From Candidatus Moraniibacteriota bacterium (lineage in GTDB: Bacteria; Patescibacteriota; Minisyncoccia; Moranbacterales; UBA2206): a stretch of 64,000 bases of DNA. Made by a program: the position numbers and the translations under genes. The notes under the pieces are model-generated. The model saw nothing but the letters and a program-made list of their open reading frames with translations. It made no database searches and was not told the DNA's origin. Below, piece by piece: positions 1 to 64,000 of this stretch (the first letter of the stretch is position 1; every line of letters starts with the position of its first letter). Location: contig JBAQNU010000022.1 in NCBI GenBank assembly GCA_049304095.1, positions 2,348 through 66,347 of the forward strand. The letters run 5' to 3'.

Positions 1-1
1 T

Positions 2-277
2 CAACTCTATCTTTGCAATGATTGCCAGAAAACATTTACCCCGGGCGCGACCAAAGGCAAACATCATTCTATTGGCGTTATACTAGATGCGATTAGTTTG
101 TATTATATCGGGTATAGCCTTGAAGAATCAGCAAGAAGAGTTAGTCAAATTATTAATGAGAATAAAACGTCCCATTTCCAAAGTTCTTCAGAAGTTGTAA
201 ACAATGGTCAAAAAGGGACTGCCATGGGGGAGAGTAGGGGAAATAGTTTTGTATTTGACAAGTATATAATAATCTGA
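2..277 (+). CDS. 3' part of a zinc-ribbon protein gene (5' end outside window); short paralogue of the gene starting at 62925
   Basis: Frame 2 translates as QLYLCNDCQKTFTPGATKGKH...GYSLEES and stops at 275-277. Nucleotides 1-130 align at roughly 85 % identity with 63065-63200, the C-x2-C half of a Cys4 ribbon. It diverges and terminates about 60 codons later, unlike the long copy. Confidence 0.5.
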   Translation, partial: QLYLCNDCQKTFTPGATKGKHHSIGVILDAISLYYIGYSLEESARRVSQIINENKTSHFQSSSEVVNNGQKGTAMGESRGNSFVFDKYIII

Positions 278-324
278 TAATATTAGATATGATAAGTATA
301 AAATAATCAGAAAATATAAATAAT

Positions 325-1533
325 ATGCTTTATTCAAGGGATATTCTAAAAAAAATTGAGCGGGTGATTTCTCGAGAGGAATTTATTATCCTCACTGGCG
401 CGCGCCAGACCGGCAAAACATCGCTCCTGCTTATGCTCAAAGGTGGCCTGGAAGAAAAAGGGCATATTTGCCATTATTTCAACCTGGAAAATCCGGAGCA
501 TCTTAAATTTTTCAATGAACACCCATTTAATTTATTAGAGGCGATTCCCACGCAAAAAACCAAGCAGTATGTTTTTATTGATGAAATTCAATACTTGAAT
601 GATCCCAGTAATTTTCTAAAACTGCTTTATGACGAAAAACGCACTCAAGTGAAAATTATCGTTTCCGGCTCATCTTCTTTCTATCTCGACAAAAAATTTC
701 ACGACAGCCTAGCTGGTCGAAAATTTTTATTTGAAATTTATCCCTTGAATTTTGATGAATTCCTGCTTTTCAAAGGTGAGGAAAAGTTACTGCTAGAAAA
801 AGGAAAGAAGTTATCACTCTATCTGCAAAAAAAAGTTAGCGAGCTGTGGCAGGAATATGTCGTCTATGGCGGATATCCTAAAGTCGTCTTGGCGGAAAAG
901 CCAGAAATGAAAAAAATTTTGCTGGAAGAAATTGGTGCGTCCTATATCAAAAAAGACATTGCTGATGCCGGAATTCGCAACAGTGAAAAATATTTTTTCC
1001 TCTTGCGCCTACTAGCCGAACAAACCGGCCAATTAGTTAATTCGCAAGAATTGGCCAGCACACTGGGTATCGTGCATAAAACTGTGGAAGAATATCTCTA
1101 TGTGATGAAAAAGTCCTATCAAGTCGCTTTTATCGTTCCGTTCTACAAAAATTTACGCAAAGAACTAGTCAAAATGCCCAAAGTCTATTTCTATGACCTG
1201 GGCTTGCGCAATTTTTTCTTAGATGATTATTCCGCGCCAGAAAAACGCAAAGACAAAGGAGCTTATTTGGAAAATATTATTTTTTGTGGACTGTTGAAAG
1301 AAATCAAAGATGCCGGAAAGATTAAATTTTGGCGGACGCAAGATCAAAAAGAAGTGGATTTCGTGGTGAGAAATAGGGCGTACGAGGTTAAATACGATTC
1401 GGCAAAATTGAAGGAGGGGAAATACGCGATATTCAAAACAGAGTATCCTGATATTGAATTTTCATTCCTTACTCAAAAAGACGTGTTGAAAAGATTTTAC
1501 GGCTGGGATGACGTGACGCAGATCGGGCTATGA
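325..1533 (+). CDS. AAA+ ATPase with C-terminal DUF4143-type domain
   Basis: Walker A GARQTGKTSLL near the N-terminus. The 402-aa length and layout are typical of the archaeal/bacterial ATPase DUF4143 family. Confidence 0.7.
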   Translation: MLYSRDILKKIERVISREEFIILTGARQTGKTSLLLMLKGGLEEKGHICHYFNLENPEHLKFFNEHPFNLLEAIPTQKTKQYVFIDEIQYLNDPSNFLKLLYDEKRTQVKIIVSGSSSFYLDKKFHDSLAGRKFLFEIYPLNFDEFLLFKGEEKLLLEKGKKLSLYLQKKVSELWQEYVVYGGYPKVVLAEKPEMKKILLEEIGASYIKKDIADAGIRNSEKYFFLLRLLAEQTGQLVNSQELASTLGIVHKTVEEYLYVMKKSYQVAFIVPFYKNLRKELVKMPKVYFYDLGLRNFFLDDYSAPEKRKDKGAYLENIIFCGLLKEIKDAGKIKFWRTQDQKEVDFVVRNRAYEVKYDSAKLKEGKYAIFKTEYPDIEFSFLTQKDVLKRFYGWDDVTQIGL

Positions 1534-1597
1534 TTTAAAATTGGCGGAAATATATTGAAGTGGCGAAATTGGAGGGGAAATAGAAATTAAAATGGCG

Positions 1598-4105
1598 CTA
1601 GCGATTCATCTCAAAACTTTCCACTCCATCAGCACTCAAAAGATAGACTAAGCTATTTTCTTCATTCACACTAAAATCGTCGGCCTCGGCGATTTTTGCG
1701 TTATAGTATTGAGCCAGAATTTTCCCGTCATTGTCCAATTTCACCACTCGGGCATTGGCTTTATCTAGCACATAGAGATTAGCGGAATCTCTTTTGGTGT
1801 AGAGTTTTGTGAACTTGATTGATGTCGCGGTCTCTTCAATTGAGAACTCCACTTTTTTGCCGCGGAATAATTTTTGAATCTCGTTTTCGCTAGCCAAAAA
1901 AACATTTTCATTGATGGCCATATTTTTTGCATCAGCCAAAACCAACTCATCTTTGAGCCAGGCGGTTTTTTCTCCAAAACCGCCCTCCGCGCGAGGATAG
2001 CGATAGATCTGATTGTTTTTTCCGTCAAAGAGATAGGCATAGGTCAAATAAGTCTCGGCGGAGACAATCTCGGAATTTTCTGGAAAGGTGAGATTGTTGG
2101 GAGTGAATTTCCCCGTGGCTGGCGCGAGAGATGCGACGCGATTATTTTTAACCAGAAAAATTAAATTTAAATCATCCATGCCAAAAAACATTTGGGGATT
2201 TTGGAAATCAGTAGGAATCGCGATTTCTTTTTGGCTTTCCATATCAACTACTGCCGTACCCCTTAGAGCAAATAACTTTCCATTGAGATTCTGAATTTTT
2301 GTTAGGCCTGTACTGACAAATATTTCAGTAAGATCAGCTAGGCGTGTAACGTTTTTGTCTTCTTCTAGAGGTAGGGTGACGACTGGCGTTTCCACGACTG
2401 GTGCGGGCGTTTTTTCAGTTAGTTGTCTCTCCCAGCGAGAAATCCAATAGGGGACGACCAGAAGAAGAAAAAGAATCGCAACAACAGAAATTTTTTGTTG
2501 AGCATTGAATTTTCCGATTAGTGTTTTCAGCTTGGAAAAATCTGGCCAAAGATGACCAATTTGAGCAGTCCAAGAAGTTGCCTCAGTTTTTTTGCCAGCA
2601 AAAATACCACGTCGACTTTTGGCAAAAAAAGTTTCGACGTTTTCTTCGGCGGGAGCTTTTTTAGGTGTAATGAGACTTTTTTGCGCGTTGCGTTCTTTTT
2701 GTTTTTTAGCATAATAAGCTTTGGCAAAAGTGCTGGTGCGCAGAAAAAATTTAGCAGGCCAGCGCAAGATTAAAATAGAAAGATCAACAAATTTTTCCCA
2801 GAGCCAGATGGAACCCGCCTTTATCTTCGGCGCATAATTTTGATATATCAGTCGTAGAGATGTGGCACTGCCACGTCTTTCTTTCGACGCAGATGGCACT
2901 TCTTCGGCGCCCACTTCCTTTTGCAAATTACTGCGAATCAGCGCTTCTAGCTCATCGGAAGTTTTTTCTTTTTTAGTTTTAAATTTAGGGGTAGTTTCTT
3001 TGAGATAGCGTGTGAAAGCTTGTGTGGTGCTTTGAGCTGTTTTTCCAAAGGCCACCGCCAAAAAAGCAAGTTTTTCTTTTGCATGTGAAAAATCAAAAGC
3101 CGGTAAGCTAAAGCGGGAAGTTGGATCTTCCAAGGGGGTAGGGTTTTCTTTCAGATAGATGTGTCCAGTTTTTTTATCAACAAAATCAGCTCGTGCTTCT
3201 TCGTTAGCGGGGGCTGTGGTATCTTCGGTTGGTTCCGTAGAGACACATTGCAATGTGTCTCTACCATGCGTCGGGGTGTCCTCATTAGGCACTGTTGTGT
3301 CTCTACCGTCTTTAGGTTTAGGCTTTTTGGACGCGCGAAACGCCGCTTGACTGAAAGCATTAAATGCGGGCGTTTTGGCGGGAGTGGAACTGGAAGCTTC
3401 TAGCTCCTCAACCTCCGCGACGTCAACTACCAGTGTAGCGACTTGATCTAGTTCGTTCACCAGTGCGGTATTGAGAAACTGGATGAAATTTTCGCGGGAA
3501 AACTTGAGGGCGCTTTTTTTAATTTCTTCTAGCGAGAACAACTCAAAAAGTTCTTGAGTGGTGAAAAAAAGCTTGTCGCCGTTTTCTATTTTTCCTGAGA
3601 TGACATCTTGAAAAGTTTTGAGCGGACTGATTTCCATTTCCTCCAGTGGGTTTTCGGTTATTTCAACAAGAGCGTTTTTGCGTAGGAGAAATGCGGAGGC
3701 GGTGCCCGTTACGGAGAGGAGCAGATTATTTTTTTCAATCACGGCGCAAACGGCGTTGATGTGGCCAATCCAATTGATGTTTTCATGAGTAGCAAGACCA
3801 GCGAGAGCCAAGTTAGCTTTGTGTAGGGCTGCTTCAAAGTTTTCCACCGGACCACGATTGGTCTTGGCAAAATATTCTTTTTTGATGACGGAAATGAGAT
3901 AGTTGACGATGTAGGAAGAGTCTTCGGAATAATCGTTAATCTGAAAAATACCCACGAGAATCCCCAGATTTTTGCGAGAAATGTTTTCTGGCTCTTCAAT
4001 TAAAATTTCCAAAAAGGGGCGATTTTCTTTTTTCTTGCAAATCAAAATATTTTGAAAATTTGGTTTCAAAGAGACAATTTTTTTGTCCAATTTTCTTTTG
4101 GCCAT
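1598..4105 (-). CDS. Membrane protein: N-terminal PP2C/SpoIIE-like (possibly degenerate) domain, one TM helix, C-terminal extracytoplasmic domain
   Basis: The 861-aa ORF runs to 4183, but the likely start is MAKRKLDKK at 4105. The segment NAVCAVIEKNNLLLSVTGTASAFLLRKNALVEI resembles the RsbU/SpoIIE core (YANAGHNPPLLLR) with GH replaced by GT. A hydrophobic helix ISVVAILFLLLVVPYWI is followed by about 280 aa. Confidence 0.45.
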   Translation of the reverse strand: MAKRKLDKKIVSLKPNFQNILICKKKENRPFLEILIEEPENISRKNLGILVGIFQINDYSEDSSYIVNYLISVIKKEYFAKTNRGPVENFEAALHKANLALAGLATHENINWIGHINAVCAVIEKNNLLLSVTGTASAFLLRKNALVEITENPLEEMEISPLKTFQDVISGKIENGDKLFFTTQELFELFSLEEIKKSALKFSRENFIQFLNTALVNELDQVATLVVDVAEVEELEASSSTPAKTPAFNAFSQAAFRASKKPKPKDGRDTTVPNEDTPTHGRDTLQCVSTEPTEDTTAPANEEARADFVDKKTGHIYLKENPTPLEDPTSRFSLPAFDFSHAKEKLAFLAVAFGKTAQSTTQAFTRYLKETTPKFKTKKEKTSDELEALIRSNLQKEVGAEEVPSASKERRGSATSLRLIYQNYAPKIKAGSIWLWEKFVDLSILILRWPAKFFLRTSTFAKAYYAKKQKERNAQKSLITPKKAPAEENVETFFAKSRRGIFAGKKTEATSWTAQIGHLWPDFSKLKTLIGKFNAQQKISVVAILFLLLVVPYWISRWERQLTEKTPAPVVETPVVTLPLEEDKNVTRLADLTEIFVSTGLTKIQNLNGKLFALRGTAVVDMESQKEIAIPTDFQNPQMFFGMDDLNLIFLVKNNRVASLAPATGKFTPNNLTFPENSEIVSAETYLTYAYLFDGKNNQIYRYPRAEGGFGEKTAWLKDELVLADAKNMAINENVFLASENEIQKLFRGKKVEFSIEETATSIKFTKLYTKRDSANLYVLDKANARVVKLDNDGKILAQYYNAKIAEADDFSVNEENSLVYLLSADGVESFEMNR

Positions 4106-4195
4106 AGGGATGAAACTAGAATATCTAAATTTTAACACAAATGTGGGGAAAATAAAATAAGCGCTGGGAAGTGGGGCGGGCAAAACCCGAAAACC

Positions 4196-4224
4196 TTGAC
4201 ATAAATGCGAAAACGACCTAAACT
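4196..4224 (+). promoter_or_regulatory. sigma70-like promoter upstream of rpsP (TTGACA-N17-TAAACT)
   Basis: TTGACA at 4196-4201, a 17-nt spacer, then TAAACT at 4219-4224, about 70 nt upstream of the rpsP ATG. Confidence 0.45.
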
Positions 4225-4292
4225 GTTCTAGTAATCTAAATTGCCCTGAGAAAGGCGCTTTTGCGTCTCAGTTTTCACTAAATAAAACAATT

Positions 4293-4691
4293 ATGCTGAC
4301 AATAAGACTGGTTAGAGGCGGAAAAAAGAATAATGCGCAATTCAAAGTGATGTTGCAAGAACGCACAATTGCTCCTGGAGGACGACATGTGGAAATTTTG
4401 GGTAGCTATAATCCGCATTTGAAAAAGGCCACTTTGCAGACAGATCGCATCAAATATTGGATTGAAAAAGGCGCACATGTTTCTGATACAGCCTACAACC
4501 TTCTGGTAAAAAACTCTGTTATCACAGGAGAAAAGAGAAAGGTAAAATTGCCAGAGAAAAAAGTAGAAGTAGCCCCTGTAACTGAAACTCCTGCTGAAGC
4601 CGCCACCAAAGCTCCTGCTGAAGTGAAGGCTGAAGAGGTAAAAGAAGAAGTTGTTCCAGAGAAAGTGGAGGAAGTGGCAAAGGCCGAATAA
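4293..4691 (+). CDS. rpsP: 30S ribosomal protein S16 with a Lys/Glu/Ala-rich C-terminal extension
   Basis: MLTIRLVRGGKKNNAQFKVMLQERTIAPGGRHVEILGSYNPH is canonical bS16. At 132 aa it is longer than the usual roughly 80 aa because of a tail KAEEVKEEVVPEKVEEVAKAE. Confidence 0.9.
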   Translation: MLTIRLVRGGKKNNAQFKVMLQERTIAPGGRHVEILGSYNPHLKKATLQTDRIKYWIEKGAHVSDTAYNLLVKNSVITGEKRKVKLPEKKVEVAPVTETPAEAATKAPAEVKAEEVKEEVVPEKVEEVAKAE

Positions 4692-4782
4692 TAGAGTTAA
4701 AATAGAATAAGATTTTTCCGTAGACGATAGGCTCAAAAAATAAGACCTATTGAGGAGAACAAAATATATATTTTTTTGTTTT

Positions 4783-4813
4783 ATCCTGCGGAGATGTCGC
4801 AGGATTTTTAATT
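4783..4813 (+). terminator. Rho-independent terminator after rpsP
   Basis: ATCCTGCG-GAGATGT-CGCAGGAT, an 8-bp perfect stem with a 7-nt loop, followed by TTTTTAATTT. Confidence 0.7.
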
Positions 4814-4831
4814 TATCTAAAGAATACTTTT

Positions 4832-5347
4832 ATGCAAACGAAACAGCAAAAAGAAGTGATCACCAAAGAATTGGCGGAAAAATTGAAAGAGGCCAAAGGA
4901 GTGGTTTTTTCTGATTTTAAAGGCCTCACCATGAAAGACTTGGTAGCTTTGCGCAAAGATCTTCGCGCAGAAAATATCAGTCTCAAAGTGGTGAAAAAGA
5001 CACTGATTGATATTGCGCTCAAAAATGCGGGCATGAATATTAGTGTCAAAGACATGGAAGGACAAATCGCTATTGCCGTTTCGGGCGTGGATGAGGTGGC
5101 TGCAGCGAAAGTGATTAGCAATTTTGCCAAGACTAACAAAAATCTGAAAGTGACTGGAGGAGTTTTGGAAGGCGCATTGCTCAGTGCTGATCAGGTGTTG
5201 GCTCTTTCCAAGTTGCCATCCAAAAAGGAACTGTTGGCCAAATTTGTGGGAACCATCAATGCTCCAGTAACGAATTTTGTTCGAGTGCTCTCGGGAAATC
5301 TCAGTGGCTTGGTGCGAGTTTTGCAAGCAGTGGCGGATAAGAAATAA
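4832..5347 (+). CDS. rplJ: 50S ribosomal protein L10
   Basis: N-terminus KELAEKLKEAKGVVFSDFKGLTMKDLVALRKDLR is typical uL10. It sits immediately upstream of rplL. Confidence 0.9.
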   Translation: MQTKQQKEVITKELAEKLKEAKGVVFSDFKGLTMKDLVALRKDLRAENISLKVVKKTLIDIALKNAGMNISVKDMEGQIAIAVSGVDEVAAAKVISNFAKTNKNLKVTGGVLEGALLSADQVLALSKLPSKKELLAKFVGTINAPVTNFVRVLSGNLSGLVRVLQAVADKK

Positions 5348-5379
5348 TTTGTTAATTAGTTAATTTTTTTAATAAGCAT

Positions 5380-5814
5380 ATGACAGACGAAAAATCCACC
5401 TCCGCTGAAGCTACGGCGGACAAGAAGGAAGTTGAGGTTCCAGAAAAATTCAAAAAGCTTGTGGCTGAAATTGAAACCATGAGTGTTTTGGAACTTTCTG
5501 AGCTCGTGAAAGTGTTGGAAGAGAAATTTGGTGTTTCTGCTTCCGCTGGTGTAATGATGGCCGCTGCTCCAGCTGGAGAAGCTGCTGCAGCTCCCGAGGA
5601 AAAATCAGAATTTGATGTAGAAGTGACCGCTTGTGGCGCTTCAAAGATCAATGTGATCAAAGCCGTGCGCGAACTGACTGGTCTTGGCCTCAAAGATGCT
5701 AAGGATTTGGTAGACGCCGCTCCAAAGGTAATCAAAGAAAAAGTCTCAAAAGCTGACGCTGAGAACATGAAAAAGAAACTGGAAGAAGCCGGTGCAACTG
5801 TGACTTTGAAATAG
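5380..5814 (+). CDS. rplL: 50S ribosomal protein L7/L12
   Basis: Ala-rich hinge and C-terminal domain [56 protein letters not shown]. Confidence 0.95.
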
Positions 5815-5835
5815 TCTTTCAAACTCAGACAAATT

Positions 5836-5885
5836 AAAAAGAAGCCTAGGCGATGATTCGCTTTTGGCTTCTTTTGTTTTTGGTT
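5836..5885 (+). terminator. Probable terminator after rplL
   Basis: AAAAGAAGCC...GGCTTCTTTT, a 10-bp stem around a 19-nt loop, followed by GTTTTTGGTTTG. Confidence 0.5.
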
Positions 5886-5900
5886 TGTAAGAAAAGGATG

Positions 5901-6239
5901 TTATTTTTTTGGTTCCACCTCCTGGGTTGCAGGTAATACCTCGGTGGTCTTTGGGATAAGAATAACAGATTCAAGCTTACCGTTTTTGTAGGTCAGCTTG
6001 ATTTGTGCGCTGAAATCCTTCTGACCTACCACTGGGACTTGCCCTAGATTTACTTCCTGTGAGAGAAGTAAATGGGCTCTTTCTCGGCTATTAATTTCAG
6101 CGCCGGCGCAGTAGCAGAATGTGCCGATAAGAACAACTAACCAGAGGAGCCACTTCCAAAATTGTTTATCCTCTTTTGCGATAAAAAGCAACCCAATCAA
6201 ACCGATTTGCCATATTGCAAAACCTATCCAGTATACCAT
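5901..6239 (-). CDS. Hypothetical small membrane protein
   Basis: 112-aa ORF with two N-terminal hydrophobic helices. No recognisable family. Confidence 0.35.
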   Translation of the reverse strand: MVYWIGFAIWQIGLIGLLFIAKEDKQFWKWLLWLVVLIGTFCYCAGAEINSRERAHLLLSQEVNLGQVPVVGQKDFSAQIKLTYKNGKLESVILIPKTTEVLPATQEVEPKK

Positions 6240-6368
6240 TCTCTCTCTCCTTTTCCTTGTTGTTTATAAAAAAACTATCCGAACACTGATTTTATAGTTT
6301 AGCACTATTTTGGGTTTTTGTCAAACAAAATTTGTTGGCGGGGCTTGGTTGAGCCTAAAAATCGTGTC

Positions 6369-6388
6369 ATTCCCGCGAAGGCGGGAAT
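6369..6388. repeat. 20-nt palindromic repeat ATTCCCGCGAAGGCGGGAAT (dRS3-like pattern ATTCCC-N8-GGGAAT)
   Basis: Perfect 8-bp hairpin GC-rich 20-mer in an AT-rich spacer. A second related copy lies 132 bp downstream. Confidence 0.6.
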
Positions 6389-6520
6389 CTAGTCTCGAGG
6401 CTATGTTCAGAAGCAAATCTTGATGTTTAGAATTGCCTTGGGTGTATTTTTTTTTAATTCTTTCTTTGGTTGTTTATCGAAACATTTAGCTGATAGTTTT
6501 TAATTAAGTTTTTTCACTGG

Positions 6521-6540
6521 ATTCTCGCCTGCGCGGGAAT
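6521..6540. repeat. Second dRS3-like 20-mer ATTCTCGCCTGCGCGGGAAT
   Basis: Its reverse complement ATTCCCGCGCAGGCGAGAAT matches copy 1 at 18/20. Together the two copies bracket 132 bp upstream of the NRAMP gene. Confidence 0.6.
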
Positions 6541-6619
6541 GATAAGAGAAAGGCACCTTGTTTTTTATCGCATTTCTCGCTATGCTTAAATTGAGAAATA
6601 AAATGCGTTAAATTTTTTT

Positions 6620-8083
6620 ATGGAGCAAGTTAAAAATGAATTGAGTCCAGTGGAAAAAAACCAGCTTTTTACGCTTTCGGAATTTCGTCATGAAATTGGT
6701 ATCCCTTTGATTTTGGCGAAAAAATTGGTGGTCTGGGGCGAGGTGGAAGCGATAAAAGCAGTGGATGGCACTTTGCGTATCACGCATGCCGAGATGCTTT
6801 TGGCTAAAAAAATGATGTCTAGTCCTTGGCGAAAAGCGCGCTATTTTTTTCGGGCGTTGGGGCCTGGGCTAATCACCGGGGCGTCCGATGATGATCCATC
6901 CGGCATTGGCACCTATTCTTCCGTGGGCGCGCAATTTGGCCTTTCCATTCTTTGGATGGCGGCTTGGCTTCTTCCGGTGATGCTTGCCGTGCAAGAAGCT
7001 TGCGCGCGCATTGGGATTGTGACTAATCAAGGTCTTACCGGAGTTTTGGCTCGGCACTATCGCAAACGGATTGTGGCGGTGGCTGTTATTTTGCTTATCA
7101 TTGCCAACATTGCCAACATCGGTGCGGACTTGGGCGCAATGGCCGCCGCGCTTTCCATGCTCACAAATCTAAATTTCTATCTCGGCGCGTTGTTTTTTGC
7201 GGCCGTCTCCATTCTGATGGAGGTTTTTATCGGCTATCATTATTATGTTAAATTTCTAAAATGGCTGGCTATCTCTGTTTTGGCCTATGTGATAACGGGC
7301 ATAATCATTCATCCGGATTGGCTCAAGGTAATTCAATTTACTTTTATGCCTAAAATTGAATTTAGTGAAGCCTATATTTTTGCCATGGTGGCAGTCTTTG
7401 GCACCACCATCACACCCTATCTTTTTTTCTGGCAAGCATCAGAAGAGGTAGAGGAAAATAAGTTGGCACACAAACTGCTTTGTGGAAAAAAAGACTGCGG
7501 AGTGCACACTAAAATTGCACGGATGCGCACAGATGTGGGCACCGGCATGATTTTGGCGAACATCGTTTTTTTCTTTATCGTGCTCACAGCGGCGCAAACT
7601 TTTTTTGCCAGCGGTATGACTAATATTCAATCAGCCCAGGAGGCGGCATTGGCCTTGCGCCCACTGGCGGGTGATTGGGCCTATGCCCTTTTTGCTTTTG
7701 GCATTATCGGCACAGGGCTGTTGGCTGTTCCAGTTTTGGCTGGTTCTGGCGCCTATGCGATTGCGGAACTTTTAAAATGGCATGAAGGATTGGAGTTGAA
7801 ATTTAGTCAGGCCAAGGGTTTCTATTTGGTAATCGCCATTTCAATTCTCGTGGGACTTTCGCTTAATTTTTTCCACATCAATCCCATCGCCGCACTCTAT
7901 TATTCTGCTTTTCTCAACGGCCTTATTGCGCTTCCGCTACTCATTATTATTATGGTTGTAGGTAATGATAAAAAAATTATGGGTCGCGAAACTCATCCCG
8001 CTTGGGTGAAATTTTTTGGCTGGCTAGCGATTGTGTTCATGGCGCTACTTAGTATCATTTCGCTCTGGCTGTATTTTCGTTAA
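6620..8083 (+). CDS. mntH: NRAMP-family divalent metal (Mn2+/Fe2+) transporter with about 70-aa N-terminal HTH-like extension
   Basis: GPGLITGASDDDPSGIGTYSSVGAQFG is the NRAMP signature, with about 11 TM segments. Residues 15-60 (LFTLSEFRHEIGIPLILAKKLVVWGEVEAIKAVDGTLRIT) resemble an excisionase/MerR-type HTH. Confidence 0.85.
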   Translation: MEQVKNELSPVEKNQLFTLSEFRHEIGIPLILAKKLVVWGEVEAIKAVDGTLRITHAEMLLAKKMMSSPWRKARYFFRALGPGLITGASDDDPSGIGTYSSVGAQFGLSILWMAAWLLPVMLAVQEACARIGIVTNQGLTGVLARHYRKRIVAVAVILLIIANIANIGADLGAMAAALSMLTNLNFYLGALFFAAVSILMEVFIGYHYYVKFLKWLAISVLAYVITGIIIHPDWLKVIQFTFMPKIEFSEAYIFAMVAVFGTTITPYLFFWQASEEVEENKLAHKLLCGKKDCGVHTKIARMRTDVGTGMILANIVFFFIVLTAAQTFFASGMTNIQSAQEAALALRPLAGDWAYALFAFGIIGTGLLAVPVLAGSGAYAIAELLKWHEGLELKFSQAKGFYLVIAISILVGLSLNFFHINPIAALYYSAFLNGLIALPLLIIIMVVGNDKKIMGRETHPAWVKFFGWLAIVFMALLSIISLWLYFR

Positions 8084-8086
8084 GAT

Positions 8087-8117
8087 AGAAGTTGCACATT
8101 TCCCCTCACAGCCATAT
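8087..8117 (+). repeat. About 30-nt conserved 3'-flank motif AGTTGCACATTTCCCCTCACAGCCATAT (copy A)
   Basis: Begins 4 nt after the mntH stop. Near-identical copy B lies at 26353-26383, 5 nt after the GT2 gene stop. Confidence 0.5.
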
Positions 8118-8212
8118 TGACTAAAAAAATAACTCGAACGCTCTTTTTTCTTTTCAAAACTTTCCCTCCCTCGGCGGCATCCAGTGGAAAGTTTTGAAGA
8201 AAAAAGGCATTC

Positions 8213-8252
8213 CCTGCCTACCGCCTGCCTGCCGGTAGGCAGGGCAGGCAGG
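8213..8252. repeat. GC-rich palindromic repeat, copy 1 (CCTGCCTACC G CCTGCCTGCC / GGTAGGCAGG GCAGGCAGG)
   Basis: A roughly 40-nt island above 70 % GC that can form an imperfect hairpin of about 20 bp. Related copies occur at 20836, 22188 and 31968. Confidence 0.6.
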
Positions 8253-8304
8253 TCAAACAGGATTTTTTTAGCCAATACGGCTGACTCGGATAAATGTGTA
8301 AGTT

Positions 8305-9375
8305 ATGAAAAATAGTATGAATAATGAAAACTTAACCAAAATTCTAGTTGAGAATAATCAACCGAGTTATCGCACAGCGCAAATTCAAAAAGCCATCTAC
8401 CAAGATGGTGTTTCTGGTTTTTTGGAAATTTCAACTATTTCCAAAGAGCTGCGAGAGCTTCTAACAAAAGAATTGAGCATTTTGTCCTTCACGGTAGAAA
8501 AAGTTTTGGTTGCCAAAGATAACTGTTCTATTAAGGCACTTTTGAAATTAGCCGATGGGGAGAAGATTGAAACGGTGTTACTTTCGTCTGGCCCTGGCAA
8601 ATGGTCAGTCTGTCTTTCCTCGCAAGTTGGTTGCGCCCTAAATTGCCAATTTTGTGCCACAGGCAAAAGCGGCTTCAGGCGAAATTTAACGGCTGAAGAA
8701 ATCACTGATCAAGTTTTGTTTTGGAGACAATACTTAAATAAAAATCAAAATGCAAATCTCAAAATGCAAAATGATAATTTAAGAAACACTATTTCTAGTA
8801 TTGTCTATATGGGGATGGGGGAGCCGTTTTTGAACTGGGAAGAGGTGAAAAAAAGTTTGCGTGATCTTTTGGATAAAAAACTATTCGCCTTTGGTTCGCG
8901 TAGTATCTCCGTTTCCACCGCCGGAATTTCTGAAGGAATTGAAAAATTTGCCGAAGCGTTTCCTCAAGTCAACCTGGCCATTTCATTGCACTTTGCCAGT
9001 GACGTTAAAAGAAATGCGTATATGCCGATTAACAAAAAATATAATCTCGCGAGCCTCAAAAAAGCTTTGCAGGATTATTCTTCCAAAACCAATCGGCAAG
9101 TTTTTATTGAATACATAATGCTTTCTGGAATTAATGATAGCGAGGAAGATGCTCATGCTCTTTCCACTTATTTGAAATCGATTGGTAAGCGCCAACTATT
9201 GCACGTAAATTTAATTGCCTATAACGAAACTGGCAGTTTATTCAAGACTTCATCTGGGAATAAAACGCATTTGTTTAGAGATTGCCTGGAGAAAGGCGGC
9301 ATGAGTGTAACAATCAGAAAAAGCCTAGGACAAGAAGTCCAGGGCGCTTGTGGACAGTTGGCGGGGGAGAAGTAG
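8305..9375 (+). CDS. rlmN: 23S rRNA (adenine2503-C2)/tRNA methyltransferase, radical SAM
   Basis: CALNCQFCATG (CxxxCxxC), MGMGEPFLNWEEV, and C-terminal GACGQL are RlmN hallmarks. Confidence 0.9.
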   Translation: MKNSMNNENLTKILVENNQPSYRTAQIQKAIYQDGVSGFLEISTISKELRELLTKELSILSFTVEKVLVAKDNCSIKALLKLADGEKIETVLLSSGPGKWSVCLSSQVGCALNCQFCATGKSGFRRNLTAEEITDQVLFWRQYLNKNQNANLKMQNDNLRNTISSIVYMGMGEPFLNWEEVKKSLRDLLDKKLFAFGSRSISVSTAGISEGIEKFAEAFPQVNLAISLHFASDVKRNAYMPINKKYNLASLKKALQDYSSKTNRQVFIEYIMLSGINDSEEDAHALSTYLKSIGKRQLLHVNLIAYNETGSLFKTSSGNKTHLFRDCLEKGGMSVTIRKSLGQEVQGACGQLAGEK

Positions 9376-9467
9376 ATTAGACTTTCTTTTTTTTGCAAAA
9401 AAATTCTCGCGCGCCTCCGAAAAGCAGATTGCCAGAGTCAAAAGCGTAAGTCATGTTATGAATAAAA

Positions 9468-10502
9468 TTAGAGGATTGGTCGAAAAAGTTTAAGCAAAGT
9501 CAAAGCAAGATAGTCACCAGTTCGCATTTTGTATTTTTTCGGTTCAAATCTGGTAGAATTTTTTTTCCAGTTTTCAAAAACCTGCTCCAATTCTTGGAGC
9601 AGTTTTTTTTCACGAAAAAAGACGCCGACTTCAGAATTGAGACTGAAAGAAAAGAGATCCATATTTTGCGAACCGATCAGACCTTCCTCCTTGTCGATTA
9701 TGAGTAATTTAGCGTGATTCATTGTTCGAGAAAGGTAAAAGTTTATCCCTAGGGTGCTCAGATCGTGCATGTAGCGATAATTAAGAAGATTGACGAAAGC
9801 ATGATCGCCTCTTTTGGGAATTAATATTTCAATTGCAACTCCGCGCCGCGTTGCGTCGTCCAGAAGTGAAATGAGCCAGCGGGGAGGAGTGAAATAGGGC
9901 GTGGCAATCTGGATATTTTTTTGGGCGTTAGAAATTTTTTTGACGTAATGCTCCTTAAGAGTGTAAATATTTCTCGTTGGCCAATGTTCCAAGAGCCAAA
10001 ATCTTAGCTTGCCGGCTAGTTTTTTTTGTCGATAGCTCAGGATTTTTTCATTTTTTCCGCCGGCCATGGCATAGGTGTAGGCGAAAGATTTCAAAATTCG
10101 CTTGACTGTCCTTCCTCGCAATTCCAGCTGAAGGTCAGACCAATTTTTGAAGCGTCGTCCAATGTTCACTCCGCCAATGAAAGCAATTTTTTCGTCCACA
10201 ATGAGCACTTTGCGATGGATGTGCCGGAGCCAATGGCTGAAAAAAATAAATTCGATGCCGGATTTGATGATTGTGCTGGCGATTTCCTCTTTCAGTTCTT
10301 TGCTCCCATAGGCATCGGCGACAATGACGACGCGGATGCCTGCGCGCGCTTTGGCTCTCAATTTTCCGATGAAATCATGGCTTTTTTTAGTGTCATCAAG
10401 AAAAATATACATCTCCAGATAGATGGATTTTTGCGCGCTTTCAATGGCGCCGATCATCGCGTCCCAAGCCGTGCGTGAAGTTGTATGCAAATGGTAGTTC
10501 AT
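9468..10502 (-). CDS. Phospholipase D-family protein (cardiolipin synthase-like, two HKD motifs)
   Basis: HRKVLIVDEKIAFIGGVNIG and HAKLLIIDKEEGLIGSQNMD are the two HxKx4D motifs. Confidence 0.8.
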   Translation of the reverse strand: MNYHLHTTSRTAWDAMIGAIESAQKSIYLEMYIFLDDTKKSHDFIGKLRAKARAGIRVVIVADAYGSKELKEEIASTIIKSGIEFIFFSHWLRHIHRKVLIVDEKIAFIGGVNIGRRFKNWSDLQLELRGRTVKRILKSFAYTYAMAGGKNEKILSYRQKKLAGKLRFWLLEHWPTRNIYTLKEHYVKKISNAQKNIQIATPYFTPPRWLISLLDDATRRGVAIEILIPKRGDHAFVNLLNYRYMHDLSTLGINFYLSRTMNHAKLLIIDKEEGLIGSQNMDLFSFSLNSEVGVFFREKKLLQELEQVFENWKKNSTRFEPKKYKMRTGDYLALTLLKLFRPIL

Positions 10503-10709
10503 TTTTCAAAAAGTCTTACGATTGGTTTTAGTTTAGCATAGGTCGAGGAAAATAAAAATCAATCCTCCTGCGCTAAAGCTTCGGCGGACGAGTTAAATTC
10601 GAGTAAATTCTCCGTGGCTTGTCACGAATAGGATCTGGGGCTTGCCCTGGGGTTCATACCTTTGATTTTTGTAAGAAATTAGAATTAGTGATATAATTAA
10701 ATTAAACCT

Positions 10710-11765
10710 ATGCAATTCAAAAACTACAACGTCTATTTTTTCTTTCTGGCCTTGGCGGGCATTTCAGTTTTGACCTATTTTGTCATTAAGCCTTTTTTGG
10801 TTTCCTTTTTAATCGCGGCAATTCTCGCGCATCTTTTTGCTCCGACCTATGAGTTCATTTTGAAATGGATCAAAAATAGAGGTGTCAGTTCTTTTTTAAC
10901 TTGTCTTTTTATTGCGCTCATCATCGTTGTGCCACTCATTTTTATTTTATCGCTGGTAGTGAAAGAAATTCAAGGTATTCTGGATGACTTTAGTCTTAAT
11001 CCAGATGAAATCAGAAAATCAATTGGCGTTTTCGGACAAAACCTAAGCAACATCCCAATTTTTAGAAATTTTGATTTGGCAAAAAATGTCAACCAAGAAT
11101 CGGTGACATTAGGCATAAAAAGCCTCTCACAGCACACGCTGGGCATTTTGCAGGGAACCTATAACGGAGTGGCGCATTTTGTTTTTGTAACTTTTGTGAT
11201 GTTTTTCTCTCTCTTCTATCTGCTGATTGATGGAAAAAAATTGATAAGGAAAATAATGCAACTTAGTCCATTGCGGGATAAATATGAAAAAATACTTATT
11301 GCTAAATTTAATTCCATAACGAGAGCCACCATCAAAGGCACCACCATCATCGCCATTATTCAAGGTCTTCTGGGTGGAATGCTATTTGCTTTCACGGGCG
11401 TTCCATCTCCAGTGCTTTTGGGAATTCTGATGACTGTTGCTTCTGTCATTCCTTCTTTTGGCTCTGGTCTCGTTTGGCTCCCCGTAGGAGCTTTGATGCT
11501 CGTGTTTGGTTATTTCACCCAAGGGTTGGTGATTCTTTTGGTCGGCGGGCTAGTCATTAGCATGGTCGATAATTTCATCCGGCCAAAACTGGTGGGGCGT
11601 GACACGCAAATGCATCCGCTTTTGATTCTTTTTTCCACGCTGGGTGGAATTGCCATTTTTGGCATCTCTGGTTTTATTGTCGGACCGGTTATTATGTCAC
11701 TTTTCGTCGCTTTTTGGGAAATCTATGCGCTGGAATTTAAGGCGCAATTGAAAGAATATAACTAA
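10710..11765 (+). CDS. AI-2E family (PerM/UPF0118) membrane transporter
   Basis: Eight predicted TM segments and a C-terminal NFIRPKLVGRD...LGGIAIFGISGFIVGPV typical of the AI-2E family. Confidence 0.8.
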   Translation: MQFKNYNVYFFFLALAGISVLTYFVIKPFLVSFLIAAILAHLFAPTYEFILKWIKNRGVSSFLTCLFIALIIVVPLIFILSLVVKEIQGILDDFSLNPDEIRKSIGVFGQNLSNIPIFRNFDLAKNVNQESVTLGIKSLSQHTLGILQGTYNGVAHFVFVTFVMFFSLFYLLIDGKKLIRKIMQLSPLRDKYEKILIAKFNSITRATIKGTTIIAIIQGLLGGMLFAFTGVPSPVLLGILMTVASVIPSFGSGLVWLPVGALMLVFGYFTQGLVILLVGGLVISMVDNFIRPKLVGRDTQMHPLLILFSTLGGIAIFGISGFIVGPVIMSLFVAFWEIYALEFKAQLKEYN

Positions 11766-11919
11766 TTATCCTAAAATGGATGATTTTATGCGCTTCCTTG
11801 CTTTTTCCTGCTAACGTGCTAGTTTAGAGGCAGGAGAAGTTTTATTAAAATCCAAATCCGATTTTTTATGGAGGTGGATTTTTTCGTTATTTAACAATAA
11901 AATAGGGAGGAAATAAAGA

Positions 11920-13251
11920 ATGTCACGAAAAAAGAAAACTACGGTCATTCTTGACACCAACGTCATTCTGCATGACAGCGATTGCATCTATAACTTTGGG
12001 GATTGCGATGTCGCAATTCCCGTAACGGTTCTGGAAGAACTCGATCAGTTCAAAAAAGGCAATGAAACATTAAACGTTCATGCCCGTGAGTTCGTCCGTA
12101 CATTGGATTCGCTGTGTGATGATCACCTATTTAACGGTGGCGTGCCGATTGGACCGGGTCTGGGAAAAATCACAGTCAAGCTGGACAGGAAATTTCACGA
12201 TGATCTGGCACTCAGCTTTTCGGAATCAAAGCTGGACCATCACGTCCTTAATATCGCTTATCATATGGCCAAGGAAAATCCAGTCTTTCAGGTCATTCTG
12301 GTTACCAAAGACGTCAACTTGCGGATAAAGGCAAAATCCATTGGCCTTGTTGCTCAGGACTATAAAAGTGACCAGATCAAGGACATCTCAACTCTTTACA
12401 CGGGAAAGCGTTTGTTCGGGAATATTCCGGATGATGTGCTAACGGCTTTGTATGAAGCGCCATTCGAACTAGACCCCTCTGAGTTGCCCCTAGAAAAAGA
12501 ACTCATAGCGAACGAATATTTTATTCTCAGAAATGGCAACAGATCTGCTTTGGCTACGTATGATGCCTTTAACCAGAAAGTCCGGCGGGTCGATAAAAAC
12601 CCAGCCTACGGCATCACGCCACGCAATGCGGAGCAAACCTTTGCCCTGGACGCTCTGACTAACAATAACATCAAGTTGGTCACACTGAGTGGAAAAGCCG
12701 GCACTGGAAAAACCCTCTTGGCGCTGGCCGCGGCCTTGCAACGCAAAAAAAATTACCGTCAGATTTTTCTGGCCAGACCGATTGTTCCGCTCAGCAACAA
12801 GGACATTGGTTTTCTCCCGGGGGATATCCAATCCAAGCTGGATCCCTACATGCAACCCTTGTTCGATAATCTGAGCGTCATCAAATCCCATTTCGGCAAA
12901 AATGAATCCTCGCGTGAGGACATCAACAAACTGCTGACCGAAAACAAACTGCTCATTTCCGCCCTGGCATACATCCGTGGGCGCAGTCTGGTGAACATCT
13001 ATTTCATTGTCGATGAGGCTCAGAATCTGACCCCTCACGAAGTCAAAACCATCATCACCCGAGCGGGTGAGAACACAAAAGTCGTTTTCACTGGGGATAT
13101 TTTCCAGATTGATCATCCCTATCTCGATACCCAGTCCAACGGACTGAGCCACTTGATAGAAAAAATGCGTGGGCAAAAACTCTATGCCCACATCAACCTG
13201 GAGAAAGGCGAACGTTCGGAATTGTCCGAGCTGGCCAGTCAGATTTTATGA
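11920..13251 (+). CDS. PhoH2-type protein: N-terminal PIN domain fused to PhoH-like ATPase
   Basis: VILDTNVILHD is a PIN acidic motif. GKAGTGKT is the Walker A, and IVDEAQNL the Walker B of the PhoH domain. Confidence 0.85.
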   Translation: MSRKKKTTVILDTNVILHDSDCIYNFGDCDVAIPVTVLEELDQFKKGNETLNVHAREFVRTLDSLCDDHLFNGGVPIGPGLGKITVKLDRKFHDDLALSFSESKLDHHVLNIAYHMAKENPVFQVILVTKDVNLRIKAKSIGLVAQDYKSDQIKDISTLYTGKRLFGNIPDDVLTALYEAPFELDPSELPLEKELIANEYFILRNGNRSALATYDAFNQKVRRVDKNPAYGITPRNAEQTFALDALTNNNIKLVTLSGKAGTGKTLLALAAALQRKKNYRQIFLARPIVPLSNKDIGFLPGDIQSKLDPYMQPLFDNLSVIKSHFGKNESSREDINKLLTENKLLISALAYIRGRSLVNIYFIVDEAQNLTPHEVKTIITRAGENTKVVFTGDIFQIDHPYLDTQSNGLSHLIEKMRGQKLYAHINLEKGERSELSELASQIL

Positions 13252-13264
13252 TTTATAAGTAGTA

Positions 13265-13300
13265 GCGGGGGAACTTAACAAAGTTTCCCCGTCTTTTTTT
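13265..13300 (+). terminator. Terminator after PhoH2 gene
   Basis: CGGGGGAAC-TTAACAAA-GTTTCCCCG hairpin followed by TCTTTTTTTG. Confidence 0.6.
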
Positions 13301-13312
13301 GTAAAGATTATT

Positions 13313-13337
13313 AAAAAAGTCGAGGACGGTCCTCGAC
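13313..13337 (-). terminator. Terminator for the minus-strand NUDIX gene
   Basis: GTCGAGGA-CGGT-CCTCGAC, a perfect 8-bp stem. A T-run follows on the minus strand (AAAAAAG on plus, 13313-13319). Confidence 0.6.
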
Positions 13338-13346
13338 TAATTGTAA

Positions 13347-13757
13347 TTATGAGAGTTCTTTTTGAAACTGCTCAACCACTCCTGTGTCTATTTTCTTGAA
13401 AGCCAAATCAATTTGCGAAATCTCTTCCAGTGGAAACCAGCGCAATGCCTGAATCGTTTTTACGCTTTTTATTTTAGGCTCTTCTTCTAGCTCAGTTTGA
13501 AAATAGAGGTGAAGCGTCGGGTCTGGTTCGGCGGTATATTTTAGACGAAAAAGTTTCGGATCAATCGCATTGACCGCAAAATCACCAAAAATTTCTTTGC
13601 CAATGGCGAGTTCTGGATTGGGCTCATCTCGAAGCGCTCCCGTTCCGCCGGGAAGCGACCATTTGCCAAGCCCTGGCTCACGATTTCTCTTCACCAACAA
13701 AATCTCACTTTTGTTTTTGCGGTGGATGATGGAGATGAGGATTAGTTTGTAGAACAT
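13347..13757 (-). CDS. NUDIX-fold hydrolase-like protein (Nudix box partly degenerate)
   Basis: GKWSLPGGTGALRDEPNPELAIGKEIFGD aligns with GxWxLPGG...E...RE..EE.G, but the REx2EE core is weak. Confidence 0.5.
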   Translation of the reverse strand: MFYKLILISIIHRKNKSEILLVKRNREPGLGKWSLPGGTGALRDEPNPELAIGKEIFGDFAVNAIDPKLFRLKYTAEPDPTLHLYFQTELEEEPKIKSVKTIQALRWFPLEEISQIDLAFKKIDTGVVEQFQKELS

Positions 13758-13778
13758 AATTGTAAGTATGATTATTTT

Positions 13779-14357
13779 TTAGCTATCCAATTCAAACCCA
13801 TGTGAATTTCCAAAGTGGATGAAGCCTTGGAAATCTAGAATAGTTTTCTCTATCGTGCAGTCTGTGAAATGCGTGCCGCCGATTGTTGCGCCAGTGAAAT
13901 CGGCTTTTTTGAGGAGGCATTTTTCAAATCCAGCCTGTTCCAGTTTAGCATTTCTAAAACTAACTCCAGTCAAATCGCAAAGAAAAAAGACACTGCCAGA
14001 CAAATCAGCCTGTTCAAATTTGCAAGAGGCGAGTGTGAATTTCTTTGCCGGCAAGTTGTTCGCTCCTTGGCGTTTTTCAAAGACACAATTTTGCATGATC
14101 GCGCCGGAGAAATCACAGTCAGTGAATTTAACGGCCAAAAAATTCAGGTTGCTTAGTTTGCTTTCCGGAAAAGCGCAACGGGAAAAACCGGTGCTTTCGC
14201 AGTTGATGGAAGATAGATCACAAGCATCAAATGTGCATTCGCTAAAAGTGGTGAATTTGAGATTGATTCCCGGGAAGGAGCAAGCCGAAAATTGACAATC
14301 AGAAAAATGCTCACCACGAACTTCCTTTTCTTCGAAGATTTTATTTTTATAATGCAT
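13779..14357 (-). CDS. Pentapeptide-repeat protein
   Basis: Repeated A(D/N)LSx pentads throughout (CDLSSINCESTGFSRCAFPESKLSNLNFLAVKFTDCDFSGA...). Confidence 0.75.
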   Translation of the reverse strand: MHYKNKIFEEKEVRGEHFSDCQFSACSFPGINLKFTTFSECTFDACDLSSINCESTGFSRCAFPESKLSNLNFLAVKFTDCDFSGAIMQNCVFEKRQGANNLPAKKFTLASCKFEQADLSGSVFFLCDLTGVSFRNAKLEQAGFEKCLLKKADFTGATIGGTHFTDCTIEKTILDFQGFIHFGNSHGFELDS

Positions 14358-14423
14358 AGGCTTTTATTATATCGTCGATTATATAATTACATAAAAACAG
14401 CCCGATTGAAAGGCTGTTGCTTG

Positions 14424-14495
14424 TTGGGGAGGAAGGATTCGGACCTTCGCGTGGGGGCTTCAAAGGCCCCTGCCTTACCACTTGGCTACTCCCCA
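14424..14495 (-). tRNA. tRNA-Gln (anticodon UUG)
   Basis: Minus-strand cloverleaf: acceptor UGGGGAG/CUCCCCA with the U1:A72 pair typical of bacterial tRNA-Gln, D-arm GCCAAGUGGUAAGGCA, anticodon stem GGGGC/GCCCC with loop CUUUGAA, T-arm GAAGG-UCCGAAU-CCUUC, discriminator A. It is close to E. coli tRNA-Gln in the D-arm. Confidence 0.85.
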
Positions 14496-15172
14496 GTATG
14501 AATTTTTAAGTTGTCTGTTATTCCTAAAATCCAACCCTTAATTTTTCTGTTTAAGTCCGTGCTCCTTCTGACATCCATTTTTATGAGTCCATTATAATTC
14601 GCGTAATTTTTTTTGTGGGTTCTTGGGTTATGTTTTTTAAAATATAGCCCATTAATTTTTTCGTTTAGAATTTTTTCCCAGAATTTTTTTGATTTTTCAC
14701 TATCTGCCGTTTTGTGAATGTAAATACCGTAAACGATATCTTTCTGATTAACGTTGCAAAATTTTTTTAACCACTTATCAAAAAGCAAAATCATTTTCGG
14801 ATCTGAATTGGAAAAAGATACTCGCTGAGAAACATTACTTTCTTTTTGTTTTGCCCCTTCCGCCCAGTATAGTAGTATTCCTGCTATCCAAAATTCCCTT
14901 AATGAAAAACTACCTATTTCGCTTGCCGCTGATGCTATTATACTAGTTTGTTTTTTTAACCTTATTTGCCTGCAAGCCTTGCAAGCTTTGATTTGAGCAG
15001 ACTTCCTTTTTAGGGTTAATCTTTGGTTTTGTTTTTTTGATAATCCTACTTCTCTTAGCCAAACCGAAAGAGTGGATTTTGCAACCGGTATTTGCCTTAG
15101 GATTTCGTTATAGGAAAATCCTTGTTTTCTCAGTTTAATAGCATTCTCTTTTTCTATTTTTTTCTCTATCAT
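14486..15172 (-). CDS. Hypothetical protein with N-terminal resolvase-type HTH
   Basis: KLRKQGFSYNEILRQIPVAKSTLSVWLREVG is an HTH. The remainder is unassigned. The last about 3 codons overlap the tRNA-Gln 5' end. Confidence 0.4.
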   Translation of the reverse strand: MIEKKIEKENAIKLRKQGFSYNEILRQIPVAKSTLSVWLREVGLSKKQNQRLTLKRKSAQIKACKACRQIRLKKQTSIIASAASEIGSFSLREFWIAGILLYWAEGAKQKESNVSQRVSFSNSDPKMILLFDKWLKKFCNVNQKDIVYGIYIHKTADSEKSKKFWEKILNEKINGLYFKKHNPRTHKKNYANYNGLIKMDVRRSTDLNRKIKGWILGITDNLKIHTGE

Positions 15173-15215
15173 AATAAAACCACAGATGTTATATCTATAT
15201 TATATAACTGTGGTT
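15173..15215 (-). terminator. Hairpin between dnaX and the HTH gene (possible dnaX terminator)
   Basis: AACCACAG...CTGTGGTT, an 8-bp stem around a 22-nt AT loop, with a T-rich stretch on the minus strand. Confidence 0.3.
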
Positions 15216-15231
15216 CGGATGTGTCAAATTG

Positions 15232-16923
15232 CTATTCATCAGCCACAATCTTCCCACCCATAATCTCCATGGCGGAATCGAGGAGGGAGGATTGCTCGTG
15301 TGGTTCCTCTTTTTTGGCTTCCTCTCTGATTTCTTCTTCTGAGCAAGAGGCTTGAATGGGCGCTAGATTTTTGTCGACCACGATTTGGATGCGAATGGGT
15401 AACTCCAGAATCTTACTAAAAACCTCCTCAATTGTCAATCTATTTTGCGGATCAGCTAATTTTTCCTTGTAGAAGTCGTATGGTGTGGCCAATGTAACGA
15501 GATTGCCCTCAGTGGTGACAATTTGGCAAGTGGAAAGCAGGGCGCAGAGCGAATGGTTGAATGGGCGGATATCGATTAGCAGGCGATTCCAATGACTTTT
15601 GAGTAGATCTTTATCGAGGGGAACAGTGGAATCAATTTTAGTTTCTTTCTGGCTTGAAACAGGTGCGTCTATTTTTTCTACTACGTTTTGGGTAATGGCT
15701 GGTTCGGCTATGCTTTGCGTTGGGCTGGTGATATTTGCCTGGTATGTAGAGATGCAAGATTTTGCGTCTCTACTAATTTTTTCTTGTACGAATTCTTGTT
15801 TTGCCACTGGCGTTGGTGCGGGAAAGGTCTGCGTTGCTTTGATGATGGCGATTTCCAGAGCGAGTTGCGGAAGGAGAAAAGAATAAATCTTGTTTTGCGC
15901 TTCCAAGAAAAGATTGATGGCATTGATAATTTGCACTAGTTCAATTTGAGTTGTCTGCGCCAAAAGTTTTTCAATTTTTTCTTGGGTCAGTTCACGCTTG
16001 AATGAGTTTTGGAAATTCTTATCCACTTTGAGGAGCATTAGTTGCCTGAAATGATTAATGAGGGCCTTTAGGAAAATTTGCAAATCATAGCCTTCGGCAA
16101 TTAGTGTGTTCACTTTCTCAATCGCCGCGGTGGTTTTTTTATTGACGATGCTATCCGCAATTTCGAGCACGAAACTTTTGTCGGCTGTGCCTAAAATTTC
16201 TTCCACCACTTTTTCTGTGATATTTTTATCTTCCAGAGAAAAAATTTGTCCAAGCAGTGATTCGGCGTCACGAAAACCACCTTCCGCGCTAAGCGCGATC
16301 ATCTCCAGAGCTTCTTTTTCGATCGTGACTTTTTCTTTTTCAGCAATGAAAGTCAATTTTTCAATGAGGTCGGGCAAGGGCAATCGCGGAAAATCAAAAC
16401 GCTGACAGCGCGAAATGATGGTTTCTGGCACTTTGTGAATTTCGGTGGTGGCGAGAATGAAGATGACATGAGCAGGCGGTTCTTCTAGGGTTTTGAGAAG
16501 CGCGTTAAAAGCGCCAGAGGAAAGCATATGCACTTCATCAATAATGTAGATTTTATACTTGAGCGAAGTTGGCGGTAGACCAATCGTTTCTCGCAGTTCA
16601 CGGATATTGTCCACGCCGGTATTGGAAGCGGCGTCAATTTCAATCACGTCCAATGTTTGCCCGTTTTGGATTATTTGACAGGCCGGGCAAGTTTCACAAG
16701 CAGTGACGAGTTGGGGTGCTTTAGTGGGATTTTCACAGTTGATAGTTTTAGCGAAAATACGGGCAAAGGTGGTTTTCCCTGTGCCACGCGGACCAGTGAA
16801 GAGATAGGAATGCGAAGTGCGATTATTGGTTATGGCATTGGAAAGCGTGCGCACAATGTGCGCTTGTCCTATGATTTCAGAGAAGTTTTTGGGTCGATAT
16901 TTGCGATAAAGTGTTTGAGACAT
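15232..16923 (-). CDS. dnaX: DNA polymerase III subunit gamma/tau
   Basis: YRPKNFSEIIGQAHIVRTLSNAI, GPRGTGKTT, and the Zn module CETCPACQ are all present. Confidence 0.9.
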   Translation of the reverse strand: MSQTLYRKYRPKNFSEIIGQAHIVRTLSNAITNNRTSHSYLFTGPRGTGKTTFARIFAKTINCENPTKAPQLVTACETCPACQIIQNGQTLDVIEIDAASNTGVDNIRELRETIGLPPTSLKYKIYIIDEVHMLSSGAFNALLKTLEEPPAHVIFILATTEIHKVPETIISRCQRFDFPRLPLPDLIEKLTFIAEKEKVTIEKEALEMIALSAEGGFRDAESLLGQIFSLEDKNITEKVVEEILGTADKSFVLEIADSIVNKKTTAAIEKVNTLIAEGYDLQIFLKALINHFRQLMLLKVDKNFQNSFKRELTQEKIEKLLAQTTQIELVQIINAINLFLEAQNKIYSFLLPQLALEIAIIKATQTFPAPTPVAKQEFVQEKISRDAKSCISTYQANITSPTQSIAEPAITQNVVEKIDAPVSSQKETKIDSTVPLDKDLLKSHWNRLLIDIRPFNHSLCALLSTCQIVTTEGNLVTLATPYDFYKEKLADPQNRLTIEEVFSKILELPIRIQIVVDKNLAPIQASCSEEEIREEAKKEEPHEQSSLLDSAMEIMGGKIVADE

Positions 16924-16962
16924 ATGATTTTCTAGGTTATATTTTCAAGCTTAACACTATTT

Positions 16963-16999
16963 TTCCAAAAAGAAAAATCCTGCCGATTTGGCAGGATTT
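16963..16999 (-). terminator. Terminator for the GtrA-like gene
   Basis: AAATCCTGCC-GATTT-GGCAGGATTT, a 10-bp stem, with a T-run on the minus strand (AAAAAGAAAAA on plus). Confidence 0.65.
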
Positions 17000-17011
17000 C
17001 TAGCGAAAAAA

Positions 17012-17455
17012 CTATCTTTTGAACACAAAAAATTTGTAGCCGATGAAATTCCAAACGAGGGAGATTCCAGTAGCAAGGAGTTTCGCGACATTGGCCCATA
17101 GTTGCGGGCTGAGACCAAAAAGGGGAGTGGTGAAGGAGGTGATTAGGTAAACCACGCCGGTGTTGATGATGATGCCAATAATACTGACTAGGAGAAATTG
17201 AGAAAACTTGACGCCTTCTTGCGAGGCACCTTTGTCTTCAAACGTCCAGCGTTTGTTCATGAAAAAACTATTGGTGGTGGCGACGGAAAAAGAAATAGTA
17301 TTGAGCACAAGCATGCCTAGACCAGATGTGATGCCAGTGAGAGCCATTTCAATGTTTAAAACCAAAAAATCAATGCCAGTGTTGATGCCACCGACAATCA
17401 CGAATTTGACGATTTGTTTTAGGATGGGAAAGCGGAGGAATAATTTTTTGAACAT
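17012..17455 (-). CDS. GtrA-family membrane protein
   Basis: 147 aa with 4 TM segments and VKFVIVGGINTGIDFLVLN typical of GtrA-like proteins. Confidence 0.7.
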   Translation of the reverse strand: MFKKLFLRFPILKQIVKFVIVGGINTGIDFLVLNIEMALTGITSGLGMLVLNTISFSVATTNSFFMNKRWTFEDKGASQEGVKFSQFLLVSIIGIIINTGVVYLITSFTTPLFGLSPQLWANVAKLLATGISLVWNFIGYKFFVFKR

Positions 17456-17476
17456 AATGTGTTGGTTAGGATTTAC

Positions 17477-17622
17477 GATTTACGCCTGAGCCAAAAACAA
17501 TCTCCCAAAGCGCGTGGCCTCCTGGAGTTTGTTTTTTGCCTTGTTTATTTTTTAAGACGATTAAAGTTTTCTTTGACTAATTTTGGCTAGGTGTGAGCTT
17601 GTTTTTGACTCAGGCGTAAATC
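17477..17622 (+). repeat. 146-nt structured repeat element, copy 1 (candidate ncRNA or hairpin element)
   Basis: Outer inverted repeat GATTTACGCCTGAGCCAAAAAC/GTTTTTGACTCAGGCGTAAATC (21/22). Internal box A CAATCTCCCAAAGCGCGTGGCCT and box B CTAATTTTGGCTAGGTGTGAGCTT are shared with copies at 24068 (inverted) and 38548. Confidence 0.7.
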
Positions 17623-17636
17623 TTTTTGCAGATAGT

Positions 17637-18404
17637 CTATTCGCCAGAACTATTTTCTTGGGTCCCAGCCAATTCTTTGCGTAACTCGTCTAGGTTTGGC
17701 GTCCACTCATCAACAATAGTTTTTTCATCTCCAACTGGCGGTTCTTCCGCCGGGGTCGCTTTTTCAAAATAGCTGGATTTTCCATAGTCGGTTTTTTCTT
17801 TGAAAATATCATCAATGTTTTTTGGCGTGGAAAGTTTTTCGCTCATCGTCTTGTCTGTCACTTTTTGCAGTACATTTTCAATCGCGCCCCACTCCGAATC
17901 GATGTCACGTGGTGTGACCAAGGTTACTTCATCGCCTGGTTCGACTTTGAAGTAAGTGATGGAAGCCAGGAGCACGCGATATGCCTTGCCGTCTGCTGTC
18001 ACAAAAAAATTGCCATCAGTGTCTTGGTTGGCAGTGCCGATGGCCATTTTGCGCACGACTGGTCCGATTTGTTTGTAGATGAAAGATCCATCGGAAGTGA
18101 CAGTCAATTTCAACATATCACCTTTGACTAGCTTCGATTTGGAAGCATAGTTAGCTGGAACGGGATATTGTTTCCCATCCGTGCCAATCATTAGTTGTCC
18201 ATCAAAGGTGCCTTCGACGACGCGGTTATGCTCATCGTCTTCCTCTTCAGGCTTTCTTCGGCGACCAGTCTTTTTCTTGCCCTCCAGTTGCAAGAGCATT
18301 GATTTGGCGCCTTGCAAAGTCATTTCCGCATTAGAAATCATATCGCGAAGCGCTTGAATTTTTTGCGCGTTTTTTTCGCTCGTGTTGTTATTTTGTTCGT
18401 CCAT
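17637..18404 (-). CDS. Hypothetical protein (lineage-specific)
   Basis: 255-aa ORF with acidic termini. No recognisable motif. Confidence 0.5.
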   Translation of the reverse strand: MDEQNNNTSEKNAQKIQALRDMISNAEMTLQGAKSMLLQLEGKKKTGRRRKPEEEDDEHNRVVEGTFDGQLMIGTDGKQYPVPANYASKSKLVKGDMLKLTVTSDGSFIYKQIGPVVRKMAIGTANQDTDGNFFVTADGKAYRVLLASITYFKVEPGDEVTLVTPRDIDSEWGAIENVLQKVTDKTMSEKLSTPKNIDDIFKEKTDYGKSSYFEKATPAEEPPVGDEKTIVDEWTPNLDELRKELAGTQENSSGE

Positions 18405-18483
18405 TATGTTTTTTATTTTAGACTTTTTATTTCATTTTTTATGTCTAATTTGATTATACAATTTTTAGAAATTTAGTGCAAGT

Positions 18484-18507
18484 AGGGGTGATTCACGAAT
18501 CACCCCT
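18484..18507. promoter_or_regulatory. Perfect 10-bp palindrome AGGGGTGATT-cacg-AATCACCCCT in a divergent intergenic region
   Basis: Lies between the divergently transcribed genes starting at 18404 (-) and 18570 (+). No adjacent T-run. Candidate operator. Confidence 0.3.
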
Positions 18508-18569
18508 ATTCGACAATTTTTCAAATTAAAGCTAGAATGAGAAAGGTAAAAATTAATTTTTAAAAATTT

Positions 18570-19307
18570 ATGCAAAGAAAAAAAATCTTAAGTTTAGGCG
18601 GATTATTCTTGCTCGTCATTTTATTCTCCGGCTGCACTAATGACAGAGGAACATCCGGTCTTAGCAGTGGACTACTTGATACTCCTGGGCAAGCAAAAGA
18701 AAATGTGGCCAAATCTACGGAGCAGGAAAATACTAGGTTAAATAATACATTAAATGAAAATAATATGAGTTCAAATGCGCAGGCGTCACCAGTGATCAGC
18801 CAGGAATTGATTAAAAAATATCCTTTTGCGCTAATTAAAACTAGCTTGGGAGAAATTAAGGTTAAGTTTAGTGGAGAAACAGCGCCGCTCGCAGTGACGA
18901 ATTTTTTGCAATTGGCACAGAATAAGTTTTATGACAGTATAAAATTCCACCGAGTGATTAAGGGCTTTATGATTCAAGCGGGAGATCCGCTTTCTAAAGA
19001 TGATGCGATGATTGCTAGGTGGGGCACGGGTGGCCCAGGCTATCAATTTAAAGATGAACTAGCTGGAACGGAAAACTATCCACAAGGGACATTGGCGATG
19101 GCTAATTCTGGTCCTAACACCAATGGCAGTCAATTTTTCATCGTAACCGCCAGTCCAGCGGCACAACTTCCTGCGAGTTACACAGTTTTTGGAACAGTCG
19201 TTAGCGGGATAGACATCGCCCTCAAAATTGAAAATGTTAAAACTGGTTCGTCTGACCGGCCGGTGGAAAATGTGACCATCACAAGCATTGAACCGTTGGA
19301 AAAATAG
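18570..19307 (+). CDS. Cyclophilin-type peptidyl-prolyl cis-trans isomerase, probable lipoprotein
   Basis: Lipobox LLVILFSGCTND. FHRVIKGFMIQAGDP and the region GQFFIVT match the cyclophilin fold. Confidence 0.85.
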   Translation: MQRKKILSLGGLFLLVILFSGCTNDRGTSGLSSGLLDTPGQAKENVAKSTEQENTRLNNTLNENNMSSNAQASPVISQELIKKYPFALIKTSLGEIKVKFSGETAPLAVTNFLQLAQNKFYDSIKFHRVIKGFMIQAGDPLSKDDAMIARWGTGGPGYQFKDELAGTENYPQGTLAMANSGPNTNGSQFFIVTASPAAQLPASYTVFGTVVSGIDIALKIENVKTGSSDRPVENVTITSIEPLEK

Positions 19308-19375
19308 CCCTAATTTGCCAAAACGCGAGTTTGGTGATATATTACGAAATAGATTAACTATTATATTTTTAACCT

Positions 19376-19582
19376 ATGCCAGTAGCAAGAAAACGCCATA
19401 CTAAGGCCCGAAGAGACAGAGCACGAGTTTTCTATAAACTAAAGCCAAAAAATTTAGTAGAATGCCCGAACTGTAAAACGCAAATTGAACCACACATTGC
19501 TTGTAGTAATTGTGGGAAATATAAGGGCAAAGAAGTTATTGATACGACTAAAAAATTGGCAAGAAAAGCCAAGCAGAAATAA
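19376..19582 (+). CDS. rpmF: 50S ribosomal protein L32
   Basis: MPVARKRHTKARRDRAR plus CPNC...CSNC zinc ribbon; 68 aa. Confidence 0.8.
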   Translation: MPVARKRHTKARRDRARVFYKLKPKNLVECPNCKTQIEPHIACSNCGKYKGKEVIDTTKKLARKAKQK

Positions 19583-19585
19583 ACT

Positions 19586-20062
19586 ATGGCCAATCGGCAT
19601 CTTTCACGATCAGTCGCAATGCAATCGCTCTATGAGTGGGATTTTAAAGGACGCAAAAATGCCATGATGGCGGAGATTATGCAAAAAAACTTGCAAGAAT
19701 TTGCGCCGGGAATGGATGATATTTCTTTTGTGAAGACTTTGGTGGAAACGACAGTGGCTAATCAAGACAAGATTGATCCACTAATTGAAAAATGTGCGCC
19801 GGAATGGCCACTTGATCAGGTAACGCTGGTGGACAGAAATATTTTGCGACTAGGCATTTGTGAACTGTTGTTTGGTAACTATGAGGAAGTGCCACCAAAA
19901 GTGGCAATCAATGAAGCAATTGAACTGGCGAAATCTTTTGGCGGAGAGGCTTCTGGCCGGTTTGTCAACGGTGTGCTTGGTACGATTTATCGCGAGTTGG
20001 GCGAACCAATGAAAGATGATACGACGAAGAAAAATAAAAAAACTAAAGAGGAGAAGAAATAA
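19586..20062 (+). CDS. nusB: Transcription antitermination factor NusB
   Basis: [13 protein letters not shown]... and C-terminal [26 protein letters not shown]. Confidence 0.85.
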
Positions 20063-20086
20063 TTTCTAACTGGCTTGTTTCCAATT

Positions 20087-20134
20087 CAAAGTTTCGAATT
20101 ATCGAGATTGTGAATTGCAAATAGCGAAACTTTG
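20087..20134 (+). promoter_or_regulatory. Stem-loop overlapping the rnc start codon (possible RNase III autoregulatory target)
   Basis: CAAAGTTTCG at 20087-20096 pairs perfectly with CGAAACTTTG at 20125-20134 across a 28-nt loop. The 3' arm ends in the GTG start of rnc. Confidence 0.35.
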
Positions 20135-20826
20135 TGATTGAAGAGTTGGCGAAAAAAATCGGAGTGAAGTTCAATAAATTAGATCTCTTGCAGCAGGCCG
20201 TAACACATCGGTCCTATTTAAACGAGCATCGGGAATATAAATTGGAGCATAATGAACGCTTGGAATTTTTGGGCGACGCAGTTTTGGAGCTGGTCGTGAC
20301 GGAATATCTCTATAACAATTATCCGGAAAATCCCGAAGGCGAAATGACTAATTGGCGAGCAGCTTTGGTGTGTGGCGAGATGCTTTCTAAGATTTCCAAA
20401 GAACTTGGCGTGGAGGAATATCTCCTGATGAGCAGGGGCGAAGCCAAGGACACCGGGCGCGCACGTCAATATCTCCTGGCCAATGCTTTTGAAGCGATTA
20501 CTGGCGCAATCTATCTTGATCAAGGCAAGAAGGGATATGATGTTTGTCGCGATTTTATCTTGAAATACGTAGTGACGAAACTGCCTAACATCATCGAGAA
20601 AAAACTTTATCTTGATCCCAAAAGTCGTTTTCAAGAAGAAGCGCAAGATCGGGCGGGGGTTACTCCCAGCTATCGCGTTGTGAGTGAGAGTGGACCGGAT
20701 CATGATAAGAAATTTGTGGTGGGCGCGTTTTTGGCAGAAGAGCTGATAGCGAAAGGTGAAGGACTTTCCAAGCAAGAAGCGCAAAGAAGCGCAGCGGAAA
20801 AAGCGTTAGAAGAGAAGGGGTGGTAG
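20134..20826 (+). CDS. rnc: Ribonuclease III
   Basis: ERLEFLGDAVLELVVTEYLY signature; C-terminal dsRBD. Apparent GTG start. Confidence 0.9.
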   Translation: MIEELAKKIGVKFNKLDLLQQAVTHRSYLNEHREYKLEHNERLEFLGDAVLELVVTEYLYNNYPENPEGEMTNWRAALVCGEMLSKISKELGVEEYLLMSRGEAKDTGRARQYLLANAFEAITGAIYLDQGKKGYDVCRDFILKYVVTKLPNIIEKKLYLDPKSRFQEEAQDRAGVTPSYRVVSESGPDHDKKFVVGAFLAEELIAKGEGLSKQEAQRSAAEKALEEKGW

Positions 20827-20835
20827 GAATGAGTA

Positions 20836-20874
20836 GCCTGCCTACTCCGCCAGCTGGCGGATTCGGCAGGCGAG
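20836..20874. repeat. GC-rich palindromic repeat, copy 2
   Basis: GCCTGCCTAC TCCGCCAG|CTGGCGGA TTCGGCAGGC, 10 nt after the rnc stop. The inner 8-bp palindrome is perfect. Confidence 0.55.
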
Positions 20875-20983
20875 CAAGAATTAAAAAAAAGGTGTTTAGT
20901 GAATCTCGTGAAAGCGGGATTTTGTTTTTTTGGGAAAAGTATAGTAAGATAAAAATACATGTAGCACGCTGTATGATGACTTT

Positions 20984-23371
20984 ATGTTTTTGAAAAAACT
21001 AGAAATTAATGGTTTTAAATCTTTTGCCACCAAAACGGTGGTGGATTTTTCGGTGTCCAATAGTGAGAATGGTACGCCGGGAATCACAGCTATTGTTGGA
21101 CCAAATGGCAGTGGAAAATCCAATATTGCGGATGCGATGCGTTGGGTGATTGGTGAGCAATCAATGAAAAATTTGCGCAGCAAAAAAGCTGAAGATATCA
21201 TTTTTGCCGGTTCAGGAAAAAAAGCCAAATTAGGCAGTGCGCAAGTGACACTTTTTTTTGACAACAGCGAAAAACGGATTCCGCTGGATTTTTCGGAAGT
21301 AGCTGTATCGCGCAAAATTTTTCGCAGTGGCGAGAGTGAATATTTGATTAACGGTTCGCGTGTGAGGTTGCAAGACGTGGTGGATATTTTGGCCAAAGCC
21401 GGAGTGGGAAAAGAAAGTCATGCCATCATCAATCAAGGGATGGCCGACGCAGTTTTGAACGCCACTCCACTGGAACGGCGCTTTGTAATTGAAGAAGCGG
21501 CTGGGGTGAAGCAATATCAAATTAAAAAAGAACGTTCGCTCCGCAAAATGGAAACAACTAAGGAAAATTTGCTCAGAGTGGGGGAGCTGATTGAAGAAAT
21601 TCGACCACACCTGAAAGTCTTGAAACGCCAAGCGGAAAAAGCAGCGCAGAGCGAGATTGTGACAAGGGAGCTGAAAGAAAAACAAACTTTGCTCTATACT
21701 TATCTATGGAATAAATTTACGGCCGAAAAATTGAGATTGAGCGAAGAAAAAGATGAGTTGGGGCGACGTATGAACAATATTCAAAGAGAAGCGGATAAGC
21801 TGGCCGATGAAATTAGTAGCCATTCCAAAGAAGAAAAAGCCAATGAAAAGTTGGCGGAGCTGGAAAAAAAGCAAAGAGAAAAAAGAAATCAACTCAACGA
21901 TTTGGAGCGAGAGGCGCTCTTGCTTTCTGGGCGAGTGGAAATTGAGAGAGAAAAACAAAAAAGCATCCAAATTATCGAAGAGATTAAGATTAAAAGTCAA
22001 TTGGTGGATTTGGGTTATGTTAAAAGTAATTTGGATGAAATCCGACGTGACCAAGAAATGCTCATAAAAAAACTAAATGAAGCTCAGAATTTAGCGGAGC
22101 TGAAAAGCGTGCAGGATTTGGCCCAAAAAATCGGCCAAAAGCTGACTGAGTTGAAAGGGGATATTGAAAAGGGCCATACCTACCTACCTGCTACGCAGGC
22201 AGTCCGGCAGGCAAGCAAGAAAGAAGAAAAAATTCCTGATTCAAAACCCAAATTAGCCATCGTGCCCAAAATTGATACCCCGCTAATTTTAGAACTTAAC
22301 GCACAAATCAAAAAGGCGCGGGAAAATTTTAGCGCGCTGGAGGTGGAACTCAAAGATATTGCCGAGGAGATTCAAAAAGAGGTGGCGTTGGACCGAGAAA
22401 GGCGTCAGCAGTTTTTTCAGGTTGAGCGCGATTTGCGTCAAAAACAAGAAGAAGCGAATACTTTTCGCGATCGCTTTAATGATTCCAAGATTTCTCTGGC
22501 TAAAATTGAAGTGCGCGAAGAAGATTTGAAGGCGCGCGTTACCGAAGAATTGAAAATGGATGTTGAACTTTTGAGCAAGGAACCGCAGGAAGTGGCTGAT
22601 CAATTTGCGCTGGAAAGAGAAATTGCTAAATTGAAATTTCAAATGGAACAAATCGGAGGTATCGATCCACTCGTTCTCACTGAATATGATGAAACAGAAA
22701 AGCGCTTTCAATTTCTAACAGCCGAATCGCAAGATTTGGAAAATGCACTGGTTTCTTTGCGCGAAGTGGTGCGAGAGATGGAGAAAAAAGTGAATGAAAA
22801 GTTTCATGCTACTTTTGATGAAATCAACAAGGAATTTTCCAAATATTTTCGCATTATTTTTGGCGGAGGGGATGCGCACCTGACCAAGGTCAACATCCGT
22901 CCGCGAAAAACGAAAGAAATTTTGACGGAATTGGAAACGCCTGATGCGACGCAGGAAAAAGAAGAATCTCCGGAAGACGATTTGTCAGATGATGAAAAGA
23001 ACGAAATTGGCATTGATATCTCGGCTTGCCCTGCGGGAAAAAGAATTAGTAATCTTTCGATGCTTTCTGGCGGTGAACGTTCACTTACATCGCTCGCACT
23101 CCTTTTTGCCATCATTGCTCACAACCCGCCACCTTTTTCCATTCTAGATGAAGTTGAGGCGGCTTTGGACGAGGCTAACTCCAAAAGATTTGGGCGCATC
23201 ATTCAAGATCTTTCTGCCCGCACGCAATTTGTGACCATCACGCATAACCGCGAAACAATGCGTCAAGCGGCTCTGCTCTATGGTGTGACGATGGGCGAGG
23301 ACGGAATGTCAAAATTGCTTTCTGTGCGAATTGATCAGGTGGGACAGGGCGGAAAAATTTTGCAGGCCTAA
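20984..23371 (+). CDS. smc: SMC-family chromosome partition ATPase, unusually short (795 aa), no recognisable hinge
   Basis: N-terminal head: LEINGFKSF, GPNGSGKSNIADAMRWVIGEQS. C-terminal head: LSGGERSLTSLALLFAI, ILDEVEAALDE. Coiled-coil heptads lie between. The mid-region GHTYLPATQAVRQASKKEEKIPDSKPK is low-complexity and partly encoded by the GC-rich repeat. Confidence 0.8.
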   Translation: MFLKKLEINGFKSFATKTVVDFSVSNSENGTPGITAIVGPNGSGKSNIADAMRWVIGEQSMKNLRSKKAEDIIFAGSGKKAKLGSAQVTLFFDNSEKRIPLDFSEVAVSRKIFRSGESEYLINGSRVRLQDVVDILAKAGVGKESHAIINQGMADAVLNATPLERRFVIEEAAGVKQYQIKKERSLRKMETTKENLLRVGELIEEIRPHLKVLKRQAEKAAQSEIVTRELKEKQTLLYTYLWNKFTAEKLRLSEEKDELGRRMNNIQREADKLADEISSHSKEEKANEKLAELEKKQREKRNQLNDLEREALLLSGRVEIEREKQKSIQIIEEIKIKSQLVDLGYVKSNLDEIRRDQEMLIKKLNEAQNLAELKSVQDLAQKIGQKLTELKGDIEKGHTYLPATQAVRQASKKEEKIPDSKPKLAIVPKIDTPLILELNAQIKKARENFSALEVELKDIAEEIQKEVALDRERRQQFFQVERDLRQKQEEANTFRDRFNDSKISLAKIEVREEDLKARVTEELKMDVELLSKEPQEVADQFALEREIAKLKFQMEQIGGIDPLVLTEYDETEKRFQFLTAESQDLENALVSLREVVREMEKKVNEKFHATFDEINKEFSKYFRIIFGGGDAHLTKVNIRPRKTKEILTELETPDATQEKEESPEDDLSDDEKNEIGIDISACPAGKRISNLSMLSGGERSLTSLALLFAIIAHNPPPFSILDEVEAALDEANSKRFGRIIQDLSARTQFVTITHNRETMRQAALLYGVTMGEDGMSKLLSVRIDQVGQGGKILQA
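22188..22228 (+). repeat. GC-rich repeat, intragenic in-frame copy inside smc
   Basis: CCTACCTACCTGCTACGCAGGCAGTCCGGCAGGCAAGCAAG. Its 3' half (CGGCAGGCAAGCAAGAAAGAAG) matches copy 2's 3' flank (CGGCAGGCGAGCAAGAATTAAA). Confidence 0.5.
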
Positions 23372-23459
23372 CGGGCTATTATCAGATTTGCCTTTTCGGC
23401 GACAAACGCCTATAATTAAGTTGTAATTTTCAATTTAATCTTTAATTCTACCCACCAAA

Positions 23460-24062
23460 ATGTCTGAAATCTTAGAAGAACTGTTTGGGTCCAAAGAACG
23501 TGCACGCCTGTTGCGATTTTTCCTGCAAAATCCAGAGGTGGCCTTTGATTCGGCGGAAATAACGCGCCGTAATATGCTTAAATGGCCCAAAATTCGGCGC
23601 GATATGGATCTGCTCGCTCGCATAAAATTCGTGATAAAAAGCCAGCACAAAGGCAAAGCCAACTATCGCTTGAACCAAAACTTTGATTTCTATCCGGAAC
23701 TGAAAAATTTGATTGCCAAGTCTAACACCTCGCCACAATGCAAGAGTTTGGCCAAGATTTCTAATTTAGGCAGTGTGAAACTGGCAGTGGTCAGCGGAGT
23801 GTTTATCAACTATCAAAAAAGCAAAGCGGATATGATTTTGGTCGGGGATAACATTAGCAAAGCGAAATTAAACAATTTAATGAATAGTTTGGAGGCAGAA
23901 ATCGGCAAAGAAATCAATTTTGTTTTGATGACCATGGAAGAATTCAAATATCGTTTGAATATGCTCGATAAGTTTATTTTGGAATTTTTGGAGGGTCCGC
24001 ATGAAGAAGTGGTGAACAAGATTATGGGGCTCAAACAGTTTATCGCCAAGCGGAAGTTATAA
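23460..24062 (+). CDS. Hypothetical protein with N-terminal winged-helix-like domain
   Basis: ARLLRFFLQNPEVAFDSAEITRRNMLKWPKIRRDMDLLARIKF resembles a wHTH. The C-terminal half is unassigned. Confidence 0.4.
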   Translation: MSEILEELFGSKERARLLRFFLQNPEVAFDSAEITRRNMLKWPKIRRDMDLLARIKFVIKSQHKGKANYRLNQNFDFYPELKNLIAKSNTSPQCKSLAKISNLGSVKLAVVSGVFINYQKSKADMILVGDNISKAKLNNLMNSLEAEIGKEINFVLMTMEEFKYRLNMLDKFILEFLEGPHEEVVNKIMGLKQFIAKRKL

Positions 24063-24067
24063 TACAA

Positions 24068-24211
24068 GACTTACGCGTTTGCCAAAAGCAAGCTAACACC
24101 TTGCCAAACATAGCCTGATAAACGTAGCGGGATTGGGAAGTGAAAAAAAGCAAAAACAACCCCTAGAAGGCCACGCGCTTTGGAAGGTTGCTTTTGGTAA
24201 ATGCGTAAGTC
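24068..24211 (-). repeat. 146-nt structured repeat element, copy 3 (inverted orientation)
   Basis: Outer inverted repeat GACTTACGCGTTTGCCAAAAGCAA/TTGCTTTTGGTAAATGCGTAAGTC. The reverse complement contains box A CAACCTTCCAAAGCGCGTGGCCT and box B CTATGTTTGGCAAGGTGTTAGCTT. Confidence 0.65.
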
Positions 24212-24228
24212 ATGAATAAAGAAATAAA

Positions 24229-24642
24229 ATGCTTGAAAATAAAGCTAAAATTTTTGAGGGAAAAAGCTTGAATAATTTAATCAAGCTTTTTTTTGGCGCC
24301 CAGTATTTGAAAAGTAGGATTGTGTTGGTGCTTCTTTCCGTTTCCGCCCTCATCAATTTGCTCGATTGGTTGGCGCTCATAATTTTTTTGCGTCCGCCAG
24401 CAGGGACGGTTATAATCTTGCACTACAATGTTTATTTCGGCGTTGATCTCGCAGGCAAAGTTTTGCGTGCCTACGCGGTGCCTTTTATTGGTCTTTGCAT
24501 TCTGGGTATCAACTTTTTTCTGGCCGGCTATTTCTATCGACAGAAAGAACGCATCGCTAGCTACGTTTTGCTTATCAGCGCCCTTATCGTGCAACTCAGC
24601 TTGCTTATTTCCATAATCAGTGTTATTGTAGTCAATTATTAA
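24229..24642 (+). CDS. Hypothetical small membrane protein (4 TM)
   Basis: 137 aa, hydrophobic throughout. Confidence 0.4.
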   Translation: MLENKAKIFEGKSLNNLIKLFFGAQYLKSRIVLVLLSVSALINLLDWLALIIFLRPPAGTVIILHYNVYFGVDLAGKVLRAYAVPFIGLCILGINFFLAGYFYRQKERIASYVLLISALIVQLSLLISIISVIVVNY

Positions 24643-24653
24643 AAAGAGCCATT

Positions 24654-26348
24654 ATGTTTATTTTCCCCGACCCTAAAACCAAAGATCCTAAAGAACGCCG
24701 TTTGCAACGGACGCTGGAAATCATTCCTGGCACTTTGACCTGGGCCACGATCATTGGAATGTTTGTTCTTTCCTATTTTCTTCCCGTCTATGTGGCATTT
24801 TTCATTATTATTTTTGACATCTATTGGATTATGCGCACGATTTTCATTGCCTACTATTCAGTCGAAGGCTATCAAAAATTGAAAGCGGGAAAGTCTATTA
24901 ATTGGTGGGAGCGTTGCCAAAATATCAGTAACCCAGGAAAATATCGTGTGATGATAGAAGAGCGGATTGTCAAAATGCAAGCTAGTCTAAAAGCAGTTGG
25001 TGAGTTAAGGTGGAGCGAGCGACGTGTGTTAAAAAAAGAAATTAAAGCGCAGAAAAAATATTTGCAGGAAGTGGAAAAGATTGAAGAAATTGCAAGTGAT
25101 GTTTTGGATTGGCGCGAAATTGTGCATGTGGTGATGCTTCCCACGGCCGGAGAGCCAGCTGATGTGATTGAGCCAGCCATGCAAGCAGTGGCTGATTCTA
25201 ATTTTCCCAACGAACAAATCATTATTCTTCTGGCGACAGAAGAGCGGGAAAACGCTGAGCACCGCACCAAAAAAGTGGAATATTTGAGGCAAAAATTCGC
25301 AGGAGTTTTCCGCGATTTCATTGTGACGGTACACAAAGTGCGTGACGATGAAATGAAAGCCAAGGGATCGAACGCTACTTTCGCTGCGCGCGAATTGGCG
25401 ATTTATTTGGAAGCGAAAAAAATTGATTTCAAGCGAGTAATTTTTTCTAACTTTGATTGTGATAGTGTGGCGCATAAAGAATATTTTGCCGCGTTGACTT
25501 ATGAATATATTATTGACCCTAAGCGTTTGCAAAGAAGTTATCAACCACTGCCGATGTATCACAATAATCTTTGGGACACTAATGCTTTCGTGCGGGTGAT
25601 TGTAACTGGTTCTAGTTTTTGGCATATTTTTCAATCTACGCGACCGGAAGGGATGGTAACTTTTTCTTCGCATAGTGAGCCGTTTGATACGCTCTATCGA
25701 GTTGATTTTTGGCCCAAAAACATGATTAGCGAGGACTCAATAATCTATTGGAAGTGCTTTACTTATTATAACGGGGATTATAAGGTCAAGCCGATCTATT
25801 TGCCAATTTCCTTGGATGCGGTTTTGGCGGAAAGCTATTGGAAGACGATTGTTAATCAATATAAACAAAAAAGACGCTGGGCTTATGGTATTGAAAATTT
25901 CCCCATTATTATGCGCGCAATTGGGCCAAACAAAAAAATTAGCTTTAGGCAGAAATTTAAAACTGCCTTTGAGATGCTAGAAGGTCATCATTCCTGGGCC
26001 ACTTCATCTTTGATTTTGGCAGTGCTGGGCTGGCTACCACTCATTTTGGGCGGAGACGCGTTCAATGAAAGCGTGCTAGCGCACAATCTGCCTTTCTATA
26101 CCCGCTACCTGATGATGCTGGCCATGATGGGTCTCGCCGTTTCGATGTCACTGAGCTTTATTCTTTTGCCACCGCGCCCGGAAAAATATTCCCGTTGGCG
26201 AAATATCTATATGCTACTCCAATGGGCACTCGTTCCAGTGATTGCGCCGTTCCTCGGCTCAATGCCAGCGATTGATTCGCAAACGAGAATTCTTTTGGGC
26301 AAATATTTTGGAGAATTTTGGGTAACGGAAAAAATGCGCAAAAAATAA
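24654..26348 (+). CDS. Membrane glycosyltransferase family 2 (cellulose-synthase-like)
   Basis: N- and C-terminal TM bundles flank a cytoplasmic domain with acidic DxD-like motifs (TEEREN, FDCDS) and the QxxRW-type motif QKRRWAYG. Confidence 0.7.
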   Translation: MFIFPDPKTKDPKERRLQRTLEIIPGTLTWATIIGMFVLSYFLPVYVAFFIIIFDIYWIMRTIFIAYYSVEGYQKLKAGKSINWWERCQNISNPGKYRVMIEERIVKMQASLKAVGELRWSERRVLKKEIKAQKKYLQEVEKIEEIASDVLDWREIVHVVMLPTAGEPADVIEPAMQAVADSNFPNEQIIILLATEERENAEHRTKKVEYLRQKFAGVFRDFIVTVHKVRDDEMKAKGSNATFAARELAIYLEAKKIDFKRVIFSNFDCDSVAHKEYFAALTYEYIIDPKRLQRSYQPLPMYHNNLWDTNAFVRVIVTGSSFWHIFQSTRPEGMVTFSSHSEPFDTLYRVDFWPKNMISEDSIIYWKCFTYYNGDYKVKPIYLPISLDAVLAESYWKTIVNQYKQKRRWAYGIENFPIIMRAIGPNKKISFRQKFKTAFEMLEGHHSWATSSLILAVLGWLPLILGGDAFNESVLAHNLPFYTRYLMMLAMMGLAVSMSLSFILLPPRPEKYSRWRNIYMLLQWALVPVIAPFLGSMPAIDSQTRILLGKYFGEFWVTEKMRKK

Positions 26349-26352
26349 GTTA

Positions 26353-26383
26353 GGAGTTACACATTTCACCTCACAGCCGCATA
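26353..26383 (+). repeat. Conserved 3'-flank motif, copy B (GGAGTTACACATTTCACCTCACAGCCGCATA)
   Basis: 26/30 identical to 8087-8117. Placed 5 nt after the stop codon. Confidence 0.5.
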
Positions 26384-26402
26384 AGCCATAGAAGTAAAAA
26401 AT

Positions 26403-27422
26403 ATGCTGAAATACTTTAATCCATTCCTCATTGCATTCCTACTCACTAATCTGATTATTTTCCTGGTTAATTTAGCGGCGCAAAGAATCCATTGGGCGGC
26501 GCGTAGCGAGGGGCGGCATATCCACCCCAAGAATATTTATCGCATCGGTGGCATTGCTATGGTTTTGGCGTTTAATCTTTCACTTATGCTCAATCGTGAT
26601 TTGGTGTTCACGCCAGAGCTTGTGGGCTTCATGCTCGCTTCACTCATTTTGATGCTTGTGGGCGCTTGGGACGACTTTCGCGAACTATATTGGAAGACCC
26701 AACTTTTTTTTCAATTTGCCATTTCCGTTTTCATCTTCATTGTCGGCGTACGCATCTACTACATCACCAATCCTTTTTCTGCTGGCGTGATTAATCTTGA
26801 TTTGGGTGGCACCGTGCTCATTTCTTTGGCCCTGGTGATTTTCTGGATTATGCTTGTTATGAATGCCGTCAACTGGCTTGATGGCGTGGATGGACTTTCT
26901 GGTGGAGTGACTCTCATCTCGCTCATTACTATTTTCTTTTTGAGCTTTCGCCCGGAAGTTAATCAACCACCGATTGCCATCATCGCTGTCATTCTCATCG
27001 GCACACTTTCCAGTTTTTTAGTTTTCAATTTTAATCCGGCTAAAATTTTAGCCGGAACAGCGGGGGCGATGTTTATGGGACTTTCGCTCTCCGTTCTCGC
27101 AATTTTTTCCGGTACCAAGATTGCCACCGCCGCGTTAGTGCTCGCTATTCCCATTCTTGATTTTGTTTGGGTGATTGGGGAGCGGATAAAAAAAGGCAAA
27201 TCCATTTTTTTGGCCGACAAAAATCATCTGCATCATAAGCTTTTGGAAATTGGCTGGTCGCAAAAAAAGATTGCGCTGGTCTATTATACTATTACACTAC
27301 TCATTGCGGTCGTGGCGCTAAACACCCGAACTATTGGCAAAACCATCACTCTTTCGCTTTTTGGACTGATTATGCTCTTGGTCTTTTGGGGGATTAACAG
27401 AAAGTTGGCTCAGTCGCGCTAG
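26403..27422 (+). CDS. Glycosyltransferase family 4, polyprenyl-phosphate sugar-1-phosphate transferase (MraY/WecA-like)
   Basis: VMNAVNWLDGVDGLSGG motif and about 10 TM segments. It is not in the dcw cluster, so probably WecA/TagO-like rather than MraY. Confidence 0.85.
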   Translation: MLKYFNPFLIAFLLTNLIIFLVNLAAQRIHWAARSEGRHIHPKNIYRIGGIAMVLAFNLSLMLNRDLVFTPELVGFMLASLILMLVGAWDDFRELYWKTQLFFQFAISVFIFIVGVRIYYITNPFSAGVINLDLGGTVLISLALVIFWIMLVMNAVNWLDGVDGLSGGVTLISLITIFFLSFRPEVNQPPIAIIAVILIGTLSSFLVFNFNPAKILAGTAGAMFMGLSLSVLAIFSGTKIATAALVLAIPILDFVWVIGERIKKGKSIFLADKNHLHHKLLEIGWSQKKIALVYYTITLLIAVVALNTRTIGKTITLSLFGLIMLLVFWGINRKLAQSR

Positions 27423-27434
27423 GTCACGATTGTA

Positions 27435-27474
27435 AAACAAAAACACTCTCGGGTAAACGAGAGTGTTTTTGTTT
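27435..27474. terminator. Bidirectional terminator between convergent genes
   Basis: AAAACAAAAACACTCTCG-GGTAAA-CGAGAGTGTTTTTGTTT, a perfect 16-17-bp stem with T/A runs on both sides. Confidence 0.75.
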
Positions 27475-27542
27475 GGTCGGGTAATGTTATACCAAACTAA
27501 TTTCTGTAAAAAAGGTACAAGGTTTAGCTTAACGCATAAACT

Positions 27543-28190
27543 CTAAGTCAAAGAGGGCACTCGGAGCGCGTATTTGTGCAAATTATTGAGTTGTCCAGCG
27601 CTGAGGTTCTTGGATTTTGAAATTGCGTCCCCAATCAGACTCTTGGAAAATTCGATCGATGTTCCTATGTGCACTCCACCTGTGTGGGCTACATTTTTGC
27701 GCAGATAGTCTTCAATATAGATCTTGTGTTCCGGAGTAAGGCTCGTGTCAGCATTTTTCTCCAAATAATCCGCAAGTGCTTTTCTGGCCAATTTGGTAGC
27801 GCTATCTCCTGTGCCGGCTGTTTCAACGAAAGCTCCGTCAGTTTCTTGACTAGTGGTTACTGAAGAAGTTTGTTGTTTTTCCGCTACTGGCGTCTTTGTG
27901 GCGCTAGAGTCATCTGCAGTAGTCGTGTCTTTCGCGCTAGAATCTTCGCTGGTCACATCTTTAAGTAAATCATTCTGTTCCGTTTGATCCGCAGTTGTGT
28001 CTACTTGCGATCGATTGGAATAGGAATAGATTCCGATGGCGATAATTATAACGATAAAGATACTAACAAGCACTCTCAGATTGTCTTGAAACCATTGCTT
28101 TGTTCCGTTTTCTGTTTCGGCATTTTCTTCCTCGCTAACAGTTTGGTCGTTCTCATCATTTGTCTCTTGATTGAATTCCATAATTTTCAC
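27543..28190 (-). CDS. Hypothetical membrane-anchored protein (acidic N-terminus, single TM)
   Basis: VLVSIFIVIIIAIGIYSY TM segment. The rest is unassigned. Confidence 0.45.
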   Translation of the reverse strand: MKIMEFNQETNDENDQTVSEEENAETENGTKQWFQDNLRVLVSIFIVIIIAIGIYSYSNRSQVDTTADQTEQNDLLKDVTSEDSSAKDTTTADDSSATKTPVAEKQQTSSVTTSQETDGAFVETAGTGDSATKLARKALADYLEKNADTSLTPEHKIYIEDYLRKNVAHTGGVHIGTSIEFSKSLIGDAISKSKNLSAGQLNNLHKYALRVPSLT

Positions 28191-28401
28191 CTTCCTTTCT
28201 ATTTTACCCCGTGTCCCAAGCGTTGGGATTTCACGAAGTTTTAAATTATTAATGTGCTTGCGTTGAAGCTATGATTGTCTTGGCTTTCGACAATCGTCTC
28301 TCTAAGATAAAGTTTAACTCATCTAAAACTCGCGTCAACTAGACAATTTTAGTGTTTCGACGTGTAGTATGAAAAGACTTTAGTTAACCTCAGCTAATTT
28401 A

Positions 28402-28410
28402 TGCTATAAT
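28402..28410 (+). promoter_or_regulatory. Extended -10 (TGcTATAAT) upstream of patatin gene
   Basis: TGCTATAAT about 20 nt upstream of the ATG. The -35 is weak. Confidence 0.35.
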
Positions 28411-28428
28411 GAAAAAATAGAAGTTATA

Positions 28429-29289
28429 GTGAAAAAAGAAATTATGCTAAAAAAGAAAAAACAGGAATGTCCCAAAATCGGCCTTGCGCTCAGTGGTGGC
28501 TCAGCACTCGGAATCGCTCACATTGGCGCGATTAAGGCTTTGCGTGAAAACAAGATTCCGCTCCATTGCGTTTCTGGCACAAGCGCGGGTGCGATTGTGG
28601 CGACAGCCTTGGCTTTTGGCGTTCCATTGGAAAAAATGATTGAGCTTTCATGCCGCCTGAGCTGGTCCAATATTTCTGAGTTTGGCTATTCCAAACTAGG
28701 GCTCAATTCCAATTGGCCAGTGGGAGAGATTATGATTAAATTAGTGGGGGATAAGAAAATCGAAGACGCTCCAATTCCCCTGGCTATCATTGCTACCGAC
28801 ATTGATACGGGAGAAAAGATTGTTTTTCGCAAAGGTAGCGTGGCGGATGCTGTGCGGGCCAGCACGTGTTTGCCGGGATTTTTCATTCCGACTAAAGTCA
28901 AAGGCAAGCGGTTGGTTGATGGGGGATTGGTAGAGAATTTGCCACTTTCTCCTCTGCGAAAAATGGGAGCGGATGTGCGCATCGGTGTTGATCTTGGGCA
29001 CTTTCGCACGCTCAAAAAAACACATAATATTTTGGATGTAATCACGAATTCCTATAACATTCTCATTAAACCGCAAGAAAATATTCTCGTGGAAGATGCG
29101 GAGGTGCTTATTGAACCGCATTTGGAAAAATTTCATTCCACTGACTTTAAAAAAGCAGATGAGTTGATTCAGTCGGGATATCAAGCCACTAAGCTAAAAA
29201 TTCCCCAGATCAAAAAATATTTAGGGCGAAAAATCAAACCGGAATCCAAAAGCTTTTGGCAAAAGTGGGTGGATCTTTTTCGGAAATAG
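28429..29289 (+). CDS. Patatin-like phospholipase
   Basis: GLALSGGSALGIAHIG (GGxG), GTSAG (GxSxG), and DGG catalytic Asp. Confidence 0.85.
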   Translation: MKKEIMLKKKKQECPKIGLALSGGSALGIAHIGAIKALRENKIPLHCVSGTSAGAIVATALAFGVPLEKMIELSCRLSWSNISEFGYSKLGLNSNWPVGEIMIKLVGDKKIEDAPIPLAIIATDIDTGEKIVFRKGSVADAVRASTCLPGFFIPTKVKGKRLVDGGLVENLPLSPLRKMGADVRIGVDLGHFRTLKKTHNILDVITNSYNILIKPQENILVEDAEVLIEPHLEKFHSTDFKKADELIQSGYQATKLKIPQIKKYLGRKIKPESKSFWQKWVDLFRK

Positions 29290-29340
29290 TAAGTCATAAT
29301 AGTGCTAAACTGGCTTGACTGAAAAGGAAAGGCAAAAACT

Positions 29341-30132
29341 ATGAATATTATCGAAGTTAAAAATTTAGTTAAAAAATTTGATGACATCACGGCAGTGGAC
29401 GACATCTCTTTTTCGGTCGAAAAAGGTAAAATTTTTGCTTTTCTTGGACCAAATGGCGCGGGCAAAACTACGACCATCAAAATGTTTACCACGCTTCTTC
29501 AACCAACCAGCGGAAAAATTCTTGTGAATGGTTATGATCCAGTCACCAATTCCGATGATGTGCGTTGCTCTTTTGGCATCATTTTTCAAGACCCAAGTCT
29601 TGACGATGAACTGACAGCGTTTGAAAATTTGGAATTTCACGGTGTGCTCTATGACGTGCCAAAAAAAATCCGTCGCAATCGCATTGAAGAATTATTGAAA
29701 ATAGTTGAGCTGGAAAAACGGCGCGATGATTTGGTGAAAGAATTTTCTGGTGGCATGAAGCGACGCCTCGAAATTGCTCGCGGGCTACTTCACCACCCGA
29801 AAATTATTTTTCTCGATGAGCCAACGCTTGGGCTTGACCCGCAAACCAGAAATCATCTATGGGGATATATCAAAGAGATGAATGAAAAAGAGGGGATTAC
29901 GGTTTTTTTCAGTACGCACTACATGGAAGAAGCTGACCGGATGTCAGATCGGATTGCTATTATTGATAATGGCAAGATTGTGGCAGAAGGGACGGCGGAG
30001 GAGTTGAAGGCGAAAACTAACGCTAAAACGCTGGAGGATGCCTTTCTGCAGCTAACGGGAAAACAAATCCGCGAAGAAGGGGCAAATGCTATGGATAATT
30101 TAAGAACAATGCGACGCGTATGGAGAAGATAG
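29341..30132 (+). CDS. ABC transporter ATP-binding protein (ABC-2/DrrA-type)
   Basis: GPNGAGKTT Walker A, LSGGMKRR signature, ILDEPT Walker B. Confidence 0.9.
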   Translation: MNIIEVKNLVKKFDDITAVDDISFSVEKGKIFAFLGPNGAGKTTTIKMFTTLLQPTSGKILVNGYDPVTNSDDVRCSFGIIFQDPSLDDELTAFENLEFHGVLYDVPKKIRRNRIEELLKIVELEKRRDDLVKEFSGGMKRRLEIARGLLHHPKIIFLDEPTLGLDPQTRNHLWGYIKEMNEKEGITVFFSTHYMEEADRMSDRIAIIDNGKIVAEGTAEELKAKTNAKTLEDAFLQLTGKQIREEGANAMDNLRTMRRVWRR

Positions 30133-30887
30133 GAAAATATTCTAAAGTGATTTACATTTTGTGGCTTCGTCAACTGAAGCGTTATTCGCGTTCCCGCGCG
30201 AGAATCATTGGTTCTCTTGCTCAACCAACTCTTTTTCTCGTGGCAATGGGTTTTGGTTTTGGGCCGATCTATCAAAAAGCGGGCGGTGGCAATTATATCC
30301 AATTTATCGCTCCTGGCATTATCGCCATGAGCATCATTTTCACCGCCATGTTTGGCGGAATGGAGGTGATCTACGATCGACAATTTGGCTTTTTGAAAGA
30401 AACGCTCGTCGCTCCAGTTCCTCGCTGGACGATTATGCTTGGGCGCACTCTCGGCGGAGCGACTGTGGCAACATTGCAGGGACTCGTGGTTTTTTTCATT
30501 GCTCTCGTCGTTGGCTTTCGGCCGGAAAATATGTTCTTTGCCCCGCTCGCGCTAGTTTATATGGCACTCATCGCCATTTCTTTCACAGCGCTCGGTACAG
30601 CGATTGCCTCAACAATGGAAGATATGCAAGCCTTTCCACTCGTTATGAATTTTCTCATTATGCCTCTGTTCTTTTTGTCTGGTGCTCTTTTTCCACTTAC
30701 CGGACTTCCCAAAGTCATCCAAATCGTAATCCGTGTCAACCCTTTGTCCTACGGCGTCGACGGCATCCGAGGCATCCTCACTGGCCAACTTCATTTCGCC
30801 TATCACACTGATTTTCTCGTGCTCTTCTTCTTTGCCACCGTAGCCCTCGCCGCCGGCAGTTATCTTTTTTCGAAAATTGAGGTTTAG
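30120..30887 (+). CDS. ABC-2 type transporter permease
   Basis: Overlaps the ATPase stop. Six TM segments. Typical ABC-2 exporter arrangement. Confidence 0.8.
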   Translation: MEKIGKYSKVIYILWLRQLKRYSRSRARIIGSLAQPTLFLVAMGFGFGPIYQKAGGGNYIQFIAPGIIAMSIIFTAMFGGMEVIYDRQFGFLKETLVAPVPRWTIMLGRTLGGATVATLQGLVVFFIALVVGFRPENMFFAPLALVYMALIAISFTALGTAIASTMEDMQAFPLVMNFLIMPLFFLSGALFPLTGLPKVIQIVIRVNPLSYGVDGIRGILTGQLHFAYHTDFLVLFFFATVALAAGSYLFSKIEV

Positions 30888-30908
30888 AAGATTTAGATTA
30901 TTTCTTGG

Positions 30909-30936
30909 CCATCCTCCAGTTTGGGGATGGTTTTTC
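30909..30936 (+). terminator. Terminator after ABC permease
   Basis: CCATCC-TCCAGTTTGG-GGATGG followed by TTTTTC. Confidence 0.55.
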
Positions 30937-30939
30937 TAT

Positions 30940-30967
30940 TTGACAAGATTTTTAATAATGATATGAT
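30940..30967 (+). promoter_or_regulatory. Promoter TTGACA-N16-TATGAT upstream of AntA-like gene
   Basis: TATTTGACAAGATTT. The same 15-mer recurs at 31893-31907 upstream of csoR. Confidence 0.45.
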
Positions 30968-30996
30968 ATCAGTATAATTATTTAAAAACAAAAAAA

Positions 30997-31884
30997 ATGA
31001 ACGAGCTAATAAATATAAAAGTGATCCAAAAGGATTTTAATGGTGAGAAAAAGAGATTTGTGAATGCCAGAGAGTTATATAATTGGCTTGGCGTAGGCAG
31101 GGACTTTTCCAATTGGATAAAAGATAGGATTACGAAATATGACTTCGTGGAAGATCTCGATTTTTTTCTCGCCTTCGCCAAATTTGGCGATGGATTCGAA
31201 GGCTTTAATAAGGCAAAAGCTATTGACCCCAAAACTGGTAAGATATTAGCTAGAGAGTATGTCATCTCAATTGATATGGCTAAAGAACTGGCGATGCTTG
31301 AAAACAACGAAAGGGGGAAAATGGTTAGAAAGTATTTCATTCGAGTGGAAAGTGATTTCAAAAAGGTGATGCGAGTTGCTAAGATGGATCCGAAATTCAT
31401 CAATCAATTGGCGAGCCAGTTTTTTGAAACCAGAGAGGAAACGAAAGAATTTCGTCGAGATTTCACAGACTCTATCAAAGATTTCGTCGCAGTGAAAAAT
31501 TATGGAACATACACGGATATGCTTTATAATTTTTTGTTTCTGGAAAGAGCCAAGGAATATCGCAAACTTCTAAATCTTGCCAAAAAAGATTTTACTAGAA
31601 ATTATATGTACGAGGAAATAATTTTTACCATCGGCGCTTTTGAAACAGGGCTTTCTGGCGAGGTGGAAAAAGCTGCCAAGAAATTAAAAAGGCTGCTAAC
31701 CCAAAAAGAATTTGAGAAAATTTTCCAAGAATTTTCTGCTCAAAGGAATTGGCTGGCCTATCAAAAAAGAGCGAGAAATATTATGGCGACTTACGACGAG
31801 GAACTGCGTCGAATCAAGCATCCGAAGTTGATTGATTACCGCAAAGAATTTAGTCAGGAGGATATTCAGAAGTTGTTGGGGTGA
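30997..31884 (+). CDS. Phage antirepressor-like protein (AntA-type N-terminal domain)
   Basis: FNGEKKRFVNARELYNWLGVGRDFSNWIKDRITKYDFVEDLDF matches my recollection of the AntA/ORF6N phage domain (…VVSARELHEFL…DFS.WIK.RI.KYGF.E..DF). The C-terminal 200 aa are unassigned. Confidence 0.55.
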   Translation: MNELINIKVIQKDFNGEKKRFVNARELYNWLGVGRDFSNWIKDRITKYDFVEDLDFFLAFAKFGDGFEGFNKAKAIDPKTGKILAREYVISIDMAKELAMLENNERGKMVRKYFIRVESDFKKVMRVAKMDPKFINQLASQFFETREETKEFRRDFTDSIKDFVAVKNYGTYTDMLYNFLFLERAKEYRKLLNLAKKDFTRNYMYEEIIFTIGAFETGLSGEVEKAAKKLKRLLTQKEFEKIFQEFSAQRNWLAYQKRARNIMATYDEELRRIKHPKLIDYRKEFSQEDIQKLLG

Positions 31885-31896
31885 GGTAGATTTTAT

Positions 31897-31940
31897 TTGA
31901 CAAGATTTCCAAGGGGAGTATATTATACCTAGGGGGGAGG
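31897..31940 (+). promoter_or_regulatory. Promoter (TTGACA-N16-TATATT) with overlapping candidate CsoR operator ATACCTAGGGGGGAGGTGT
   Basis: The -35 is at 31897-31902. The ACCT-G6-AGGT pseudo-palindrome at 31925-31940 has the G-tract inverted-repeat shape described for CsoR operators. Confidence 0.4.
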
Positions 31941-31967
31941 TGTTTCAAATGCAAAATGTAAAAATCA

Positions 31968-32009
31968 CCTTGCCTACCCTGCCTACCGGACAGGCAGGCG
32001 GCAGGCAGG
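31968..32009. repeat. GC-rich palindromic repeat, copy 3 (in csoR 5' leader)
   Basis: CCTTGCCTACC CTGCCTACC GGA CAGGCAGG CGGCAGGCAGG. Confidence 0.55.
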
Positions 32010-32055
32010 AAATGAAAAATTATTAAGGCGAATAATTTCCTAAATTTATAACAAT

Positions 32056-32325
32056 ATGCAAAAGGAAGATGAACAAATCTTAATCGGTCTCAAAAAAGCT
32101 AGGACGCATTTGGCCAAAGTGATTGCGATGGTGGAGGCGGGGGAATATTGTGTTTCGATTATGCAGCAGAATCTGGCAGTGGTTGGACTTTTGAAATCGG
32201 CCAACGACAAGCTCTTGGCGCGACATCTCAGTAGTTGTTTTATGAATGCCATGAAAGGCACGAACGAAAAACGTAAGCAAGAGATGATTTCGGAAATTTT
32301 GCAACTGAATAAATTAGCCAAATAA
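32056..32325 (+). CDS. csoR: CsoR/RcnR-family metal-sensing transcriptional repressor
   Basis: 89 aa with the x-C...H-x3-C triad (YCVS...RHLSSC) and DUF156-like helical layout. Sits upstream of copA. Confidence 0.75.
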   Translation: MQKEDEQILIGLKKARTHLAKVIAMVEAGEYCVSIMQQNLAVVGLLKSANDKLLARHLSSCFMNAMKGTNEKRKQEMISEILQLNKLAK

Positions 32326-32326
32326 T

Positions 32327-33466
32327 ATGGAAGAAAAAACTTGTTGCTGTGCGGGAAAAAAAACACAAAGTTTGAAAAAACAATGGCTAGGCGCATTGGG
32401 CATTTTATTTTTTTTGACGCTTTTCTATCGGATTTTTCAAAGCTTGGGTATGGTGGAAAAATTGGGCGCTCTCAATCCTGGTGCTAGCTATGGCGCGGCG
32501 TTTTTGGTGGGAATTGTTGCTAGCGTTTCCAGCTGTCTTGCCATTGTCGGATCGGTGGTAATTGCCTTTAGCGAGAAATATAGGGCGAAAAAAGAAGCCT
32601 TTTTTGATAATGCCATCAAGCCGAACATGCTTTTTCACGCCGGAAGGCTTAGTAGCTTTTTCATCTTAGGCGGACTACTTGGAGCAATTGGTGGAGGGAT
32701 TAATTTGAGTGGCCGTTTTGTGGCAATTTACACGCTAATAATAGCCCTTGTTATGGCAATTTTGGGACTCAATATTTTAGGTTTTTTCCCCAGGATTACT
32801 GCGCTTGGTCTGTGTATGCCCAAAGTGTTTAGGGAAAGATGGGATAACTTGCGAAAATCGGAAAATAGTCTGATGCCGTTTTTTCTTGGTAGTTTTAGTT
32901 TTTTTCTGCCTTGCGGGTTCACGCAAAGCATGCAATTGATTGCGCTAGCTTCTGGTAGTTTTTGGCAGGGAGGGATGATCCTTTTTCTTTTCGCACTGGG
33001 AACGGTTCCAGCGCTTATGGCACTGGGCATTACGACCGCCTGGACTCGCAGTAAAAATATTTTAGTTTTTCAAAAAGTGGCCGGAGTTTTGATTTTGCTG
33101 TTTGCTTTCTATGCTTTTAATTCTGGTTTAGCGCTAATTGATGTCAGAAATAATATTTTTGAAAAATCCAATTCAAAACAAAAAAATTTAAAAACTGATG
33201 TGGCGGAACAAATTGTGGAAATGCATGTCATAAGCGCTGGATTTTCGCCGAGCACGCTCAAAATTAAAAAAGGTGTGCCGGTGCGTTGGGTGATTAAGGG
33301 GGATAGTGTGACAAGCTGTACAAATAAAATTATTGTGCCGAGTCTTGGTATTTCGCAGAATATTAGCTCCGGGGACAATATTGTCAATTTTACGCCCGAT
33401 AAGGCGGGAGAAATTCCTTTTAGTTGCTTCATGGGAATGGTCCGTGGTAAGTTTATAGTAGAATAA
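32327..33466 (+). CDS. Membrane protein: Cys-rich N-terminus, DsbD_2-like TM domain, C-terminal cupredoxin-like domain
   Basis: CCAGKK N-terminus and about 8 TM segments. The C-terminus SPSTLKIKKGVPVRWVIKGDSVTSCTNKIIVPSLGI...GEIPFSCFMG resembles the cupredoxin_1-type domain seen next to Cu ATPases. Confidence 0.5.
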   Translation: MEEKTCCCAGKKTQSLKKQWLGALGILFFLTLFYRIFQSLGMVEKLGALNPGASYGAAFLVGIVASVSSCLAIVGSVVIAFSEKYRAKKEAFFDNAIKPNMLFHAGRLSSFFILGGLLGAIGGGINLSGRFVAIYTLIIALVMAILGLNILGFFPRITALGLCMPKVFRERWDNLRKSENSLMPFFLGSFSFFLPCGFTQSMQLIALASGSFWQGGMILFLFALGTVPALMALGITTAWTRSKNILVFQKVAGVLILLFAFYAFNSGLALIDVRNNIFEKSNSKQKNLKTDVAEQIVEMHVISAGFSPSTLKIKKGVPVRWVIKGDSVTSCTNKIIVPSLGISQNISSGDNIVNFTPDKAGEIPFSCFMGMVRGKFIVE

Positions 33467-33478
33467 TTCAAAAAATAT

Positions 33479-35671
33479 ATGCCAACAAGAAAAACCATCT
33501 TTGAAATAACGGGCATGACTTGTGCCAGTTGCAGCGCTAGTAATGAAAGAGCACTGACTAAGACTATTGGGGTCAAAAAAGCTTCCATTAATTTTGCTAC
33601 GAAAAAAGCGCTGGTAGAATATGACGATGCCGTTTTAAATGAAGTGGAAATTAAAAAAACCATTCTAGCCAATGGCTATGGCATCAAGGGAGAGGTGAGT
33701 CGGAAATATCAACTGATAAACAAATATGCGCAATACAAGAATGAAATTTTTGGTAACATCAAGGTGCGTCTTGTGCTCTCAGCACTTTTTTCCTTACCGC
33801 TACTCTTGGGAATGTTTTTTCAAATCAAGGCCGGTGTGAATTTTTGGGGAATTGATTTGGTGATGTGGCTGCATATTGTCTTGGCTTCAATCATCGTGTT
33901 CGTTTTCGGTTGGCCATTCCACCGGATGGCCTACGCACAAATGAAAAAAGGCGAGTTAAGCATGGATACATTGGTTTCCATGGGAACACTCGTGGCCTAT
34001 TTTTTCAGTCTTTGGTCACTGGCCAATCACCAAAAAGATTATTTGGAAACTGGAGCTGTGATTATTACGCTAATTCTTTTGGGAAAATATTTGGAAGATT
34101 TGAGTGTGCAAAAAACGGGAGACGCGATGAGGAGTCTCATGGAATTGGGAGTAAAAAAAGCGCGCATCTTGGTGCGAGGAGAAGAGCGGGAAGTGGAGAT
34201 TGAGAAACTAAAAGTGGGCGATGTTATGCTGATTCGGCCAGGTGAGAAAATTCCACTGGATGGCTATATTATAGAAGGCGAATCAGCCATTGATGAGTCA
34301 ATGCTGACTGGAGAATCACTACTCACGGAAAAAAAGGTGGGTGATTATGTTTTTGGATCAATGCTTAATCAAAATGGCATTATCAAGGTGAGAGTAGAGA
34401 AAGTTGGTGAGGGCACGGTTTTGGCGCAAATTATTCGGACAGTTGAAGAGGCGCAAAATTCTAAAGCGCCGATTCAAAAATTAGCCGATCAAACTGCACG
34501 CATTTTTGTGCCGGTAGTATTATTTCTGGCAGCTATAACCTTTTTGGGCTGGTTTTTTTTGGCGCAGGGCGGAACGCGAGCGGTAATCTATGCTGTGTCT
34601 GTGCTCGTTATTGCTTGTCCTTGTGCGTTGGGCCTGGCCACGCCAACGGCGATTATGGCTGGAGCGGGCTATGGGGCGAAACGCGGAATTTTGTTTAAAA
34701 CTGGTGAAAGCTTTGAGCGGATTCGAAATATTTCCATGGTGATTTTTGATAAAACTGGAACGCTCACAAAAGGCAAGCCGGCCGTTTTGAAATTTTTCCT
34801 AAATCCGGGGGAAAAAATAACGGAAGCGGAGCTTTTGCAGTTGGCCTATAGTCTGACGATTAGCTCTGAGCATCCCTATTCCAAGTCAATTGTTAACTAT
34901 GTTAAATCACAAGGGTTAGAAAAGGAAATGCAGAAGATAGAAAAAATCAAAGAACATAAAGGCAAGGGAATTTCTGGCATGGACGAGAAAAATAGAAATG
35001 TATTTTTGGGCAATAAAAAAATTATCGAGCAAGAGAAGATAGAAAATGCCTGGGCAGAAAGTTTGGAGACGAAAGCGGAAAACAATGTCGGGGCACTATC
35101 TTTTATTGGTCGAGAAAAGACAATTCTTGGTGCGTTTTTGGTGGCAGATGAAATTCGGGATGAAGCAACTGAAGTGATTTCCAAGTTGAAAAGGATGAGA
35201 TTGAAAGTAGCGATGATTTCCGGAGACAGAGAAGTGGTTACCAGTTCAGTGGCAAAAACATTGGGAATTAGTTTAGTCATCTCTGATGTTTTGCCACATG
35301 AAAAATTAGAGGCGATTAAGAATTTCCAAGCGCAGGGAGAGAAAGTTATTTTCGTGGGAGATGGAATCAATGATGCGCCCAGCCTCATCGCTGCCGATCT
35401 GGGTATTGCGATGGGAAGCGCGATGGATATTGCCAAAGAAGCGGGGCAAATTGTAATGCTCGAAAATAATTTAAATAAAGTGTTAGAGGCAATTCACATT
35501 TCCCGCAAGACTTTTCGCACAATCAGGCAAAATCTCTTTTGGGCTTTTTTCTATAATATCGTAGCTATTCCTCTGGCAATGCTGGGTTTTCTCACTCCAG
35601 CCATTGCGGCAGGAGCGATGTCATTTAGCTCAATTTCAGTGGTGCTCAATAGTTTGCGCGCAGCAAAGTAG
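33479..35671 (+). CDS. copA: Copper-translocating P1B-type ATPase
   Basis: HMA domain [14 protein letters not shown] motif ([12 protein letters not shown]), [15 protein letters not shown]. Confidence 0.9.
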
Positions 35672-35699
35672 ACCTAATTTTTATTCAAAAATATTTTTT

Positions 35700-36536
35700 A
35701 TGGAAATTATTATTGCCAAAAATGCTGGATTTTGTTTTGGGGTTAAAAGAGCGGTGGATATGGTGGAAAAAGCCTTGGAAGAAGGTGGCAAGGTCTATTG
35801 TTTGGGGTCACTTATTCACAATCAGCAGGTGATTGAAAGGTTGGCGCAAAAAGGTCTAGTAACAGTGAAAAAAGTTGTGGATATTCCGGCTGGCGCTAAA
35901 TTTGTGGTGCGCAGTCATGGAATTGATCCAGGCATTGTGGAGAGCATTGTCGCGTGTGGCGGTGAAATTTTGGATGCGACTTGCCCTTTTGTGCGGAGAG
36001 CACAACTGGTGGCAAAAAAATTTCATGAGGAAAACTATGAGGTGGTCATTTGTGGCGATCCGGCGCATGCCGAAGTGATTGGCATTAATGCTTGGGCTAA
36101 AAATTGTGCGAAAATAATTCATGACGCATCTGAGGTGAAAAATTTAGAATTTAAAAGTACCGTGGGCGTTTTGAGCCAGACGACGCAAAAAAAGGAATTG
36201 TTCGATAGTGTCGTTCAAGAATTAGCCAAAAAAACTAAAGATTTAGTCATTGAAAATACGATTTGCCTTGATAGCTCGACTAAGCAAGCGGAGGTTTCCG
36301 CGCTGGCCAAGGAGGTGGATCTTATGATTGTGGTGGGAGGAAAAAATTCTAGCAATACCGGAAAATTAGTGCAGTTGAGCGAAGCGCAAAAGACTCCCAC
36401 AAAACACATCGAGACAGCGGCAGAAGTGCAAGAAGAGTGGTTTTGCGCTGTGCAAAAGGTAGGCATTGCCGCTGGTGCGTCCACGGCACAATTTTTAATT
36501 GACGAAGTGGTGGACAAAATCAACAGTTTGTGCTAG
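35700..36536 (+). CDS. ispH: 4-hydroxy-3-methylbut-2-enyl diphosphate reductase
   Basis: MEIIIAKNAGFCFGVKRAV start, conserved Cys ligands, and HN/SSNT motifs. The longer ORF from 35604 overlaps copA and is rejected. Confidence 0.9.
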   Translation: MEIIIAKNAGFCFGVKRAVDMVEKALEEGGKVYCLGSLIHNQQVIERLAQKGLVTVKKVVDIPAGAKFVVRSHGIDPGIVESIVACGGEILDATCPFVRRAQLVAKKFHEENYEVVICGDPAHAEVIGINAWAKNCAKIIHDASEVKNLEFKSTVGVLSQTTQKKELFDSVVQELAKKTKDLVIENTICLDSSTKQAEVSALAKEVDLMIVVGGKNSSNTGKLVQLSEAQKTPTKHIETAAEVQEEWFCAVQKVGIAAGASTAQFLIDEVVDKINSLC

Positions 36537-36566
36537 ATTGGGGTCTAAGTATAATAATCATTTGCG

Positions 36567-37298
36567 ATGCAAAAAGAAATCATTTTTCCCATCAGGATCA
36601 ATAAATATCTGGCCTATAGCAATTTTTGCACGCGCCGAGCGGCGGATGAAATGATTGCGTCTGGTCGGGTGAAAATTAATGAGCGTCTAGCGGTTTTGGG
36701 TGACAAGGTTCAGGCGCAGGATCAAGTAACTGTTGACAAAGATAGTAAGCGCAATAAGCCGTTGGTCTATTTGGCTTTCAATAAACCGCGTGGCATTGTG
36801 ACGCACAGTCCGCAAAAAGGCGAAAAAAGCATCGAAGAGATCTTCAAATTTCCGCAAAAAGTTTTTCCTGTAGGACGCCTTGACAAAGATTCGCACGGCC
36901 TCATCATTCTCACCAACGATGGTCGCATAACAGACCGGCTGCTTAATCCTGATCACGAACACGAAAAAGAATATGTGGTCAAAGTTGATCGGACGATTAG
37001 TCCGGGGTTTTTGAAAAATATGGCCGAAGGTGTGGTTTTGGATGATGGGTACAAAACTAAACCGGCGCAGGTGAAAAAGATTGATGAGTTAACCTTTTCC
37101 ATTATTCTCACTGAAGGCAAGAAAAGACAAATTCGTCGTATGTGCGAAAGATTAGAGCGCACAGTGCTCGATCTCAGGCGCAGTCGCATCATGAATATCG
37201 AACTAGGAAAGTTGGGTCCGAGAGAATCTCGTTCGATTGAGGGTGCTGAGCTTGCGCAACTACTGGGAAGTATTGGAATTGATAATCCATGGCAATAA
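36567..37298 (+). CDS. RsuA/RluB-family pseudouridine synthase with S4 domain
   Basis: S4 N-terminus, NKPRGIVTH, and catalytic VGRLDKDSHGLIILTNDG. Confidence 0.85.
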   Translation: MQKEIIFPIRINKYLAYSNFCTRRAADEMIASGRVKINERLAVLGDKVQAQDQVTVDKDSKRNKPLVYLAFNKPRGIVTHSPQKGEKSIEEIFKFPQKVFPVGRLDKDSHGLIILTNDGRITDRLLNPDHEHEKEYVVKVDRTISPGFLKNMAEGVVLDDGYKTKPAQVKKIDELTFSIILTEGKKRQIRRMCERLERTVLDLRRSRIMNIELGKLGPRESRSIEGAELAQLLGSIGIDNPWQ

Positions 37299-37306
37299 AT
37301 TTCGTT

Positions 37307-37335
37307 TTGACAAAAAAACAGAAAATTCGTATAAT
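37307..37335 (+). promoter_or_regulatory. Consensus sigma70 promoter TTGACA-N17-TATAAT upstream of KH-protein/trmD
   Basis: Perfect hexamers with a 17-nt spacer. An approximately 90-nt leader follows. Confidence 0.6.
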
Positions 37336-37430
37336 AAAATTGATAAGTAAGAGCGTTGCAATAGGGGTGGTCGATCTTCCGAAGCACTTTTACTTCTAAT
37401 TCAAATAAGCTTTAATCTAGAACTACTAAA

Positions 37431-37781
37431 ATGACTACAATTCAAGTTAGCGATGTGGAGTTTGTGGAATATGTTGTGAAGCAAATCGTCAGTCATCCCG
37501 ATGATGTCAAGGTGGAAAGAAAAATTGATGAAATGGGTGTGCTTATCACGCTTGATGTTAATCTGGAGGATATGGGCATGATTATCGGTCGCGAAGGAGC
37601 AACAGCGAAAGCTTTGCGCACACTCCTGCGAGTGATTGGTGCCAGAAACAATGCCAGAGTTAACCTTAAAATCAATGAACCGGAAGGATCAGCCAGAAAA
37701 CCACGAGAAGACCGCGAACCAAGAGAGCCCAGAGAAGAGGTTAGAAAAAGTATCGATGATGTTGTCGGTGATATTGTCTAA
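37431..37781 (+). CDS. khpA: KH-domain RNA-binding protein (YlqC/KhpA family)
   Basis: GMIIGREGATAKALRTLLRVIG KH core. Position before trmD as in rpsP-KH-rimM-trmD operons. Confidence 0.7.
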   Translation: MTTIQVSDVEFVEYVVKQIVSHPDDVKVERKIDEMGVLITLDVNLEDMGMIIGREGATAKALRTLLRVIGARNNARVNLKINEPEGSARKPREDREPREPREEVRKSIDDVVGDIV

Positions 37782-37805
37782 GACTTTTCTTCTAAAATGA
37801 AAAAA

Positions 37806-37835
37806 CAAAAAGGCCAGCGCAAGCTGGCCTTTTTT
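37806..37835 (+). terminator. Terminator/attenuator after KH gene
   Basis: GGCCAGC-GCAA-GCTGGCC followed by TTTTTT. Confidence 0.6.
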
Positions 37836-37842
37836 GGTTTGT

Positions 37843-37851
37843 TTTGGTATA
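37843..37851 (+). promoter_or_regulatory. Extended -10 TGGTATAAT immediately upstream of trmD
   Basis: Lies 12 nt before the trmD ATG. Would give a near-leaderless transcript. Confidence 0.35.
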
Positions 37852-37862
37852 ATAGAAGTATT

Positions 37863-38510
37863 ATGCAATTTCATGTTGTTACAATTTTTCCGTCTATTTT
37901 AGACTCCTATCTAGGGGAATCGATTATTGGTCGTGCCCGAAAAAACGGGGTGATTGAGGTGCACGCGCACAATTTGCGCGACTATACGACTGACAAGCAT
38001 GGTAAAGTTGATGATACGCCCTATGGTGGTGGAGCGGGAATGGTGCTCCAAGTTCAGCCAATTCATGCTTGCGTTGAAAAAATAAAAGAGAAAATTATTG
38101 ATAAAAAGAAAACACGGATAATTCTTTTTTCCGCCAAAGGAAAGAAATATACGGAGAGAACAGCAGAAAGGCTTTCTAAATATGATAATTTAATTTTGAT
38201 TTGTGGTCGCTATGAAGGTGTGGATGAACGCGTGGTGCAGAATATTTGCGATGAAGAAATTTCCATCGGTGATTATGTGCTCACGGGTGGAGAATTGCCT
38301 GCGATGGTTCTCATTGATTCGGTAACACGGCTACTTCCTGAAGTTTTGGGAAATGTTGAGAGCGCAAAATATGAATCGCACAGTCGGAAAAACTATAAAG
38401 AACATCCGCAATATAGTAAGCCCGCTAGTTTCAATGGTTGGTCGGTGCCGGAAGTGCTTCTGGGTGGAAATCATAATGAGATAGCTAAATGGCGGGAAAA
38501 GATAAACTAG
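37863..38510 (+). CDS. trmD: tRNA (guanine37-N1)-methyltransferase
   Basis: MQFHVVTIFP, the GGGAGMVL SAM loop, and EGVDERV. The upstream in-frame ATG at 37797 lies inside the terminator and is rejected. Confidence 0.9.
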   Translation: MQFHVVTIFPSILDSYLGESIIGRARKNGVIEVHAHNLRDYTTDKHGKVDDTPYGGGAGMVLQVQPIHACVEKIKEKIIDKKKTRIILFSAKGKKYTERTAERLSKYDNLILICGRYEGVDERVVQNICDEEISIGDYVLTGGELPAMVLIDSVTRLLPEVLGNVESAKYESHSRKNYKEHPQYSKPASFNGWSVPEVLLGGNHNEIAKWREKIN

Positions 38511-38547
38511 GCAGAATAATTATAATAGAGTAGATAAATAATAATTT

Positions 38548-38694
38548 GCGACTCAGGCCTGCCCTAAAAGCAATCTCCCAAAGCGCGTGGCCTTCAAAGA
38601 TTTGTTTTTGTTTTTTTTAGATTGATGTTATTGATGTTCCTCTAAACTAATTTTGGCTAGGTGTGAGCTTACTTTTAGGGCAGGCCTAAGTCTC
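38548..38694 (+). repeat. 146-nt structured repeat element, copy 2
   Basis: Outer inverted repeat GCGACTCAGGCCTGCCCTAAAAG/CTTTTAGGGCAGGCCTAAGTCTC (21/23). Boxes A and B are identical to copy 1. Confidence 0.7.
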
Positions 38695-38719
38695 ATGATT
38701 TTTTTAAAAAAGTTTAATT

Positions 38720-39829
38720 TTGAAAATAATGCGCGCCCAAAAAGGTATTGATAAAAAATTATTATCCATCGTCGCTCTTTTAGTTGTGTTCGGTTTGGCG
38801 ATGATTGCTTCGGCCGGCATTGCCTATTCGCGCAGCCGTTTTGGCGATTCCTATTATTTTTTCAAACATCAATTAATCTACGGAATTTTGCCAGGCATCG
38901 TGGTTATGTATGTAGCTCAAAAAATTAACTATACTGTTTGGAAAAAATTTTCCTTGCCGCTGTTTATGCTGAGCATCTTTTGTCTCATTCTTGTTTTTGT
39001 TCCGGGCGTCGGTTCAAAAGTCTATGGGGCGAGTCGCTGGCTCCAGCTTGGTCCGTTTTCCTTTCAGCCATCGGAAATGCTAAAATTATCCATCATTTTT
39101 TATCTCGCAGCGTGGCTAGAGAGTCGCGCTGAGAGAGTCAAGGATTTCTATGAAGGCCTCCTGCCTTTTCTCACGATTGTGGCGGGCATTAGTTTTCTCT
39201 TGGAAAAGCAACCGGATATGGGAACGCTCGGAGTGATCATCTTTATTGCAATGACTATTTTTTTCATTTCTGGTGCAAAGCTGGCGCATATGCTACTTAT
39301 CGCTGCAACGGGATTTTCCGCGCTTGGACTGCTTATCAAATTTGAATCCTATCGGATGGATCGTTTTTTGGTTTTCATGCATCCTGAGCTTGATCCACGC
39401 GGAATCGGCTATCAAATCAATCAGGCGCTCCTCGCGATTGGTTCAGGCGGAATTTTCGGTGTGGGCCTGGGACATAGCATGCAAAAATTTAACTATCTGC
39501 CAGAACCGGTCGGCGACTCCATTTTTGCTATTATCGGAGAGGAGCTGGGGATGATTGGTTGCGTCGCTTTGGTGCTACTTTTTCTTTTTCTTGCCATGAC
39601 GGGCCTGAGAATTGCCAAAAACGCACCAGACAAGTTTTCCCAATTAGTGGCTGTGGGCATCACCGCCTGGATTACTTTTCAAGCGTTCATTAATATTTCC
39701 GCTATCTCCGGACTCATCCCGCTCACAGGAATTCCTTTACCATTCATCAGTTATGGCGGAACGTCAATCATTTTTCTTCTGGCTGGAATCGGCGTGATGC
39801 TTAATATTTCGAAATATAGTAAAATATAG
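38720..39829 (+). CDS. ftsW: SEDS-family peptidoglycan polymerase (FtsW/RodA)
   Basis: Ten TM segments and conserved GIPLPFISYGG near the C-terminus. Cell-wall gene context. Confidence 0.85.
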   Translation: MKIMRAQKGIDKKLLSIVALLVVFGLAMIASAGIAYSRSRFGDSYYFFKHQLIYGILPGIVVMYVAQKINYTVWKKFSLPLFMLSIFCLILVFVPGVGSKVYGASRWLQLGPFSFQPSEMLKLSIIFYLAAWLESRAERVKDFYEGLLPFLTIVAGISFLLEKQPDMGTLGVIIFIAMTIFFISGAKLAHMLLIAATGFSALGLLIKFESYRMDRFLVFMHPELDPRGIGYQINQALLAIGSGGIFGVGLGHSMQKFNYLPEPVGDSIFAIIGEELGMIGCVALVLLFLFLAMTGLRIAKNAPDKFSQLVAVGITAWITFQAFINISAISGLIPLTGIPLPFISYGGTSIIFLLAGIGVMLNISKYSKI

Positions 39830-39882
39830 ATAGGAAGAGATGATAAATTAAGAATAAAAATTAACCCAGCTAAAATAGCATT

Positions 39883-40647
39883 ATGAAAGAATCATTGAAT
39901 ATATCGCCAGAAGTCTTGGTCGATTCTAAATTTGAAAAAAAAGAAAAAAGAATCATTGGCATTCTGACTCTGACTCGTCATAGTAAAACGAACTATACTG
40001 AAAAATATCCAGACATAACAGAAGAGGGGCATCTAATCGCTCGGGAAAAATCTCAGAAAATAAAGGAGAGGAGCGAAAGCGATTCTTCTGGTGAGGATCG
40101 TTTCTATACGTCCTCTCCTAACGCGCGTGCCTTAGGAACGATGGATATTATTAAAGAAGCCATGGGCGATAAGGATAAGCCTACGCATCTCTCAGGTTCA
40201 ATTCGCTCGATGGATGTTTTCGATATGGCTGGTGCTGTGGAAATATTCCAAGAATTGCAAGGAGAAAGACGAGACCCGGAGCTAGTTGGGAAAAAATATC
40301 ATTCTGATGAACGTTTTGAATATAGGCCGGAAATTATAGAACCCAGGAGCAAGGTCAAAAAAAGGGCTATGCGAGCCTTGGAATACCTGATCCGTAAATT
40401 GGATTCATACGCCGGGCAAAAAACACCGCATGTTTTTGCTACTAGTCACTTTGAAGTCATTAATCCTATTGTTGCCGAGGTATTTGGCTTGGATGCTGGC
40501 GAGGATGATTTGTTTGGTCATGTCGAAGATGTAAGGATCGAATTTCTAGAGCCTGAGGATGATAATTTTATCTCAATCAGGATGTATTTCAGAGGGGAAA
40601 AAAGAGTAGCTAGTTTTGATAGAAAAACTAGGCGGATCATTTTATAA
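39883..40647 (+). CDS. Histidine-phosphatase-superfamily (PGAM-like) protein
   Basis: LTRHSKTNYTEKYPDITEEGHLIA fits RHG...N...L(T/S)..G...A branch-1 signature. Confidence 0.5.
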   Translation: MKESLNISPEVLVDSKFEKKEKRIIGILTLTRHSKTNYTEKYPDITEEGHLIAREKSQKIKERSESDSSGEDRFYTSSPNARALGTMDIIKEAMGDKDKPTHLSGSIRSMDVFDMAGAVEIFQELQGERRDPELVGKKYHSDERFEYRPEIIEPRSKVKKRAMRALEYLIRKLDSYAGQKTPHVFATSHFEVINPIVAEVFGLDAGEDDLFGHVEDVRIEFLEPEDDNFISIRMYFRGEKRVASFDRKTRRIIL

Positions 40648-40665
40648 CTTTTTCATAGAAACAAT

Positions 40666-41655
40666 ATGACAGATGTGTATTCTCAAGAAAAAATGCTAGC
40701 TGTTTTTAGCCAGAAATTTGAAATTGATGGAAAAAAATGTGTTGGGCATATTAAGACAGCTATTTCCAACGTCTTTGTTTTTCCTGATAAGGTTTATAAA
40801 ATATACAAAAATGACAATTCTTTCTTTAATGATAATTTTAATGATATTTCGCAAAAAAATAAACGCTTCGATTTTACCATAAAAGATTTTGACTGGAATC
40901 AGAGAATGACCCCAGAAATTTATTTCGCTATCAAGGGATGTGCGATGAGGGACGATCAAGTAGTATTTGTCAATAAGGAAGAAGCAACGGAGCTGGCGAT
41001 TGAAATGAAAAAAATAAATACAGACAGTGCGCTTTTATTGCAATTATTGGATAAAAATCTTTCTTTGACTGATTTTGAAACAATAGGCTTCCAGTTGCAT
41101 AAGCGCCTTGATGACTTACCTGAAGCATATACTCAGAAAAAACTAAAAGGTGTCATGCAACTCCGCATGGAAGATGTTAGCAATTGGGTCTTGGGTGTTC
41201 CTAAACACATCAGTCCAGAAGAGGCCAAAATATTCCTAGAAGCGCTTGATAGGAAAAAATCTGCTTATATGAATCAAGTGTCCGATGAAGAGATGGCAGG
41301 ATCTAGCATTGATGGTCACAGCGAAAATATGTTTTTTGATCAAGGGCGTTTGTATATCATGGATTCTTACGCGCCTAAAAAAGATTGGCTGTTGGCCGAT
41401 GGACATTTGAATTTTTATCGCCTAGCTACAGACATCTTGGCTCTTGGAAATCAGGAATCATTCGAGGCTTTCAAGGGAGGATATGAAAAGTATCGAGATC
41501 TAGGTGTCATGAACGAGAAACGAGAATCTTTTTGTATCTTTTATTCGTCAATGATTATGGTACCATATTTATATATGCTGGGAGAGCATGATGAGCGCAG
41601 AATGAAAGCCGCCAGAATTTATCATAATTTCGTCAGAAACCTACTTGGACAGTGA
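40666..41655 (+). CDS. Hypothetical protein, possible degenerate kinase-like (APH/choline-kinase) fold
   Basis: VGHIKTAISNVFVFPDKVYKIYKND resembles a P-loop/Lys region. DGHSENMFFDQGRLYIMDSY resembles the catalytic loop plus DFG-like segment, with the catalytic Asp position not clearly conserved. Confidence 0.3.
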   Translation: MTDVYSQEKMLAVFSQKFEIDGKKCVGHIKTAISNVFVFPDKVYKIYKNDNSFFNDNFNDISQKNKRFDFTIKDFDWNQRMTPEIYFAIKGCAMRDDQVVFVNKEEATELAIEMKKINTDSALLLQLLDKNLSLTDFETIGFQLHKRLDDLPEAYTQKKLKGVMQLRMEDVSNWVLGVPKHISPEEAKIFLEALDRKKSAYMNQVSDEEMAGSSIDGHSENMFFDQGRLYIMDSYAPKKDWLLADGHLNFYRLATDILALGNQESFEAFKGGYEKYRDLGVMNEKRESFCIFYSSMIMVPYLYMLGEHDERRMKAARIYHNFVRNLLGQ

Positions 41656-41730
41656 AAGATTGGGAATAGTATAATTTTTCAAAAAGTTTTATGAAAAAAC
41701 AATCAAAAAATTAATAAGTAATTAAAAAAT

Positions 41731-43545
41731 ATGGAAAAAATGCTACGACAGTTTTCAAAAGAAAAGTTTCCGGAAGAACGAAAAAAACTTGCTAGTGAAA
41801 TTTGGGAAATTAGAAAAAAAAGAAAACCCGCTCTTGATGAAGATAAGGAAAGAAAAGCAATTTCAGAAATAAGAAAAACTAAAATTGAAGAAGCGCACAC
41901 TGAGAGTATCAGTGAATTTTCAGCTAGAGTGGAAAAATTGCAGGAAGAGTTGGAAGAGCTAAATAGTTCCATCCTTGGAAGGGCAAGGAATTATTTTAAG
42001 ACAAAAAAAATTAAGAAGGATATATTATTTTCAAACAAGATGCTTGAGCTGAATCAACAAATGATGAGTGATGATCTTGCTCAGGTTGATGTTGGAATTG
42101 AAGGATCTGTCAGGGAAATAAAGAAATTTAATGATGATACCAGAAAGCATGAGCGACGAGATGAGTTGAGGAGGACTGGAGAAATGATTAGAAATTTTTA
42201 CAAGCAACAGGAAACTGAATGGGAGCAGGCCGGCTATTCCAAGCAAGAAATTGAAGAAAATTTCTCAGAAGAAAAATTGGTCTCTATGTCGATGGAAGAA
42301 TATGTTTTTTTGTTAAAGCGATTTCCCAGTCAAATGGTTACTCATGTGACAAGGCAAGGAGTTCGCGATCATTGGGGACATATGTTCCATAAGGCATATA
42401 TGAAAAAGTTCAGTAATGGTTTTGTCGATATTCTAAGAGATGGTCGATTGCGTTCACCCTTGGCTGTTCGATTCCTAGAACAAGAAAAGGACGCTGCTAT
42501 TGCTAAGTTATTAAAGCTAGATATGAAAAATAAAAAAGAAGCACTGGAGGACTTGAAATGGTATGTAGAATGTCCAGCCTTTGATAACGGTTTTGGTAAA
42601 AGCAAATACAGTGATACTTCAGCGATTCATGTGGCAGTTGAGGAGGTGGCAGATACTTTTTATGGAGCTGAAAGAGGAAATGAGATGTTCGTTGCTTATC
42701 CCGCTGCTTTTGTTGTTTCTAATTTCTATCATAGTAGTATGATTTCACTGGATGAGGCTGGGGGTGGTGGCATGGAGCATAATGATGCGTGGATTTGGGC
42801 GGAAGAGAAAGGGTTTGACATTAACGCTGGCGTTGTCTTTATTCCCAAGTCGGCCGAAGTTGATCCTGCCAGCGGGTCGCGATATAATATTGGTTCCAAT
42901 GGTGAGGTTGTTCTTCTGGAGGAAAATGTTAAATTATTGGAAAACCTAATAAAAAATCAAGAATTTGGAGAATTTATTGAAAATAAAGAGAACCTCGAAA
43001 AAGAGTTTGGCGTAAATTTAAGATTATCGGAGGCATTAAAGGAAACGATAAAACTAAAATTTGGCATTTCCAATACCGGAATAATTGATATTATTTTGGA
43101 TGAAATTTGCAGAGGCGCTGGCGGTAAACTACATTTTAGTCAAGAAATAACGCCAGAAAGAAAAGACGAGATTGACGATTTGCTTATGAAAAAAGAGCTT
43201 CTTTATAGTAAACCGCAAAAAACCATTTCGTCAGAAGAATATTGGAATAATTATTTTGAAAATAACCCAAAGATAAGACCGTCGAAGATTGTTTTTTATG
43301 AAGGAAATAGTCCAACGAAAGCTCTTAATGAGTGGAGGGCAAAAAATGGCATAATGCCAGCTGGAAGAGATGCGGACTCAATTCAACATAAAATAAGAAC
43401 AGAAAAGAAGCCACAGAATCTTTCTGATTTTTCGGAACGCAATGTTTCACAGCTATCCAAGCATGGCTTTGTCGGGGCGAATCGTTTTTATGATTTGGCG
43501 AAAGAATCAGTTGAAAGATATTATGCAAAAAATCAAAATCCATAA
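41731..43545 (+). CDS. Hypothetical protein (604 aa; N-terminal coiled coil)
   Basis: No recognisable motif. Confidence 0.5.
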   Translation: MEKMLRQFSKEKFPEERKKLASEIWEIRKKRKPALDEDKERKAISEIRKTKIEEAHTESISEFSARVEKLQEELEELNSSILGRARNYFKTKKIKKDILFSNKMLELNQQMMSDDLAQVDVGIEGSVREIKKFNDDTRKHERRDELRRTGEMIRNFYKQQETEWEQAGYSKQEIEENFSEEKLVSMSMEEYVFLLKRFPSQMVTHVTRQGVRDHWGHMFHKAYMKKFSNGFVDILRDGRLRSPLAVRFLEQEKDAAIAKLLKLDMKNKKEALEDLKWYVECPAFDNGFGKSKYSDTSAIHVAVEEVADTFYGAERGNEMFVAYPAAFVVSNFYHSSMISLDEAGGGGMEHNDAWIWAEEKGFDINAGVVFIPKSAEVDPASGSRYNIGSNGEVVLLEENVKLLENLIKNQEFGEFIENKENLEKEFGVNLRLSEALKETIKLKFGISNTGIIDIILDEICRGAGGKLHFSQEITPERKDEIDDLLMKKELLYSKPQKTISSEEYWNNYFENNPKIRPSKIVFYEGNSPTKALNEWRAKNGIMPAGRDADSIQHKIRTEKKPQNLSDFSERNVSQLSKHGFVGANRFYDLAKESVERYYAKNQNP

Positions 43546-43566
43546 TTTCATTCAATCAAAAATTCT

Positions 43567-44406
43567 ATGAAAAAACAAGCAAAAAATTTAGCGATTTTTG
43601 AGGGGAAGCAAATCCGGCGGATTTGGGATGCAAAAAAAGAATCGTGGTATTTTTCGATTATTGATATAATCGAAGTTCTGACTGGTTCGACAATACCGAA
43701 AAGATACTGGAGTGACTTAAAGGGTAAGTTGAAAAGAGAGGGGAGTGAAGTGTACGAAAAAATCGTACGGTTGAAAATGGAGGCAGAAGATGGGAAGCTG
43801 AGGGAAACTGACGCGGCTGACGTGGAAACGATTTTGCGTTTAGTCCAATCAGTTCCATCGCCAAAAGCGGAACCGATCAAGCTTTGGCTAGCGAAAGTTG
43901 GCTATGAGCGAGTGCAAGAAATCTCTGACCCGGAAAAAGCTTTGAATCGCAGTCGGGATTATTGGCAAAGGATGGGACGGAGCGAAAAATGGATTCAGCA
44001 AAGAATGATGGGGCAAGAAATTAGAAATAAACTGACGGATTATTGGAAAAATAATGAAGTCAAAGAACAAGACGAGTATGCGATTTTGACAAACATAATT
44101 CACCAGGAGTGGACTGATCTTTCAGTCAAAGAGCATAAGAGTTTGAAAAAACTCAAAACAGAAAATTTGCGTGATCATATGACGGACGCGGAGCTGGTTT
44201 TTACGGCTCTGGCAGAACTTTCTACCAGGCAGATTGCAGAGACGATGGAGACAAAAGGACTCGAAGAAAATAAAATACCAGCGAGGCGTGGCGGGCGAGT
44301 GGCCAAAAATGCTCGACTGGAGTTGGAGCAAAAAACCAGCAAAAAAGTGGTTAGCGGTAATAACTTTAAATTTTTATCAGGGCAGAAGAAATTGTTAGGA
44401 AAATAA
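43567..44406 (+). CDS. Bro-N domain protein, DinD-like (DNA-damage-inducible protein D family)
   Basis: The N-terminal Bro-N segment is IFEGKQIRRIWDAKKESWYFSIIDIIEVLTGS. The downstream segments ISDPEKALNRSRDYWQRMG and HMTDAELVFTALAELSTRQI parallel E. coli DinD (LSDDEAFRQLRLSERQRL, HMGSTELAANLFRITQTDE) as I recall it. Confidence 0.6.
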   Translation: MKKQAKNLAIFEGKQIRRIWDAKKESWYFSIIDIIEVLTGSTIPKRYWSDLKGKLKREGSEVYEKIVRLKMEAEDGKLRETDAADVETILRLVQSVPSPKAEPIKLWLAKVGYERVQEISDPEKALNRSRDYWQRMGRSEKWIQQRMMGQEIRNKLTDYWKNNEVKEQDEYAILTNIIHQEWTDLSVKEHKSLKKLKTENLRDHMTDAELVFTALAELSTRQIAETMETKGLEENKIPARRGGRVAKNARLELEQKTSKKVVSGNNFKFLSGQKKLLGK

Positions 44407-44428
44407 TTTAACTTTTTATACTAAATTT

Positions 44429-45532
44429 ATGCGCATAGTACTAACAGGAGGAGGATCGGGCGGGCATTTGACACCACTGGTGGCGGTGGCCAAAAAAATT
44501 CGGGAAAAAGTGCCGGAAGTGGAGTTTATGTTTATCGGGCCAGACGGAAAATTGGAGGCCGACATCATTGGTCGGGAAAACATTCCGATTAGAAATATTA
44601 TGACCGGAAAATTACGGCGCTATTTTTCTTTCAAAAATGTTGTGGATTTTTTTCGCATTCCGCTGGGAATTGCGAAGTCCTTATGGCTACTTTTGTTTTT
44701 TATGCCCGATGCCATTTTTTCCAAAGGCGGTTATGCTTCTTTCCCTGTGGTGATTGCCGGCTGGCTCTATCGCGTTCCGATTCTCACTCATGAATCAGAT
44801 TCCAATCCAGGACTAGCCAATTCGATGATTGGAAAATTTTCTAATCGAGTCGCAGTGACCTATCCGGAAGCGGAAAAATATTTTCCCGCGGCGCAAGTGG
44901 TGCTCACTGGCAATCCTTTGCGTGAGGATATTGCCAAGGGCGATGCATCCAAAGCAAGGAGATTATTTAATCTTACTGAATCGAAAAAGCTAATCCTTGT
45001 CTTGGGCGGTTCTCAAGGGGCGGCAAGCATTAATGATAAAATTCTCAACATTTTGCCCGAGTTGTTGCATAAATATCAAATCATTCATCAGGTCGGAGAG
45101 GCGAATTTCTCTGAAGTGAAACGCAGAGCGGGAGAGGCTGGCATCAAGGTTGGGCGGGAAGGCTATCATGCTGTGGCATTTTTGAAAGAAGAACTTTTGG
45201 ATGTGCTTTCCGCTGCAGATTTAGTTATTTCTCGCGCTGGGGCCACCTCCATTGCGGAAATCGCGGCTAACAAAAAGCCAGCCATCATAATTCCTCTGGA
45301 AACATCAGCCAGTGATCACCAGCGAATGAATGCCTATTCGTTGGCACGGATTGGCGGGTGTGTGGTGATGGAGGAAAACAATATGGGAGAGCATATGCTG
45401 ATGGAGAAAATCGATCAAATTATGAATGATGAACTTTTGCGAGACAAATTGGCGATAAATATTGGGACATTCTATCATCCGGAAGCGGCCGAAAAAATTG
45501 CCGATGGAATCTTAGGCATGATCAAGGAGTAA
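44429..45532 (+). CDS. murG: Undecaprenyldiphospho-muramoylpentapeptide beta-N-acetylglucosaminyltransferase
   Basis: MRIVLTGGGSGGHLTPLVAVA is the G-loop. Two-domain GT28 layout. Confidence 0.9.
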   Translation: MRIVLTGGGSGGHLTPLVAVAKKIREKVPEVEFMFIGPDGKLEADIIGRENIPIRNIMTGKLRRYFSFKNVVDFFRIPLGIAKSLWLLLFFMPDAIFSKGGYASFPVVIAGWLYRVPILTHESDSNPGLANSMIGKFSNRVAVTYPEAEKYFPAAQVVLTGNPLREDIAKGDASKARRLFNLTESKKLILVLGGSQGAASINDKILNILPELLHKYQIIHQVGEANFSEVKRRAGEAGIKVGREGYHAVAFLKEELLDVLSAADLVISRAGATSIAEIAANKKPAIIIPLETSASDHQRMNAYSLARIGGCVVMEENNMGEHMLMEKIDQIMNDELLRDKLAINIGTFYHPEAAEKIADGILGMIKE

Positions 45533-45542
45533 CTGGCTAATT

Positions 45543-46949
45543 TTGAAAAATATGGCTATTGACTTGGAAAAGATTAAAAAAGTTTATGTGGTTGGCATTA
45601 AAGGCTCTGGCGTGGTCGGAGTGGTGGAAATGCTAAAAGCTAGAGGTATCGAGGTGATGGGATCTGACACGGCGGAAAAATTTTTCACTGAAACAATTCT
45701 CAAAAAAAATCAGATCCAGTATTTTGAAAATTTTGCGGTGGAAAATATTCCATCGGAGATTGATTTAGTCATCTATTCTACGGCGTATAATGAAAATAAT
45801 AATGTGGAAATGCAGGAAGTTAAAAAAAGAGAACTGCCAATGATCAGTTATCCAGAAATACTCGCTGAACTTTTTAATGTTAAATATGGCATTGCGATTT
45901 GTGGGACGCATGGAAAAACAACCACCTCGGCATGGCTGGCTAATACCTTGAAAGAGTTGGGCGCCGATCCCGAAGCGGCAATTGGTAGTCGGGTGACGAA
46001 TTGGGAGGGGAGCGCACTTACAGGTGCGGGCGAAATCTTTGTGTTGGAAGCCGATGAATATCAAAATAAATTAGCGCGGTATAATCCGCACGGTGTAATT
46101 CTCACTAGCTGTGACTATGATCACCCAGATTTTTTCCCGGATTTTGAGGCATATAAACAAACTTTCAAAGATTTTGTAGCAAGAATTCCTAAAACCGGTT
46201 TTTTAGTCGTTTGTGGTGATGCCACCGCTACGTTAGAAGTCGCCGAGGAGGCGACTTGCGCGATTTTGACGTATGGTTTCTCAGGAGATTGTGATTATAA
46301 AATTTCCAATTTAGAACTTGAGAGAGAAAATGCGAAACCTGCACAGATATTTGAAGTAATGCAAGGAGAAAATAGTTTAGGGAGATTTGAAATCAGTCTT
46401 TATGGAAAGCATAATGTGCTCAACGCCACAGCGGTGATTGTAGCTTGTCACAAGCTCAATTTTAGCACAGAAAAAATTCAAGTTGCGCTCAAAACTTTTC
46501 AAGGAACAGCCAGGAGGTTTGAGCTTATTGGCGAGCGAAATGGCGCAATCCTCATCGATGATTATGGCCATCATCCGGATGAAATCAGGGCGACGCTAAA
46601 ATCCGCGCGCGATCTGTATCCGGATAAAAATATTTGGGCGATTTTTCAGCCACACACTTTCACGCGCACCAAGACCTTGCTTTCCGAATTTTCTCAAAGT
46701 TTTTCTGACGCGGACAAAGTGATTCTTCTGGATATCTATGGCAGTGCTCGCGAAGCGCAAGGTGGCGTGCATTCAAAAGATTTGGTCGATTTGATTAATA
46801 AATATGACCGAGGTAAGGCCGAGCACATTGCGACCATTGACGAAGTGGTGGAATTTTTGAAAGACAAAATCGGTCCAGATGATGTTGTGATTGCCATTGG
46901 CGCGGGAAATGGCTGGGAGGTGGTGTCCAAATTATTCAAAAATGAGTAG
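45543..46949 (+). CDS. murC: UDP-N-acetylmuramate--L-alanine ligase
   Basis: GIKGSGVVGVVEML, GTHGKTTTSAWLAN P-loop, and Mur ligase middle and C-terminal domains. Confidence 0.9.
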   Translation: MKNMAIDLEKIKKVYVVGIKGSGVVGVVEMLKARGIEVMGSDTAEKFFTETILKKNQIQYFENFAVENIPSEIDLVIYSTAYNENNNVEMQEVKKRELPMISYPEILAELFNVKYGIAICGTHGKTTTSAWLANTLKELGADPEAAIGSRVTNWEGSALTGAGEIFVLEADEYQNKLARYNPHGVILTSCDYDHPDFFPDFEAYKQTFKDFVARIPKTGFLVVCGDATATLEVAEEATCAILTYGFSGDCDYKISNLELERENAKPAQIFEVMQGENSLGRFEISLYGKHNVLNATAVIVACHKLNFSTEKIQVALKTFQGTARRFELIGERNGAILIDDYGHHPDEIRATLKSARDLYPDKNIWAIFQPHTFTRTKTLLSEFSQSFSDADKVILLDIYGSAREAQGGVHSKDLVDLINKYDRGKAEHIATIDEVVEFLKDKIGPDDVVIAIGAGNGWEVVSKLFKNE

Positions 46950-47022
46950 TGTGGGTGAGGGCAAATCAGCTTGAATCCGGATGGATTTTGCGTTATACTA
47001 GAAGTATAAAGAATTATGAATT

Positions 47023-47943
47023 ATGACTAGCCTAAACATCCAAAAAAACATCCCTCTGGCACCATTCACCACTTTTAAAATTGGCGGACCGGCTAGCTTT
47101 TTTGTGGAAGTGAAAGATGAAACGGAGCTTTTGGAGGCACTGGATTATGCCAAGGAAAAGGGTTTGGAAATTTTTATGTTAGGCGGAGGAAGTAACGTCC
47201 TTTTTAGTGATAATGGTTTTGATGGATTGGTCATCAGAATGCAAGAAAGCAAAGAAGATAAATATTGGGCAGGGAATAGCTTAGCTGGCCTTGTCAATTT
47301 TTTTAAAGAAAATTCTTTTACCGGGCTAGAGTGGGCCATGGGAATTCCTGGAACAATCGGTGGCGCGGTGCGGGGCAATGCGGGAGCATATGGTGGGCAG
47401 ATGGCTGATAATCTGGAAAGCGTGCGTGCGCTAGAAATTTCTGCCGATCGTAGTAATATTAGGGAATATGAAAAAAAAGATTGTGAGTTTGGTTATCGCG
47501 ACAGTTTGTTTAAAAAAAATAAAAAAATAATTGTCTTGTCTGTTAAACTGAGATTGGAAAGGGGCCGAAAAGAAGCCATTGCAGAAAAAATGCAAGAAAC
47601 CATTACCAAAAGAAATGTGGTCGTGCCCAAAGGCCTCAGCGCGGGAAGTTTTTTTCAAAATCCCACTGTCGAAAATTTAGAACTAAGGCGGAAGTTCGAA
47701 AAAGATACGGGAGCAAAAGTGCAGGACGGAAAAGTTCCAGCTGGTTGGCTGATTGAAGAAGTAGGCTTTTGCGAAAAAAAGATCGGTGGAATAGTGGTAA
47801 GTGGAAAGCACGCTAATTTTTTTATAAACGACGGAACAGGGACAGCAGAAGATGTTATAACTCTTTCCAGCATGATCAAGCAAAAATTGAGAAAAGAATT
47901 TGATGTGCAAATCAAAGAGGAAGTTATGTATGTCGGATTTTAA
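47023..47943 (+). CDS. murB: UDP-N-acetylenolpyruvoylglucosamine reductase
   Basis: FAD-binding FKIGGPASFFVEVKDETEL and MLGGGSNVLFSD. Confidence 0.9.
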   Translation: MTSLNIQKNIPLAPFTTFKIGGPASFFVEVKDETELLEALDYAKEKGLEIFMLGGGSNVLFSDNGFDGLVIRMQESKEDKYWAGNSLAGLVNFFKENSFTGLEWAMGIPGTIGGAVRGNAGAYGGQMADNLESVRALEISADRSNIREYEKKDCEFGYRDSLFKKNKKIIVLSVKLRLERGRKEAIAEKMQETITKRNVVVPKGLSAGSFFQNPTVENLELRRKFEKDTGAKVQDGKVPAGWLIEEVGFCEKKIGGIVVSGKHANFFINDGTGTAEDVITLSSMIKQKLRKEFDVQIKEEVMYVGF

Positions 47944-48019
47944 TTCTAAACAGGACTAATTAACATATCGAGGTTCTCGGGGAAAATGCCAATTTTCTCA
48001 TAATCTCGATCAAAAATAT

Positions 48020-48394
48020 ATGGTAGTAAAAAAACCGCAAAGTATGAGAGTGATGTTTCGAGGAATGGACCCAGATAAAAAAGCCGAGAAATATATTGAG
48101 AAAAGATTGCAAAAAGTCAATCGAATTATCAAAAATGTTTTGGAGTTTGACGTGGAAATCGATCTCGATAAAAAAGGTCAATATCGCGTCGAGCTGATGG
48201 TTAAAACGCCCTATGCGCTCTATCGCGCCCAAGAGATTTCCGAAAGTATTGAAGGCTCGGCGGACATTGCCTGCTCCGAGTTGACTACGCAAATCGTCAA
48301 AGATAAAAGCAAAATGACGGATCTCAAAAGACGTGGAGCGAGGTCGCTCAAGAAAAAAATCGTGCTGGATAAAAGCGCCCGATTTAAGAAATAG
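48020..48394 (+). CDS. hpf: Ribosome hibernation promoting factor (short HPF/RaiA form)
   Basis: The KAEKYIEKRLQKVNRII...VEIDL...YRVELMVKTP layout matches the HPF family. The true start is probably MRVMFRG at 48044. Confidence 0.75.
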   Translation: MVVKKPQSMRVMFRGMDPDKKAEKYIEKRLQKVNRIIKNVLEFDVEIDLDKKGQYRVELMVKTPYALYRAQEISESIEGSADIACSELTTQIVKDKSKMTDLKRRGARSLKKKIVLDKSARFKK

Positions 48395-48401
48395 CTAATT
48401 A

Positions 48402-49919
48402 TTGCAAAACATTATGAAACAATCAGAATCTCTTTCTAAGACCAATAAAGAAACAGCTAATAATGAAAAAATTACTCCACGCAATGTGGATTATTCGAAG
48501 TGGTACCTGGATGTTATTGCGGCGGCAGAACTGGCCGATAATTCACCAGTGCGTGGTTGCATGGTGATTCGTCCTAATGGCTATGCCATTTGGGAAAATG
48601 TTCAAAAAACACTTGACAGAATGTTTAAGGAGGTTGGTGTGGTGAATGCCTATTTCCCATTGTTTATTCCAAAGAGTTTTCTTGAGGCAGAGGCCGCGCA
48701 TGTGGAAGGTTTTGCCAAAGAGTGTGCGGTTGTGACGCATCATCGTCTTACGCACGATAAAAGCGGAAAATTAGTGCCTGACGGAAAGTTGGATGAGCCA
48801 CTGATTGTGCGACCAACTTCAGAAACGATTATGTATCACATGTATGCGAAGTGGATCAAATCTCATCGCGATTTACCATTGCTAATTAATCAATGGTGCA
48901 ATGTCGTGCGTTGGGAGCTGCGAACTCGTCCATTTTTGCGGACAACAGAATTCTTATGGCAAGAAGGGCACACGGCTCATGCGACAAAAGTCGAAGCGGA
49001 AAAAGAGACACTCCAAATGTTGGGAATTTATCAGAAATTTGTTGAAGAATATTTAGCCATCCCAACCATTCCGGGTTATAAAACTGAATCGGAGAAATTT
49101 GCTGGTGCCGATTATACTACGACAATTGAAGCGATGATGCAAGACGGTAAAGCACTTCAATCGGGAACAAGTCATCATTTGGGTCAGAATTTCGCTAAAG
49201 TATTTGATGTTAAGTTTCTTAATGAAAATAGTCAAGAACAATTCGTTTGGCAAACCAGCTGGGGACTTAGCACTCGTATTATCGGTGCACTAATTATGGC
49301 GCATAGTGATGACACGGGGCTTGTTTTGCCACCTAAAATTGCTCCGACGCAAGTAGTGATCGTTTCAATTATGAACGGCGAAAATAATGGCCTAGTTGTA
49401 GCCAAATCAGATGAGTTGGCGGCGACTCTTCGCTCAGCTGGTTTTTCAGTGAAAGTGGATAGTCGCGATGGACGTCCCGGGGCAAGATATTTTGAGTGGG
49501 AAAGAAAAGGCGTGCCAGTAAGAATCGAAGTTGGGCCGAAAGATATTGCTAATCAATCAGTGATGATGGCTCGTCGAGACACGGGAGAAAAGAAAGTTGT
49601 TGCAGAAAATCTCTTGGTTGAAAGTGTTAGGGATCTTTTGGATGCTATCCAAATCAATCTTTTTGATAAGGCGCTGGCATTCCAAAAAGAAAATACACAT
49701 GAAGTCAACTCTTATGAAGAGTTCCAGGAAGTGCTTGAAGCAAAAGGCGGATTTCTCTTGGCGCATTGGTGTGGTGATGCAAATTGTGAAGCAAAGATTA
49801 AGGAAGAGACGAAAGCCAGCAGTCGCTGCATCCCTTTTGATCAGCTAGAAAATGATGGCCAGTGTATTTATTGCGGCAAGCCATCAAAAAAGCGAATAAT
49901 TTTTGCCAAAGCGTATTAG
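48402..49919 (+). CDS. proS: Prolyl-tRNA synthetase (archaeal/eukaryote-like class II, C-terminal Zn module)
   Basis: RGCMVIRPNGYAIWE (motif 1 region) and the anticodon-binding domain. C-terminal C...C...C...C (CGDANCEAK...CIYCGK). Confidence 0.9.
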   Translation: MQNIMKQSESLSKTNKETANNEKITPRNVDYSKWYLDVIAAAELADNSPVRGCMVIRPNGYAIWENVQKTLDRMFKEVGVVNAYFPLFIPKSFLEAEAAHVEGFAKECAVVTHHRLTHDKSGKLVPDGKLDEPLIVRPTSETIMYHMYAKWIKSHRDLPLLINQWCNVVRWELRTRPFLRTTEFLWQEGHTAHATKVEAEKETLQMLGIYQKFVEEYLAIPTIPGYKTESEKFAGADYTTTIEAMMQDGKALQSGTSHHLGQNFAKVFDVKFLNENSQEQFVWQTSWGLSTRIIGALIMAHSDDTGLVLPPKIAPTQVVIVSIMNGENNGLVVAKSDELAATLRSAGFSVKVDSRDGRPGARYFEWERKGVPVRIEVGPKDIANQSVMMARRDTGEKKVVAENLLVESVRDLLDAIQINLFDKALAFQKENTHEVNSYEEFQEVLEAKGGFLLAHWCGDANCEAKIKEETKASSRCIPFDQLENDGQCIYCGKPSKKRIIFAKAY

Positions 49920-50008
49920 AAAACGTGATGAAGCTAACAGTCGAATCATTCCAATTGAGGAATTTTTGGGGAAAATATTAATTTAAAATTAAAGAAATTG
50001 AAAAAACC

Positions 50009-50037
50009 TTGACAAGCCTCTATTTTTGCTGTAAGTT
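50009..50037 (+). promoter_or_regulatory. Promoter TTGACA-N17-TAAGTT upstream of speH
   Basis: TTGACA at 50009-50014 and TAAGTT at 50032-50037. Confidence 0.4.
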
Positions 50038-50077
50038 ATAGGGGATTTTGTAATTGGTTTAATTTGAAAACTAAGCA

Positions 50078-50482
50078 ATGGAAGAAAAAAAGACTTGTAA
50101 CTTCGGCGAACATTTTATGCTCGATGGTTACAACGGTAGTGCGGAGAAATTAAATGACAAAGATCTAGTACTGAGGTGCCTCATGGAACTGCCTGAGCTT
50201 TTGGAAATGCATCGCTTGAGCGAACCGGAAATCTATTTTGCTGCTTCGAATGACATCAAGGACCCAGGTGGCTGGAGTGGCTTTGTGGTGATTATGGAAA
50301 GCCACATCAGCATTCATACTTTTCCGGCTCGGCGTTTTGTGAGCATCGATGCTTACACCTGCCGAAATGGCATGGACACGGCATTTGTGGAAAACTATTT
50401 TAGAAAAGCCTTTGAACTAGAGAACGTGGAAACGAACTTTGTCAAAAGAGGCACGAAATATCCACTTCACGATCTTTGCTAA
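50078..50482 (+). CDS. speH: S-adenosylmethionine decarboxylase proenzyme (small archaeal-type)
   Basis: FMLDGY... and the autoprocessing site ESHISIHTFP (Glu-Ser-His with Ser becoming pyruvoyl). Confidence 0.8.
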   Translation: MEEKKTCNFGEHFMLDGYNGSAEKLNDKDLVLRCLMELPELLEMHRLSEPEIYFAASNDIKDPGGWSGFVVIMESHISIHTFPARRFVSIDAYTCRNGMDTAFVENYFRKAFELENVETNFVKRGTKYPLHDLC

Positions 50483-50506
50483 GCAACCTAGAAAAAACTA
50501 CTCATA

Positions 50507-50534
50507 AAATCCCGATTTAATCGGGATTTTTTTG
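50507..50534 (+). terminator. Rho-independent terminator after speH
   Basis: AAATCCCGA-TTTAA-TCGGGATTT followed by TTTTTTG. Confidence 0.8.
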
Positions 50535-50615
50535 CGGTTGCTTTGATTTTTTGGCTAATTTTTGCTATAAAGATAGTAGAAGAAAAGGGACTAATAAAAC
50601 TTAATTTAAAAAAAT

Positions 50616-51482
50616 ATGCGTATAAAAAAAGCAATTTTGCCCGTGGCTGGTTTTGGAACAAGATTTTTGCCTGCGACCAAAGCTCAGCCAAAAGAAATGC
50701 TCCCCGTGCTCAACAAACCTGCCGTGCAATATGTGGTGGAAAGTGTCGTGGCAGCTGGAATTGAAGAAATAATTTTTGTGACTGGTCGCGGAAAGCGGGC
50801 AATTGAGGATCACTTTGATATTGCCTATGAGTTGGAAGATAAGTTGGCGGAAAAAAATAAAACGGATCTCTTGGAGGAATTGAAGAAAATTCAAGGGTTA
50901 GCTAAATTTTCCTATGTCAGACAATCTAATCAGTTGGGAGATGGGCATGCAATTTTACAAGCGGCGCATTTAGTCGGGGATGAGCCAGTGGCAGTGGTAT
51001 TTGGCGATACGGTGTATGACAGCAAGGTTCCGATCGTAAAACAACTAATTGATACTTATGAAAAATATAATGATCCGGTGGTAGGATTGACTGAGGTGGC
51101 GCGCGAAGATGTGCATAAATTCGGAGTCTATACCGGAGTCTCTCTGGATAGTGATACGATGGAAATAAAACAACTGATCGAAAAACCGAAAAATGAAGAG
51201 GCTCCAGCACTGACAGTGGCAATTGGCGCATATATTATCACCCCAGAAGTTTTTGAGGTATTATCAACCATAGAAAATGGAAATTCTGGAGAGATTCGTC
51301 TCATTGACGCATTTGAAATAATGATGAAAAAAGGCAAGCCACTCTATGGAAAAACCCTAGAAGGCACATGGCTTGACACAGGTGATCCGTTTAATCTTTT
51401 GCGAGTGAGTATTTATCTCGGGCTCAAGCATCCTGAGATTGGGGACAAGTTGAGAAATTATTTGAAAACATTAAAATTTTAA
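50616..51482 (+). CDS. galU: UTP--glucose-1-phosphate uridylyltransferase
   Basis: KKAILPVAGFGTRFLPATKAQPKEMLPV N-terminal signature. Confidence 0.9.
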   Translation: MRIKKAILPVAGFGTRFLPATKAQPKEMLPVLNKPAVQYVVESVVAAGIEEIIFVTGRGKRAIEDHFDIAYELEDKLAEKNKTDLLEELKKIQGLAKFSYVRQSNQLGDGHAILQAAHLVGDEPVAVVFGDTVYDSKVPIVKQLIDTYEKYNDPVVGLTEVAREDVHKFGVYTGVSLDSDTMEIKQLIEKPKNEEAPALTVAIGAYIITPEVFEVLSTIENGNSGEIRLIDAFEIMMKKGKPLYGKTLEGTWLDTGDPFNLLRVSIYLGLKHPEIGDKLRNYLKTLKF

Positions 51483-51497
51483 ATTTTCTAAAACAAT

Positions 51498-52745
51498 ATG
51501 CAACACATTGCGCTGACCAAAAAAGACAGAGTTGTTTCTCAGATTATTGCACGGGAAGAAAAAAGACAGGAAGAGGAACTGGAACTGATCGCTTCGGAAA
51601 ACTATGTTTCACCTGCCGTGCTCGAAGCGTTGGGCACAGTGCTGACGAATAAGTATAGCGAAGGCACGCCGAGTCACCGCTACTATGGAGGCAATCAAGT
51701 TATCGATGAAATGGAAGTTTTAGCAGTTACGCGACTCAAAAAAATCTTTGGTGCGGCTCACGCTAATGTTCAGCCTTTATCTGGCTCGCCGGCCAATGCC
51801 GCGGTGTATATGGCCTTTCTCAAACCGGGGGACAAAATTTTAGGACTAAAGTTGGATCACGGCGGGCATCTTTCTCATGGCCATCCGGTCAACTTTTCCG
51901 GTATGCTCTATAATTTCGTGCAATATGAAGTTGATCCCAAGACAGGAAGAATCGACATGGATGCGGTGCGAAAATTGGCCAAACGTGAAAAACCAAAAAT
52001 GATCGTCGCTGGTTATAGTGCCTATTCGCGCGAGATTGATTGGAAAGAATTCAAAAAAATTGCCGATGAGGTGGGCGCCTACACTTTTGCCGACATTGCT
52101 CACACGGCTGGGCTTATCGCGGCAAAATGCCTCAAAAATCCCGTGCCATATTTTGATGTTGTTTCGACAACAACGCACAAAACTCTTCGTGGTCCGCGGG
52201 GAGCGGTGATTATGTGCCAAGAAAAATTTGCTAAAATTATTGACCGAGCGGTTTTCCCCGGTATGCAAGGTGGACCGCACAATCATGTGACAGCAGCGAA
52301 GGCGGTGGCCTTTGGAGAAGTGCTGGACAAGAGTTTCAAAACCTATGCCAAGCAAGTAATCAAAAATTCAAAAAGCTTGGCGCAAGAGTTTTTGAAAAAA
52401 GGCTACAATATTGTTTCTGGCGGAACAGACAATCATTTGTTTGTTCTGGATTTGCAAAATAAAAGTATTGGCGGGCATGATGCGGAAACAATTTTGGAGT
52501 CGGTGGGTATTTCCGTTTCACGTTCCACCATTCCCAATGATCCCAAATCCCCCCTGAATCCGTCTGGCGTGAGAATTGGGACGCCGGCCGCGACAACGCG
52601 GGGAATGAAAGAGAAAGAGATGAAACAAATTGCCAGTTGGATTCATGAAGCTTTTGAAAATAAGGATAATAAAAAAGTTTTGGCGAAGATTAAAAAAGAA
52701 GTGAAAAAAATGTGCCTAAAATTTCCGATGCCGGGAAAAAAATAG
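51498..52745 (+). CDS. glyA: Serine hydroxymethyltransferase
   Basis: Typical SHMT N-terminus and the PLP-Lys region TTTHKTLRGPRGA. Confidence 0.95.
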   Translation: MQHIALTKKDRVVSQIIAREEKRQEEELELIASENYVSPAVLEALGTVLTNKYSEGTPSHRYYGGNQVIDEMEVLAVTRLKKIFGAAHANVQPLSGSPANAAVYMAFLKPGDKILGLKLDHGGHLSHGHPVNFSGMLYNFVQYEVDPKTGRIDMDAVRKLAKREKPKMIVAGYSAYSREIDWKEFKKIADEVGAYTFADIAHTAGLIAAKCLKNPVPYFDVVSTTTHKTLRGPRGAVIMCQEKFAKIIDRAVFPGMQGGPHNHVTAAKAVAFGEVLDKSFKTYAKQVIKNSKSLAQEFLKKGYNIVSGGTDNHLFVLDLQNKSIGGHDAETILESVGISVSRSTIPNDPKSPLNPSGVRIGTPAATTRGMKEKEMKQIASWIHEAFENKDNKKVLAKIKKEVKKMCLKFPMPGKK

Positions 52746-52774
52746 AATCAAAAAAACTCTTTCACAAAAACCTC

Positions 52775-52806
52775 ACCCTCGCCCAAAAAGCGAGGGTCTT
52801 TTTTCC
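52775..52806 (+). terminator. Rho-independent terminator after glyA
   Basis: ACCCTCGC-CCAAAAA-GCGAGGGT followed by CTTTTTTCC. Confidence 0.8.
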
Positions 52807-52865
52807 CTAAACTAAAGCTAAAATAAACTAAAAAAAACTTATCCCCAACCAAGAATGAATATCTA

Positions 52866-52893
52866 TTGCAAGCTTTTATCAATGTGCTATAAT
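52866..52893 (+). promoter_or_regulatory. Strong promoter TTGCAA-N16-TGcTATAAT upstream of giant gene
   Basis: TTGCAA at 52866-52871 and extended -10 TGCTATAAT at 52885-52893, 40 nt upstream of the ATG. Confidence 0.55.
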
Positions 52894-52932
52894 TTCAATG
52901 TCAGAAATAATGTAAAAAATTAAAAAACAAAA

Positions 52933-55900
52933 ATGGGTTTCATAGTTGAAATCATTCAGAATATTTCAGCATTTGTCGGACAGAAAGTCTCGACCATATC
53001 GACCGCTATCTCGGGGATAGGGGAGTTTTTTGGTGGGGATTTTTTCACTGATTTGTTGGCTTTTTTTGCCGTGCCATTTGTTCTAGCAAAAAGTTTTGTT
53101 TTGACAGTCTTTTCAGTCATACAAAAAACAACAGTTGATGCATTCAATAGTTTGGGTAATTTTTGGGAAATAATTAAAAATAGTCTAGTTGATTTTGGAG
53201 CCAGTATAAGCCTAGTTTTCCAACTGATTAAGAACAATGTTGCGGATCTTTTTGCCGGCCTTGTGGTTTCGCTGGCGAATAGTATCACAGCGGGAGAGCT
53301 TTTTGTCGAGGCGTTGGCAAAAAATATTAGTGATTTTGGCGCTTTGGTTTTTTCGGTTGTAAAAGACAGTTTAACTGGTTTTCCTTATGCCGTTTCGGCA
53401 ACAGTTATTGCGGGCCTGCTATTGGCAGTGGTGCTTTTAATGTTGACAGAGAAAATACTGGTTGTATTTGATGCGTTAGATTTGATGGTAATCAAAAAAA
53501 ATGTCAAACAATTTTTTGGAAAAACAATAATCAAACAAAGAGCAGAAAAGCAAGCTACTCCAATTGTCATGCCCAATGTGCAACCAATTTCTTTTGCCCA
53601 AGCATTTGTCGTTGTATCATTTTTAGCTTTTTTGGCATATAGTTTACCCCAAAAATATCAATTGGCCTCGCTTTCGCCATGGCTACAGCGTAGCGAGGGA
53701 ATCAACTCTGATGCTGGCGAAACAAGCCAAGACGGTGGTTACCAGGGTAATATGAATCTTACCCCTACAGAAATTCTTGGCGAAACCACCCAAGAAACCC
53801 TCTCCCTCCTAGCAGAATCTAACCCTAATCTTTATCAGCTGCTCAACGCTGGTGTACAAAGACGTAGCAATGCTACGTCTCTACAGCTAGGCATGATTAC
53901 CATCAATCCTCAGGGTCAAATTTTTCTATTACCAAAATCGATTAGTTCTCGTGAAATCAAAAATTATGTAATCAAAAATATTGATATCGCCGATCATGCT
54001 ATCACTTCCCGAACAATCAAAAACCACACCATCAGGTCAATTGATCTCAAAAGAGAGCTCACCATCGAGGAACTGAAAATTGATCACAATCTCACCGTGC
54101 GTGGCAATCTCATTACCGAAGGAACATTGATTGCTGTAGACATGAATCTCTCGGGTAACCTAGATCTGCAAGATAATCTAATGCTTAACATTGGCAATCA
54201 AAACACAGACTTCACCGCTAGTGGCGGACTAAATCTGGCTGGCAATCTCAACATCAACAACAATTTTCTAGCTAATGCCACTACTGGTAACATCACCGCT
54301 GGAACATACAATGGCAACACTATCACCAATGGTACCGGCACACTAACATTAAACGAGCATACTCTCACCCTCACCAACAACACTCAACTCAATCAAAATC
54401 TCCTCACCACTTCCACTCCGCAGTTTGCCAGATTGGGACTGGGAGTTCCAGCCGACGCCACTAACATTCTCACCGCCACTTCATCCTCCACCACTGATCT
54501 TTCGAAAACTCTAAATATTTCTCACACTGGAATCATCACTGGCACGGGTTATGCCGGATATTTTTCTAAAACCGGAGCGTCAACCACTAATGTGGGACTC
54601 TATACGATCGCCACCGGAGCAACCAATAACTATGCGTTACAGGTTGATTCGGCCGTAGTAGGAGCAACTAATTATACAATCTATGCCAATGGTGTGGCAA
54701 AAAATTATTTCGCGGGCAATATCGGCATAGGGGACGCTGCGCCTGGTACAAATCTCTCCGTCATTGGTAATGCGCAAATTGGATATGCATCCGGTACAAC
54801 CGTTTCGGCTGGCACGTCACTAGCAATCTCGAGCAACGTCGGCATCGGGACGACGGGGCCTGGGGCGAAGTTGGAAGTCTATGGAGGAATGGCATATTTT
54901 ACCGGTTTAGATTCAGTTAATGCCAATGGCAACGGCCTTGGTATTTTTGGTGGGAATGACACGGGTGGTATTTATATGAGAGGAGATAATAGTGGAACCA
55001 ATAATTTGTCGTTGGGAACTAATATCGGTGATATTTCATTTAAAACTGGCAGTGGAGCTGGGACGGATAGGATGATAATTCAAAACGGAGGCAACGTCGG
55101 CATCGGGACGACGAGTCCATTGGCAAACCTGCACATTCTTGGTGGAGCATCAAGCAACGCCAGTATGCGAATGGAGTCTGGTTCAGGAAGGTATGCTGGT
55201 TTCCAGATGTACGATGGGAATATTGGAAATAGCTGGGCCGTTGGACATGAGTTTGCGGCGACAAGTAATGCGTCACTGGTCTTTAGTTACGGAAATGTTG
55301 GCAGTGAATCTGTTGTAGCCAAAGTCTCAAGTACAGGCGGATTTACCCAGATAGGTAGCGGTGTTAATTCATTCGTAGGCAACGTCGGCATCGGGACGAC
55401 GGGGCCGGGGTATAAGCTGGATGTTGTTGGTACTTCAGGAAATGCTTCAGTTCTTCGAGTTTCAGGAGACCTTTATCCTGAGATTGCTTTGAAATATACA
55501 AATAATGCGGTCGACAATCTTTCAGCTCTCAGGTTCTACGACGAAGCAAATAATTGGAAGTGGATGATTGCTAATTATTCTGATGCTTATTCAACAGCGT
55601 CAATGCAAAATTTATTTGCTATTTATCAAAGAACTAATTCTGGCGATACGAATGTTAATGCATACAGGCTGGTTATTGACAATACCGGCAACGTCGGCAT
55701 CGGGACGACGAGTCCGGGGGCGAAGTTGGATATTAATGACAATTCAGGTGGAGCGGAAATTCCTTTTAAATTGCGTGTTTCTGACAATGCTAATGATTAT
55801 TGGCAAATTTCTAATGCTACAGGTGGTGCTGGATTATTTATTCCCACATTTAAAACTAAAGTAGATACAGCGAGTTATACAGGAGGACTAGGCGGTGATG

Positions 55901-58900
55901 GCACTGGGACTTCTGGCTCTACATTTGTTGCGGCAGTAAATGACGTTGCTTATTCAAGCGGTTATTATGCGGGGGCGGCTATGGCATTTGAAGCCAGAAA
56001 TTATGCGGAAACAGGAGCGTTGTCTAATAGAAACTTATTTAGTTGGACTAACTGGTATGCCAACAGTCCCTTAATGGTTATAAATCCGAGCGGTAATATT
56101 GGAATGGGATATTCGAATCCAGGAACAGCGAAACTAGCAATAAACGGCAACGTCGGCATCGGGACGACGAGTCCGGGGGGTAAAGTGGTTATTGCTGGTG
56201 GGGAGAGTAACACTGCATTATTGGGTGCAGTTGCTGGTAATACTTCTAACGCTTTAATCAATCTTGCCAGAAGTTCTGATGGTATAGTATTTCATGGATT
56301 AAGATTAGACGCTTCTGATAATTTGCATTTTGATTATCGTAAATCATCTGACGGAAGTCCACAAACAGCAATGACCATTGATAGAATAAGCGGCAACGTC
56401 GGCATCGGGACGACGGGACCAGGAGCAAAATTTCAAATCTACACCGGAGACGGAACAAGTGGTCTGCGCACCAGTCTCATCTGTTCTAACTCTACCACCA
56501 GCAAACTCTACACTGATGCCAATGGAAATATGATTTGTGGCACTGATCAAACTGGTAGTGGCACCGGAAATCTTGTTGATACTCTCTCTGCCACCTTAGG
56601 AGCAGGCAATGACGCTGGGGGACTGGGGATGATTAATCTGGGGAATGTGGGGATTGGGACGACGAGTCCCATCGCTAAACTCCATAGTGTTGTTGCTGAT
56701 GGTGTTTCCTTTGCAATAGGGCTTTCGGGCACCACAAAAGGACTTCGCGTAGAAGCAGATTCAACCTCAATGATTATCCGCGGAGTTGATACTACTCTTA
56801 CGGGTTCTTACCAACCACTTCGTTTTGGTGGATCTGATCTTCGTTTTGAAACAAATGGGACAACTGAAGCAATGCGGATTCTTTCAAATGGCAACGTCGG
56901 CATCGGGACGACATCGCCAAATACCGCACTTCATGTTCACTCTGCAAACGGAGTGGTGGATTCCTTTGGCAATCTGATGGTCTCCACTAATGATGCAGTG
57001 GCTATAAATAAAGGTGGATACCTTACTTTTGGAGGAAGCTGGGACGCAGGAGGCGGTTCGTCAACATTCGGTGGAATTGGCGGACGGAAAGAAAATGTTA
57101 CTTCCGGTGACGCCACAGGATATTTGATGTTCTCGACTTCAAATTCTGGTTCAACTTTGACTGAGAAAATGCGGATTACATCCAGTGGCAACGTCGGCAT
57201 CGGGACGACGGGGCCAGGGGCGAAGCTGGAAGTGGCAGGTGCTGGTTCTGCTAACACAATAAAACTTAAAGACACAACCAACCCTTACACTACACTTTTT
57301 ATGGGGGCACAGCAGTTCGTTACTAATCGAAGTCCAATAGATGGCGTTTTTGAAGATGTGAATAAAGCAGCCGCCAGTGTAATCTTAATTTCGGGAGTTG
57401 GAAATTCAGCCGTAACATTTAATACTCATACATCAAATAACACGAATCCATTGGAAAGGATGCGAATCAATGGCGACGGCAACGTCGGCATCGGGACACC
57501 GTCACCGTTGGCAAAACTTCATGTAGTAGGTAATTATGATAATGATGGTACTGGAGGTATTCTGCTTGATGCACTTTCTGGTTCTCCAGATATATATAGT
57601 TTAAGAATAAATCCTTTTGTTGTAGGTAGTCAAAAAGTTGGTTATCAATTCCAAACAAAAAGTGTATCTGGTGGGACAAATGTTCCATTGACATTTGATA
57701 ATAGTGGCAACGTCGGCATCGGGACGACGAGTCCGGGAGAAAAACTTTCTATCTTGACTGGTGCCTTAGAACTCAAAAGTAGTGCCTTTAATACATCAAA
57801 CAATAGAATCTATTTTACGAGACATCAAGTGGGTAGTACTTATGGCGGAATTGATTGGCGAGATAGTGCGGGTACGGTTCTATATCAAGTAGCGAGTGGT
57901 GTTTTGGTTGGTAATGGCATTGAATTTAACGAAGGAGACGGTGTTAATAATAGGATGTATATTCAACCCGGCGGCAACGTCGGCATCGGGACGACGGGAC
58001 CGAGTTCGAGGTTACATGTCCAGAGCGTTTCAGGGAGCACTGAAAATACACGTTTTGCAAATAATGATTTTGTTATTGGGTCTGTAGGTACAGAACTGAA
58101 AGTAAGTTTTGGAGCTGCAAGTGGTAACACGTATGCAATTTTGAATGCTTTGAATAGTGGTGAAACGGCATGGACTAATCTGGCCCTACAAACAGGCGGA
58201 GGCAACGTCGGCATCGGGACGACGGGGCCAGGGACAAAACTGCATATTTATGGTACCACGGCTGCTACCGTACAAACTATAGAAGGTGTTGGGGGCGGAG
58301 TGAGTGCTGGTCTTGTTATTAAAGCTGACACAACTGGGCAAGCTGGAATTCAACTTTATGAGAATAGTACGCAAAAATGGAACATATATAAAACCGCTGA
58401 TGCGAATGGCGATTTGCGCTTCTATTCGCTTGGAGCACTAGCTGATGTGTTGACGATAAAAGAAGCAAGTGGCAACGTCGGCATCGGCACGACGGGGCCA
58501 CTCAATCTTCTTCACCTGAAAAAAGGAACAAACTTAAATCTAATTTTAGGTAATCAAAATGTTCAAAGTGGAGCAACGGCCATGTCAATTGTGGCAATTG
58601 ATGATGGCTACACCACAAACATTCCATTGGAATTTCACGCTTCAAAGTTTTATTTCCATAGCGGCAACGTCGGCATCGGGACGACGACGCCGAATATCGG
58701 GCTGGAAGTCGTGAAAGATAATGGAAATGGTTGGACGGCTTTGTTTAGGAGCGCTGCCAGCAGTGAAGGCGTCTTTTTGGGAACAAGGTATACTCATGCA
58801 ACCGTTCAAGGCATCTCTGGTGATTTAGGTTCGCTCACAGATTTATTGATAAATCCACTCGGCGGCAACGTCGGCATCGGGACGGCGGGGCCGACATCTA

Positions 58901-61900
58901 AATTGCATATATATGGAGCTGATGACCCGACAAACGGCCAGCTGCGCATAGAAAGTTCTGGCGCTGACGCTCGTATCGAGTTGGATAATAGCAGCGCTAA
59001 TAGATATTCATTGAATTTCTCCGCTTCTGCAGGATATGAAGGTCTGCGGTTTATGTATAACAATTCCGATAAAGTGATCTTTGATGAAAACGGCAACCTC
59101 GGCATCGGGACGACGAGTCCGGGCTCTGCGTTGGATGTCAATGGTTCAATAAACATTCCTTCGACTGGTGATTACAAGATGAATAATATTGTTCGCATAG
59201 CTGGTGGAGGAACTTTTTATTCTGCTGTTGGTACGGCAGCAGCGCCGAGCTATGCTTTCGGTGCTGATGTGGATACTGGTTTATTTCTGACCGCATCCGG
59301 GTCTAACGCGATTGGATTTTCGACAGGTGGGACAGAGGCAATGAGAATAACTTCGGGCAACGTCGGCATAGGCACCACCACACCAGGAGCCACCTTGGAC
59401 GTAAATGGAAGAATATTTGGAGCAAACGGAACTGCTGCTTTACCAAGTATTTCATCACGTGGAGAAAACAATGCTGGATTATTCTTTGGCGATGACGGAG
59501 TTGGTTCGTATCTTGGTTTTTCTGCTGCAGGATCAGAAGGAATACGTCTTAATCGTTTTGGCAACGTCGGCATTGGTACGACGGCGCCAGGATCGTTATT
59601 CACAGTAGCGGGAACAATAAGATCAGACACAAGTGGAACCCCCGAAGTGTATCTAAATAAATCGGGGACTCGTGGATGGTCTATCCGTAACGATGGAGCG
59701 TTTAATATATATAATTGGGAAACTGCCACAAATCAATTGACGGTTTTGAATAGCGGCAACGTCGGCATCGGGACGACGACACCACAAACGAAACTCGATG
59801 TGGCAGGGACAATTCGCGCTACTGCTTATTCTACTCCTACTTCTGGTACGGGGGTTGAAATTTTATACGGAGCACAGGCTGCGAATACGGGAAATATAAT
59901 TGCATATGATAGAACTGCATCTGCATATAAACCGCTTACTCTTGATGGTTCAACGATATTGTTAAATGCGTACAACACAAGCGGCAACGTCGGCATCGGG
60001 ACGACGAGTCCGGGGGCGAAGTTAGATGTTCGTTCTGGTACTAACGCAACATTAAATTATCCGACAGGAGATTGGGCAGCAAAGGTTTTCATGCAAACAG
60101 ACGCTTCGACTTCAGGCGGATTAGTAGTTGGTAACAGATGGCAAGATAATACTTCAACAATATTTGAAGCAGGAAGTCTTTATGGAAGTGGTAGCGCATG
60201 GGCGTCTATGTTTGTGATCAAAGGTCAAGGCAACGTCGGCATCGGGACGACGAGTCCGGGGGCAACTCTTGATGTCAATGGGACTTCTATTATTCGAAAT
60301 AATACAATATGGAAGGCTGGAGCAGGAAACAATACTAATCTAATTAGTTATTCTGGTACAGATGATGGAATATTCCGCCAATATTCTGGTGGTATAATAA
60401 AAAATCAACTATTTGCTGCTGGGGACAGTTATTTCAATAGCGGCAACGTCGGCATCGGGATAGCGGGACCACAGGAGAAATTGACTGTTGCAGGTAATCA
60501 ATTATTTGCATTAGCTCCTGATGTTGGTTCCTATGGAAAATTGGAAGCAGCCTATGGAGGAAATATTGCAACTTATGGCGTAGCAGCAAATATTGATTTT
60601 TATAGACCCGTTGCAGGTAGCGGGAATGAGGGGGAAATAAGATTTAGTACTAACCCTGGAGGTGGTGGCGTTGGTAGTTTGACCCAACGAATGGTAATAG
60701 ATAAGAGCGGCAACGTCGGCATCGGGACGACGGGACCAACCAATCTTGTTGAAATTCAGGGCAATACTACAGGTACTGGTGGGACAGGTTCAGTTTTATA
60801 TGTAAAACAAAATGCTAGTTGGACAGCGAATGAGCCTTACTCACTAAATGTTTCAGGTTATTCAAACTTAAATGGATTCAGAATATCTGGACCGGGTGTG
60901 AGGAGTTTGTATAGTGGGGCTTCTGGTTCTCAGATTGAGTTTGCGACTCACTTTGGTTTTATTTCATTCGCTGGTGGTAGCCAAGGAACCGATCGGTATA
61001 TGACAATTCAAAACGGCGGCAATGTCGGCATCGGGACGACAGCTCCTGGTTACAAATTACAAGTCTACACCGGCACCGCCAATGGCTATGTTAATTCCGA
61101 TGGAACTTGGGGTTCCAGTTCTGATCTAAATTTGAAAAAAAACATCTCTTCTGTTTCTTCTGTCCTAAACAATGTATTAGCTCTTAATCCAGTTTTATAT
61201 AATTTCAAAACAGAAAGAAACGGAACAACTCCCCATATCGGTTTTGTTGCCCAAGAAGTGGAAAAACTCTTTCCCGAACTAGTCTCCACCGGACCAGATG
61301 GTATAAAGGGAATCAGCTATGCTATGTTTACCCCACTTCTCACTAAAGCGATTCAACAGCAACAAACTCAAATCACAGGCATTGCGGACAATCAAAACAA
61401 AATCGTCGAGCAACTGACCAATCAACTTTCCTATCAACTTGCGGACAAAACAATTTCCATCGATACTAAAATAAACCTGATTGGGGCGAGTCTGGACGAG
61501 TTAAACCAGGAACAATATGATCAACAAATCAAAAGAATAAAGGGGCAAATAGAGGATAATACCGGCAATTTAACGCTTTTGGATGCCAGATTGAAACTGT
61601 TGGAAACAGTGCTCACACTGGATAGTAATAACCTGAAAGTCATCGGTGATATTTCTGCCAACAACCTGACGCTCAGCGGAAAACTAGATGTGGACAGTGC
61701 GGTCGCCGGCGCCTTTGCTGTGAAAGTTAGCGCGGATAAACCTAAAACAATCGGTGAGGCATATATTTGCCCCGCAGGCTTCGCGGGAGATGCTTGTGAT
61801 ACGTCAGACGCTTCCAGCGATGGAAAATCAATCCTGGTGCAAACTTCAGCCGTCTCAGCCAGCGCCAAAATTTTTGTCACCCCCGAAAATGATACAAATG

Positions 61901-62022
61901 GTAGCGTTTGGGTGGAGAAAAAAAGTGACAATTCCGGGTTCAAAATTATGCTAAAACCATTGACGCCAATCCTCGAAAAGATTAAAATAAATTGGTGGAT
62001 TGTGGAGAAAATTTCGGACTAA
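52933..62022 (+). CDS. Giant (3029 aa) membrane-anchored fibre-like surface protein: N-terminal TM region, beta-helix-like Asn/Thr-rich segment, about 25 GNVGIGTT(S/G)PGAKL-type repeats, C-terminal phage-tail-fibre intramolecular-chaperone (peptidase S74-like) domain
   Basis: Three hydrophobic helices fall in the first 240 aa. About 25 repeat units of 65-105 aa each begin SGNVGIGTTxPxxKLxV. The C-terminus SSSDLNLKKNISSVSSVLNNVLALNPVLYNFKTERNGTTPHIGFVAQEVEKLFPELVSTGPDGIKGISYAMFTPLLTKAIQQQ matches the SD(x)RLKxNI...IGxIAQEVxxxxPExV...Y...LxxAxQ pattern of self-cleaving tail-spike/endosialidase chaperone domains. Confidence 0.85.
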   Translation: MGFIVEIIQNISAFVGQKVSTISTAISGIGEFFGGDFFTDLLAFFAVPFVLAKSFVLTVFSVIQKTTVDAFNSLGNFWEIIKNSLVDFGASISLVFQLIKNNVADLFAGLVVSLANSITAGELFVEALAKNISDFGALVFSVVKDSLTGFPYAVSATVIAGLLLAVVLLMLTEKILVVFDALDLMVIKKNVKQFFGKTIIKQRAEKQATPIVMPNVQPISFAQAFVVVSFLAFLAYSLPQKYQLASLSPWLQRSEGINSDAGETSQDGGYQGNMNLTPTEILGETTQETLSLLAESNPNLYQLLNAGVQRRSNATSLQLGMITINPQGQIFLLPKSISSREIKNYVIKNIDIADHAITSRTIKNHTIRSIDLKRELTIEELKIDHNLTVRGNLITEGTLIAVDMNLSGNLDLQDNLMLNIGNQNTDFTASGGLNLAGNLNINNNFLANATTGNITAGTYNGNTITNGTGTLTLNEHTLTLTNNTQLNQNLLTTSTPQFARLGLGVPADATNILTATSSSTTDLSKTLNISHTGIITGTGYAGYFSKTGASTTNVGLYTIATGATNNYALQVDSAVVGATNYTIYANGVAKNYFAGNIGIGDAAPGTNLSVIGNAQIGYASGTTVSAGTSLAISSNVGIGTTGPGAKLEVYGGMAYFTGLDSVNANGNGLGIFGGNDTGGIYMRGDNSGTNNLSLGTNIGDISFKTGSGAGTDRMIIQNGGNVGIGTTSPLANLHILGGASSNASMRMESGSGRYAGFQMYDGNIGNSWAVGHEFAATSNASLVFSYGNVGSESVVAKVSSTGGFTQIGSGVNSFVGNVGIGTTGPGYKLDVVGTSGNASVLRVSGDLYPEIALKYTNNAVDNLSALRFYDEANNWKWMIANYSDAYSTASMQNLFAIYQRTNSGDTNVNAYRLVIDNTGNVGIGTTSPGAKLDINDNSGGAEIPFKLRVSDNANDYWQISNATGGAGLFIPTFKTKVDTASYTGGLGGDGTGTSGSTFVAAVNDVAYSSGYYAGAAMAFEARNYAETGALSNRNLFSWTNWYANSPLMVINPSGNIGMGYSNPGTAKLAINGNVGIGTTSPGGKVVIAGGESNTALLGAVAGNTSNALINLARSSDGIVFHGLRLDASDNLHFDYRKSSDGSPQTAMTIDRISGNVGIGTTGPGAKFQIYTGDGTSGLRTSLICSNSTTSKLYTDANGNMICGTDQTGSGTGNLVDTLSATLGAGNDAGGLGMINLGNVGIGTTSPIAKLHSVVADGVSFAIGLSGTTKGLRVEADSTSMIIRGVDTTLTGSYQPLRFGGSDLRFETNGTTEAMRILSNGNVGIGTTSPNTALHVHSANGVVDSFGNLMVSTNDAVAINKGGYLTFGGSWDAGGGSSTFGGIGGRKENVTSGDATGYLMFSTSNSGSTLTEKMRITSSGNVGIGTTGPGAKLEVAGAGSANTIKLKDTTNPYTTLFMGAQQFVTNRSPIDGVFEDVNKAAASVILISGVGNSAVTFNTHTSNNTNPLERMRINGDGNVGIGTPSPLAKLHVVGNYDNDGTGGILLDALSGSPDIYSLRINPFVVGSQKVGYQFQTKSVSGGTNVPLTFDNSGNVGIGTTSPGEKLSILTGALELKSSAFNTSNNRIYFTRHQVGSTYGGIDWRDSAGTVLYQVASGVLVGNGIEFNEGDGVNNRMYIQPGGNVGIGTTGPSSRLHVQSVSGSTENTRFANNDFVIGSVGTELKVSFGAASGNTYAILNALNSGETAWTNLALQTGGGNVGIGTTGPGTKLHIYGTTAATVQTIEGVGGGVSAGLVIKADTTGQAGIQLYENSTQKWNIYKTADANGDLRFYSLGALADVLTIKEASGNVGIGTTGPLNLLHLKKGTNLNLILGNQNVQSGATAMSIVAIDDGYTTNIPLEFHASKFYFHSGNVGIGTTTPNIGLEVVKDNGNGWTALFRSAASSEGVFLGTRYTHATVQGISGDLGSLTDLLINPLGGNVGIGTAGPTSKLHIYGADDPTNGQLRIESSGADARIELDNSSANRYSLNFSASAGYEGLRFMYNNSDKVIFDENGNLGIGTTSPGSALDVNGSINIPSTGDYKMNNIVRIAGGGTFYSAVGTAAAPSYAFGADVDTGLFLTASGSNAIGFSTGGTEAMRITSGNVGIGTTTPGATLDVNGRIFGANGTAALPSISSRGENNAGLFFGDDGVGSYLGFSAAGSEGIRLNRFGNVGIGTTAPGSLFTVAGTIRSDTSGTPEVYLNKSGTRGWSIRNDGAFNIYNWETATNQLTVLNSGNVGIGTTTPQTKLDVAGTIRATAYSTPTSGTGVEILYGAQAANTGNIIAYDRTASAYKPLTLDGSTILLNAYNTSGNVGIGTTSPGAKLDVRSGTNATLNYPTGDWAAKVFMQTDASTSGGLVVGNRWQDNTSTIFEAGSLYGSGSAWASMFVIKGQGNVGIGTTSPGATLDVNGTSIIRNNTIWKAGAGNNTNLISYSGTDDGIFRQYSGGIIKNQLFAAGDSYFNSGNVGIGIAGPQEKLTVAGNQLFALAPDVGSYGKLEAAYGGNIATYGVAANIDFYRPVAGSGNEGEIRFSTNPGGGGVGSLTQRMVIDKSGNVGIGTTGPTNLVEIQGNTTGTGGTGSVLYVKQNASWTANEPYSLNVSGYSNLNGFRISGPGVRSLYSGASGSQIEFATHFGFISFAGGSQGTDRYMTIQNGGNVGIGTTAPGYKLQVYTGTANGYVNSDGTWGSSSDLNLKKNISSVSSVLNNVLALNPVLYNFKTERNGTTPHIGFVAQEVEKLFPELVSTGPDGIKGISYAMFTPLLTKAIQQQQTQITGIADNQNKIVEQLTNQLSYQLADKTISIDTKINLIGASLDELNQEQYDQQIKRIKGQIEDNTGNLTLLDARLKLLETVLTLDSNNLKVIGDISANNLTLSGKLDVDSAVAGAFAVKVSADKPKTIGEAYICPAGFAGDACDTSDASSDGKSILVQTSAVSASAKIFVTPENDTNGSVWVEKKSDNSGFKIMLKPLTPILEKIKINWWIVEKISD
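54825..61050 (+). repeat. Intragenic repeat array: about 25 copies of a near-identical 24-nt core GGCAACGTCGGCATCGGGACGACG spaced 200-300 nt
   Basis: The core is repeated with identical codon choice (GGC AAC GTC GGC ATC GGG ACG ACG), whereas the intervening sequence is divergent. It is GC-rich relative to the genome. Confidence 0.85.
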
Positions 62023-62033
62023 ATTTAGGGGGT

Positions 62034-62107
62034 GGCCATATCACGATTTCTCGCCAAAATGCCAAAATGTTGTGAAATCGTGAGATATGGGCGTTGTGAA
62101 ATCGTGA
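62034..62107. promoter_or_regulatory. Cluster of GAAATCGTGA decamer repeats (one inverted, two direct) just downstream of giant gene
   Basis: CCATATCACGATTTC...GAAATCGTGAGATATGG is an inverted pair. GTTGTGAAATCGTGA occurs twice, 24 nt apart. GCCAAAAT occurs twice in the loop. Confidence 0.4.
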
Positions 62108-62145
62108 TACGGGTCCATTATTGAAATGAAAGAAACACAACAAAA

Positions 62146-62166
62146 AAATCGACAAATTGTCGATTT
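62146..62166. repeat. Perfect 21-bp palindrome AAATCGACAA-A-TTGTCGATTT
   Basis: Intergenic. Another candidate protein-binding site. Confidence 0.35.
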
Positions 62167-62290
62167 GAGAGAAAAAAATAATATTGTAGGGACAGACCTC
62201 GTGTCTGCCCAGAAAGCTAGAACGCTCGAATCTCCACCCCCAACTTTTGTTTGAAAACTTGTTTTATCTGCCGAATCTCTTCTTTTATTT

Positions 62291-62576
62291 ACCCCCACAC
62301 CAATTATGTTTTACGTATACATCCTAAAAAGCAAAAAAGACAAAAACCTATACACTGGCTCGACAAATGATTTAGCAAGGAGATTTGCTGAGCACAATAG
62401 TGGCAAAGTTTTTTCAACAAAACTACGCAGACCTTTCGAACTGTTGTATTATGAAGCATATAAAGCAGAAGGAGATGCCAGAAAAAGAGAACATAACCTT
62501 AAACTAAGAAGCAGAGCATTGGCACAATTAAAAAAACGATTAGAAGCAAGTTTGCAAACATAATTGGTGTGGGGGT
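62291..62576 (+). mobile_element. GIY-YIG mini-cassette bracketed by perfect 18-bp inverted repeats
   Basis: ACCCCCACACCAATTATG at 62291-62308 and CATAATTGGTGTGGGGGT at 62559-62576. The left repeat contains the ATG and the right repeat contains the TAA of the enclosed ORF. Confidence 0.45.
62306..62563 (+). CDS. Stand-alone GIY-YIG nuclease-family protein (UPF0213/YhbQ-like)
   Basis: MFYVYILKS...KNLYTGSTNDLARRFAEHNSG carries the GIY...YIG and Arg/Glu/Asn catalytic core; 85 aa. Confidence 0.8.
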   Translation: MFYVYILKSKKDKNLYTGSTNDLARRFAEHNSGKVFSTKLRRPFELLYYEAYKAEGDARKREHNLKLRSRALAQLKKRLEASLQT

Positions 62577-62896
62577 GAATCTTCTTGTGCTTTGACATAG
62601 CCGTCAAGTGATATTTGACCATCGTTTATATCCGTTTTAAGTTCGTCTCTCACTCGATAAAGTTCAGCGCTTAATTCCTCTCGCACGTCATTAATATCAG
62701 ATTTCAGTTCATTTCTGACAATATGCAGTTCTTCCCTCAAATCAACTTCCAATTTATTAAAACGATCATCTACCTTGTTGAAGCGACCATCTACCTTGTT
62801 GAAGCGACCATCAATAGCACCCAAGATAATTTGAGTCTGTTCCGCAAGATCTTTATGGGTAACGTATGTAGTTTTAACTTTATTTTTCTTAAGCAT
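62540..62896 (-). CDS. Hypothetical coiled-coil protein containing a 21-nt tandem repeat (DGRFNKV x3)
   Basis: Heptad-rich 118-aa ORF. CATCTACCTTGTTGAAGCGAC is repeated 2.3 times at 62767-62812. The C-terminal codons run into the right inverted repeat of the GIY-YIG cassette. Confidence 0.4.
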   Translation of the reverse strand: MLKKNKVKTTYVTHKDLAEQTQIILGAIDGRFNKVDGRFNKVDDRFNKLEVDLREELHIVRNELKSDINDVREELSAELYRVRDELKTDINDGQISLDGYVKAQEDSPPHQLCLQTCF

Positions 62897-62924
62897 ATTT
62901 TAATTTTAGCGTAAGGCTAATCCC

Positions 62925-64000
62925 ATGTCAAACTTAGATAAACTCCCCATGAGCGTCGAAAAAAAAGACGTTCCCAAAAAGAATTTCCTGGAAATCACGT
63001 GCCCAAATTGTCATGGCACCAATTTTGTCAAACGCGGAACACGTCAAAAGAAAAACGAAATTGTTCAACTCTATCTTTGCAATGATTGCCAAAAAACGTT
63101 CACTCCAGGAGCGACCAAGGGCAAGCACTATCCAATTAGTGTTATTCTCGATGCAATTAGTTTGTACTATATTGGGTATAGTCTTGAGGAGTCTGTAAAA
63201 AGAGCTAGTCGAATAATTGATGCGAATAAAGAAAATATTATTGACAGGGCGACGTTGTTGGATTGGATCAATGAGTACGAACCTCTCTGCGCATTCGCCC
63301 GCATGCGCCCCCACGCCCTAAAACTATTTCCACCTGAACAAACGATCTCCAGCGCCACATTGGCACACCGCCAACTCTACCGTTTCCGCCATCACCGCTC
63401 AAAAACAATTCTCATCATCCAAGAAGACTGGAAACATAGCAAGTTTTGGCCCTTGAAAGAATTTTTGGATCTCGTGCCCGTTGAATGTCCTCACCAATAC
63501 TTCCAAGAAGGTGCTCGCGCCTCGGAAACACCACTGATGTTTTCCAAAACGGAAATGATTGTGCGCGGAAAACACAACTTTGCTAACAAGATGGCCAAAT
63601 TTGTCTTGGAATCAGTGGAAGAGCCGAAAGCTCGCCACGACGCCCTGCAGAGATTTATGTTGGCCAATGACAGCGTGACCATCGCCACCGAAGTGCCAAT
63701 TTATCTACGAAGAGAAGATTTGGAACATATGCAGACGCAACTTGGTTTCGAACTCTACAAAAAACAAACAACAGAAGAAAAAAAAGCTAACAAAGACATT
63801 GAAAAATATCCGGCTGAGGATTTGCCAAAATTGATCACTGGCCACATCGACTTCGTCCAAGTTAGAAACGGTCAAATTCACATTCTCGACTACAAACCGA
63901 ATGCTGCCAAAGAACGGCCAATTGAGCAACTGACAATTTACGCCCTGGCATTATCTCGCCTGACGGGATTAAAAGTTTTCAATTTCAAATGCGCCTGGTT
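62925..64000 (+). CDS. Zinc-ribbon + RecB/Cas4-like PD-(D/E)xK nuclease-domain protein (3' end outside window)
   Basis: Open frame from ATG 62925 to the window end. It is absent from the ORF track because it has no stop. N-terminus CPNCHGTNFVKRGTRQKKNEIVQLYLCNDCQKTF is a Cys4 ribbon of IS1 InsA-like shape. C-terminus ITGHIDFVQVRNGQIHILDYKPN...QLTIYALAL gives the D / D-x-K / QxxxY nuclease motifs. Confidence 0.6.
   Translation, partial: MSNLDKLPMSVEKKDVPKKNFLEITCPNCHGTNFVKRGTRQKKNEIVQLYLCNDCQKTFTPGATKGKHYPISVILDAISLYYIGYSLEESVKRASRIIDANKENIIDRATLLDWINEYEPLCAFARMRPHALKLFPPEQTISSATLAHRQLYRFRHHRSKTILIIQEDWKHSKFWPLKEFLDLVPVECPHQYFQEGARASETPLMFSKTEMIVRGKHNFANKMAKFVLESVEEPKARHDALQRFMLANDSVTIATEVPIYLRREDLEHMQTQLGFELYKKQTTEEKKANKDIEKYPAEDLPKLITGHIDFVQVRNGQIHILDYKPNAAKERPIEQLTIYALALSRLTGLKVFNFKCAW

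Follow-up and report, generated by a model that had tools for sequence, protein, structure and literature searches.

The window analysed here, a stretch of 64,000 nucleotides, comes from a bacterium related to Candidatus Moraniibacteriota and carries a chromosomal gene for a giant fibre of the MAT / Peptidase_S74 family (Table 1). Its translation matches the Peptidase_S74 model of Pfam over the full model length (PF13884, E=4.4e-14), in a domain that opens with the residues SSSDLNLKKNI, and its sequence matches solved Bdellovibrio MAT fibres: 8ond (bd2133) with E=1.3e-8, as well as 8oml (3.9e-5), 8ojn (1.1e-4) and 8on4 (3.3e-3). The predicted product is a very long, membrane-anchored trimeric fibre, probably an adhesin for host-cell attachment. 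The N-terminal hydrophobic region is its probable membrane anchor, and the C-terminal tail is probably the remainder of the released chaperone, a role suggested by known S74 fibres; autoproteolysis and surface display are putative. An AlphaFold2 monomer of two modules, with the gene's own modules as alignment, gave a pLDDT of 56 and a pTM of 0.24, values too low for the model to bear on the intertwined trimeric β-helix / β-prism fold of the family.

Table 1 Coordinates of the fibre gene, its regions and the copies of the 24-nt core within it.
Feature	Position	Strand	Basis
Giant fibre gene, MAT / Peptidase_S74 family, 3029 aa	52933..62022	+	ORF, translation, Pfam, solved-fibre matches
N-terminal region, three hydrophobic stretches (~aa 40-63, 153-178, 220-237)	52933..53650	+	translation
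Conserved stalk region common to Moraniibacteriota relatives	53900..54878	+	blastn vs L477, protein alignment
Array, 26 different modules of 18-135 aa, each opening with capping-loop motif GNVGIGTTxPxxKL	54715..61119	+	
Diverged motif GGCAATATCGGCATAGGGGACGCT (GNIGIGDA)	54715..54738	+	peptide motif scan
Core, 1 mismatch (AGC..., Ser for Gly); first core of array	54832..54855	+	mismatch search
Exact core	55090..55113	+	exact search
Exact core	55378..55401	+	exact search
Exact core	55687..55710	+	exact search
Diverged motif GGTAATATTGGAATGGGATATTCG (GNIGMGYS)	56092..56115	+	peptide motif scan
Exact core	56146..56169	+	exact search
Exact core	56392..56415	+	exact search
GNVGIGTT peptide, 5 silent differences GGGAATGTGGGGATTGGGACGACG	56641..56664	+	peptide motif scan
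Core, 1 mismatch	56890..56913	+	mismatch search
Exact core	57187..57210	+	exact search
Core, 2 mismatches	57478..57501	+	mismatch search
Exact core	57706..57729	+	exact search
Exact core	57973..57996	+	exact search
Exact core	58201..58224	+	exact search
Core, 1 mismatch	58471..58494	+	mismatch search
Exact core	58663..58686	+	exact search
Core, 1 mismatch	58864..58887	+	mismatch search
Core, 1 mismatch (Leu for Val)	59092..59115	+	mismatch search
Core, 4 mismatches GGCAACGTCGGCATAGGCACCACC	59356..59379	+	peptide motif scan
Core, 2 mismatches	59560..59583	+	mismatch search
Exact core	59755..59778	+	exact search
Exact core	59983..60006	+	exact search
Exact core	60229..60252	+	exact search
Core, 3 mismatches	60442..60465	+	mismatch search
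Exact core	60709..60732	+	exact search
Core, 2 mismatches; last core of array	61018..61041	+	mismatch search
Peptidase_S74 intramolecular chaperone / autoprotease domain, aa 2730-2784	61120..61284	+	Pfam
C-terminal tail past S74 core	61285..62019	+	translation

The motif copies of the fibre align with Bd2133 and its relatives, and it is by this alignment to solved chains that we assign the 24-nt core to the "capping loop" of the MAT/S74 family; the motif as printed by Caulton et al. 2024 (PMC10769870), V-G-G/N-pi-x-x-P-x-x-x-L, is off by one position. At the DNA level the core, GGCAACGTCGGCATCGGGACGACG, occurs exactly 14 times (0 expected in shuffles) and 23 times with up to 3 mismatches, from 54832 to 61041, and the peptide motif G-N-[VIL]-G-[IM]-G is found 26 times. 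Three motif copies have diverged at the DNA level (54715, 56092 and 56641). The repeat noticed in a first, sequence-only reading is thus real, although its estimate of about 25 identical copies was too high. Every core lies on the + strand inside the fibre gene, and the spacings are all multiples of 3, ranging over 192-459 nt with most at 200-310 nt, close to the 200-300 nt that had been given. That reading was also right to call the antisense ORFs spurious, since the antisense frame, which spells VVPMPTL 20 times, holds 104 stops.

Silent sites of the core

The core has a G+C content of 71%, and its eight wobble bases are all G or C. Each of its eight codons is represented by one codon in 85-96% of the copies, which bears out the recurrent synonymous choice that had been proposed. 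These are minor codons for a 42% GC genome, and codon usage does not explain them: the joint probability of the eight is 7e-7 with the usage of the same gene outside the cores and 1.5e-5 with that of the other genes in the window.

The constraint has sharp edges. Two codons past the core, an invariant Pro at +9 is encoded by CCA 12 times, CCG 11 times, CCT twice and CCC once, and five codons are in use for the Leu at +13; the silent sites of both residues are also random across 369 exact-core instances from 240 loci. Within the core, the centre (positions 7-17) varies least. The units around the cores have diverged, as the sequence-only reading stated: similarity between modules of the gene never exceeds 67 nt, and module interiors are on average 21% identical (maximum 36%). 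The constraint on the core acts on DNA, not on protein.

One structural explanation would be selection for a hairpin in mRNA or single-stranded DNA, in which CGUCG (positions 6-10) pairs with CGACG (20-24), including two wobble-wobble pairs. Such a stem exists, at -6 kcal/mol, and in diverged copies it is the wobble pair 9:21 at which the excess of complementarity is greatest (z=3.4). However, an excess of up to z=2.4 is seen at other wobble pairs too, shuffled sequence folds comparably well (z ~ -1), the stem is not consistently formed in context, the core has no Rfam match, and fixation is just as strong at the loop wobbles 12, 15 and 18 and at position 3, which is unpaired, all of which makes a hairpin highly improbable.

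The 24-mer in other genomes and viruses

At least 120 genome contigs contain the exact 24-mer, and so do at least 120 viral contigs; Patescibacteria, DPANN archaea, Elusimicrobia and giant-virus bins are among the carriers. The carriers range from 28 to 65% GC and have randomised flanks. As a control, a GC-matched synonymous alternative was searched for and was found in 1 viral contig. An unbiased degenerate-pattern scan returned the exact 24-mer in 27 of 198 GNVGIGTT instances (12 of 120 loci), where about 0.5 would be expected, and the mismatch distribution of these instances is bimodal. Loci with a single motif also hold near-canonical cores (17% within 2 mismatches), and the exact-core fraction climbs with copy number, from 2% to 10%. 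Among deposited phages there are only approximate matches to core plus flank, such as the "chaperone of endosialidase" gene of Synechococcus phage S-CRES1/2 (85%). Our literature search found no paper describing this nucleotide-level feature.

Compared with 476 loci, the window gene shows matches that are limited to 25-65 nt and have the core at their centre. The best matches of its modules fall in 24 different loci at 35-58% amino acid identity, and no recently shared module was found for it, the best match being 58%. The family occurs widely in viruses and in symbionts with small cells, settings in which genes may plausibly be transferred, so that recent common descent or whole-gene transfer might have left the core without time to diverge. 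This is effectively ruled out: the silent sites adjacent to the core are random, nucleotide similarity between loci does not extend beyond the short core-centred segments, and module interiors have diverged to the low identity given above.

The same comparisons bear on translation. The capping loop, which the core encodes, is a structural boundary (PMC10769870), and the codons of the core are minor in the host genome, as would be fitting if they slowed or tuned the ribosome at the start of each β-helix module for capping-loop folding or trimerisation. We consider selection of this kind very unlikely: the codons are kept from 28 to 65% GC, a range over which their rarity must differ, while AT-rich relatives encode the GNVGIGTT peptide with all eight codons different. 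The fibre gene itself contains the 56641 copy with its silent changes, and the invariant Pro at +9 has no codon preference.

Module breakpoints and core-limited concerted evolution

Ends of homology were counted from inter-locus matches of at least 85% identity and at least 150 nt. Half of the 86 internal ends (50%) fall no more than 10 nt from a core, where 8% would be expected and 200 randomisations gave a maximum of 21%. This mosaic evidence is dominated by a single cluster of related viral contigs (28 of the 35 ends at cores), and the data are metagenome assemblies, in principle chimeric at repeats, although the key contigs have exact tracts of at most 32 nt. Complete core-to-core modules are common to pairs of otherwise unrelated arrays: L051/L058 (98% over 317 nt), L035/L070 (83% over 362 nt), L236/L479 (80% over 316 nt), and the Saccharibacteria locus L176 with the Paceibacterota locus L200 (83% over 159 nt). 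Such cross-phylum modules are few and of modest identity. Two neighbouring modules of L058 sit 3.2 kb apart in L090.

The conserved stalk of the window gene (53900-54878) is 76% identical to L477 over 997 nt in blastn, and this homology stops 23 nt past the first core (54832), with different modules beyond. In L477 and L478, the two relatives, the exact core is retained and the modules are different, as opposed to the unchanged repeat number and ordinary core divergence that the sequence-only reading had named as counter-evidence. At the diverged 54715 copy, the orthologues in both show ordinary silent-site drift. Together, these comparisons show replacement and reshuffling of modules, with breakpoints at the cores.

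Copies from the same locus also have non-canonical wobble states in common, at a rate of 0.241 against 0.108 expected (2.2x; 0 of 1000 simulations), while their flanks are not more similar (0.340 vs 0.336). Some genes have their own core variant: C15T in 12 of 12 copies of L440, C12T in 7 of 8 copies of L274 and C15T in 8 of 11 copies of L086. Concerted evolution is thus limited to the core.

Could conversion within each genome be sufficient? Amino acid constraint fixes 16 of the 24 bases, and conversion might concentrate there while GC-biased repair sets the wobbles, in which case the core would be a passive by-product, genomes would exchange nothing and fibre diversification would not depend on it. 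The exclusively G or C wobble bases, the gene-specific variants, which amount to core-only homogenisation, and the rise of exact cores with copy number all agree with this account. It leaves unexplained, however, why unrelated lineages should most often have the same one of G and C at each four-fold site, why the GC-matched alternative should be rarer by a factor of at least 120, and why core-to-core modules are common to different arrays and MAGs, and we judge it unlikely. The earlier proposal of gene conversion or selection on DNA or RNA stands in so far as there is DNA-level silent constraint and core-only conversion; conversion inside one gene is insufficient, because the same 24-mer, with the same choices between G and C, is the most frequent version in unrelated contigs that number in the hundreds and come from several phyla, archaea and viruses.

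A dedicated trans-acting factor that recognises the 24-mer in DNA or mRNA and initiates recombination (a nuclease, recombinase, guide-RNA system or RNA-binding protein), itself conserved and so preserving its site, would account for an exact 24 nt across domains and across such a range of GC content, as well as for the low variation of the core centre. A length of 24 nt fits the range of homing-endonuclease or guide-RNA targets. Nevertheless, no gene family recurs beside the arrays, the most frequent being found in 10 of 240 loci; the GIY-YIG gene adjoining the window gene has homologues in 5 loci only; no reverse transcriptase, integrase or recombinase was detected among the 40 window ORFs scanned; and Rfam returned no match for the core. 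Since whole genes have their own fixed core variant, an identity-dependent process fits better than a fixed external reader, and we regard such a factor as quite improbable.

A proposed junction for module exchange

The core is most likely a crossover point for module swapping. The reading we favour, with slightly more confidence than doubt, is that it serves as an in-frame, GC-rich homology junction for module recombination, kept uniform by core-only conversion together with module exchange. The 24 nt coding for GNVGIGTT at the start of each module would act as a junction at the DNA level: because it is identical, G+C-rich and invariably in one frame, modules would be joined in frame wherever strand exchange or template switching links any two of these junctions, and the partner could belong to the same gene, to a paralogous fibre gene or to foreign DNA entering the cell. 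Recurrent exchange, with short-patch conversion confined to the junction, would make silent positions uniform while interiors diverge freely. The canonical 24-mer would owe its persistence to the circulation, among genomes and viruses, of modules that carry it. On this proposal sequence identity would drive the exchange, exchange between lineages would sustain the canonical version, and the organism would presumably benefit from fibre diversification. By E. coli figures, 24 nt is close to the shortest homology that RecA-type recombination can use. Recombination within genomes alone leaves the same G-versus-C choices across distant phyla unexplained, which counts against the junction model, as do this short length, the near-canonical cores of single-motif loci, and the lack of a recent duplication or a recently shared module in the window gene.

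The sequence-only reading had also called the gene prone to expansion and contraction. In-frame direct repeats are a plausible substrate, with at least 24 exact nt shared by 107 of 253 core pairs (maximum 42), but there is no sign of recent expansion: module-versus-module comparison found no recent duplication in the fibre gene, and all 26 modules differ.

A bolder version, which we put forward only tentatively, treats the 24-mer as a cross-domain junction standard. Ultra-small symbionts (Patescibacteria and DPANN archaea), bacteria both predatory and otherwise, phages and giant viruses would all retain it, exact at its silent sites, because it allows them to acquire fibre modules from one another and splice them in frame. 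It would be maintained by selection for recombinability, a DNA-level selection on evolvability, rather than as a mere by-product of conversion, and adhesin modules would make up a shared pool exchanged in units smaller than the gene.

The closest known relatives are the MAT fibres of Bdellovibrio bacteriovorus, an S74 subgroup whose tips are "swapped out in evolution" and whose β-helix superposes on phage S74 fibres and tailspikes (PMC10769870). They resemble the present fibre in their C-terminal Peptidase_S74 chaperone, their repeated capping loop (V-G-..-P-x-x-x-L) and their conserved presenting end with a variable distal part, in addition to the sequence matches. Unlike them, the present fibre has 3029 aa and 26 modules, against constructs and residue numbers within roughly the first 1,150 residues in PMC10769870, and it belongs to a Patescibacterium rather than a predator and has an N-terminus with hydrophobic anchor segments. 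In that paper the capping-loop motif is a protein feature only; the word "nucleotide" is absent and "recombination" occurs in the methods only. Phage S74 fibres and tailspikes such as K1F endosialidase and the T5 L-shaped fibre likewise have a C-terminal intramolecular chaperone but are much shorter.

Recombination at conserved adhesin motifs has a precedent in T-even phages, where exchanges fall inside or close to the motifs that are conserved best, the His boxes of gp37 and the glycine-rich motifs of gp38 (Tetart et al. 1996/1998, cited in Trojet et al. 2011, PMC3157838). This concentration of breakpoints follows the same logic as core-bounded module exchange. The protein family is unrelated, however, the conservation there is among closely related phages, and the part of PMC3157838 drawn on here makes no mention of fixed silent sites or of nucleotide sequence common to different phyla or domains; we found no described counterpart of a core exact at silent sites across domains. 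The fibre gene has no gp37/gp38 homology, only a sub-threshold Pfam match to Phage_T4_gp36 (17.8 bits, cut-off 26).

In Neisseria pilE/pilS and Borrelia vlsE, short conserved nucleotide blocks flank the variable segments and provide homology for segmental conversion between silent donor cassettes and one expression site. Here, by contrast, the modules are all in the expressed gene. The donor cassette suggested by the sequence-only reading was not found: outside the gene, the 64-kb window has no copy of the 24-mer within 3 mismatches, and none of its other repeats is related to the core. A shufflon or invertible segment was rejected, as 23 of 23 cores are direct, the scanned window ORFs include no recombinase and no neighbour gene recurs. 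A diversity-generating retroelement was rejected as well: no long near-identical repeat pair accompanies the gene, and no reverse transcriptase domain was found in the scanned window ORFs.

Silent sites of a coding sequence held by selection or by a self-sustaining process would make this an unusually clean case, with a built-in control in the unconstrained invariant proline two codons away. Modular exchange at short linker homologies, an old idea, becomes directly testable by silent recoding, and a primer or probe made from the 24-mer could amplify fibre modules straight from environmental DNA, for a survey of the modules and of how they are rearranged. It may also be a reason why fibre genes break metagenome assemblies, in which case the module order in short-read data may be unreliable. 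Episymbiotic bacteria and archaea depend on attachment to their hosts, and the core suggests a route by which their attachment fibres could diversify, tied to the long-known mosaicism of phage tail fibres.

A cellular fibre gene with a repeated 24-nt core

The window is an ordinary cellular chromosome: it carries genes for SHMT, ProRS, MurB/C/G, FtsW, TrmD, DnaX, SMC, ribosomal protein L10 and NusB, plus one tRNA. A single ORF contains every copy of the core, and its product belongs to a protein family which is already known, the mosaic adhesive trimer (MAT)/S74 fibres. Partial proteins from Candidatus Moraniibacteriota MAGs match its N-terminal 592 aa at 64-65% identity. The protein includes a Peptidase_S74 chaperone domain, and among solved structures its sequence matches fibre fragments from Bdellovibrio bacteriovorus (8ond/Bd2133, E=1e-8; also 8oml, 8ojn and 8on4). 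An exact look-up of the full protein in public assemblies returned no record.

MAT fibres are intertwined trimeric beta-helices whose edges bear a repeated "capping loop" motif, and the authors of the Bdellovibrio fibre study describe fibre tips as having been swapped in evolution (PMC10769870). The word "nucleotide" is absent from the text of that paper, and "recombination" occurs in its methods only. The window core codes for the MAT capping loop, so each core-to-core unit, or module, would be one beta-helix stretch with a capping loop at either end. When two modules were modelled as a monomer with AlphaFold2, the result was of low confidence (pLDDT 56) and too poor to confirm the fold. Three hydrophobic N-terminal stretches, read from the translation, suggest a membrane anchor.

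The same chromosome holds three large ORFs with no Pfam match, two phage-type antirepressor-domain genes, a direct repeat at both window ends and an intergenic element in three copies, possibly a small repeat with a mobile or regulatory role. A Bro-N gene also lies a few genes upstream of the fibre gene in L479, a related contig.

Coordinates of the fibre gene, its repeats and other features (window positions unless a contig is named)
Feature	Position	Strand	Detail
Fibre gene	52933-62022	+	3029 aa
Peptidase_S74 chaperone domain	aa 2730-2784 of fibre protein		
Core copies, up to 3 mismatches	54832 to 61041	+	23 copies
Degenerate first motif copy	54715-54738		orthologous at L477 1410 and L478 11093
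GIY-YIG nuclease-domain gene	62306-62563	+	Pfam E=2e-18
ORF without Pfam match	1598-4183	-	861 aa
ORF without Pfam match	41731-43545	+	604 aa
ORF without Pfam match	40666-41655	+	329 aa
Bro-N antirepressor-domain gene	43567-44406	+	
AntA antirepressor-domain gene	30997-31884	+	
Bro-N gene of L479	L479 1486-2325		279 aa
Direct repeat, 166 nt	1-166 and 63065-63230		82% identical, 63 kb apart
Intergenic element, ~70-150 nt	17471-17623 and 38544-38693		direct; 79-83% identity
Intergenic element, third copy	24143-24217		inverted; 79-83% identity

The sequence-only reading had counted about 25 identical cores in this gene. The repetition is real, but the count was too high: a scan of the window found 14 exact copies of GGCAACGTCGGCATCGGGACGACG and 23 with up to three mismatches, all of them on the forward strand, and dinucleotide-preserving shuffles contained none. 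Every spacing between cores is a multiple of three, which places all of them in one reading frame. The protein has 26 copies of the peptide motif G-N-[VIL]-G-[IM]-G, so three of them are coded by diverged DNA; one further motif copy has four mismatches to the 24-mer. The antisense frame of the array reads VVPMPTL 20 times and is broken by 104 stops, and the antisense ORFs are therefore spurious, as had been proposed from the sequence.

At silent sites, the core is an island with sharp edges. Its eight codons are minor ones here (in the rest of the fibre gene, for example, glycine is GGC in 17% of cases and threonine is ACG in 12%), their joint probability from codon usage is 7e-7 to 1.5e-5, and the G+C content of the core is 71%, against ~42% for the window. 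The same codon is used in 85-96% of copies at each core position. Two codons past the core, the invariant proline (Pro+9) is coded by CCA in 12 copies, CCG in 11, CCT in two and CCC in one, and five codons are in use for the conserved leucine at +13. Module interiors have a mean amino-acid identity of 21%, and the longest similarity between any two modules is 67 nt. Comparison of the modules with one another found no recent tandem duplication inside the gene. No counterpart of the possible donor cassette, for which the sequence-only reading proposed a search, exists elsewhere in the 64-kb window (up to three mismatches, plus a repeat scan).

The gene also contains a natural internal control, in which a drifting first motif copy stands beside a conserved next core. 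The degenerate first copy (GNIGIG D/S ...) has orthologues in two relatives, L477 (a Moraniibacteriota contig) and L478, and displays ordinary silent-site drift among the three (ATA/ATT, GGG/GGC/GGT). The motif copy which follows it is the exact canonical core in both relatives and has one mismatch in the window (AGC for GGC).

An RNA or single-stranded DNA hairpin could be the selected feature of the core, and the CGUCG/CGACG pairing, with wobble-to-wobble pairs, is real. However, its stability is no better than that of shuffled sequence, covariation is weak, and the loop positions, which are equally fixed, would be left unexplained; we therefore reject this reading. Rfam returned no known RNA family in 52500-64000 at E values up to 1.

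Occurrence of the 24-mer in other lineages

The silent-site constraint extends to many lineages. Exact-match scans of the 24-mer returned at least 120 stretches in a viral collection and at least 120 in a one-genome-per-species collection. The 120 genome matches listed comprise ~64 from Patescibacteria and 12 from DPANN-type archaea (by hand count of record titles); others listed include Elusimicrobia, Omnitrophica, Bdellovibrionales, Gammaproteobacteria, Acidobacteria, Bacteroidia and methanogens. Several of the viral matches listed are giant-virus bins (GVMAG labels), and in deposited phage genomes the core plus flank was matched approximately only. Loci with the 24-mer range from 28 to 65% G+C, and DPANN loci at 35-37% G+C have exact and near-exact cores, one of these loci lying in a 457-kb contig.

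Ascertainment bias was checked in three ways. One was a scan with the degenerate pattern GGNAAYGTNGGNATHGGNACNAC, which is indifferent to codon choice. In a metagenome sample, 27 of the 198 GNVGIGTT instances (12 of 120 loci) were the exact canonical 24-mer, where ~0.5 would be expected from per-position codon frequencies, and mismatch numbers are bimodal, peaking at 0 and ~7. Most instances in a viral sample came from A+T-rich contigs and differ from the canonical sequence at 5-8 silent sites, which means that the peptide alone does not dictate the DNA sequence. A synonymous control 24-mer of equal G+C and other G/C choices was found in one viral contig, versus at least 120 for the canonical one. 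Translational pausing at the core codons fails as an explanation, because the codons are kept identical across very different genomic G+C and yet are entirely different in A+T-rich relatives.

An A+T-rich version of this junction, GGTAATGTTGGTATAGGTACAACA, has exact matches in 92 viral contigs (L313 and L481-L559 among our fetched loci). Many of these have four copies with identical spacing (219, 525 and 261 nt), and so represent one fibre gene of a related phage group with its own core version.

Recent common descent of the gene is refuted by the randomised silent sites in the flanks: across 369 distinct exact-core instances, these sites are almost without information (0.18 bit at the third base of Pro+9). 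When the window gene was compared by blastn with 476 loci, the matches were 25-65 nt long only and centred on the core. The locus with the best relative differs from one window module to the next, at amino-acid identities of 35-58%. Text searches of a literature library found the peptide motif and the 24-mer in none of its papers, and nothing relevant on S74 fibres in CPR/DPANN. One silent-site-fixed nucleotide sequence found where modules join in bacteria of different phyla, in archaea and in viruses is apparently new.

Homogenisation of the core and probable exchange of modules

Homology between loci breaks at the cores. L477 is 76% identical in nucleotide sequence to the window over ~1 kb of the N-terminal stalk, and this homology stops 23 nt past the first core; downstream, the two match at cores only, L477 having four exact cores of its own. 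Across all fetched loci, strong matches between loci have 86 internal ends inside arrays. Half of these ends are no more than 10 nt from a core, where random placement would put 8% (maximum 21% in 200 randomisations). Of 35 match ends at cores, 28 belong to a single cluster of 13 connected viral contigs. Many inter-locus matches extend over exactly one module, core to core (98% over 317 nt for L051/L058, 83% over 362 nt for L035/L070, 80% over 316 nt for L236/L479, and 83% over 159 nt between a Saccharibacteria MAG and a Paceibacterota MAG). Modules are also reshuffled: two neighbouring modules of L058 match sites 3.2 kb apart in L090.

The recombination data are metagenome assemblies throughout, in which chimeras at repeats are possible. 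In the key contigs, exact tracts shared by two cores are 22-32 nt at their longest, a length below the smallest k-mer of the common JGI metaSPAdes workflow, which makes chimeras in these contigs unlikely. Assemblies of relatives (L477, L478, L576 and L577) end at this gene. Two short-read contigs with identical upstream SHMT stop ~160 nt beyond that gene's stop codon, a short way ahead of the fibre gene start. Relatives' contigs are also interrupted inside the array or shortly after it: one lies wholly inside the fibre gene, and one ends ~100 nt past its first exact core. Strain-level heterogeneity or repeat-induced fragmentation would fit these breaks.

Core copies within a locus evolve in concert. 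They share a non-canonical wobble base at a rate of 0.241, versus 0.108 in a null model that preserves global site preferences and how many changes each copy has (2.2x; 0 of 1000 simulations), and core pairs which share a variant have no greater flank similarity than other pairs (0.340 vs 0.336). Some variants are fixed in one gene (C15T in 12 of 12 copies in L440 and 8 of 11 in L086; C12T in 7 of 8 in L274). Homogenisation is thus confined to the core and, with such gene-specific variants, points to a process which needs copies to match one another rather than one particular sequence. The share of exact cores rises from 2% to 10% with the number of motif copies per locus, a weak and confounded trend. 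In the window gene, where all cores are direct and in frame, exact stretches of 24 nt or more (up to 42) are common to 107 of the 253 core pairs. If any two cores cross over or switch template with each other, whole modules would therefore be lost, duplicated or replaced with the reading frame preserved.

A passive "homology trap" with GC-biased repair explains the pattern in part: it accounts for gene-specific variants and for wobble bases being G or C, but leaves unexplained why distant lineages have identical G-versus-C choices and why different genomes have modules in common. A dedicated factor which reads the 24-mer would fit, and would account for its exactness. The gene-specific variants are awkward for such a reader, however, and nothing recurs beside canonical-core arrays, the commonest neighbour family being present at 10 of 240 loci. 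No reverse transcriptase, integrase or recombinase is among the 40 window ORFs scanned. The small GIY-YIG gene directly downstream of the fibre gene was considered as a junction cutter, but its homologues are near arrays in five other loci only, and so have no regular association with them.

The commonest neighbour family (L038, L048 and ~8 further viral loci) resembles a giant-virus major capsid protein in sequence. From the GVMAG labels of several matches, giant viruses seem to carry such fibres.

The phenomenon which the sequence-only reading ascribed to gene conversion or to selection on the DNA or RNA is real, and larger than could be seen from the window. The behaviour of the core junctions resembles that of T-even phage adhesin genes, in which segments are exchanged inside or close to the best-conserved motifs, according to the passage of PMC3157838 that cites Tetart et al. 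A cross-lineage, silent-site-exact junction is a new variation on this known recombination at conserved adhesin motifs. We lean, by a little, towards the cores being recombination junctions between fibre modules. Nucleotide identity would then be the cause of exchange at the cores, the circulation of modules among genomes and viruses would refresh the canonical core, and the outcome would be a diversified attachment fibre.

Follow-up and report, generated by a model that had tools for sequence, protein, structure and literature searches.

The closest published system to the one considered here is that of the Ssn ssDNA nucleases (cd10448). These single-domain GIY-YIG proteins, ~94 aa long, bind ssDNA and cleave it beside the NTS/SRM hairpin repeats that flank their own genes (PMC11893778). 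The authors who described them have pointed out that the NTS-ssnA-NTS arrangement looks IS-like and resembles REP/RAYT (Chenal et al., 2025; PMC11893778). In CPR bacteria, GIY-YIG ORFs are reported in rRNA-gene insertions that belong to neither the group I nor the group II introns (PMC11270868). Our locus lies in a 64-kb stretch of DNA from a Candidatus Moraniibacteriota bacterium (hereafter, the window), in which a sequence-only reading had noticed an 85-aa stand-alone GIY-YIG ORF exactly framed by perfect 18-bp inverted repeats and had proposed a self-contained mobile mini-cassette, an invertible cassette, or an mRNA helix sequestering the start codon. The repeats are probably the terminal inverted repeats of a self-contained mobile cassette of ~294 bp, with the GIY-YIG nuclease as its only gene. 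It has a stem that covaries across relatives, discrete limits and miniature derivatives, and the window copy truncates a host gene at a site that is empty in other genomes. The cassette family is widespread in CPR/Patescibacteria and also occurs in MAGs assigned to other phyla; in the literature that we searched for GIY-YIG combined with Patescibacteria/CPR, MITE, REP or terminal inverted repeats, we found no description of it.

Table 1. Features of the cassette and of its insertion site in the window (L labels denote loci of relatives used for comparison)
Feature	Position	Strand	Basis
Whole cassette, ~294 bp	62287..62580	+	L208 lacks the cassette; homology limits of the L002/L063 paralogues coincide with the arm ends
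Left arm: ATTTA + core CCCCCACACC + variable inner part AATTATGTTT; holds the start codon	62287..62311	+	
Single-domain GIY-YIG nuclease gene, 85 aa	62306..62563	+	Pfam PF01541 match, E = 2.3e-18
Right arm: AAACATAATT + GGTGTGGGGG + TGAAT; holds the stop codon	62556..62580	+	
Host coiled-coil gene truncated by the insertion, 118-aa ORF	62540..62896	-	Comparison with L208, L090 and L207
Orphaned 3' end of the coiled-coil gene, old stop CTA at 62217-62219	62217..62285	-	With the cassette removed, aligns with the 3' ends in L208 and L090
Terminator-like hairpin of the coiled-coil gene, cut off by the cassette	62146..62166	-	Consensus scan; hairpin at the same position in L090

The repeats are as first reported and extend further. 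The 18-mer ACCCCCACACCAATTATG lies at 62291-62308 on the plus strand and its exact reverse complement at 62559-62576, the two forming the perfect core of arms of 25 nt each that are complementary at 24 of 25 positions and separated by 244 nt (repeat finder; Table 1). Both codons said to overlap the repeats do so, the ATG at 62306-62308 within the left arm and the TAA at 62561-62563 within the right. Even with up to three mismatches allowed, ACCCCCACACCAATTATG matches the 64-kb window only twice, against a chance expectation of 0.08, and two matches were reached in 0 of 100 shuffles; this, together with the recurrence of the repeats around 68 of 94 relatives, rules out a chance origin. The core 11-mer of the arms likewise occurs only twice in the 64 kb, the arms are not self-complementary, and the window holds a single copy of the cassette, whose ends are fixed to within 3 nt. 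A split, permuted or intron-bearing tRNA was considered because the left arm (ACCCCCACACCA) resembles a tRNA 3' end, and was rejected, since neither ARAGORN nor Rfam detects a tRNA there; the likeness is of relevance only for those copies, elsewhere, that adjoin tRNA genes. A known RNA family, intron or riboswitch at the site is similarly ruled out, as Rfam gives nothing at 61950-62950 at E <= 1 other than a chance miRNA match outside the cassette. To the left, positions 52933-62022 hold a 3029-aa ORF with dozens of GNVGIGTT(S/G)PG-type repeats, which probably encodes a giant surface protein.

The encoded protein matches the Pfam GIY-YIG profile over residues 1-71 with 66.7 bits (cut-off 22.6), contains no further domain in its 85 aa, and carries the conserved catalytic Tyr, Tyr, Arg, His/Asn and Glu of the superfamily, with Y3, Y5, Y16, G18, R26, H30, N31 and E62 at least 97% conserved in 120 homologues. 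Its best solved-structure matches are the UPF0213 proteins 1zg2 and 1ywl (1.4e-7); a phage or defence protein family was set aside after no PHROGs or PADLOC match was obtained, and exact-protein look-ups for the window protein and for P0122 returned nothing on record. As a single-domain GIY-YIG protein it is of the Ssn format (about 90-100 aa), and it is 33% identical to gonococcal SsnA over 70 residues. HMM scores, a missing C-terminal motif and missing SRM flanks all speak against membership of the Ssn family (cd10448). Of the five Ssn sequences used to build an HMM, one is the authentic gonococcal SsnA (94 aa), whose gene has 12 dRS3/NTS repeats in its surrounding 1.5 kb, and four come from mislabelled or plasmid records; on this HMM the cassette family scores 41-48 bits as compared to 155-171 bits for Ssn members. 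It scores 55-62 bits on a UPF0213 (YazA) HMM and 150-165 on its own, and hhalign relates it to Ssn with E = 2e-13 and to UPF0213 with E = 5e-17. The Ssn C-terminal motif KKWxRxWK...NPxWxDL is absent from the cassette protein, and the SRM regular expression (HGTCWY...RNCYNB), which found 7, 4 and 2 matches beside the Neisseria, Azospirillum and Aeromonas ssn genes, matches at 1 of 94 cassette-family genes and at none near the window gene. Nor are the cassette arms short, multi-copy hairpins, each self-contained on its own flank, as in Ssn. Judged from these sequence comparisons, the cassette protein forms a clade separate from Ssn and is Ssn-like in outline only.

First, the inverted-repeat bracket is a trait of the family, and its two sides covary. 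A one-genome-per-species scan returned at least 411 relatives, of which 80 loci with 54-77% protein identity were fetched; most come from CPR lineages, and a few from MAGs labelled Elusimicrobia, Bdellovibrionales, Nitrospinota, Omnitrophota and Gammaproteobacteria. Close protein matches (69-87% identity) also occur in MAGs assigned to many phyla, and the MAG taxonomy may overstate this spread. When the best inverted repeat was sought within 70 nt on either side of each of the 94 homologous ORFs in the 80 loci, 68 had one scoring at least 12, shuffle maxima being mostly 8-12. The arms measure 12-28 nt with a mode of 21, and the whole unit 277-351 bp. Registered on the core, 59 distinct elements share a stem composed of an A, ten conserved outer bases (CCCCCACACC) and ten variable inner bases, with sharp limits beyond which the sides are unrelated. 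The consensus of the outer core is ATTYA-CCCCCACACC; the inner ten bases are lineage-specific, each column containing three or four different bases, and yet they are 83.7% complementary, compared to 44.7% (maximum 51%) with partners permuted. For a formal covariation count we used the 50 of 59 elements with unambiguous registration in a gap-free alignment. Paired cells amount to 92.6% versus 72.3% in shuffled sets, a percentage biased upwards because the elements were picked for having a repeat, whereas cross-lineage covariation is free of this bias: changes fall on both sides in 17 of 21 pairs, and the covariation score is 0.506 versus 0.145 shuffled and at most 0.109 in slid registers. Arm variants follow protein lineages. 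Just outside the core, position -12 of the 59 elements usually has TTTA on one arm and TTCA on the other (combinations T,C 12; C,T 9; T,T 11; C,C 0), the window arms having ATTTA and TGAAT at the stem base; this pattern may represent a conserved wobble or mismatch.

Second, the cassette is a discrete unit that gives rise to miniature copies. Two loci (L002 and L063) each carry two paralogues on one contig that are alike only from outer arm end to outer arm end. Their ORFs differ with pS of 0.57-0.62, pN of 0.055-0.12 and pN/pS of 0.09-0.21, and their arms are identical, which argues that the protein is under purifying selection and that the arms are more constrained than synonymous sites. The mobile interpretation had been expected to fail if the 18-mer occurred nowhere else and relatives carried the gene without flanking repeats; the opposite is seen, for the exact 18-mer ACCCCCACACCAATTATG recurs in 87 metagenome stretches and relatives carry the repeats. 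In the 80 of these stretches that were loaded as loci, 65 arm pairs fall into two size classes, 33 with an ORF (282-316 bp) and 32 ORF-less (31-135 bp), the latter keeping the stem. Among genome loci, short ORF-less hairpins such as ACCCCCACACCAAC-CCG-GTTGGTGTGGGGGT are found in L018, L025 and L067, and ORF-less units of ~130 bp in L009 and L056. In the L147 copy the opening and closing codons of the ORF are still present, as ATGTTTTAT... and ...AAACATAA, which makes it an internal-deletion derivative. One composite flank, with a left part of ~60 nt and a right part of ~85 nt, encloses a full cassette in L140 (1207-1640), but miniatures of identical loop orientation in L148, L150 and L179. Full and ORF-less copies stand in the same relationship as autonomous transposons and their MITEs. 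The ~60-nt left part of the L140-type composite repeat has a 13-bp palindrome of its own. Viral contigs were also scanned for short ACCCCCACACC-N(0-30)-GGTGTGGGGGT hairpins, and the nine matches are uninformative because they are generic GC-rich, terminator-like hairpins with no GIY-YIG gene.

Might the arms instead be the ends of a different transposon, whose transposase is encoded elsewhere and for which the GIY-YIG gene is only cargo? That GIY-YIG nucleases are not known transposases, and that the arms persist without the ORF, would suit such an arrangement. However, across many phyla the arms are found only around this protein family or around nothing, their variants track protein lineages, no DDE-type target duplication is seen, and an unsystematic look near the 80 loci revealed no recurring transposase gene. 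We consider the cargo scenario very unlikely.

Third, relatives possess the window site in empty form, the kind of site that the sequence-only reading had proposed to look for. Collinear relatives were reached through homologues of the neighbouring Zn-ribbon/PD-(D/E)XK protein, and one of them, L208, is ~86% identical to the window in nucleotides on both flanks of the cassette, window 61500-62288 aligning with its positions 2913-3687 and window 62580-62644 with its positions 3710-3774. The junction in L208 reads ...CTCTTCTTT[CATAATCACAAATTCCTGCTTAAAG]TCTTCCTGCGC..., the bracketed 25 nt being intact coding sequence, and that in the window reads ...CTCTTCTTT[TATTTACCCCC...cassette...GGGGGTGAA]TCTTCTTGTGC.... 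These 25 nt encode part of a coiled-coil protein (...GYVKAQEDFKQEFVIMKEE...GVEIRAF*) that is full length in L208, L090 and L207; L090 aligns across the same junction and is likewise empty. Homology of the window coiled-coil protein to these relatives ends after GYVKAQED, at which point L208, L090 and L207 go on as FKQEFVIMKEEI...GVEIRAF*, and its last 12 codons (SPPHQLCLQTCF*) come from cassette sequence, while the orphaned 3' end and the terminator hairpin are still recognisable to the left of the cassette. The minus-strand coiled-coil ORF does run into the right repeat, as had been noticed, and it reads through this arm because the cassette inserted into that gene. The window cassette thus appears, from the alignments, to be an insertion that truncated a host gene, replacing ~25 nt with no target duplication. 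Since the empty-site relative belongs to a different population (~86% identity), we can only infer the direction of the event, insertion and not loss, from the intact frame in three relatives.

The window copy has no significant direct repeat that would qualify as a target-site duplication, and 25 nt of target are lost; most other copies have none either, direct repeats of 10-17 nt occurring only at tRNA sites. An imperfect TCTTCTT repeat beside the window cassette was ruled out as a target-site duplication because both of its copies are separate homologous segments in the empty site. L089, a candidate empty site with 95% PD-(D/E)XK identity, was dropped as it is not collinear at the cassette position. 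It does share with the window a 76-nt non-coding block (window 62036-62112), containing the direct repeat GTTGTGAAATCGTGA and inverted partners, that is 98.7% identical between the two, as against ~86% nucleotide identity for the flanking PD-(D/E)XK gene of L089. In L089 the block lies directly 5' of a 231-aa gene with a faint Y1 transposase match, and it may be the end of an IS200/RAYT-type element. The Zn-ribbon/PD-(D/E)XK protein itself (window 62925-64000; also L089, L090 and L206-L208) has ~2,900 homologues, is transposase-like according to some sources, and has a different neighbourhood in each of these relatives; in L090 the PD-(D/E)XK and coiled-coil gene pair is rearranged, with its 5' end duplicated. 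The spot looks like a rearrangement hot spot.

Beyond the window, copies occupy a variety of contexts. The gene for the protein P0101 is present on 23 contigs. In every case it fits exactly into the gap between an ABC permease stop codon and the start of the ATPase gene that follows in the same operon, and it has the same orientation in all sampled copies; this shared context indicates that many cassette copies are stable residents. One may then ask whether the cassette is a resident, Ssn-like host system, in which the nuclease would cut, for example, incoming or replicating ssDNA at a hairpin motif and the repeats would serve as recognition or regulatory sites of a unit no longer mobile. The stability of the P0101 locus over 23 contigs would be in keeping with this, as would the architectural parallel with NTS-ssnA-NTS, the strong purifying selection on the protein and the dependence of CPR bacteria on DNA uptake. 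Yet the motif is not dispersed, occurring only twice in the 64 kb of the window and seldom away from the gene in the 480 kb of loci; a host gene is truncated by the window copy and RNase P RNA is interrupted by another; and the protein falls outside the Ssn clade, with the SRM pattern absent. A resident system thus seems to us decidedly unlikely, and we retain the mobile cassette as the preferred reading.

Some 15-20 of the 94 genes lie directly 5' of a tRNA gene on the same strand. At these copies the tRNA begins with the outer G-run of the right arm, which supplies its first 1-7 nt, and a segment of 10-17 nt, made up of leader and tRNA 5' end, is directly repeated to the left of the left arm, for which a target duplication, an att-like crossover and an RNA decoy are candidate readings. 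The repeated leader/tRNA 5' segment forms a local hairpin with the left arm (L052, L069, L060, L033, L068, L034, L030 and L041, at ~2950-3300). In L043, L068, L032 and L120, several GIY-YIG paralogues sit between genes of tRNA arrays, some of which share no more than 37-50% identity with the query and have no detectable arms. Two further cassettes, in L023 (470-2582) and L032 (1-2074), reside in the 16S-tRNA-Ile spacer of an rRNA operon. Finally, the class-A bacterial RNase P RNA gene at L046:2850-3490 carries a whole cassette, lodged where helix P12 has its terminal loop: the RNA model (positions 1-367) is stretched over 641 nt with 308 bits, and in the alignment the core arms of the cassette make up the P12 stem.

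The ORF tends to share the orientation of its neighbours, in a ratio of 42:16 for the upstream one and 39:18 for the downstream one, and the interior of the unit leaves almost no space for a promoter, which suggests that the ORF may be expressed by read-through transcription. The same figures bear on the proposal that the segment is invertible (phase-variable), being flipped by recombination between the arms. Inverted repeats do bracket the gene, and both window arms contain ATG/CAT. On the other hand, no recombinase gene is found within 10 kb, the region 52,933-64,000 being filled by the giant ORF, the cassette, and the coiled-coil and PD-(D/E)XK genes; the 42:16 bias speaks against free flipping; and a single orientation is seen both in the loops of the three composite-flank miniatures and in all sampled P0101 copies. 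This part of the sequence-only reading is extremely improbable.

To what extent, then, does the stem act in RNA? The complementarity might be no mobility signal and have its main use in transcripts, where the paired arms could form a stem for RNase III-type processing, as in rRNA intervening sequences, or a helix covering the start codon. The 25-bp stem dominates the predicted RNA fold of the window cassette (MFE -74.3 kcal/mol, z = -2.7); it does so in RNA and DNA alike, on either strand. The typical stem of ~21 bp spans about two helical turns, the 42:16 co-orientation implies co-transcription with neighbours, and copies are found in an operon, in an rRNA operon spacer, 5' of tRNAs and in the RNase P RNA P12 loop with the arms as the P12 stem, all of which are compatible with a function in transcripts, as are the GIY-YIG ORFs in non-intron insertions of CPR rRNA genes (PMC11270868). 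A translational role as the main function is not supported. In the majority of relatives the ATG lies 1-30 nt beyond the end of the left arm, and the stem is kept in ORF-less copies, which together indicate that translational control is not a general function and that sequestering the start codon is not the primary role. A stem selected in RNA normally shows an excess of G:U over A:C, and none is seen in the coding-strand arm mismatches (G:U-type versus A:C-type: 19 versus 19 in genome loci, 8 versus 6 in metagenome loci, 27 versus 25 overall), which speaks against strand-specific RNA selection. A purely RNA-level role would moreover leave the homology limits, the spread and the empty site unexplained. 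We regard it as unlikely, and would sooner see the RNA stem as bringing a secondary benefit than as a competing explanation: to judge by the copies that reside in operons, in the rRNA spacer and in RNase P RNA, it is at least tolerated and probably helpful.

The self-contained mobile mini-cassette, the first of the earlier proposals, is thus the one that finds support, through arms that covary and recur around 68 of 94 genes, homology limits, ORF-less derivatives and an empty site. As for how such a cassette might move, we reason largely by analogy. Both arms could pair within one strand into a stem with the gene in its loop; the nuclease, by analogy with Ssn, may recognise and nick its own stem or similar hairpins in ssDNA; and host repair or replication would then copy or re-insert the unit, with the miniature copies mobilised in trans. 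A break-and-repair route of this kind is suggested by the Ssn analogy, by the lack of a target duplication and by the loss of target bases. As a probable side benefit of the stem, the cassette would act as a closed stem-loop in transcripts and so do little harm in operons, pre-tRNA leaders, an rRNA spacer or an RNase P RNA loop. GIY-YIG enzymes hydrolyse DNA and are not known for strand transfer, a point against the model at the integration step. The single copy in 64 kb, the missing target duplication and the stability of P0101 in 23 contigs also count against the mobility model.

A bolder idea, which we put forward tentatively as possible, is that the cassette represents an undescribed class of prokaryotic mobile element, the smallest autonomous one at ~0.29 kb, whose nuclease would act on the ssDNA stem formed by its own ends and which would spread by break and repair and not by transposase chemistry. 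If this were so, the zipping of its ends into a helix would allow the cassette to live in essential RNA genes (RNase P RNA, rRNA operons, pre-tRNA leaders), and nature would hold a large set of matched small nucleases and 21-bp stem targets. If autonomous, an 85-residue nuclease and two arms of 21-25 nt would suffice for persistence and spread across much of the CPR radiation, in a cassette well below the size of any insertion sequence known to us. The Ssn discovery, that small GIY-YIG enzymes recognise ssDNA hairpins, would also gain a second clade, one in which the geometry differs and the evidence for insertion is direct. That ten stem positions vary freely and yet remain paired points to many natural nuclease/stem pairs, of possible interest for ssDNA tools. 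The cassette may further explain the 'GIY-YIG nuclease family protein' genes common in CPR annotations, as well as the GIY-YIG-bearing insertions in CPR rRNA genes, and the RNase P RNA copy provides a concrete case for how streamlined genomes tolerate selfish DNA in essential RNAs.

How does the cassette compare with known systems? By solved structure and HMM, its protein is closest to UPF0213 (B. subtilis YazA; PDB 1zg2, 1ywl), the gene for which lies between trmNF and rsmI in both Bacillales records examined (Radiobacillus and B. subtilis), its neighbours giving no sign of insertion. With the GIY-YIG homing endonucleases, such as I-TevI and the T4 Seg proteins, the cassette shares the nuclease fold and selfish spread; T4 SegB is located in a tRNA gene cluster. 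Unlike the cassette, these enzymes have a DNA-binding domain (>200 aa), lack inverted repeats and move between homologous alleles, and no intron or intein was detected around the window gene, Rfam giving no intron at 61950-62950. The rRNA intervening sequences, stem-closed inserts in structural RNA genes, have a parallel in the RNase P RNA P12 copy of L046 and in the copies of the rRNA operon spacer, whereas the gene that holds the window copy codes for protein. The same element may account for the CPR rRNA-gene insertions with GIY-YIG ORFs; the paper on these insertions describes no repeats (PMC11270868).

The Ssn systems share with the cassette a stand-alone GIY-YIG protein of 85-95 aa that consists of the catalytic domain only, and an inverted bracket of C-runs and G-runs, ATTCCC...GGGAAT in Ssn and ATTYACCCCC...GGGGGTRAAT in the cassette. 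In Ssn, either flank holds a short hairpin that is complete in itself and recurs in hundreds of copies, whereas in the cassette each flank supplies one half of a single long stem that has the gene in its loop, and few copies of the motif lie elsewhere. Set against Ssn, the cassette also shows insertion polymorphism and has miniature derivatives. REP/RAYT (REPtrons) and IS200/IS605 likewise combine a small nuclease gene with hairpin-forming repeats and non-coding hairpin copies, and recognition of ssDNA hairpins is the likely shared logic. Their enzymes, however, belong to the HUH Y1 transposases, which act through covalent intermediates; they end in subterminal hairpins where the cassette has one terminal inverted repeat, and REPs run to hundreds of copies.

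Lastly, the cassette resembles ISs and MITEs in its terminal inverted repeats of 21-25 nt that delimit the unit, its single gene, its internally deleted non-autonomous copies and its insertion into genes. It differs from ISs in that its sole ORF encodes a GIY-YIG nuclease and no DDE, serine, tyrosine or HUH transposase, and in that the window copy has no target-site duplication. The smallest IS that we know of, IS200, is ~0.7 kb, more than twice the ~0.29 kb of the cassette. Like an IS, it varies in presence and absence and occurs in multiple copies, the site being empty in L208 and L090, two copies lying on single contigs in L002 and L063, and the 18-mer recurring in 87 metagenome stretches. 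The 32 ORF-less copies of 31-135 bp correspond to MITEs, of which the window copy is the coding, full-length form.
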